Source of the DNA: Kribbella antiqua
Lineage (GTDB): Bacteria > Actinomycetota > Actinomycetes > Propionibacteriales > Kribbellaceae
Length of the DNA: 24,000 nt
Direction: 5' to 3'
NCBI RefSeq assembly: GCF_004345665.1
Contig: NZ_SLWR01000015.1
Coordinates: 169,535 to 193,534 of the forward strand
A model generated the notes under the pieces. The model was given only the letters and a program-made list of their open reading frames with translations, was not told the DNA's origin and searched no databases. The translations under genes were made by a program, and so were the position numbers. Shown one piece after another: positions 1 to 24,000 of the stretch; positions within the stretch are counted from its first letter, which is position 1, and the number at the start of each line of letters is the position of its first letter.

Positions 1-615
1 ACGGAGTGAGGACCCGCTGCAGACCGACCAAGATCAGGTCCGCGACCAGCGCCAGCAGCAGTGACAGCGCCACGCCCACCACGACCGGGGTCAGGAAGTC
101 CTTCTGGAAGCCCAGCGTGAACAGCTCGCCAAGGCCTCCGATACCGATCACCGCGCCGACGCTCACCATCGAGATGTTCGCGACGGTGACGACGCGCAGA
201 CCCGCGAAGATCACCGGTACGGCGATCGGCAGGTCGATCGCGACCAATCGATGCAGGGAGCCGTAGCCGACCGCGACCGCCGATTGCCGGACCTCCGCGG
301 GTACGGACCGGAGCCCGTCGATCACGTTGCGGATCAGCAGGGAGACCGTATAGATGGTCAGCGCCACGACGATGTTCACCGTGGACAGCACCTTGGTGCC
401 GAGGATCGCCGGCAGCACGATGAACAGCGCGATCGACGGCAATGAGTACAGCACACCGCCGAAGGCGATCAGCGGGTTCGCCAGCCAGGAGAACCGCGTG
501 GCCACGTACCCGAGCGGCACCGAGATCAGCAGCCCGAGGATGACCGGGAGGATCGCCAGATAGAGATGCTCGCGCAACTGTTCCCAAATCAGCCCGAGGT
601 TGTCGCCGATCCAGG

Positions 616-619
<4 letters not shown>
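1..619 (-). CDS. ABC transporter permease, osmoprotectant type (glycine betaine/choline/carnitine; OpuBB/OpuCB-like); C-terminal end cut by window edge
   Basis: Not in the ORF track because it runs off the window. My reverse-strand translation from ATG 619..617 gives MTWIGDNLGLIWEQLREHLYLAILPVILGLLISVPLGYVATRFSWLANPLIAFGGVLYSLPSIALFIVLPAILG...SVPAEVRQSAVAVGYGSLHRLVAIDLPIAVP... It has several hydrophobic helices plus the EAA-G-LP type cytoplasmic loop of MetI-like ABC permeases. Its ATG overlaps the stop of the upstream ATPase gene (ATGA at 616..619). GC3 is high. Confidence 0.8.
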
Positions 620-1614
<995 letters not shown>

Positions 1615-1658
1615 GGCGCCCCTTCGCGCTCGTCGTCGGTCGCCCGATCGACCCTAGC

Positions 1659-1702
1659 GGAACGAGAGACCGATGCCACGCGATTGAGCGGTATCTCGTT
1701 CC
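1659..1702 (-). terminator. Long imperfect hairpin between hutU 3' end and the osmoprotectant ABC operon start (terminator and/or leader structure)
   Basis: ggaacgagagaccg (1659..1672) pairs with cggtatctcgttcc (1689..1702): a 14-bp stem with one mismatch and a 16-nt loop. It lies 50 nt downstream of the hutU stop and about 45 nt upstream of ATG 1614. There is no U tract. Confidence 0.4.
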
Positions 1703-1751
1703 CCGGAAAGTGCACCATAGCGGTAGGGAATGCCACGGTCGCACTTAGTTG

Positions 1752-3407
1752 TCAGGATTCCTGCATCGGAACCCTGACACCCCGTTCCGCGGCCACCTCG
1801 GCCGCCTTGTCGTAGCCGGCGTCGACGTGCCGGATGACACCCATCGCCGGGTCGTTGGTGAGCACCCGCTCCAGCTTCTGCCGGGCCAACTCGGTGCCAT
1901 CAGCAACCGATACCTGGCCGGCATGGATGGACCGGCCGATGCCGACACCGCCGCCGTGGTGGATCGACACCCAGGACGCGCCGCTGGCCACATTCACCAT
2001 TGCGTTCAGCAACGGCCAGTCCGCGATCGCGTCCGAGCCGTCCAGCATTCCTTCGGTCTCCCGGTACGGCGACGCGACGCTTCCGGTGTCGAGGTGGTCC
2101 CGGCCGATCACGATCGGGGCCTCGAGTTCGCCCGAAGCAACCATCTCGTTGAACCGGACACCGGCCTTGTCCCGCTCGCCCTGACCCAGCCAGCAGATCC
2201 GCGCCGGCAGTCCCTGGAAGGCGACCCGCTCGCCGGCCATCTTGATCCACCGGGTCAGGTGCTCGTTGTCCGGGAACAGATCAAGGATCGCCTGATCCGT
2301 CTTGGCGATGTCGGCCGGGTTGCCGGACAGTGCCGCCCACCGGAACGGGCCCTTGCCCTCGCAGAACAACGGCCGGATGTACGCCGGCACGAAGCCGGGG
2401 AACTCGAATGCCCTGGTGTAACCGGCCTTCCGGGCCTCGTCGCGGATCGAGTTGCCGTAGTCGAACACCTCGGAGCCGGCGTCCTGGAAGCCGACCATCG
2501 CCTCGACGTGCTTGGCCATCGACTCCTGCGCCCGCTCGGTGAACCCGGCCGGATCCTTCTCCCGCGCGGTGGTCCAGTCCTCGAACTCGATCCCGATCGG
2601 CAGGTACATCAGCGGGTCGTGCGCCGACGTCTGGTCGGTGACCACATCGATCGGAGCGCCCCGCTGCAAAAGATCCGGGACGATCGTCGCAGCGTTGCCC
2701 AGGACACCGATCGACAACGGCTTCCGCGCCGCCTTCGCCTCCTCGGCCAGTCGCAGCGCTTCGTCCACGGAGGACGCGCGTACGTCGAGATAGCGGTGCT
2801 CGATGCGGCGCTGGATGCGGGACTCGTCGACGTCGATGCAGATCGCCACACCGTCGTTCATCGTCACCGCCAGCGGCTGCGCACCGCCCATGCCGCCGAG
2901 GCCCGCGGTCAGCGTGATGGTGCCGGCCAGCGAGCCGCCGAACTTCTTGTCCGCGACCGCGCCGAACGTCTCGTAGGTGCCCTGCAGAATCCCCTGGGTG
3001 CCGATGTAGATCCACGACCCGGCCGTCATCTGGCCGTACATCGTCAGGCCCATCGCCTCGAGCTTGCGGAATTCCTCCCAGGTGGCCCAGTCGCCGACCA
3101 GGTTGGAGTTGGCGATCAGTACGCGCGGCGCCCACTCGTGCGTTTGCATGACGCCGACCGGGCGGCCCGACTGCACCAGCATCGTCTCGTCGTCCTTCAG
3201 CGTGGTCAGCGTGCGTACCATCGCGTCGAACGAGTTCCAGTCCCGGGCCGCCTTGCCGGAACCGCCGTACACGACCAGTTCGTCGGGGTGCTCGGCGACC
3301 TCGGGGTCGAGGTTGTTCTGCAGCATCCGCAGTGCGGCTTCCTGCTGCCAGCCTCGGGCGGTGAGGGTGGTACCGCGGGGCGCGCGAACGGGACGGGGTC
3401 CGGACAT
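1752..3407 (-). CDS. hutU: Urocanate hydratase (urocanase)
   Basis: Track ORF 1752..3479. The sequence is urocanase-like throughout (..[46 protein letters not shown]..). I place the start at ATG 3407 ([14 protein letters not shown]..), which has a GAAAGG RBS and does not overlap hutH. The longer track start would run into the hutH 3' end. Confidence 0.95.
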
Positions 3408-3423
3408 GGGTGATCCAGCCTTT

Positions 3424-4962
3424 CTAGGACAGTGGGCCGGTGACGGCCTGGACAGCGGACAAGTAGGTGCCGTCGGCAACCAGCCGGACGGAGTGCTCGA
3501 TCTCGGGCGCGAGGTGCCGGTCGGTTCCGGGCCCTTCGACGTACGCGCGCAAGGCGTCCCGTACGGCGGCGGTCGCCGGCGCCGGGGTTAGTGGTGCACG
3601 CAGGTCCAGCGCCCGCGCGGCGGTGAGGATCTCGATCGCCAGGACCCGCTGGAGGCCGTCGATCGCCTTGCGCAACTTGCGCGCGGCAGACCAGCCCATC
3701 GACACGTGGTCCTCCTGCATCGCGCTGCTCGGGATCGAGTCCACACTGGCCGGTACGGCGAGCCGCTTCAGCTCGGACACGATCGCGGCCTGCGTGTACT
3801 GCGCGATCATGTGGCCGCTGTCGACGCCGGGATCGTCGGCCAGGAAGGCGTTCAGCCCATGGTTCCGGGCCACGTCGAGGAAGCGATCGGTACGGCGCTC
3901 ACTGATGCTGGCCACATCCGCGACCGCGATCGCCAGGAAGTCCAGCACGTAACCCACCGGGGCACCGTGGAAGTTGCCGTTCGACTCGACCCGGCCGTCC
4001 GGGAGTACGACGGGATTGTCGATCGCGGCTGCAAGCTCGTACCCGGCGACTGTGGCGGCATGCGCGGCAGTGTCGCGAGCGGCGCCATGCACCTGCGGCG
4101 AACACCTCAAGGAATAGGCGTCCTGGACTCGGTTGCACTCGGGGCCGCGGTGGCTCGCGACGATCGCGCTGTCGGCAAGGATCGCGCGCAGATTGGCGGC
4201 AGCGGAGGCCTGGCCGGGGTGGGGCCGCAGCGTTTGCAGATCCTCGGCGAAGACGCGGTCGGTGCCGAGCTGCGCCTCGACGCTCATCGCGGCGGCGAGG
4301 TCGGCGGTCTTGAAGAGACGGTCGAGGTCGGCCAGCGCGAGCACCAGCATGCCGAGCATGCCGTCGGTGCCGTTGATCAGCGCCAGCCCTTCCTTCTCCG
4401 CCAGCACGACCGGCGTCAAACCGTACGCTCTGAGCGCGTCGCCGGCCTCGAGAAGGTTGCCTTCGGCATCGCGCACCTGCCCTTCGCCGATGATGGCCAG
4501 GGCCACGTGCGAGAGGGGCGCGAGGTCGCCGGAGCAACCGAGGCTGCCGTACTCGCGGACTACCGGAGTCAGCCGGGCGTTGAGGAGTCCGGCGTACGCC
4601 TGAGCGGTCCCGACCTTCACGCCGGTGCGGCCGGTCGCCAAGGTGGAGAGCCGGAGCAGGGCGAGCGCGCGGACGACCTCGGTCTCGACCTCGGGTCCGG
4701 AGCCGGCCGCGTGCGAGCGGACCAGGCTGCGTTGCAGCTGGGCGCGCAACTCCGGCGCGATGTGCCGGGTCGCGAGCGCACCGAATCCGGTCGAGACGCC
4801 GTAATGCGGAGTGTCCGCATGCGCGAGCGCCTCGATCGCCGCCCGCGACTTGGCGATCTCCTCGAGGGCCTGGTCATCGATCCGGACCCTGGCACCATGC
4901 CTCGCCACCGCGACGACATCAGCGGCGGCCAGCGGCCCGACACCTACGATTACTTCGTTCAC
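3424..4962 (-). CDS. hutH: Histidine ammonia-lyase (histidase), MIO-dependent
   Basis: 512 aa with a GTG start at 4962. Colinear HAL motifs: [29 protein letters not shown] (X-Ser-Gly MIO triad, codons 4528..4536 = TGC TCC GGC on the - strand), [32 protein letters not shown]. It sits directly upstream of hutU, 16 nt away. Confidence 0.95.
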
Positions 4963-5016
4963 CCGAACATTGCACCGCGCGGCACCGGCAACCGACAGCA
5001 GCGCCGTGCACTTTCT

Positions 5017-5032
5017 GTCTCAGATCTGAGAC
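5017..5032. promoter_or_regulatory. Perfect 16-bp palindrome GTCTCAGATCTGAGAC in the hutH / GNAT divergent intergenic region; candidate operator (IclR/HutR-type)
   Basis: Read directly from the sequence. It lies 55 nt upstream of the hutH GTG (4962) and 35 nt upstream of the GNAT ATG (5067). It is the only perfect palindrome this long that I found in the 104-bp intergenic region. Confidence 0.5.
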
Positions 5033-5066
5033 TTAATTGGACCCGTCCGAGCACTAGAGTCGAGGA

Positions 5067-5963
5067 ATGGTGTTCGAGATCCGGACAGCGGGGCCGGAGG
5101 ATGCGGTAGGTATCGCCCGGGTCTGGGCGGCCGCGATGCCGCAATTGGTGAAAACGGCACGCGGTGTCGAAGCCGAACTGAAGATCGCCCGCAGCCGCAT
5201 CGTGCTGATCGCGGTCGACGGCGAAGACGTGGTGGGTTACGGCAACGTTCACCTCCCTGCTCCAGACGAAACGGCACCAAGGGTGCGGATCGCCGTACAG
5301 GTTCCACCCGCCGTGCGCAGCCGTGGCATCGGCGGCGCTTTGGCCGACGCTGTCATCGCGGAAGCGTCGAACGCAGGCGCCGCGCGGCTGCTGGTCGTCG
5401 TCGGGGACGACGACGAATCGAAGGGGTTCGCGACCCGTCGTGGATTCACCATCAGCCGGCGGATGAGCCACTCGCAGGCCGACCTGACCACCGGGCCCAC
5501 TGCGCTGCCCGCGCCTCACGGTCTGCGGATGGTCGACTACGGAGAGCTGGAGCCGCGGCAATTGTGGCTCGCCGAGGAGGCTGTCCGGCACGACGACCCG
5601 AGCGGACTGTCGACCGGACCGCAGTACGACGAATGGGTGCCGGCCATCTGGCACAACCCCGACCTGCGCCATGACCTCAGCATCGCGGTGCTCGACGGTG
5701 ATCAGGTCGTTTCGTTTGCCAGCACGACCGCGGACCCCGACCGCGGGGTGATCTGGTCGAACCTGACCGGCACGATCCCGGCGTACCGGGGTCGTGGACT
5801 GGCGAAGGTGGCGAAGTCGGTGGCGCTGACGCGGGCGCGGGAGGCCGGGTTCAGTACGGCGTACACCGGGAACGACGCGGCGAACGCGCCGATGCTGGCG
5901 GTGAACGAGTGGCTCGGGTACCGGGCTTCATCGACCGTCTGGGCCGCGGAGAAGACGCTGTGA
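5067..5963 (+). CDS. GNAT-family N-acetyltransferase, two tandem acetyltransferase domains
   Basis: 298 aa. The first half carries the acetyl-CoA loop ..VPPAVRSRGIGGALADAV..; the second half carries ..TIPAYRGRGLAKVAKSVAL.. (Q/R-x-x-G-x-G/A type). High GC3. Substrate unknown. Confidence 0.85.
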   Translation: MVFEIRTAGPEDAVGIARVWAAAMPQLVKTARGVEAELKIARSRIVLIAVDGEDVVGYGNVHLPAPDETAPRVRIAVQVPPAVRSRGIGGALADAVIAEASNAGAARLLVVVGDDDESKGFATRRGFTISRRMSHSQADLTTGPTALPAPHGLRMVDYGELEPRQLWLAEEAVRHDDPSGLSTGPQYDEWVPAIWHNPDLRHDLSIAVLDGDQVVSFASTTADPDRGVIWSNLTGTIPAYRGRGLAKVAKSVALTRAREAGFSTAYTGNDAANAPMLAVNEWLGYRASSTVWAAEKTL

Positions 5964-6172
5964 TCCGCTCGGTGCTGGTTCTCGTCTTCTTCTTCGTGGT
6001 GTCGGCGGCCGTCGGGATGCTGGTCGCGACCGACGACGAGTACTTCGATTGGGCCGTCGGTGGTGGCTTGTTCGCGCTGGCGGTGGCCGGCGAGGGACTC
6101 CGGATCTGGCTGCGTCGCGGCCGGCCCAAGACCGGGGCGAAGAAAGACAGCACTCAATCGTCCGGAATCTGA
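5960..6172 (+). CDS. Small hypothetical membrane protein (about 70 aa, two predicted TM helices)
   Basis: In-frame GTG at 5960 overlaps the GNAT stop (GTGA). Sequence: VIRSVLVLVFFFVVSAAVGMLVATDDEYFDWAVGGGLFALAVAGEGLRIWLRRGRPKTGAKKDSTQSSGI. Two hydrophobic segments are followed by a basic tail. GC3 bias is good in the hydrophobic part. The track's longer version (5909) overlaps the GNAT gene and is unlikely. Confidence 0.4.
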   Translation: MIRSVLVLVFFFVVSAAVGMLVATDDEYFDWAVGGGLFALAVAGEGLRIWLRRGRPKTGAKKDSTQSSGI

Positions 6173-6175
6173 GAC
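6160..6175. promoter_or_regulatory. Operator-like site GTCCGGAATCTGAGAC upstream of the IclR gene (12/16 match to the hutH palindrome; right half ATCTGAGAC identical)
   Basis: Direct comparison with 5017..5032. It lies 21 nt upstream of the IclR GTG start (6196). Confidence 0.3.
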
Positions 6176-6195
6176 AGGGCGGTTAGTCTGCCGTT

Positions 6196-6954
6196 GTGAG
6201 CGGCAACGTTCCCGCCTCGACCCGGACGCTGCGGGTGCTGACCTTCCTGGCGACCCAACCGGGGCCCGTACCGATGGAGCGCATCTCCTCCGCGGTCGGC
6301 CTGCCGCGCTCGTCGACGTACCACTTGCTGAGGGCAATGATCGACGAGGGTTTCGTGGTGCATCTGCCGGAGGAGAAGCGGTACGGCCTCGGCGTCGCCG
6401 CCTTCGAGATCGGCTCGGCGTACCTGCGCCACGATCCGCTCGAACGGCTGGCCCGGCCGCTCCTGGTCCAGCTGGTGGCGGAGGTCGGCCAGACCGCGCA
6501 TCTCGGCGTACTGCATGGTCGGGAGCTCGTCTACCTGCTGAAAGAACAGCCGCCCCGCCCGGTCACACTCGTCACGGATGTCGGCGTACGCCTCCCGGCC
6601 ACCCTCACCGCCTCCGGCCGCGCCCTGCTCGCCGAGCTGCCGCCGGCTCAGGTCCGTGCGCTCTTCCCCAGCCCTGATGCCTTCGTACGACGTACCGACC
6701 GCGGACCGGCCACCCTCACCCAGCTCCGGCGACTCCTGGCCGATGAGAAACGCCAGGGCTACGCCGTCGAGGACTCCTTCATCTCCCCCGGCGTCACCTC
6801 AGTCGCCAGCGCCGCCGTCGACCACGCCGGCCACCCGGTCGCCGCCATCAGCGTCACCTTCCGCACCGACGCCGTCCCCGTCTCCGACCGCCACCTCCTA
6901 GCCCACCGAACCCGCCAAGCCGCCACAGCCCTAACCCGCCGCCTCCACGGCTGA
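6196..6954 (+). CDS. IclR-family transcriptional regulator (candidate hut regulator)
   Basis: 252 aa. N-terminal winged HTH (TLRVLTFLATQPGPVPMERISSAVGLPRSSTYHLLRAMIDEGFV) and an IclR effector domain (..GQTAHLGVLHGRELVYL..TLTASGRALLA..GYAVEDSFISPGVTSVASAV..). It lies two genes from hutHU. Confidence 0.9.
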   Translation: MSGNVPASTRTLRVLTFLATQPGPVPMERISSAVGLPRSSTYHLLRAMIDEGFVVHLPEEKRYGLGVAAFEIGSAYLRHDPLERLARPLLVQLVAEVGQTAHLGVLHGRELVYLLKEQPPRPVTLVTDVGVRLPATLTASGRALLAELPPAQVRALFPSPDAFVRRTDRGPATLTQLRRLLADEKRQGYAVEDSFISPGVTSVASAAVDHAGHPVAAISVTFRTDAVPVSDRHLLAHRTRQAATALTRRLHG

Positions 6955-6955
6955 C

Positions 6956-6991
6956 GGCCCTCCGCGAAGCCACCTGACTTCGGGGAGGGCC
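6956..6991. terminator. Bidirectional hairpin between the convergent IclR and rpsN genes
   Basis: GGCCCTCC-gc-GAAG (6956..6969), loop ccacctga, CTTC-gg-GGAGGGCC (6978..6991). It starts 2 nt after the IclR stop and ends 49 nt before the S14 stop. Confidence 0.55.
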
Positions 6992-7039
6992 GTCGTGTTG
7001 TTGCCCGGGCCCGCGGCATCCACGTCGCGGGGTGGGGCA

Positions 7040-7345
7040 CTACCAGGAAGATTTGGTGATGCCGGGGAGTTCGCCGCGGTGGGCCATGGTGCGGAAGCGG
7101 ACGCGGGAGATGCCGGCTTTGCGGAGGTAGCCGCGGGGGCGGCCGTCGGCGACGTCGCGGTTGCGGACGCGGATCGGGCTGGCGTCGCGCGGGAGCTTCT
7201 GGAGCCTGAGTTGTGCCTCGCCGCGGGCCTCGAAGGACGAGCTTGGGTCCGCGATGATCCGCTTCAGTTCGGCCCGGCACTCGGCGTACAACGCCACCGT
7301 CCGCTTGCGCTGCTCGTTCTTCGCGATCTTGCTCGTCTTCGCCAC
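7040..7345 (-). CDS. rpsN: 30S ribosomal protein S14, long Cys-less (zinc-independent, C-) paralog
   Basis: 101 aa: [31 protein letters not shown]...[41 protein letters not shown]. It has the canonical S14 C-terminus and lacks the CxxC pairs of the 61-aa zinc form. It is adjacent to L33, with the L33 stop abutting this start. Confidence 0.95.
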
Positions 7346-7513
7346 TTAGCGCTCTTCGCGGAAGTCGACGTGCTGGCGGATCGACGGGTCGTACTTGCGC
7401 ATCACCAGCCGGTCCGGGTTGTTGCGCCGGTTCTTCCGGGTCACGTAGGTGAACCCGGTCCCCGCCGTACTCCGCAGCTTGACGATCGGGCGGAGGTCGT
7501 TGCGCTTGGCCAT
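7346..7513 (-). CDS. rpmG: 50S ribosomal protein L33, Cys-less (zinc-independent, C-) paralog
   Basis: Last 55 codons of track ORF 7346..7927: [55 protein letters not shown]. No cysteines. Strong RBS GGAAAGGAAAG lies just upstream of ATG 7513. Confidence 0.95.
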
Positions 7514-7580
7514 GCTTTCCTTTCCTGGGTCACCGCGACCCTCGGTAGCGTTAACGCCGGCCGGGTAGCCGCTATTCCGG

Positions 7581-7615
7581 TTCAGAGTGTACGTTGTGCT
7601 GGTTATCGTTTTCAA
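7581..7615. promoter_or_regulatory. Face-to-face divergent promoter pair for rpmG-rpsN (-) and the COG0523-rpmE2 unit (+)
   Basis: + strand: -35 TTCAGA (7581..7586), 17-nt spacer, -10 TATCGT (7604..7609). - strand: -35 TTGAAA (revcomp of 7610..7615), 18-nt spacer, -10 TACACT (revcomp of 7586..7591). Hexamers were matched by eye to TTGACA/TANNNT. No transcription start data. Confidence 0.4.
7600..7614. promoter_or_regulatory. Zur-box-like element TGGTTATCGTTTTCA
   Basis: 11/15 match to the actinobacterial Zur palindrome core TGAAAATCATTTTCA: the right half is near-consensus (GTTTTCA vs ATTTTCA, TTTTCA intact) and the left half is degenerate. This is the only AT-rich patch in the region. It overlaps the + strand -10 and the - strand -35 proposed above. 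The flanking genes (C- ribosomal paralogs, COG0523) are classic Zur regulon members. Confidence 0.5.
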
Positions 7616-7631
7616 TAAGGCAGGAGTGCTG

Positions 7632-8719
7632 ATGCTTCCGGTGACCTTGCTGACGGGTGTCGACGAGCCGTTCCGCGCCGCCGTCGCGGGCAATCTGCTC
7701 GCCGCCGCGGGACCGGGCGGCGTCCTCGTCGAGTACGACGTGAGCGGTCTGACCGGCGGGTCCGTGGTACGGACCGCGCGTACCGCCGGCGGCGTGATCG
7801 ACCGCGACGTGATCCGGATGGGCCATCCCTGCGTCTCCTGCGCGATGCGCGGTTCGCTGGTCGAACTGCTGGTCAGCATCGCCGCAGTCGAGCGGTACGA
7901 CGCCGCGATCGTGTCCGTCCCCGGCAAGGGGACACGCAGGCGCTGGCCGCGGAGATCGCCGGGGAAAGCGACCTAAAAACCGACGCTGTGATCACCACGG
8001 TCGACACCGGCACGATGGTCGACGACCTGACCGGCGACCAGCTGATCCAGGAGCGCGGCGTCCCGACCGCCGCCGAGGACGGCCGGGCCATCGCCGAGGT
8101 GATCGCCCACCAACTAGAGCACGCCCAAGCGATCGTCCTGAGCAGCGACGACGAGGCAGCCCGCGCTCTGGCTCACGCCCTCAATCCACAGGCGCTCGTC
8201 AAGACCACCCCGGCCGGACTGCTCGGCGTACGGCTGCCTGCTCCAGACGCTGAGCCCGGCTCGATTGTCGCGCCGCTGCACGACGACGGCCCGGTGCAGA
8301 CGCTGATCTGGCAGTCCGACCGCCCGTTCCACCCCGAGCGGCTGTACGACGCCCTGGAAGATCTCGTCGCGGGTACGGCGCGCGGCCGCGGAACCGTCTG
8401 GCTGGCGACCCAACCGCAGAACCGGCTCGGCTGGGACAGCTTCGGCACGAACATCGCGATCGGCGTCCTCGGCCGCTGGCTGGCCGACCTCCCGGTCGAG
8501 CGCTGGCCCTCAGTTGGCCAGGCGCATCAGGCCCGGTCGGCGCTGGAGTGGCACCCGGAGTACGGCGACCGGGCGTCGTACCTCTCGATCACCGGAGTCG
8601 GGCTGAACGTCCGGGAATTACGGGACCGCCTGGATGGTTGTGTCCTTCGTGCGGACGAACCGGCCGGGGCACTGACCGATCCGTTCGCCCCTTATCTGGA
8701 AGGAAGTACGGCTGCATGA
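7632..8719 (+). pseudogene. COG0523/CobW-family putative zinc metallochaperone; reading frame broken near 7919..7922 and nucleotide-binding motifs degenerate
   Basis: The N-terminal part (frame of 7632..7976) reads [23 protein letters not shown]...[14 protein letters not shown]...[10 protein letters not shown], then runs into junk ([17 protein letters not shown]). The other frame reads through from about 7922: [36 protein letters not shown]... It continues into a clear CobW_C domain (..[51 protein letters not shown]). AGGAG RBS at 7622..7626. The stop overlaps the rpmE2 ATG (ATGA, 8716..8719). Confidence 0.7.
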
Positions 8720-8961
8720 AGAACGACATCCACCCCGCGTACCGCCCGGTCGTGTTCCGGGACAAGTCCGCGAACTTCAGCTTCCTGACCGGTTCGACGC
8801 GCGAGAGCACCGAGACCATCGACTGGACCGACGGGAACACCTACCCGGTCGTCGACGTCGAGATCTCGTCCGCCAGCCACCCGTTCTACACGGGCCAGCA
8901 GCGCGTGATGGACACCCAGGGCCGAGTCGAGAAGTTCAAGAAGCGCTACGGGCAAAGCTGA
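8716..8961 (+). CDS. rpmE2: 50S ribosomal protein L31 type B (Cys-less, zinc-independent paralog)
   Basis: 81 aa: [81 protein letters not shown]. It has the L31 signature HPFYTG without the CxxC motif. The ATG overlaps the stop of the upstream gene. Confidence 0.95.
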
Positions 8962-8990
8962 CCGCAGCCAGCGGACCTCGGACACGTTGT

Positions 8991-9028
8991 GGGGACCTCG
9001 GACATCTGATCAGATGTCCGAGGTCCCC
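8991..9028 (+). terminator. 38-nt perfect palindrome hairpin downstream of rpmE2 (intrinsic terminator without U tract)
   Basis: GGGGACCTCGGACATCTGA|TCAGATGTCCGAGGTCCCC is perfectly self-complementary and starts 30 nt after the L31 stop. A partial third copy of the arm (GGACCTCGGACAC) lies at 8973..8985. Confidence 0.7.
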
Positions 9029-9051
9029 ATTGCATGTCTGAAGGCCGATCT

Positions 9052-9067
9052 GTCTCGGATCTCAGAC
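9052..9067. promoter_or_regulatory. Operator-like site GTCTCGGATCTCAGAC upstream of the HAL-like paralog (14/16 identical to the hutH/GNAT palindrome)
   Basis: Direct comparison with GTCTCAGATCTGAGAC (5017..5032). The differences are at positions 6 and 12 only. It lies 50 nt upstream of GTG 9117. Confidence 0.4.
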
Positions 9068-9116
9068 GGCGGCGTGGGCGCGGCGCTTACTCCGATGGTG
9101 TCGTTAGACCCACACT

Positions 9117-10544
9117 GTGCACGTGGAGCCGGTGGAGATTTCGGGTGTCGGGCTGACGCCGCTGGAGGCTGTCGCGCTCGGGCAGCGGCGGACCGCCGTA
9201 CGGCTGAGCGACGAGGCGCGGAAGCGGATGAGTGAGTCGGCCGCGGCGGTGGCCGAGGCCGCGCGACATCGGCCGGTGTACGGGCGGACGACCGGAGTCG
9301 GCGCCAATCGTGACGTACTGACCTCGGATCCTGAGCACGGCGCCCGGCTGCTCGGGTCGCACTCCACCACCGGTACGACGTCGTACCCGAAGGACGTGGT
9401 CCGGCTCGGGCTGCTGATCCGGGTCAACCAGCTCGCATCCGGCGGCTCCGGGCTGCAGCCCGAGGTCGCCGACGCGATCGTTACCTTGCTCAACGACGAC
9501 GAGCTGCCGGACCTCCACCGAGGCGGCGCGATCGGGACCGGCGACCTCGGCCCACTCGCCGAACTCGGGCTCGCCCTGGGCGATGTCGTCGACGGTACGA
9601 GCGCCCTCCCCTTGCTCTCCAGCAACGCCATCACCTTGGCCGAGTGTTGTCTCGCATACATCGAGGCCGCCACGCTGATCAACGTCGTACCGCTGGTCGG
9701 AGCGCTGTCGCACGTCGCGCTGCGAGGCAATGCCGAGGTGTACGACGTCCGCGTGCACGAAGCGCGGCCGCAGCCGGGTCAGGTCCGGGCGGCGCGGCGG
9801 ATGCGCGGACTGCTGGACAGCCTGCCGATCGTGCCGGCTCGAGTCCAGGATCCCTTTGGGCTCAGGGCGTTCGCGCAGGTGCTCGGTCCGGCCGTCGATC
9901 ATGTGGATGTCCTAGGCAACAGTTTGCGGATCGACCTCAACGCGTCCGCGGAGAACCCGCTGGTGGCCGGCGACACCGTGCTGCACAACGGGAACTGGCA
10001 CGCGATGCCGATCGCGCTCGCCCTCGACTCACTCCGGCTCAGCCTGCACAGCGTCGCCACCCTGTCGACCTCCCGCGTGGCGAATCTGGTCGACCCGGAG
10101 TTCACCGGGCTGAGCCGATTCCTGGCCAGTGGTGCCGAGGCGAGCTCGGGCGTCATGATGATCGAGTACGTCGCCCACGACGCGCTGGCCTCGGTCCGTT
10201 CATCCGCGCAGCCGGCGACCCTTGGTACGGCGACCTTGTCGCGCGGGGCCGAGCACCACGCCAGCTTCGCGCCACAGGCCGCCGTACTGACTGCACAACT
10301 CCTCGATGCGTTGAGAGAAGTCTTGGCCTGCGAGCTGGTGACCGCCGTACGGGCGATTCGCCTTGCAGGCTTGGAACCTGAGGACCTCGCTCCGGCCGCG
10401 GTCGGGCCCTGGCTGGCGGATGCCCTCGCCGCACTGCCCGGCGATCTGGCGGACCGGTCGTTGCGGGAAGACCTGGAGATCGCCCGCGGTCTGCTCACGC
10501 AGTGGGGCGACCGCCAGGTCGAGCATCCCGCCGAATCGGGCTAG
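9117..10544 (+). CDS. HAL/PAL (aromatic amino acid lyase) superfamily protein lacking the canonical MIO triad; function unknown
   Basis: 475 aa, colinear with the HutH in this window. Motifs: VYGRTTGVG, GSHSTTG, GGAI-GTG-DLGPLAE (codons 9534..9542 GGG ACC GGC in place of X-Ser-Gly), LLSSNAITL, QDPFGLRA (Phe codon 9855..9857 in place of the catalytic Tyr), NGNWHAMP, AEHHASF. High GC3 and uninterrupted. The start is uncertain among GTG 9117, 9123 and 9132. Confidence 0.85.
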   Translation: MHVEPVEISGVGLTPLEAVALGQRRTAVRLSDEARKRMSESAAAVAEAARHRPVYGRTTGVGANRDVLTSDPEHGARLLGSHSTTGTTSYPKDVVRLGLLIRVNQLASGGSGLQPEVADAIVTLLNDDELPDLHRGGAIGTGDLGPLAELGLALGDVVDGTSALPLLSSNAITLAECCLAYIEAATLINVVPLVGALSHVALRGNAEVYDVRVHEARPQPGQVRAARRMRGLLDSLPIVPARVQDPFGLRAFAQVLGPAVDHVDVLGNSLRIDLNASAENPLVAGDTVLHNGNWHAMPIALALDSLRLSLHSVATLSTSRVANLVDPEFTGLSRFLASGAEASSGVMMIEYVAHDALASVRSSAQPATLGTATLSRGAEHHASFAPQAAVLTAQLLDALREVLACELVTAVRAIRLAGLEPEDLAPAAVGPWLADALAALPGDLADRSLREDLEIARGLLTQWGDRQVEHPAESG

Positions 10545-11701
10545 AGCTGCTTGAGATCGAAGGCCGCGGCCATTGCCTTGAAGCCTTCGGCGTTCGGGTG
10601 CAGGTGGTCGCCGACGTCGTACGCCGGCAGCATCTTCGACGGGTTCGCCGGGTCGCGGACTGCCTTGTCGAAGTCGGCGACCGCGTCGTACTCACCGGAC
10701 GTCCGGATCCACGTGCTCAGCGCCTGCCGGTCCGCTTCGCCCGCGGGCGTGTAGTAGCCCGCACCTTCGTACGGCGTCAGCGTCGCGCCGATCACCTTGA
10801 GCCCAGCCTGATGCGCCCGCTGGATGAACTGCCGATGTACGGCGATCAGGTCTGCCGGCTCTGTGGCGCCTCTGCTGTTGCCGATGTCGTTGATGCCTTC
10901 CAGCAATACGACGGTCCGTACGCCGGCCTGCCCGATCACGTCCCGGTCGAACCGCGCCAGCGTCGAGTCACCCGCCGTACCGGCGTTCTGCAGCAGGCGG
11001 TTGCCGCTGATGCCGGCGTTGAGTACGCCGAGCTCGCGGAAGGCCGGCTGGGCCAGCAGGCGATCGGCGAGCTGGTCCGGGTAGCGCAGGTTCTGGTCGA
11101 TCGGCGAGACCACACCATCGGTGATCGAGTCCCCGAACAACACCACCGAGCCGCGCACCCGGCTCTTCACGTCAACGCCCTCGATGATGTACCGAGCCAT
11201 CCCCGGGATCGCCTGGTACGACGACCCGTTGCCTGCCGCCTGGTCACCAGCGGCGGAGAAGCCGGTCGCGTACCTGGTCGGGTGCTGAGTCAGCGGACCG
11301 GTCGGGCCCGGGAAGTACGTGCTGATCACCAGGTCGGTGTCATCCGGTACGGCGATGCGCACCGGGTCGGACACCCACTCAGCACCTACTGGGATCGTGA
11401 CCGACGGGCGCCCGCCGAACAGCACCGGAACCAGCGTGGCCGGGTCGAGTGTCGGCGTACCCGCCAAGTCAGCACCTCGCGGCGTGACCGTCACCTTGCC
11501 GACGACGAGCGGAGTCGTCCCGTAGACGTTGGAGAGCCGCAACCGCAGCTCAGGCCCACCGACTGATAGATGGGCAACCTGGCGGAGCGTGGTGTCGGTG
11601 ACGCCAGTCGCTGACAGCCCCGTCGTACCGGGCGGGGTAACGGCAACGGCCCAGCTGCCGACCCAATCGGCCGGAGTAGACGCCGAAGCTGCCGGCGTCA
11701 C
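10541..11701 (-). CDS. SGNH/GDSL-family hydrolase (esterase/lipase-like) with N-terminal beta-rich domain
   Basis: 386 aa. Block I VVLFGDSITDGV (catalytic Ser), block III GINDIG region, block V DHLHPN (Asp-x-x-His). About 170 aa N-terminal extension. GTG start at 11701, with a TGA stop codon immediately upstream in frame. 4-nt convergent overlap with the HAL-like gene. Confidence 0.85.
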   Translation of the reverse strand: MTPAASASTPADWVGSWAVAVTPPGTTGLSATGVTDTTLRQVAHLSVGGPELRLRLSNVYGTTPLVVGKVTVTPRGADLAGTPTLDPATLVPVLFGGRPSVTIPVGAEWVSDPVRIAVPDDTDLVISTYFPGPTGPLTQHPTRYATGFSAAGDQAAGNGSSYQAIPGMARYIIEGVDVKSRVRGSVVLFGDSITDGVVSPIDQNLRYPDQLADRLLAQPAFRELGVLNAGISGNRLLQNAGTAGDSTLARFDRDVIGQAGVRTVVLLEGINDIGNSRGATEPADLIAVHRQFIQRAHQAGLKVIGATLTPYEGAGYYTPAGEADRQALSTWIRTSGEYDAVADFDKAVRDPANPSKMLPAYDVGDHLHPNAEGFKAMAAAFDLKQL

Positions 11702-11753
11702 TCACCGCCACCGTCACTCGGGTACGGTGCTCTTGATCGGGCAGAGAAGGGGC

Positions 11754-12722
11754 GTGGGTGTGACGACGAACGTAGAAGGCTTCGATCGGCTGGTCGAACC
11801 GTTCCGTTCGGAGTTGCTGGCGTACTGCTATCGGATGCTCGGCACGGTTCACGACGCTGAGGACTTGGTTCAGGACACGTACCTGAGGGCGTGGCGGGCG
11901 CGGGAGCAGTACGACGAGTCCCGTAGTTCGCTCCGGACCTGGCTCTACCGGATCGCGACGAACGCCTGCCTGACCGCATTGAAGGGCCATGGCCGTCGGC
12001 CATTGCCGTCGGGGTTGGTGGCCGAGTCGGAGCCGCTCGCTCCGCTGGTCCTGGGAGATAACGTGCCCTGGCTTCAGCCGTTGCCGGACTCGTTGCTGAC
12101 CGGCGGTGATCCGGCCGGGGCCGTGATCGGCCGCAGCAGTCTGCGTCTGGCGTTTGCCGCCGCCCTGCAGCACCTGTCGGCGCGTCAGCGCGGTGCACTG
12201 ATCCTGCGTGACGTGCTCAGCTTCTCCGCGGCCGAGGCGGCGGAGATCCTCGGCACCACCGTCGTGTCGGTGAACAGTTCGCTACAGCGGGCGCGTACCC
12301 GGCTGAAGGAGATCGGGATCCAGCACGAAGATGTCAGCGAGCCGCTCGAGGCCGAGCAGCGAGCCTGGGTCGAGCGCTACATGAAAGCGTTCATGAACGC
12401 CGACTTCGAGGGGCTCAAGCGGCTGCTCACCGAGGACGTGCTCATGGAGATGCCGCCGATGCTCAACTGGTTCACCGGGCCCGGCAACTACGGCCTGTTC
12501 ATGGAATGGGTCTTCGCGAAGGCCGGAACGGACTGGCAGCTGAAGATCGTCGCCGCCAACGGCCAGCCCGGTTTCGCCGCATACCGGCGCGTCGGTGGCG
12601 GATACGAGCTGCACACGCTCCAGATCTTCACGGTCACCGCCGACGGCATCAGCCGGAATTCGGTGTTCCAAGATTCCGGGGTCTTCGCGGCCTTCGGTCT
12701 GGCGGCCAGACTCGACGCCTAG
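11754..12722 (+). CDS. ECF-type RNA polymerase sigma-70 factor with fused C-terminal NTF2/SnoaL-like domain (ECF41/ECF56, SigJ/SigG-like architecture)
   Basis: Region 2: FDRLVEPFRSELLAYCYRMLGTVHDAEDLVQDTYLRAWRA..LRTWLYRIATNACL. Region 4: LSARQRGALILRDVLSFSAAEAAEILGTTVVSVNSSLQRAR. A ~130 aa tail follows (..VERYMKAFMNADFEGLKRLLTEDVLMEMPP..NGQPGFAAY..LQIFTV..). I chose the GTG 11754 start (or 11760) because of the GAAGGGG RBS. The track's 11529 start overlaps the SGNH gene. Confidence 0.85.
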   Translation: MGVTTNVEGFDRLVEPFRSELLAYCYRMLGTVHDAEDLVQDTYLRAWRAREQYDESRSSLRTWLYRIATNACLTALKGHGRRPLPSGLVAESEPLAPLVLGDNVPWLQPLPDSLLTGGDPAGAVIGRSSLRLAFAAALQHLSARQRGALILRDVLSFSAAEAAEILGTTVVSVNSSLQRARTRLKEIGIQHEDVSEPLEAEQRAWVERYMKAFMNADFEGLKRLLTEDVLMEMPPMLNWFTGPGNYGLFMEWVFAKAGTDWQLKIVAANGQPGFAAYRRVGGGYELHTLQIFTVTADGISRNSVFQDSGVFAAFGLAARLDA

Positions 12723-13000
12723 GGACTTGGCAACGTCGGGCGTCCAGTGCGGCCGGGGTGGTGGCTGGTCACGGACCTGGCGTGGGGGACCTGTCGGTGT
12801 CTGTTCCGACTGGACGCCGTACCGCCAGGAGTGCGGCTGAGCCTGTAGGCCGGCGAGGGCGTCGAAGGCGCCACGGGAGCCGTGGATCAGTACGCCTCAA
12901 CATCTTTTTCGCGGGCGCGATGAGTTCCGGCTCCGCCGACGGTATGTATTCCCGAGTTCGCCGGAATATCCCGGGCGAACCGATCACAAGGGAGAATCCG

Positions 13001-13411
13001 ATGTCAGACAGTCGTGCGGCAGACGAGGCCGCCATCCAGGCCGTACTGGTTGACTCCTACAAAGCGTGGGAAGCTGGCGACGCTGCCGGCATGGTCGCCA
13101 ACTACACCGCGGACGCGACCGCCATCATCCCCGGCTCGCTCCGCGACAGCCGGGAGGTAATCCGCGAGAACATGGCCCTGGCCTTCGATGGGCCACTCAA
13201 GGGCAGCTCGACCTCCAACAAGCAGCTCAGCCTCCGCTTCGTCGGCAGGGACGCCGCGATCGTCATCAGCGAATCCGGCATCCTGTTCCCCGGCCAGACC
13301 GAGGTTCCGGACACCGGCAAGGTGAACGCGACCTGGGTTTTCGAGAAGCGGGACGGCCAGTGGCTGATCGCCGCCTATCACAACAGCCCGGTGCTGGCGC
13401 CGGCGCAGTGA
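13001..13411 (+). CDS. SgcJ/EcaC-family (DUF4440/SnoaL-like, NTF2 fold) protein
   Basis: 136 aa: MSDSRAADEAAIQAVLVDSYKAWEAGDAAGMVANYTADATAIIPG...WVFEKRDGQWLIAAYHNSP. This is the typical NTF2-like pattern. AAGGGAGA RBS at 12988..12995. The long track ORF (12506) is an artefactual upstream extension. Confidence 0.8.
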   Translation: MSDSRAADEAAIQAVLVDSYKAWEAGDAAGMVANYTADATAIIPGSLRDSREVIRENMALAFDGPLKGSSTSNKQLSLRFVGRDAAIVISESGILFPGQTEVPDTGKVNATWVFEKRDGQWLIAAYHNSPVLAPAQ

Positions 13412-13438
13412 ACCTTCGCCGTAACCGGCGGTGAAGGT
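13412..13438 (+). terminator. Hairpin immediately after the NTF2-like gene
   Basis: ACCTTC-GCCG-taac-CGGC-(ggt bulge)-GAAGGT starts 1 nt after the stop codon. No U tract. Confidence 0.4.
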
Positions 13439-13582
13439 GTGTAGTGGCGCAGCGGCCTGACATCGCTGGCCCCGATGTTCGAGCGTGGGGTCGAACGGCG
13501 TGAAGCCCCAGGCACTTGTTGGAATGGTCGCCGCTTTGCTACCGGCGCAGCCCGCAATCGCCATTCGGCAGCTCCTCGCCGG

Positions 13583-14425
13583 TCAGAGACGGTTGTAGGC
13601 CTTCAACGTCCTGAGGGCGGCGACGGTGACGATGCCTCGGTAGGCGAGGGTGGAGGCTGGGCCTGGGGGTTCCCAGGTGATTGCCCAGCCTCCGTCGGGT
13701 TGCTGGTCGGTGATGAGGCGGTCCAGGTGAGCCTCGAGTTGGGCGTCGGTGAAGAGGGGGCGCCAGAAGCTGTCGGGGGCTGGGGCCAGGTGGAGTGGGG
13801 TTACGCCGTACGTCGGGTCGGCGGCGTCGGCCCGGAACCAGTTGAGTTTGGGGAGCCAGTCGCGGACCCGGTCGAGGTCGACGTTGTCGGTGTGCTCGAG
13901 GTACTCGAGGACCTCGTGCATGCCGTGGGCGTCTTCGGGGAAGCCGTTGGCGAGCTGTGTCGCGCACCAGGCGGCGGCTTGGTCGCGCCAGGGGTGTTCG
14001 ACGCCGAGCTTGTGGAGTCGGCCGACGAGGCCGGCGGTCGGGTTGAGATCGGGCTGGTAGGTCCACTCGCTGATGTGCTCGGCCCGCGGGTAGTCCTCGA
14101 CGATCGGCGCGCAGAGTGAGACGGCGCCGTCGGAGGTCGCGACCGACTGCAGCCAGTCGACGGCTCGGCGGATCATCTCGTCGTCGCGCGTACCGGCAGC
14201 CAGCAGGGTGTCGAAGGCGACCTCCACGTCCAGCGGGAGGCTCGCCGGGCATCGCTTGTCCGGCTCGAGGCCGTGACCGAAGCCGCCGTCCGGGTTCTGG
14301 TATCCGCGCAGCGCGTCGACCACGCCTTGTGGGTCGGCGCCTTCGAAGACGGTGGCGAAGAGGCGACCCTCGAGCAGCCGGGCGTCCCGCCGTACGAAAT
14401 CACGACCTGCGGTGAAGATGTCCAT
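13583..14425 (-). CDS. Hypothetical protein with prenyltransferase/squalene-oxidase-like (alpha/alpha toroid) repeats
   Basis: Repeat-like motifs: LRGYQNPDGGFGHGLE, VDWLQSVATSDGAV and LITDQQPDGGWAITWE. I chose the ATG 14425 start (MDIFTAGRDF..) because of the GGTGGAGG RBS. The track start at 14488 has no RBS. Family assignment is by motif recognition only. Confidence 0.55.
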   Translation of the reverse strand: MDIFTAGRDFVRRDARLLEGRLFATVFEGADPQGVVDALRGYQNPDGGFGHGLEPDKRCPASLPLDVEVAFDTLLAAGTRDDEMIRRAVDWLQSVATSDGAVSLCAPIVEDYPRAEHISEWTYQPDLNPTAGLVGRLHKLGVEHPWRDQAAAWCATQLANGFPEDAHGMHEVLEYLEHTDNVDLDRVRDWLPKLNWFRADAADPTYGVTPLHLAPAPDSFWRPLFTDAQLEAHLDRLITDQQPDGGWAITWEPPGPASTLAYRGIVTVAALRTLKAYNRL

Positions 14426-14501
14426 GCCTCCACCTTGGCGCAGACCGCCGACAGAGTCTTGAACGAAACGGACATCGGCCTGCCCCATCGCCGTGTAAAC
14501 G

Positions 14502-15179
14502 TCACGGTTCGAAGCGGTAGCCCATTCCTGGTTCGGTGAGGAGGTGTTTTGGGCGGGCCGGATCGGGCTCCAGCTTGCGGCGAAGCTGGCCCATGTAGAA
14601 GCGGAGGTTGCCGCTCGCGGTCTCGTAGCCGGGGCCCCAGACCTCGGTGAGCAGCTGGCGTTGGGACATGAGCTTGCCGGGGTGCCGGACCAGGACCTCC
14701 AGCAGATGCCATTCGGTCGGCGTCAGGCGGATGTCCTCGCCGGACTCCAACGTCACGCGCTTGGCCGCCAGGTCGACCGTCGCGCCACCGACCGTGACGA
14801 CCGGCTGATCCTGGGCGATGTTGCTCCGCCGCAGTACGGCGCGCATCCGGGCGAGCAGCTCGTCGATGCCGAACGGCTTGGTCACGTAGTCGTCCGCGCC
14901 GGCGTCCAGCGCCTCGACCTTGTCCGTTTGGTCGGTACGCCCGGACAGCACGAGGATCGGCGCCTCGGTCCAGCCGCGCAGGCCGCGAATCACGTCGACG
15001 CCGTCGAAGTCCGGCAGTCCGAGGTCGAGGATGACCAGCTCCGGCGGGTTCTGCGCCGCCACCTTCAACGCCGCCGTACCACTGCCGGCCAGGTGGACCT
15101 CATACCCGCGCGCCTTCAGGTTGATCTGCAGAGCCCGCACGATCTGCGGCTCGTCATCAACCACGAGGACCCTCGTCAT
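14502..15179 (-). CDS. kdpE: Two-component response regulator KdpE (OmpR/PhoB family)
   Basis: 225 aa. Receiver domain (VLVVDDEPQI..ILDLGLPDFDG..DDYVTKPF) plus a winged-helix output domain (..LTPTEWHLLEVLVRHPGKLMSQRQLL..YMGQLRRKLE..GMGYRF). ATGA overlap with the kdpD stop. Confidence 0.95.
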   Translation of the reverse strand: MTRVLVVDDEPQIVRALQINLKARGYEVHLAGSGTAALKVAAQNPPELVILDLGLPDFDGVDVIRGLRGWTEAPILVLSGRTDQTDKVEALDAGADDYVTKPFGIDELLARMRAVLRRSNIAQDQPVVTVGGATVDLAAKRVTLESGEDIRLTPTEWHLLEVLVRHPGKLMSQRQLLTEVWGPGYETASGNLRFYMGQLRRKLEPDPARPKHLLTEPGMGYRFEP

Positions 15180-17740
15180 TCGCGTACCTCTCGTTCGCGG
15201 GCACCAGGGACCGGCGCGTCGGCTGGTTTGAGTGTTGCAGTCGGGATTGCGACCACCATCGTCAGGCCGCCACCAGGAGTGTCCTCCGGCTGCAGCGTGC
15301 CGTTCATCGCCTCGGTGAGACCGCGCGCGAGCGCGAGTCCGAGCCCCACCCCGACCGTGTTGTCCGTATCGCCGAGCCGCTGGAACGGCGCGAAGACCCG
15401 ATCCCGGTCCTCCCGCGGAATCCCCGGCCCACGGTCGACCACCCGCACCTCCACCGAGTCCCCGAGCGCACTCCCGGTCACCAGCGGCGGCCGCCCGTCC
15501 GGCGAATACCGGATCGCGTTCGCCACCAGGTTCGCGATCACCCGCTCCAGCAACGCGGGATCCGCCTCGACCAGCGGCAGCGTGTGCGGAATGTCCACAG
15601 TCACGTTGTCGCCGTCGTCACCGAGCTCAGCCAGTACGCCGGGTATCACCTCGTCCAGCGCCATCGGTCGCGTGAAGATGGGCAGTACGCCTGCCTGCAG
15701 CCGACTCAGGTCGAGCAGGTTGTCGACCAACCGCGAGAGGCGATCGAGCGACTCGTCCGCCGTCTCCAGCAGCTCGGCCCGCTCGGATTCGCTCCAGTCG
15801 ACGTCGTCGCTACGCAGGCTCGTCACCGACGCCTTCGCCGACGCCAATGGCGAGCGGAGGTCATGGCCGACCGCCCGGAGCAACGCCGTACGGAGTTTGT
15901 CCGCTTCGGCCAGGGGCTTCGCTTCCGCGGCGGCCTCGCTCAGGCGGGCCTTGTCCACCAGCGCGGCGGCGTGTGCGGCGAAGGCGCCGACCAGGCGGCG
16001 CTCGTCCGCGGCAAGTTGGCGACCTTGCAGGACGAGGACCAGATCGTCGCGGCCAGGGATCTCCGCATCGCCCTCCTCCGGTCGCGCGCAGGTCGTCGTA
16101 CCGGCGCTGGCCAGGGGTCGCCAGACCTCGGTCAGCTCGTCGTTGTCCACCCGCTCCATCAGGCACGCACCGGTCATCCCAAAGGCCTCGCGAACCCGTT
16201 CCAGCAGGGCAGGCAGCGCGGTCTCACCACGCAGAACAGACCCGGCCAGCGTCGCCAGCGTCTCGGACTCGGCCGCGGCACGGGCCGCCTGCCTGGTCCG
16301 TCTGGCCGCCCGGTCGACCACCGAGCTCACCATCGCTGCGACCAGCACGAAGATCAGCAGCGCCAGCACATTGTTGAAGTCGGAGATCGTGAACGTGCGT
16401 GTCGGCGGAGTGAAGAAATAGTTCAGTACGACGGAGCCGACGACCGCAGTCATCATCGCCGGCCACAGTCCACCCACCAGCGCCACGACGACCACGGCGA
16501 GCAGGAAGGCCAGCACATTGCTGGTCAGGTTGAGGCTGTCCCCACCGAACCCGAGTACCACGGCAAGGACGGGCTGCAGAACGAGGCCGAGCACGAAGCC
16601 CTGGATCTTGCGCCGCCGCGACAGGCTGCCGCGCAACCGCGGCAGCCGGCCGCGGCCCATCTCGGCATGGGTGACGATGTGAACGTCGATGTCGCCGGAG
16701 TCGCGGATCGTGCTGGCGCCAATGCCCGGACCGGAGACGAGCGACGACACCCGGGACCGGCGGCTGCCGCCGAGGACCAACTGGGTGGCGTTCTCGGCCC
16801 GGGCGAAGGACAGCAGGGCCTCGGGGACGTTGTCCCCCACGACCTGGTGGTACGAACCGCCGAGGCTCTCGACGAGGTTGCGCTGTTCGGCGAGCCGCTT
16901 CGGGTTGGCGCCGGTCAGGCCGTCGGAGCGGGCGACGTGGACTGCGAGCAGGTCACCGCCGGACGACCTGGCGGCGATGCGAGCGGCACGCCTGATCAGG
17001 GTCTCGCCCTCGGGACCGCCGGTCAGCGCGACCACGACGCGTTCCCGGGCTTCCCAGGTCGAGTCGATGTCATGTTGAGCGCGGTACTGCTGCAGGCCGG
17101 CGTCCACCCGGTCGGCGAGCCAGAGCAGTGCGAGTTCGCGCAACGCGGACAGGTTGCCGACCCGGAAGTAGTTGCCCAGGGCAGCATCGACCTTGTCGGC
17201 GGCGTAGACGTTGCCGTGCGCCATCCGCCGGCGCAACGCCTCGGGCGTCATGTCGACCAGCTCGATCTGGTCGGCGGCCCGGACCACCCGATCCGGGATC
17301 TTCTCCTGCTGCGGTACGCCGGTGATCTTCTCGACCACGTCGTTGATCGACTCGAGGTGCTGGATGTTCACCGTCGAGATCACGTCGATCCCGGCGGCCA
17401 GCACCTCCTCGATGTCCTGCCAGCGCTTCTCGTTCCGGCTGCCCGGCACGTTGGTGTGCGCCATCTCGTCGATCAGCGCGACCTCGGGCCGGCGCGCCAG
17501 TACGGCGTCCAGGTCCATCTCGGTGAAGCTGGCGCCGCGGTAGTCCATGATCTGCCGCGGCACCAGCTCCAGACCCTCGATCATCGCGGCGGTGTGCGGC
17601 CGGCCGTGGGTCTCGACGAAGCCGATCACCACGTCGGTGCCACGGTCCAGCCGTCGCTGACCCTCGCCCAGCATCTTGTAGGTCTTCCCGACGCCGGGCG
17701 CGGCACCCAGGTAAATCCGCAGATGCCCGCGATTACTCAT
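15176..17740 (-). CDS. kdpD: Sensor histidine kinase KdpD
   Basis: 854 aa. N-terminal KdpD domain with P-loop (GAAPGVGKTY), Usp-like segment, four TM helices, GAF-like region, HisKA (AVGHDLRSPL) and HATPase_c (..DRGPGIP..GLGLALARG..). Confidence 0.95.
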   Translation of the reverse strand: MSNRGHLRIYLGAAPGVGKTYKMLGEGQRRLDRGTDVVIGFVETHGRPHTAAMIEGLELVPRQIMDYRGASFTEMDLDAVLARRPEVALIDEMAHTNVPGSRNEKRWQDIEEVLAAGIDVISTVNIQHLESINDVVEKITGVPQQEKIPDRVVRAADQIELVDMTPEALRRRMAHGNVYAADKVDAALGNYFRVGNLSALRELALLWLADRVDAGLQQYRAQHDIDSTWEARERVVVALTGGPEGETLIRRAARIAARSSGGDLLAVHVARSDGLTGANPKRLAEQRNLVESLGGSYHQVVGDNVPEALLSFARAENATQLVLGGSRRSRVSSLVSGPGIGASTIRDSGDIDVHIVTHAEMGRGRLPRLRGSLSRRRKIQGFVLGLVLQPVLAVVLGFGGDSLNLTSNVLAFLLAVVVVALVGGLWPAMMTAVVGSVVLNYFFTPPTRTFTISDFNNVLALLIFVLVAAMVSSVVDRAARRTRQAARAAAESETLATLAGSVLRGETALPALLERVREAFGMTGACLMERVDNDELTEVWRPLASAGTTTCARPEEGDAEIPGRDDLVLVLQGRQLAADERRLVGAFAAHAAALVDKARLSEAAAEAKPLAEADKLRTALLRAVGHDLRSPLASAKASVTSLRSDDVDWSESERAELLETADESLDRLSRLVDNLLDLSRLQAGVLPIFTRPMALDEVIPGVLAELGDDGDNVTVDIPHTLPLVEADPALLERVIANLVANAIRYSPDGRPPLVTGSALGDSVEVRVVDRGPGIPREDRDRVFAPFQRLGDTDNTVGVGLGLALARGLTEAMNGTLQPEDTPGGGLTMVVAIPTATLKPADAPVPGAREREVRE

Positions 17741-17752
17741 GCTTCCACTCTC

Positions 17753-18331
17753 TCAGAGTGCGGCCAGGGCGTTGTTGAGCGTCACGACGTTCACGCGAGG
17801 CTCACCGAGGAACCCGAGCGTCCGGCCCTTGGTGTTCTCCTTGACGAGCTTCTGGACTTCAGCCACGGACAACCCACGTTCCCGAGCGACCCGATCCACC
17901 TGAATTGCGGCGTACGCCGGGCTGATGTCCGGGTCGAGGCCGCTACCGCTGGCGGTCACCGCGTCCGGCGGCACCTGGGAGGGATCGACGCCGTTGAGCT
18001 CCGCGACCTCCTGCCGCCGCTGGTCGATCAGCTTGACCAGCTCCGGACTGTTCGGCCCGTACTGTGAGGCCGCGCTGCCCATCGCGTTGTAGTCGACCGC
18101 GGACGGCCGAGTCTGGAACCACTGCTTGCCGTAGGTCTGGCCGATGAGGTCGGACGCGACGTCCTTGCCGTTGACCTTGACGATCGAGCCGTTGGCGTTG
18201 CCGTGGAACAGCGCCTGTGCCGCGCCGGTCATCACCAAGGGATAGATGATGCCGAGGGCAACGGTGAAGACCAGTAGGGCCCGGATTGCGACCCCGAACT
18301 GCCGGACCGAGCCGGGGAGATTGCTTGCCAT
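17753..18331 (-). CDS. kdpC: Potassium-transporting ATPase subunit KdpC
   Basis: KdpC-like throughout (..LVFTVALGIIYPLVMTGAAQALF..ASGSGLDPDISPAYA..). I prefer ATG 18331 (MASNLPG.., AAAGG RBS) over the track's TTG at 18337. Confidence 0.93.
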   Translation of the reverse strand: MASNLPGSVRQFGVAIRALLVFTVALGIIYPLVMTGAAQALFHGNANGSIVKVNGKDVASDLIGQTYGKQWFQTRPSAVDYNAMGSAASQYGPNSPELVKLIDQRRQEVAELNGVDPSQVPPDAVTASGSGLDPDISPAYAAIQVDRVARERGLSVAEVQKLVKENTKGRTLGFLGEPRVNVVTLNNALAAL

Positions 18332-18344
18332 GACCAACTACCTT

Positions 18345-20426
18345 TCAGCGGATCCCTGGGATCAAGGAGATCACCAGGTCCAGAAGTTTGATCCCGACGA
18401 ACGGGGTGATCAGGCCACCAACGCCGTACACCAGCAGGTTGCGGCGCAGCATCGCGGACGCCGACGACGGCTTGTACCGGACGCCACGCAGCGCCAGCGG
18501 CACCAGCGCAACAATCACGAGCGCGTTGAACACGATCGCCGACACGATCGCCGACTCCGGCGAGTGCAGGTGCATGACGTTCAGCTTCGCCAGGCCCGGG
18601 TAGGCCGCGGCGAACAGGGCCGGCAGGATGGCGAAGTATTTCGCCACGTCGTTGGCGATCGAGAACGTGGTCAGCGAACCGCGGGTGATCAGCAACTGCT
18701 TGCCGATCTCAACGATCTCGATCAGCTTGGTCGGGTTGGAGTCGAGGTCGACCATGTTGCCGGCCTCCTTCGCGGCCGACGTACCGCTGTTCATCGCGAC
18801 CCCGACATCCGCCTGGGCCAGCGCCGGCGCGTCGTTCGTGCCGTCGCCGGTCATCGCGACCAGCCGGCCGCCCTCCTGCTCCTTCTTGATCAGCGCCATC
18901 TTGTCCTCGGGCGTCGCCTCGGCCAGGAAGTCGTCGACCCCGGCCTCCTCGGCGATCGCCTTCGCGGTCAGCTGGTTGTCGCCGGTGATCATCACGGTCC
19001 GGATGCCCATCGCGCGCATCTGGTCGAACCGCTCCCGCATGCCTTCCTTGACCACGTCCTTGAGGTGGATCACGCCCAGCGCCCGGGCGGTGCCGTTGAT
19101 GCTCTCGGCAACGACCAGCGGCGTACCACCGGAGGCGGAGATGCCGTCGACGACCTCGCCGAGCGCGGGGTCCGTCGTACCGCCCTGGCCGTGGATCCAG
19201 GCGTTGACCGCCCCGGCCGCGCCCTTGCGGATCTGCCGGCCGTCCACGTCCACGCCACTCATCCGGGTCTGCGCGGTGAACTCGACGAACGTTGCATGCG
19301 GCAACTCTCCGGTGTGCCGCTCCCGCAGCCCGTAGCCGTTCTTCGCCAGTACGACGATCGACCGGCCCTCCGGCGTCTCATCGGCCAGGCTGGACAACTG
19401 CGCCGCGTCGGCCAGCTCGGTGTCCGTCACACCGTCGACCGGGATGAACTCCGACGCCTGCCGGTTGCCCAGTGTGATGGTGCCGGTCTTGTCCAGCAGC
19501 AGCGTGTTCACGTCGCCCGCGGCCTCGACCGCCCGGCCCGACATCGCCAGCACGTTGCGCTGGACCAGCCGGTCCATTCCGGCGATGCCGATCGCGGACA
19601 ACAGCGCGCCGATCGTGGTCGGGATCAGGCAAACCAGGAGCGCGACCAGGACGACAACGCTCAGGTTCGTGTGAGCGTACGCCGCGAACGTCGGCAGCGT
19701 GACCGTGGCGATCAGGAAGACGATCGTCAGGCTGGCCAGCAGGATGTTCAGCGCGATCTCGTTCGGCGTCTTCTGCCGGGACGCGCCCTCGACCAAGGCG
19801 ATCATCCGGTCGATGAAGCTCTCCCCCGGCTTGGTGGTGATCTTCACGACGATCCGGTCCGACAGCACCTTGGTACCACCGGTGACGGCACTGCGGTCGC
19901 CGCCGGACTCGCGGATCACCGGCGCGGACTCACCCGTGATGGCCGACTCGTCGACGCTGGCCACACCCTCGACCACGTCACCGTCACCCGGGATGATTTG
20001 GCCGGCCTCGACCACGACCAGGTCGCCCAGTCTCAATGCGGTCGCCGGCACCTCTTCCTCGCCACCGTCGCCGGTGAGCCGGCGGGCGGTGGTCTCGGTC
20101 TTCGCCCGGCGCAGAGTCTCGGCCTGGGCCTTGCCCCGGCCTTCCGCGACCGCCTCGGCCAGGTTGGCGAAGACGACGGTCAGCCACAGCCAGACCACGA
20201 TCCACCAGACGAACACGCTGGAGTTGGTGAAGGCCAGGATCGTGGAAGCGACCGCGCCCACCTCGACCACGAACATCACCGGGTTCTTCACCATCACCCG
20301 CGGGTCGAGCTTGCGCAGCGCGTCCGGCAAAGAGGTGAGCAGCATCTTCGGGTCGAACAGGCCCGATGAGGCGCGTTTCGGAATCGCCGCCGATGCAGGT
20401 GCGGGCGGCTTCAACAGCGTGGTCAC
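18345..20426 (-). CDS. kdpB: Potassium-transporting P-type ATPase subunit KdpB
   Basis: 693 aa. P-type ATPase motifs: phosphorylation site [37 protein letters not shown] start overlaps the kdpA stop (GTGA). Confidence 0.97.
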
Positions 20427-22084
20427 AGTCCCTCCGCGAGGGGTCCGAGAGTGAGTGCGGGGAAGTAGGTCAGGCCCGTCACAATCAGTACGACGCCGAT
20501 CAGCATCGTCACGAACAAGGCCTTGTGGGTAGGCAGCGTGCCCTGAGTTATCGGGACCGGCTGCTGCTGGGCGAAGGAGCCGGCCAGCGCCAGCACCAGC
20601 ACCATCGGCACGAACCGGCCGAGCAGCATCACCAGCCCGAGGGCGGTGTTGTAGAACGGGATGTTCGCGCTGATACCGCCGAAGGCGCTGCCGTTGTTGT
20701 TACCGGCCGAGGTGAAGGCGTACAGGACCTCGGAGAAGCCGTGCGGGCTGTCGGTGTTGAAGATCGACGCCCGCGCCACCGCCAGACCCATCGCGATCGA
20801 CGCGCCGGCCAGCACCAGCGTCGGCGTGGTGAGGATGTAGAGCGAAACCAGCTTCATCTCGCGCGCGGTGATCTTCTTCTTGAGGTACTCCGGGGTCCGG
20901 CCGACCATCAGGCCCGCGACGAAGACCGTGAGTACGGCGAGCACGAGCATGCCGTAGAGGCCGGTGCCGGTCCCGCCTGGCGACACCTCGCCCAGCATCA
21001 TGTGGAAGAGCGCCGTACCGCCGCCGAGTGGGGTGAACGAGTCGTGGGCGGAGTTCACCGCGCCGGTCGACGTACCGGTGGTCGAGGATGCGAAGAGCGC
21101 GGACGCCCATTCGCCGAAGCGGGTTTCCTTGCCTTCCATCGCCGCGCCGGCGGCCTGAGTCGCCGTACCGGCGCCCTGGGTCTCGAAGAAGGTGGCGGCG
21201 AAGGTGAAGGCGGCCCAGATGGTGCCCATCACGCCGAGGATGGCGTAGCCCTGCCGCTTGTCCTTGATCATCAGGCCGAAGGTGCGGGTCAGCGCGACCG
21301 GGATCACCAGCAGCAGAAAGATCTCGAACAGGTTCGACAGCGGGTTCGGGTTCTCGAACGGGTGGCCCGAGTTGGCGTTGTAGTAGCCGCCGCCGTTGGT
21401 GCCGAGCTCCTTGATGATCTCCTGGCTGGCGACCGGGCCGCCTGGGATGGTCTGCGTCTGGCCGACCACTGAGGTGACCTCGTGCCCGCCGGAGAAGTTC
21501 TGTACGACGCCCATCGCGACCAGCACCAGGGTGCCGACGACTGCGATCGGCAGCAGGATCCGTAGCGTGGTCCGGGTCAGGTCGACCCAGAAGTTGCCGA
21601 GCCGGTCGGTCTTGGACCGGGCGAAACCGCGGATCACCGCGATCGCGACGACGATGCCGACGGCCGCGGAGAGGAAGTTCTGTACGGCGAGCCCGGCGAA
21701 CTGGACCAGGTGGCCCATCGTCTGCTCGGGCGAGTACGACTGCCAGTTGGTGTTCGACACGAAGGACGCGGCCGTGTTCCAGGCCAGGCCGGACGGGACG
21801 CTCGGCAGCCCCAGCGACAACGGCAGGTAGTGCTGCAGCCGCTGCAGCAGATAAAGCAGTACGACGCTGATGGCCGAGAACGCGATCAGCGAGCGGGCGT
21901 AGACGGCCCAGGTCTGGTCGGCCTTCGGGTCGACGCCGAACAGCTTGTAGGCGCCGCGCTCGATCCGCAGGTCCTTGCCGGACGAGTAGACCCTGGCCAT
22001 GTAGCCGCCGAACGGCCGGTAAGCAGCGGCCAGGAGCGCGACGAGAAGGCCGACCTGTAACAGGCCGGCTGCGGTGTCGGACAT
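20423..22084 (-). CDS. kdpA: Potassium-transporting ATPase subunit KdpA
   Basis: KdpA-like polytopic protein ([33 protein letters not shown]...[30 protein letters not shown]..). Start at ATG 22084. The 35-codon upstream extension in the track ORF (22189) is Arg-rich junk that overlaps kdpF. Confidence 0.95.
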
Positions 22085-22173
22085 CAGAACCTCTCGGGGA
22101 AGATCAGGGCGGCGACTAGGTAGAGGACCAGCGCCACGGCGACCACGAGACCGGCGATGTTTTCGGCGCTCAC
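22084..22173 (-). CDS. kdpF: Potassium-transporting ATPase subunit KdpF (29 aa)
   Basis: Too short for the ORF track. My translation: [29 protein letters not shown], a single TM helix with the KdpF C-terminal PE(R/K)F ending. GTG start at 22173 is preceded by GGAGTGGAGAAG. Its stop overlaps the kdpA ATG (TGATG). Confidence 0.8.
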
Positions 22174-22256
22174 AACTTCTCCACTCCACGCAGCGCGAAC
22201 CAGACGGCCGCGAAGACGACGACGGTCAGGGCCAGGTAGCCCACGTCAGTGCTCAT
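22170..22256 (-). CDS. Unannotated 28-aa hydrophobic mini-ORF at the head of the kdp operon
   Basis: My translation from ATG 22256: [28 protein letters not shown]. One TM helix. 24 of 27 third positions after the ATG are G/C. Its TGA overlaps the kdpF GTG (GTGA at 22170..22173). No clear SD upstream of its ATG. Confidence 0.45.
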
Positions 22257-22296
22257 GGGTTCAACTGCACACCGCTGACTGCCGGGTCAGGAGTGT

Positions 22297-22367
22297 TCTC
22301 ACAGGCCTCTCACACCGGCACGCAGACCTCTGACGGCGCTCTGACGGGCGTGTCTCGTGGGTCTCAC
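22297..22367 (-). promoter_or_regulatory. Array of helically phased direct repeats TCT(C/G)AC upstream of the kdp operon (candidate KdpE binding sites)
   Basis: On the + strand the hexamers start at 22297, 22308, 22329, 22340 and 22362 (spacings 11, 21, 11, 22). 22297/22308 are exact TCTCACA copies. 22328..22336 and 22339..22347 are exact CTCTGACGG copies. In kdp sense the units read GTGAGA / GTCAGAG. The array lies 41 to 111 nt upstream of ATG 22256. Confidence 0.45.
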
Positions 22368-22525
22368 CGAACTCATAGCGGACACGACTTCGTCTACGGC
22401 CGCTGAGTCCGCATACTTACGGCTGGCAACCACTGCCCCACAGATGGACCGCCCCTGACTCCTGCGTATTTTCTTCCACCAGCCAGCGACAGCTGGCACC
22501 CAAAAGACGAGAGACGAACAACCAA

Positions 22526-23146
22526 GTGACTGATGTTGAAATCACCGCCCCTGTTGAGCAGTTCTTCTCCGCCGAGACCCGGGAGGCGCTCGCTGAGGCG
22601 AGTCGCCGGCTGGCGGAGCGGCTCCAGGCGCACACCGAGGCGCTGCTCGCGATGACGGGTGAGGACCAGACCGCCCTCTACGAGCAGAACGCGGCCCTCG
22701 AGGAGCTCGTCGAGAGCTGGAACGACGCCGTCTTCGAGCACACCGGCACCGCGCCGCTGCTGCTGGACGACGACGTACAAGAAGAGGACGACGAGGAGGT
22801 CGAGCAGGACCAGGTGATCAGCGTGGTGTCGCGGTTCGACCTGCGCGTGGTCGACCTGGACGCGCTGCTCGAGGCCGGCCGGGCGGCGCAGGAGCGGCAC
22901 CCGGCCGAGCTCGACGAGAGCGCCGAGGCCGAGCCGGTGGACTCGGCCGAGCAGGCGATCTACGAGATCAGCCGCGAGGTCGGTGAAGCCTGGTTCGAGC
23001 TGCCCGGGATCGAGATGGTCGCCGGCGCCCGGGCGTACGTCGTACCGGAGCAGCCGTTCGAGCCGCTCGACGCCGACGCCGAGGACGTCGTCACCGAACT
23101 CATCGCCCCGAACGGCGTCGCGACGCACGCCGAGACCTGGGCTTAG
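22526..23146 (+). CDS. Highly acidic hypothetical protein (206 aa)
   Basis: GTG start. Strong GC3 bias in this frame; the antisense ORF 22394..23128 is a shadow. About 25-30% Asp+Glu, including DDDVQEEDDEEVEQDQ. I recognise no motif. Confidence 0.65.
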   Translation: MTDVEITAPVEQFFSAETREALAEASRRLAERLQAHTEALLAMTGEDQTALYEQNAALEELVESWNDAVFEHTGTAPLLLDDDVQEEDDEEVEQDQVISVVSRFDLRVVDLDALLEAGRAAQERHPAELDESAEAEPVDSAEQAIYEISREVGEAWFELPGIEMVAGARAYVVPEQPFEPLDADAEDVVTELIAPNGVATHAETWA

Positions 23147-23949
23147 ACGAGTAGTTCACCATCCAGCACGGTGACTGCCTGGCCTTTGAGGTAGACGCGG
23201 TCGGCGGCTGAGGTGACGCGGACGACCCCGCCTCGGGCGGACGCCTGGTACCCGACCAGTTCGTCCCGCCCGAGGCGCTCGGCCCAGTACGGCGCCAGTC
23301 CGGTGTGCGCGCTGCCGGTCACGGGATCCTCGGGGATACCGCTGCCAGGAGCGAAGAATCTCGAGATGAAGTCGTATTCCGCGCTCGGGGCGGTCACGGT
23401 GAGGCCGCGGATCCCCTCCCGCCGGGTGATCGCCGCGACGGCCTCCAGATTGGGCTCGAGGTCGCGGACCGTCTGCTCGTCGGGCAGTACGACGAGCAGG
23501 TCGCGCAGCTCGCCGGTGATGTAGACAGCCTCCGGCTCGACCCCGAGCGCGTCGCTGAGGCCGTCCGGGACCGCGACCGCGATCGGCCGGTTGACCGGGA
23601 AGTCGAGTGTGATCCAGCCGTCGTCGACTTCGGCGATAAGCACCCCGCTGAGCGTCGCGAAGCTGACCTTCCCGGTCACCAGCCCGTCCGCGGCCATCGC
23701 GTGCACGGTCGCGAGGGTCGCGTGCCCGCAGAGGACGACCTCCTTCGCCGGCGTGAACCAGCGCAGGTCCCAGTCCGCCTCGCCGTCCGGCGCCGGCTTG
23801 GCGAAGGCGGTCTCGGAGTGCTTCATCTCGGCCGCGACCGCCTGCATCCACGCCGCGTCCGGCCATTCCCCCGCCTCGAGCAAGCACACCCCGGCCGGGT
23901 TCCCCCCGAACGGACGATCAGCAAACGCGTCGACAACCCGAATCCTCAT
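23143..23949 (-). CDS. PhzF-family isomerase/epimerase-like protein
   Basis: MRIRVVDAFADRPFGGNPAGVCLL...HSETAF...LCGHATLA...FISRFFAPGSGIPEDPVTGSAH... matches the PhzF/YddE family pattern. Start at ATG 23949; the track's 24000 start adds 17 non-conserved-looking residues. 4-nt convergent overlap with 22526..23146. Confidence 0.88.
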   Translation of the reverse strand: MRIRVVDAFADRPFGGNPAGVCLLEAGEWPDAAWMQAVAAEMKHSETAFAKPAPDGEADWDLRWFTPAKEVVLCGHATLATVHAMAADGLVTGKVSFATLSGVLIAEVDDGWITLDFPVNRPIAVAVPDGLSDALGVEPEAVYITGELRDLLVVLPDEQTVRDLEPNLEAVAAITRREGIRGLTVTAPSAEYDFISRFFAPGSGIPEDPVTGSAHTGLAPYWAERLGRDELVGYQASARGGVVRVTSAADRVYLKGQAVTVLDGELLV

Positions 23950-24000
23950 GCGCCCGACGCTAGAACCGCCGTACGCCCGAATCCATAGCCACTTCCCCAC

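Follow-up and report, generated by a model that had tools for sequence, protein, structure and literature searches.

The question raised by this locus is whether a COG0523-like gene of Kribbella antiqua, which lies among genes for zinc-free ribosomal proteins and has its reading frame broken, has suffered a genuine mutation, and whether its missing GTPase and metal-binding motifs belong to the same damage. The window, by which we mean the whole stretch of 24,000 nucleotides that was analysed, is G000:C15:169535-193534, where G000 is the K. antiqua genome (8.1 Mb, 28 contigs, 67.7% GC). The gene and its surroundings are laid out as follows, in window coordinates.

7040..7345, minus strand: rpsN2, long (zinc-free type) S14 (NF006477, 135 bits)
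7346..7513, minus strand: rpmG2, Cys-less L33, divergent from the Mrf-like gene (PF00471, TIGR01023; no Cys in the translation)
7600..7614, no strand assigned: Zur-box-like operator TGGTTATCGTTTTCA, motif-based, in the promoter region from which rpmG2 and the Mrf-like gene diverge
7622..7626, plus strand: Shine-Dalgarno AGGAG, 5 nt ahead of ATG 7632; GGAG is kept in the orthologues
7632..7925, plus strand: frame A, with the first 98 codons of the Mrf-like gene (N-terminal part), ending in GGC (Gly98), the last codon in register with relatives
7653..7682, plus strand: vestigial Walker A position, residues 8-17, aligned with GFLGAGKTT of a canonical actinobacterial COG0523 protein; no Gly-Lys-Ser/Thr
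7824..7841, plus strand: H65-P-C67-V-S-C70, with CxSC as a variant form of the CxCC metal motif of COG0523 proteins, aligned with HGCVSC in proteins that exceed the NF047431 cut-off
7926..7927, plus strand: lesion, AA in place of an Ala codon GCN in DNA alignments, which shifts the remainder of the gene to the -1 frame
7928..8719, plus strand: remainder of the gene in translated frame B (Gly100 to Ala362 and TGA), with the vestigial switch II and NKxD positions and CobW_C
7974..7976, plus strand: premature stop TAA of frame A, 15 out-of-frame residues past the lesion
8716..8961, plus strand: rpmE2, type B (Cys-less) L31 (NF002462, 138.7 bits; PF01197)

The translations agree with the sequence-only reading, which had described a gene split between two frames. 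Frame A runs from ATG 7632 to the residues DAAIVSVP, after which 17 Arg-rich residues precede the TAA at 7974-7976, so that the predicted product comprises 98 native residues followed by junk, 114 aa in all. Frame B, in the -1 register, is open from upstream of 7772 to the TGA at 8717-8719 and runs into a CobW_C domain, matched by PF07683 at 54-55.5 bits over approximately 8294-8644; the profile search returned no PF02492 match for this frame. The third-position GC of the N-terminal 98 codons is 0.89, and the read-through protein aligns over its full length with intact orthologues at 67-93% identity. The ribosome-binding site, the Zur-like box and the ATGA coupling to rpmE2, which had been described as retained, are all present in the sequence.

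The two open pieces could in principle work as a functional split gene, made of a 114-aa N-terminal zinc-sensing fragment and a C-terminal fragment restarting at GTG 7988. Both pieces are open, and the gene caller recorded the 243-aa piece (P0077); nevertheless, no Shine-Dalgarno sequence precedes GTG 7988, the predicted G-like domain would be cut within its central beta-sheet (strand 91-95, helix 102-110), and no relative is split. We consider this arrangement highly improbable.

The break itself had been assigned to the CCCC run at 7919-7922, and this assignment has to be revised. In DNA alignments with 20 congeners, GTC CCC GGC is in register with the relatives and a single gap falls after 7926; the lesion is thus placed at 7926-7927 rather than in the C run. 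The window reads GGCA-AGGGGAC where the 20 congeners and the closest relative read GGC GCN GGN GAC, encoding P-G-A-G-D. The closest relative, a metagenome contig (L038), has an identical gene order and 93% DNA identity over 2 kb, and in comparison with it the lesion is the sole indel inside the gene. CCG takes the place of the window's CCC in this relative, whose GGGG run matches that of the window in length; a simple shortening of the G run is thereby ruled out. Ala99 does not vary among 43 homologues. On these alignments the lesion is a net loss of one base in the Ala99 codon (GCN to AA, 7926-7927).

Slippage-dependent expression had also been put forward. In such programmed -1 recoding, tRNA-Pro would slip on C CCC G (7919-7923) or a similar site to give a full-length product (..VSVP-RQ-GDTQ..) at low efficiency. 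The CCCC run does exist, and a -1 shift anywhere in 7920-7927 would restore the native length of 362 aa. On the other hand, no X XXY YYZ heptamer is found in frame, the 80 nt downstream are predicted to fold no better than shuffled sequences (z -1.17), no Rfam element was found, and transcriptional slippage would require a run much longer than C4. Every relative has a single ORF, with CCG and CCC varying synonymously at the Pro codon. With heptamer, downstream stimulator and conservation in relatives all missing from this site, the proposal finds no footing, and we regard recoding as very unlikely.

Orthologues were sought by searching 24 other Kribbella genomes with the read-through protein. 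An uninterrupted single frame was found in 22 of them, covering residues 1-362 or 2-362 of the query in proteins of 359-381 aa with 67-83% identity, and the family is under strong purifying selection in these 22 of 24 genomes. The split between frames was found in G000 alone, as compared with the 24 other Kribbella genomes and approximately 120 database homologues. The sequence-only reading had left the choice between a recent pseudogene and a homopolymer error; because the break is unique to G000 among these genomes, pseudogene and sequencing error both stand, and what falls away is the simple homopolymer contraction.

We also note two orthologues, in G012 (L080:1392-2588) and G017 (L081:1304-2497), in each of which some 40 extra residues are inserted in frame near position 175, in the region separating the G-like domain from CobW_C. 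In a further genome, G003, the orthologue is mostly deleted (L079:3231-3449; G003:C7, ~1086730-1086950). The Zur box, the promoter and codons 1-309 are gone, and the 53 remaining C-terminal codons lie between rpmG2 and rpmE2, fused upstream of rpmE2. The S14 gene was not found inside the 6-kb G003 locus.

The missing motifs are a separate matter from the break. No Walker A motif GxxGxGK[ST] is present at its aligned position in the Kribbella protein, as had been observed from the sequence. A canonical actinobacterial COG0523 protein in the alignment has GFLGAGKTT, GCICC, ESSG and NKLD, and the Kribbella protein has SSDD at the position of NKLD. The CxCC metal motif is likewise absent, with CVSC in its place. 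The earlier description of GCICC as replaced by HPCVSCA is correct in that no GCICC occurs; to call the motif lost is too strong, as CxSC keeps two of the three cysteines and the preceding His. An alignment with orthologues, which the sequence-only reading had proposed as a check, gives single ORFs in 22 of the 24 other Kribbella genomes, and P-loop and CxCC are absent there too. The Kribbella orthologues all read L-P-V-T-L-L-T-G-[VL]-D and H-P-C-V-S-C-A. The absence of the P-loop and the presence of H-P-C-x-S-C are invariant in the 22 full-length congeneric orthologues and in 43 database homologues, in which H65, P66, C67, S69 and C70 are themselves invariant. The suggestion of a naturally GTPase-dead family member is thereby borne out.

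Among 20 further actinobacterial homologues, four are canonical and the other 16 combine the absence of a P-loop with a motif of CxxC type (mostly H-x-C-x-S-C); the proteins above the NF047431 cut-off (four genomes, one family) lack the P-loop and have HGCVSC. Strain-specific decay of P-loop and CxCC is ruled out, for these traits are invariant across the genus and common to the MRFs. The alignments thus identify the P-loop loss and HPCVSC as a family trait, not as decay. In genomes of genus g38 (L029-L033; 7.5-9.2 Mb), a P-loop-less subgroup keeps a full CACC and adjoins L31B, L33 and S14 genes. The existence of this CACC-retaining P-loop-less subgroup suggests that loss of the GTPase P-loop preceded the change from CxCC to CxSC.

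The best NCBIfam match of the read-through protein is NF047431 (“ribosome hibernation factor-recruiting GTPase MRF”), at 172.7 bits and E 1.2e-50, which falls short of the curated cut-off of 375 bits for the Mrf equivalog; mycobacterial proteins score 500-567 bits against this model. The tree, a quick LG+G4 inference rooted on canonical COG0523 with 39 P-loop-less and four canonical rows and with long branches flagged, unites all 39 P-loop-less rows, including four MRFs over the cut-off, in a single clade (SH-aLRT 100). Within it, one subclade is made up of the MRFs, and the other contains the Kribbella group and the second Kribbella paralogue described below.

The AlphaFold model of an intact homologue of 93% identity has a mean pLDDT of 74.8, with values >90 over residues 1-130, and its top fold match in the PDB is E. 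coli YjiA (E 2e-12, ~15% identity). A PDB sequence search with a 43-sequence profile gave none at E <= 0.01, and the YjiA link comes from the fold search alone. L31B, L33 and S14 genes flank the MRFs, the CACC subgroup and several other members of the clade.

Four features speak for a place in the broad Rv0106/Mrf-like clade: a COG0523-like fold with CobW_C and without Walker A, Walker B or NKxD; the CxSC motif with its preceding His (H65-P-C67-V-S-C70); grouping with MRFs to the exclusion of canonical COG0523 (SH-aLRT 100); and probable Zur control, judged from the motif, together with linkage to zinc-free L31B, L33 and S14. By its sequence, the gene is a Kribbella member of the Rv0106/Mrf-like P-loop-less COG0523 clade, outside the Mrf equivalog.

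Such proteins have been described in mycobacteria. Rv0106 lacks both GTPase motifs and has CXSC (Haas et al. 2009, PMC2770081). MSMEG_6069/Rv0106, named Mrf, is co-expressed with zinc-free ribosomal proteins under Zur and is required for Mpy binding (Li et al. 2018, PMC6094098). In M. smegmatis Mrf, zinc is bound by C64xxC67 and flanking His; the zinc-bound protein is degraded via ClpS and ClpP1P2, and stabilised Mrf binds 30S (Li et al. 2020, PMC7431043). A COG0523 relative that does without nucleotides and is linked to alternative ribosomal proteins had been expected to be unusual. This is not the case: the three papers describe one for Rv0106/Mrf, and the oddity of the motifs is therefore already known in kind.

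The Kribbella protein resembles Mrf (MSMEG_6069, Rv0106; NF047431) in its two-domain COG0523-like fold, its lack of Walker A, Walker B and NKxD, the CxSC motif with a preceding His in the same alignment columns, the Zur-type box upstream, the adjoining genes for zinc-free L31, L33 and S14, its place in the same P-loop-less tree clade, and a long HPF/pY partner encoded in the Kribbella genome. It differs in scoring 172.7 bits against the cut-off of 375 at ~30% identity, in branching with other non-mycobacterial P-loop-less proteins outside the MRF subclade, in lacking the extra flanking His residues H36, H41 and H81 of M. smegmatis Mrf, and in that the G000 copy is frame-broken. 30S binding and Clp-dependent turnover are properties of Mrf, which the Kribbella protein may share by analogy.

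With the canonical COG0523 zinc metallochaperone GTPases (ZigA, ZagA/YciC, YjiA, ZNG1), the Kribbella protein shares the overall fold, CobW_C and probably Zur regulation. Unlike them, it has GxxGxGK[ST], the ExxG switch and NKxD replaced and CxCC reduced to CxSC, and GTP-driven metal delivery is therefore not expected of it.

The TGGTTATCGTTTTCA box lies within an upstream block, GTGTACnTTGTaCTGGTtATCrTTTTCAAtAA, that is at least 90% conserved in all 22 orthologues aligned, and it is overlapped by a promoter-like TTGAAA-18-TACACT on the minus strand (7615-7586). Related 7-1-7 boxes are located elsewhere in G000 at C9:344101, beside znuA and zur-like genes, and at C6:80242, upstream of the second paralogue. 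From these motifs we infer that the Mrf-like gene is under Zur control. Downstream, the ATG of rpmE2 overlaps the TGA of the Mrf-like gene (ATGA, 8716-8719), and rpmE2 has its own GGAAGGAAG upstream. In the closest relative an ISAzo13-type DDE transposase gene (L038:2721-4397) directly follows rpmE2, at a place where the window has a palindrome and a HAL-like gene. No T-tract terminator was called at this palindrome (window 8976-9044), and a match there to mir-977 is spurious, being a sub-threshold Rfam match of 27.7 vs 109 bits.

The second P-loop-less COG0523-like paralogue is located at G000:C6:79161-80228 on the minus strand. It has 355 aa, the motif DDCGACQ and a shortened CobW_C, and a perfect palindromic Zur box, TGAAAACGGTTTTCA, lies directly upstream (C6:80242-80256; locus L001). 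It is intact in G000 and has an orthologue in every Kribbella genome searched, with 34-37% identity to the window protein. Like the latter it lacks the P-loop, contains CobW_C and follows a Zur box, and it is sister to the window's group (SH-aLRT 92). It differs in its sequence (~37% identity), in having CGAC without a preceding His, in the absence of about 25 residues from the CobW_C region and in having no ribosomal protein genes as neighbours.

G000:C9:340941-345420 is probably the core Zur regulon, with a Fur-family regulator, a znuB-like gene and a gene for a znuA-like lipoprotein. Across the TGACAATCATTTTCA box from the znuA-like gene we observe a gene whose 429-aa product belongs to the YibE/F family of membrane proteins (PF07907, 235 bits) and has a His-rich (HG)5 stretch in its N-terminal part. 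No canonical COG0523 protein with P-loop and CxCC was found in the whole genome G000, whose sole two CobW_C proteins are both P-loop-less; its sole strong PF02492 match is a 259-aa frame of UreG/HypB size (C8:185665-186174). Mpy belongs to the long HPF/pY class, and one long HPF/pY is encoded in G000 (C6:197014; PF02482 and PF16321).

These observations can be assembled into a working model. A COG0523-fold ancestor would have lost all GTPase motifs, and its descendants would retain a zinc site of the form His-x-Cys-x-Ser-Cys. If the Kribbella protein behaves like mycobacterial Mrf, zinc starvation would induce the intact protein under Zur, together with zinc-free L31B, L33 and S14. Binding of zinc at the CxSC/His site would destabilise it; the zinc-free protein would bind 30S and help to load the long HPF/pY homologue onto remodelled ribosomes. 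In G000, a one-base net loss in the Ala99 codon would yield a truncated protein and a very recent loss of function. Downstream rpmE2 retains its own ribosome-binding site, and the second Zur-boxed paralogue is intact.

It remains to weigh whether the lesion exists in the organism. To gauge the quality of the assembly, 400 kb of a congener were compared with G000, which gave 234 ORFs with a G000 orthologue at 65% identity or more. None of these ORFs shows a true frameshift in G000; ten candidates were rejected as stop-to-stop ORF extensions or antisense shadow frames. The G000 assembly is not indel-prone, which counts against the explanation that the organism has an undamaged gene and that the base was lost in sequencing or assembly, with family and putative function unchanged.

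The form of the lesion points the same way. In an invariant codon three bases have given way to two others, and the adjacent G run is as long as that of the closest relative. Since the G run is unchanged and neither remaining base agrees with GCN, an error would imply several miscalls at one spot, or a single miscall coinciding with two substitutions in that codon; a single mutational event accounts for this complex lesion more easily than sequencing error. A genuine loss also has a counterpart elsewhere in the genus, in the natural deletion in G003. For an error speak the short A and G runs that the lesion touches and the strong purifying selection on the family in the 22 of 24 other Kribbella genomes.

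The state of the rest of the gene bears on both explanations. E59D is its sole departure at the columns invariant in 43 homologues (leave-one-out range 0-3). The comparison with the closest relative gives 49.8 synonymous and 29.2 non-synonymous differences, within the range of intact pairs. On the window branch, the C-terminal part has 8.2 non-synonymous to 11.8 synonymous changes, as against 1 to 10 on the sister branch, an excess of non-synonymous change that is non-significant. A long-standing pseudogene is ruled out by the lack of excess change at invariant columns and the non-significance of this excess. As there is no decay besides the lesion, the mutation, if real, is very young. An otherwise pristine gene, with its ribosome-binding site, Zur box, ATGA coupling and, apart from E59D, all invariant residues kept, fits an assembly error equally well. 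We lean, by a modest degree of confidence, to a genuine and very recent loss-of-function frameshift in an Mrf-like family gene of G000, and hold an assembly error to be a serious possibility, though a less probable one.

As a discovery the locus carries little weight, for the motif loss is a published hallmark of Rv0106/Mrf and the break is either a mutation of one strain or an assembly flaw. The gene belongs to a known type and is an unremarkable copy of it, broken or mis-assembled, as well as a new non-equivalog Mrf-like member. For annotation, it matters that pipelines call the P-loop-less members “GTP-binding” or “CobW”, though a P-loop is impossible in them.

Two Kribbella genomes, G000 and G003, offer possible natural cases of loss of function. 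A genuine frameshift together with the independent G003 deletion would mean that Kribbella lineages repeatedly drop the Mrf-like gene and keep the zinc-free ribosomal proteins, a generalisation that we think doubtful. If it were true, either the second Zur-boxed P-loop-less paralogue on C6 took over, or remodelling and hibernation are separable outside mycobacteria; the G000 strain would in that case provide a naturally occurring knock-out in which Mrf-type control of hibernation could be tested in an actinomycete other than a mycobacterium. COG0523 relatives that lack the P-loop and have the CxSC-type motif make up a single clade, found across many actinobacterial families, and their genes usually adjoin those for zinc-free L31, L33 and S14. 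Given this spread and this linkage, Mrf-type hibernation control may not be specific to mycobacteria.

Follow-up and report, generated by a model that had tools for sequence, protein, structure and literature searches.

An MIO-free class is established within the superfamily of histidine ammonia-lyase (HAL), comprising ergothionase, histidine-betaine lyase and N-pi-methyl-histidine-betaine lyase, i.e., enzymes that work without the methylidene-imidazolone (MIO) cofactor (bioRxiv 10.1101/2025.08.13.670108; bioRxiv 10.64898/2026.04.22.720169). Swoo_3913 of Shewanella woodyi acts on histidine betaine at 18 per second and has no activity on L- or D-histidine (bioRxiv 10.1101/2025.08.13.670108), while SO_3299 is an N-pi-methyl-histidine-betaine lyase, and specificity in the class shifts readily (bioRxiv 10.64898/2026.04.22.720169). 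Lys384 of the ergothionase Td_ETL binds the thiolate and is essential in that enzyme, and the histidine-betaine lyases have Asn or Gln in its place (bioRxiv 10.1101/2025.08.13.670108; bioRxiv 10.64898/2026.04.22.720169). Our search of the literature on MIO-independent, hercynine or trimethylammonia-lyases returned only these two Shewanella preprints. The Shewanella enzymes reside in the periplasm, where they are coupled to flavocytochrome urocanate reductases in anaerobic respiration.

We followed up a second HAL-like gene in a 24,000-nucleotide stretch of DNA from Kribbella antiqua (the window), which also contains a canonical hutH. The relevant genes are:

2..1614, minus strand: betaine/proline/choline (ProV)-type ABC transporter beside hutU (profile and Pfam)
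1752..3479, minus strand: hutU, urocanate hydratase (TIGR01228, 923 bits against a cut-off of 375; Pfam)
3424..4962, minus strand: canonical hutH with a Cys-Ser-Gly MIO triad (TIGR01225, 641 bits against a cut-off of 539)
5067..5963, plus strand: double-GNAT acetyltransferase, kept between hutH and the IclR gene in Kribbella (Pfam, neighbourhoods)
6196..6954, plus strand: IclR-family regulator, candidate hut regulator (Pfam HTH_IclR and IclR_C)
9117..10544, plus strand: HAL-superfamily lyase gene without an MIO triad, of the group we call the T-clade (475 aa; PF00221)

The TIGR01225 score bears out an earlier reading of the window made from sequence only (the sequence-only reading), which had taken 3424..4962 as a canonical HutH without stating that it lies on the minus strand; its translation contains QEDHVSMG. 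The window HutU falls under the thiourocanate hydratase cut-off and also under that for S-methyl thiourocanate hydratase. In the transporter, the ATPase (616..1614) reaches 307 bits with TIGR01186 proV (cut-off 327), and the permease (2..742), which is cut by the window edge, has a choline ABC permease as its best match. The IclR protein is 50-58% identical to IclRs beside lyase/hut operons in Nocardioides, Pseudonocardia and Actinomycetospora.

The lyase ORF starts with GTG and ends with TAG, with a second possible GTG start at 9123, and its GC content at the three codon positions is 0.75/0.50/0.85. The protein matches Pfam PF00221 (Lyase_aromatic) at E = 1.7e-95 and HAL entries in the PDB at 1e-40 to 1e-42 (phmmer), yet it scores under the cut-off of all eight NCBIfam families that it matches, including TIGR01225 (242 bits, cut-off 539) and NF006871 (259 bits, cut-off 524). 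It has no predicted signal peptide. Identity to other Kribbella proteins is 94%, and dN/dS is 0.05-0.10, so the gene is under strong purifying selection and shows no decay, as the sequence-only reading had supposed from its full length and GC3 bias. These dN/dS values, together with retention of the unusual loop described below in homologues, rule out a pseudogene or a strain-specific lesion.

Colinearity with the window HutH, also proposed from the sequence, holds over approximately 470 residues at 31% identity, and P. putida HAL (1B8F) has the same fold. Structure prediction, which the sequence-only reading had suggested, gave an AlphaFold2 model (pLDDT 88.6, pTM 0.91) with a HAL fold. Its best Foldseek match in the PDB is ergothionase 6s7j (E = 7.6e-25, TM 0.88), and its TM-scores to HAL, TAM and PAL structures are 0.84-0.88.

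The region in which MIO enzymes carry their cofactor-forming triad is encoded here as follows:

9534..9542, plus strand: codons GGG ACC GGC, encoding G140-T141-G142, a shortened loop at the MIO position (alignments)

The translation contains the motifs GGAIGTGDLGPLAE, QDPFGLRA and NGNWHAMP, and both the codons and the alignments place Gly-Thr-Gly at the MIO site, where the sequence-only reading had put it. That reading took Gly-Thr-Gly as standing in place of the triad; the triad is indeed absent, but the change is a loop deletion, not an in-place substitution. BLASTP, phmmer against the PDB, MAFFT and hmmalign agree that the loop is one residue shorter than G-[AC]-S-G-D: G140 aligns with the Gly before the triad, T141 and G142 align with the Ser and the Gly of MIO, respectively, and the first triad residue (Cys143 of the window HutH) is unmatched. 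None of these four independent methods finds a Ser-Gly at or next to the MIO position, which rules out a Ser-Gly placed elsewhere at that site, and the profile alignment (hmmalign) was the very check that had been proposed.

The loop is a property of a lineage. Among the best 150 representatives of 50%-identity clusters, 135 have G-T-[G/A]-D, and every full-length homologue down to 45% identity has the same pattern. No close orthologue carries X-Ser-Gly, the pattern named by the sequence-only reading, which had also proposed collecting orthologues, as fatal to its case. Thr occupies the MIO-Ser column in 129 of the 135 clade representatives, with a few Ile, Val or Cys, and the third loop residue is Gly in 105, Ala in 28 (21%) and Ser in 2. 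Outside the loop, Asn195 (HAL numbering), an MIO contact that is Asn in 10 of 10 canonical representatives, is replaced by Ser168, with Ser in 129 of 135 clade representatives. Conservation of Thr is 95%, whereas the corresponding residue is Glu in ergothionase and Leu in the His-betaine lyase, a point against the betaine-lyase reading given below.

Judged from these alignments, the protein cannot form methylidene-imidazolone, because the loop is shorter, Thr stands for Ser, Ala stands for the cyclising Gly in 28/135 representatives and Asn195 is Ser in 129/135. The sequence-only reading had reached the same view from the Thr, to which the shorter loop and the Asn195 change are now added. One might still imagine a histidine ammonia-lyase that uses a Thr-derived cofactor (ethylidene-imidazolone) or no cofactor at all. 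Asp145 and Phe329 of HAL are needed for MIO formation, as read from the mutant structures 1GK3 and 1GK2; the Asp145 equivalent (Asp143) is invariant in the clade, the Phe329 position has Phe or Trp, and the gene is linked to hut genes. However, this idea has to accommodate a loop with one residue too few, Ala for the cyclising Gly in 21% of the clade, occasional Ile, Val or Cys for Thr and the loss of Asn195, as well as a canonical HutH 4 kb away in Kribbella and an MIO-free relative, Swoo_3913, without histidase activity. Langer et al. are also said to have found, in 1994, that the S143T mutant of HAL is inactive. We consider such an enzyme extremely improbable.

Two further codons, at the catalytic-base and Tyr280 positions of P. 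putida HAL, bear on whether the protein is an enzyme:

9279..9281, plus strand: Tyr55 codon, corresponding to Tyr53, the catalytic base in P. putida HAL (invariant in 121/121 clade representatives)
9855..9857, plus strand: Phe247 codon TTT, at the HAL Tyr280 position (alignment)

The sequence-only reading had described Phe in place of the catalytic Tyr. The TTT codon does fall at the Tyr280 column, but the base is Tyr53, which is retained as Tyr55 and aligns with Tyr54 of ergothionase and Tyr77 of Swoo_3913. The Tyr280 column varies across the clade (Y68/F57/L7/I2) and is Leu in both 6s7j and Swoo_3913. Phe247 therefore occupies a relaxed position and does not define the clade. NGNWHAMP, noted as another difference, is present, but its Trp is confined to the Kribbella lineage (clade column F122/W7).

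The other scaffold residues are retained, as had been noted from the sequence. Equivalents of HAL Tyr53, His83, Gln277, Arg283, Asn313 and Glu414 are all kept; Y55, Q244, R250, N280, H82 and E379 correspond to Tyr77, Gln308, Arg314, Asn339, His117 and Glu467 of Swoo_3913, and each is 97-100% conserved in the clade. This matters for the suggestion, first made from the sequence, of a non-MIO function such as a binding protein, a regulator or different chemistry. A non-catalytic HAL-fold protein, acting as a sensor or binder of histidine or urocanate or as a modulating subunit in a mixed tetramer with HutH, would fit the absence of a cofactor and the presence of a gene apparently co-regulated with hutH in the same cluster in Kribbella, and HAL active sites are assembled from several subunits. 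A binder would not, however, be expected to keep an invariant proton-abstracting Tyr and six substrate contacts across more than 130 divergent clusters. Moreover, many of the lyase genes have no hutH nearby and are often paired with a transporter, and those MIO-free homologues that have been characterised catalyse efficiently. Since no substrate-binding residue is lost and the counterpart of the catalytic Tyr53 is kept, we disfavour a binding protein or regulator and regard a non-catalytic role as improbable; the MIO-free lyase signature favours the third suggestion, different chemistry.

That signature is found in the characterised MIO-free lyases. The loop reads AIG-TGDL in the Kribbella protein, SIG-EGDI in ergothionase and SVG-LSDI in Swoo_3913, with the same one-residue deletion in each. 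LLSSNA in the Kribbella protein corresponds to IVSCNA and ILSNNA in ergothionase and Swoo_3913, as against LINGTD in HutH, and all three share GVGxN[RK]D where HutH has TGFGAL. The EDHAS motif is likewise common to the Kribbella protein and both characterised enzymes. DPxFT-GL was considered as a second common indel and dropped, as P. putida HAL is gapless there, although the similarity of the motif stays.

Overall similarity does not separate the two families: BLAST gives 134 bits to the MIO-free lyases and 134 to HutH, and the profile scores are 234 and 246 bits, respectively. In an unrooted neighbour-joining (NJ) tree of the T-clade, canonical HALs and MIO-free lyases, the T-clade (100% bootstrap) lies outside the monophyletic canonical HALs (91%) and apart from a group of Td_ETL, Swoo_3913 and P0256 (93%). 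Since the T-clade forms a separate group and the overall scores are equal, the features held in common with the MIO-free lyases could be convergent. The loop deletion and the motifs would favour common descent with these lyases, but the overall scores are even.

Of the described systems, ergothionase (Td_ETL of Treponema denticola, PDB 6s7j; SO_3057; the enzyme of Burkholderia sp. HME13) is the best structural match, with a shortened loop, its own versions of the motifs (IVSCNA, GVGWNKD, EDHAS) and Leu at its own Tyr280 column. Might the Kribbella protein then be an enzyme of this kind, splitting ergothioneine into thiourocanate and trimethylamine in the manner of Td_ETL and SO_3057? The common signature and the structural match speak for this, and Actinomycetota are ergothioneine producers (PMC7653990). 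However, identity to ergothionase is 26%, the loop has Thr and not Glu, and the column of the essential thiolate-binding Lys384 is Tyr351 here and Tyr in 124/130 clade representatives. The genomic context also disagrees: the linked hydratases are true HutU proteins (923 and 908 bits, cut-off 375) that fall under the thiourocanate hydratase cut-off of 930, and we found no ErtC, ErtD or ErtE-type genes beside the lyase gene. We therefore judge ergothionase activity to be quite unlikely.

The resemblance to Swoo_3913 and SO_3299 includes a PF00221 fold without Ala-Ser-Gly and with a loop one residue shorter, Asn195 replaced by Ser in LS-x-NA, GVGxN[RK]D after the catalytic Tyr, the retained Tyr, His, Gln, Arg, Asn and Glu set, and a neutral residue at the Lys384 column. 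A urocanate product would also suit the hut linkage of the gene. The two are nevertheless distant: identity to Swoo_3913 is approximately 22%, the proteins fall in separate NJ groups, the loop has Thr and not Leu, and the Kribbella protein has a deletion of approximately 30 amino acids after the loop. Unlike the Shewanella enzymes, it has no signal peptide, and its links are to HutU/HutH, which are cytoplasmic, and to an IclR regulator.

With catalysis, substrate identity and physiological role all inferred, we lean modestly towards a cytoplasmic MIO-independent lyase that would produce urocanate from a histidine betaine, probably hercynine. Substrate binding would be HAL-like, with Gln244, Arg250 and Asn280 on the carboxylate and His82 and Glu379 on the imidazole. 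Tyr55 would take the beta-proton, and the quaternary trimethylammonium group at the alpha position could leave without an electrophilic cofactor, giving urocanate and trimethylamine. The likeliest substrate would be hercynine (histidine betaine), which arises both as an intermediate when ergothioneine is synthesised and as a product when it is oxidised; cells might import hercynine or produce it themselves. From there, the urocanate would pass into the HutU pathway.

The link to histidine degradation comes from conserved regulatory sequence and from gene neighbourhoods. Three non-coding features of the window are relevant:

5017..5032, no strand assigned: GTCTCAGATCTGAGAC, another copy of the palindrome before the lyase gene; it lies in the divergent promoter region of hutH and GNAT-IclR (55 bp upstream of hutH)
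8991..9028, plus strand: perfect 19+19 nt palindrome, a hairpin resembling a terminator, located after rpmE2 and before the lyase promoter (folding)
9052..9067, no strand assigned: palindrome GTCTCGGATCTCAGAC, candidate operator of an IclR-type hut regulator (50 bp upstream of the lyase start)

In the window, the palindrome GTCTCnnATnnGAGAC thus precedes both the lyase gene, at 50 bp, and hutH, at 55 bp. Across Kribbella, no other block upstream of the lyase gene is conserved, and the palindrome was found there in 42 loci at a distance of 49-51 bp (86 bp in locus L049). It also lies 55-73 bp upstream of hutH in all 36 loci that have hutH, which suggests the same regulon for both genes in Kribbella. 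In loci L061 and L071, it also occurs in the intergenic region between the IclR gene and hutU, and the lyase gene is the last of a hutU-amidohydrolase-hutF-hutI operon. In L049, it lies between the lyase gene and a divergent ProV-OpuAC-hutF-hutI unit, and in Nocardioides the lyase gene and a downstream OpuC-type transporter each have a related palindrome in front of them.

The lyase gene therefore has a cis-element in common with hut genes and is physically linked to hutU, hutH, hutI or hutF; it seems to be regulated together with the genes for histidine degradation. An IclR-type regulator would presumably bind the palindrome, and because this binding is presumed, membership of the hut regulon in Kribbella is presumptive too. 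Together with its presumed IclR partner, the conserved 16-bp palindrome makes up a directly testable regulatory unit.

Immediately upstream of the lyase gene lie alternative ribosomal protein genes and a cobW-like gene (S14, L33, CobW_C/Mrf-like and L31, i.e., rpmE2), an adjacency kept in approximately 40 Kribbella loci. This arrangement, with the ZigA-HutH link in Acinetobacter as a precedent, could make the lyase part of a zinc-starvation (Zur) response. Against this, the perfect 19-bp-stem hairpin, which folds at -63 kcal/mol (z = -8.6), parts rpmE2 from the lyase gene, the gene has its own conserved palindrome in common with hutH, and the adjacency is lost outside Kribbella. A search for the Zur-box consensus at up to three mismatches found none. 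On these four counts we discarded the zinc link, a very improbable one.

Transporters of the OpuAC family adjoin the lyase gene in four loci (L048, L049, L051 and L082). The L082 binding protein, encoded at 11153-12073 of that locus, has as its nearest relatives of solved structure proteins that bind betaines and other quaternary amines, EgtUC among them. By sequence it belongs to a betaine-binding family, although its aromatic cage looks only partly conserved when compared with that of A. fulgidus ProX. The Sinorhizobium histidine transporter HutXWV belongs to the OpuAC/ProV superfamily too, so these transporters are no proof of a betaine substrate.

Context differs in other genera. In Streptomyces, Amycolatopsis and Saccharopolyspora, there are no hut genes within 8 kb of the lyase gene, which lies beside a regulator of the RpiR(SIS) type and an MFS transporter (Sugar_tr); many other contexts are uninformative. 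The RpiR and MFS context, apart from hut genes, is among the reasons to consider a lyase for some other unrecognised histidine-derived or imidazole substrate, perhaps varying by subclade (e.g., mono- or dimethyl-histidine, N-pi-methyl-histidine betaine as for SO_3299, or another compound with a good alpha leaving group). The imidazole and carboxylate binders are kept while the loop Thr is unlike both known enzymes, SO_3299 is a precedent for readily shifted specificity, and in L061 an N-methyl-amino-acid-oxidase-like gene adjoins the lyase gene. On the other side, no conserved neighbouring enzyme points to a specific alternative, and linkage to hut operons and the hut operator would make urocanate itself the product and leave fewer candidate substrates. 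We regard another substrate as rather unlikely.

It is possible, though doubtful, that the substrate or chemistry is new to the superfamily, whether as a dedicated lyase of ergothioneine-producing bacteria that salvages hercynine, a dead-end product when ergothioneine is oxidised, for central metabolism by way of Hut, or as a lyase for an unrecognised alpha-substituted histidine derivative; in either case the Thr would have a mechanistic role unlike that of Glu or Leu. If the clade does cleave hercynine or a related betaine, this would be the first cytoplasmic, aerobic, hut-coupled route of histidine-betaine catabolism; it would join ergothioneine turnover in the main bacterial producers to the Hut pathway and add soil actinomycetes to the sources of trimethylamine. 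For work on MIO enzymes, the clade adds a third natural data set on cofactor loss, a very large and diverse one, showing the loop deletion, the Asn195 to Ser change and relaxation at Tyr280.

The T-clade is apparently large and Actinomycetota-wide: relatives are encoded in at least 556 species-representative genomes, and all named members belong to Actinomycetota. Retention of the loop across a clade of this size is also why it is not a strain-specific lesion. The long members (P0135, P0138, P0140 and others) contain no extra domains, only insertions in variable segments. The named database members that we encountered go under 'histidine ammonia-lyase' or 'aromatic amino acid ammonia-lyase'. 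The Kribbella protein is almost certainly neither, and the names given to clade members are almost certainly wrong and therefore amount to a systematic misannotation.

The lyase gene (9117..10544, plus strand; GTG start, TAG stop) encodes 475 amino acids, has a GC3 of 0.85 in a window of 68% G+C and matches the Pfam aromatic amino acid lyase family PF00221 with E = 1.7e-95. It nevertheless falls far below every curated NCBIfam cut-off, e.g., scoring 242 bits against the 539 of the hutH model TIGR01225. The internal reference chosen in the sequence-only reading is real, with the refinement that it lies on the minus strand: the ORF at 3424..4962 is a canonical HutH (641 bits to TIGR01225, motif QEDHVSMG), followed by hutU at 1752..3479. 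That reading placed Gly-Thr-Gly at the MIO position (codons GGG ACC GGC, 9534..9542) and Phe at the Tyr280 position (TTT, 9855..9857), and both the codons and the observation as a whole are confirmed. The triad is indeed missing, but the replacement is not residue for residue: BLASTP, phmmer to PDB, MAFFT, hmmalign and a four-way MAFFT alignment all make the loop one residue shorter than that of HAL, with Thr141 opposite the MIO Ser, Gly142 opposite the MIO Gly and no counterpart for the first triad residue. An AlphaFold2 model (pLDDT 88.6, pTM 0.91) has as its top Foldseek match in the PDB the Treponema denticola ergothionase 6s7j (E = 7.6e-25, TM 0.88), with HALs only marginally behind.

The nearest relatives are Kribbella proteins (up to 94% identity), and G-T-G-D or a close variant of it is found in all full-length homologues at 45% identity or above, among them proteins of Streptomyces, Saccharopolyspora, Nocardioides and Actinophytocola. 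A profile search covered 1.84 billion 50%-identity cluster representatives; among the best 150, which were examined, 135 (the T-clade) carry the shortened G-T-[G/A]-D loop, the canonical G-A-S-G-D proteins scoring no higher than 322 bits. In a genome scan, at least 556 species-representative genomes had a relative; the motif and the membership of the clade were checked for 80 loci. The named members examined are all Actinomycetota, including Acidimicrobiia and Nakamurella, and have generic annotations. Against Kribbella orthologues, dN/dS is 0.05-0.10. The lyase is therefore no lesion but a member of a conserved clade that is under selection and lacks the ability to make MIO. The sequence-only reading was right to infer selection and a function without MIO.

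Residue counts were taken over 135 clade representatives, with denominators that differ by column.

Active-site residues of the lyase, their HAL equivalents and their retention in the clade
Tyr55, HAL Tyr53 (beta-proton base), kept in 121/121
His82, HAL His83, kept in 118/122
Asp143, HAL Asp145, kept in 135/135
Gln244, HAL Gln277, kept in 132/134
Arg250, HAL Arg283, kept in 134/134
Asn280, HAL Asn313, kept in 134/134
Glu379, HAL Glu414, kept in 129/129

The catalytic Tyr is thus present and the histidine-type binding site complete, so the earlier suggestion of a binding protein or regulator needs changing. The column of the MIO Ser holds Thr in 129 representatives (Ile in 3, Val in 2, Cys in 1). 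At the third loop position there is Gly in 105, Ala in 28 and Ser in 2, so one-fifth of the clade is without the Gly needed for cyclisation. Asn195 (HAL numbering) is Ser in 129 of the 135. The Tyr280 column is relaxed (Tyr 68, Phe 57, Leu 7, Ile 2), and the Phe on which stress had been laid is no hallmark. The Trp of NGNWH is specific to Kribbella (Phe 122, Trp 7 across the clade). Behind the loop, the length of the sequence differs between members: Kribbella has a deletion of ~30 aa, and the insertions of 100-190 aa in some members contain no additional Pfam domain.

Efficient MIO-free enzymes are already known in the HAL superfamily. They include ergothionase (T. denticola, PDB 6s7j; SO_3057), the Shewanella woodyi histidine betaine lyase Swoo_3913, with a kcat of 18 per second and no activity on L- or D-histidine (bioRxiv 10.1101/2025.08.13.670108), and the N-pi-methyl-histidine-betaine lyase SO_3299 (bioRxiv 10.64898/2026.04.22.720169). 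These enzymes do not need the electrophilic cofactor because trimethylamine is a good enough leaving group. When the exact 6s7j sequence and Swoo_3913 are aligned with the target and HutH, the target shares with both MIO-free enzymes the one-residue loop deletion (AIG-TGDL, SIG-EGDI in ergothionase, SVG-LSDI in Swoo_3913), whereas HutH has SLGCSGDL. Also shared, and different in HutH, are the Ser at Asn195 (LLSSNA, IVSCNA and ILSNNA, respectively), EDHAS, and GVGxN[RK]D after the catalytic Tyr, where HutH has TGFGAL. A residue other than Tyr is tolerated at position 280 in the target, and both MIO-free enzymes have Leu there. All six substrate-binder/base residues listed in the preprints align with conserved target residues. 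At the level of sequence, the lyase thus bears the signature of MIO-free trimethylammonia-lyases. Judged by its counterpart of Lys384, the target is not an ergothionase: this ergothionase-specific residue is Tyr351 in the target and Tyr in 124/130 of the clade.

The target is equally similar to the MIO-free group and HutH (134 bits each by BLAST; 234 and 246 bits, respectively, by profile). An unrooted NJ tree has three groups: the T-clade (100% bootstrap), the canonical HALs with the window's HutH among them (91%), and ergothionase, Swoo_3913 and P0256 together (93%). Judged from these groups and scores, the T-clade is either a third MIO-free lineage of its own or a deep-branching sister of the known one. 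One or two losses of MIO would fit the tree, which has no outgroup, and the shared features might be convergent. P0256 is a 520-aa MIO-less PF00221 protein from JGI metagenomes with the loop G-V-A-D, and its placement outside the Thr clade indicates that further MIO-free lineages exist in metagenomes.

The aligned upstream regions of 11 Kribbella lyase orthologues have a sole conserved block, the palindrome GTCTCGGATCCGAGAC, which occurs twice in the window:

9052..9067, 50 bp upstream of the lyase
5017..5032, in the promoter region from which hutH and GNAT-IclR diverge, 55 bp upstream of hutH

Throughout Kribbella, this 16-bp palindrome (GTCTCnnATnnGAGAC) stands at fixed distances upstream of both genes. 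Across the loci examined, it precedes the lyase in 42, at 49-51 bp in all except the Kribbellaceae MAG locus L049 (86 bp), and hutH in 36/36, at 55-73 bp. No description of it was found in the literature searched, and the IclR-type hut regulator at 6196..6954 may use it as an operator. In several Kribbella species, operator-lyase, IclR and GNAT on the opposite strand, and operator-hutH-hutU are contiguous. In L049, the palindrome separates the lyase from a divergent ProV-OpuAC-hutF-hutI unit. Pseudonocardia nematodicida and Actinomycetospora termitidis carry a lyase with Gly-Thr-Gly and Phe at the end of an operon (IclR / hutU - amidohydrolase - hutF - hutI - lyase), with the same palindrome in the IclR/hutU intergenic region, upstream of hutU. 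Nocardioides eburneiflavus has an IclR orthologue (50% identity) that is transcribed divergently from the lyase, an OpuC-type ABC transporter after the lyase, and a related palindrome, GTCTGGGATC[CG]C[GA]GAC, in front of both lyase and transporter. In Kribbella and relatives the palindrome is common to lyase and hut genes, which fits a place for the lyase in the hut regulon, and in K. antiqua the lyase is probably wired into histidine utilisation.

Further genes lie in these loci. The GNAT acetyltransferase (5067..5963, plus strand), a two-domain protein that resembles mycothiol synthase MshD only weakly (41 bits), is kept between hutH and IclR in all Kribbella loci and is served by the same promoter region with the palindrome. 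In A. termitidis (locus L061), an N-methyl-amino-acid-oxidase-like gene (10017..11198, minus strand; MTOX/SoxB family, below cut-offs) and an XRE/PuuR-like regulator (9365..10006, minus strand) are immediately downstream of the hut-operon lyase, an arrangement that may hint at N-methylated amino acid metabolism.

The lyase is frequently paired with an uptake system. OpuAC-type transporters adjoin it also in Saccharothrix and a MAG, and in the window a ProV-type ATPase and permease adjoin hutU. The nearest solved relatives of one binding protein (locus L082) are ProX, OsmF and EgtUC, binders of betaines or other quaternary amines; against a betaine reading, OpuAC/ProV-type transporters can also carry histidine (e.g., Sinorhizobium HutXWV). 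No link to hut shows in Streptomyces, Amycolatopsis, Sciscionella and Saccharopolyspora, where an RpiR(SIS) regulator and an MFS Sugar_tr transporter are the neighbours that are conserved, and many further neighbourhoods are uninformative.

We propose that an alpha-substituted histidine would lose a good leaving group in the lyase reaction, and that the resulting urocanate would go to HutU. Hercynine is the most economical substrate candidate: it is the substrate of the nearest characterised activity; the target lacks the Lys that ergothioneine requires; the hydratase linked to the lyase scores as a true HutU (923 bits) and stays under the thiourocanate hydratase cut-off; and hercynine is both precursor and oxidation product of ergothioneine, which is made by actinobacteria (PMC7653990). 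This proposal accounts neither for the RpiR/MFS contexts nor for the near-invariant Thr. The T-clade, which is very large, is best filed, as a set of putative enzymes, among the known MIO-independent lyases of the HAL superfamily. The enzyme class is already known; new are the size of the clade, the systematic way in which it is misannotated, its coupling to hut and the putative link to hercynine/ergothioneine turnover.

Upstream of the lyase, the window holds an alternative (zinc-independent type) ribosomal protein gene cluster at 7040..8961:

7040..7345, minus strand, S14
~7346..7510, minus strand, L33
7632..8719, plus strand, CobW_C/Mrf-like gene, frameshifted
8716..8961, plus strand, L31 (rpmE2)

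No site matched the actinobacterial Zur consensus with three or fewer mismatches; the cluster's divergent promoter region has TATTGAAAACGATAACCA (minus strand, ~7597..7615) with four. Directly after rpmE2 and before the lyase, 8991..9028 is a perfect 19+19 nt palindrome (GGGGACCTCGGACATCTGA|TCAGATGTCCGAGGTCCCC), a terminator-like hairpin lacking a T-run (extended fold -63 kcal/mol, z = -8.6), with a partial direct copy, GGACCTCGGACA, just upstream. The CobW_C/Mrf-like gene keeps its N-terminal frame to ~7925 and continues from ~7931 in another, because 1 nt near 7920-7925 is missing in comparison with other Kribbella genomes, in which the gene is intact (368 aa); the frameshift could be a sequencing error or a pseudogene. 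The intact orthologue has a degenerate P-loop, and its best NCBIfam match is the ribosome-hibernation-factor-recruiting GTPase MRF (160 bits, below cut-off).

Downstream, the stop region of a GDSL lipase gene (10541..11701, minus strand) overlaps the end of the lyase gene by 4 nt. Beside it are a gene for an ECF-type sigma factor whose C-terminal domain is SnoaL-like (11529..12722, plus strand) and an overlapping ORF (12506..13411, plus strand) with SnoaL-like matches of its own. Many Kribbella loci keep a complete kdpA-kdpB-kdpC-kdpD potassium-uptake cluster (15176..22189 in the window, minus strand; Pfam KdpA, E1-E2 ATPase, KdpC, KdpD and histidine kinase) downstream of the lyase; it is apparently unconnected with the lyase finding.
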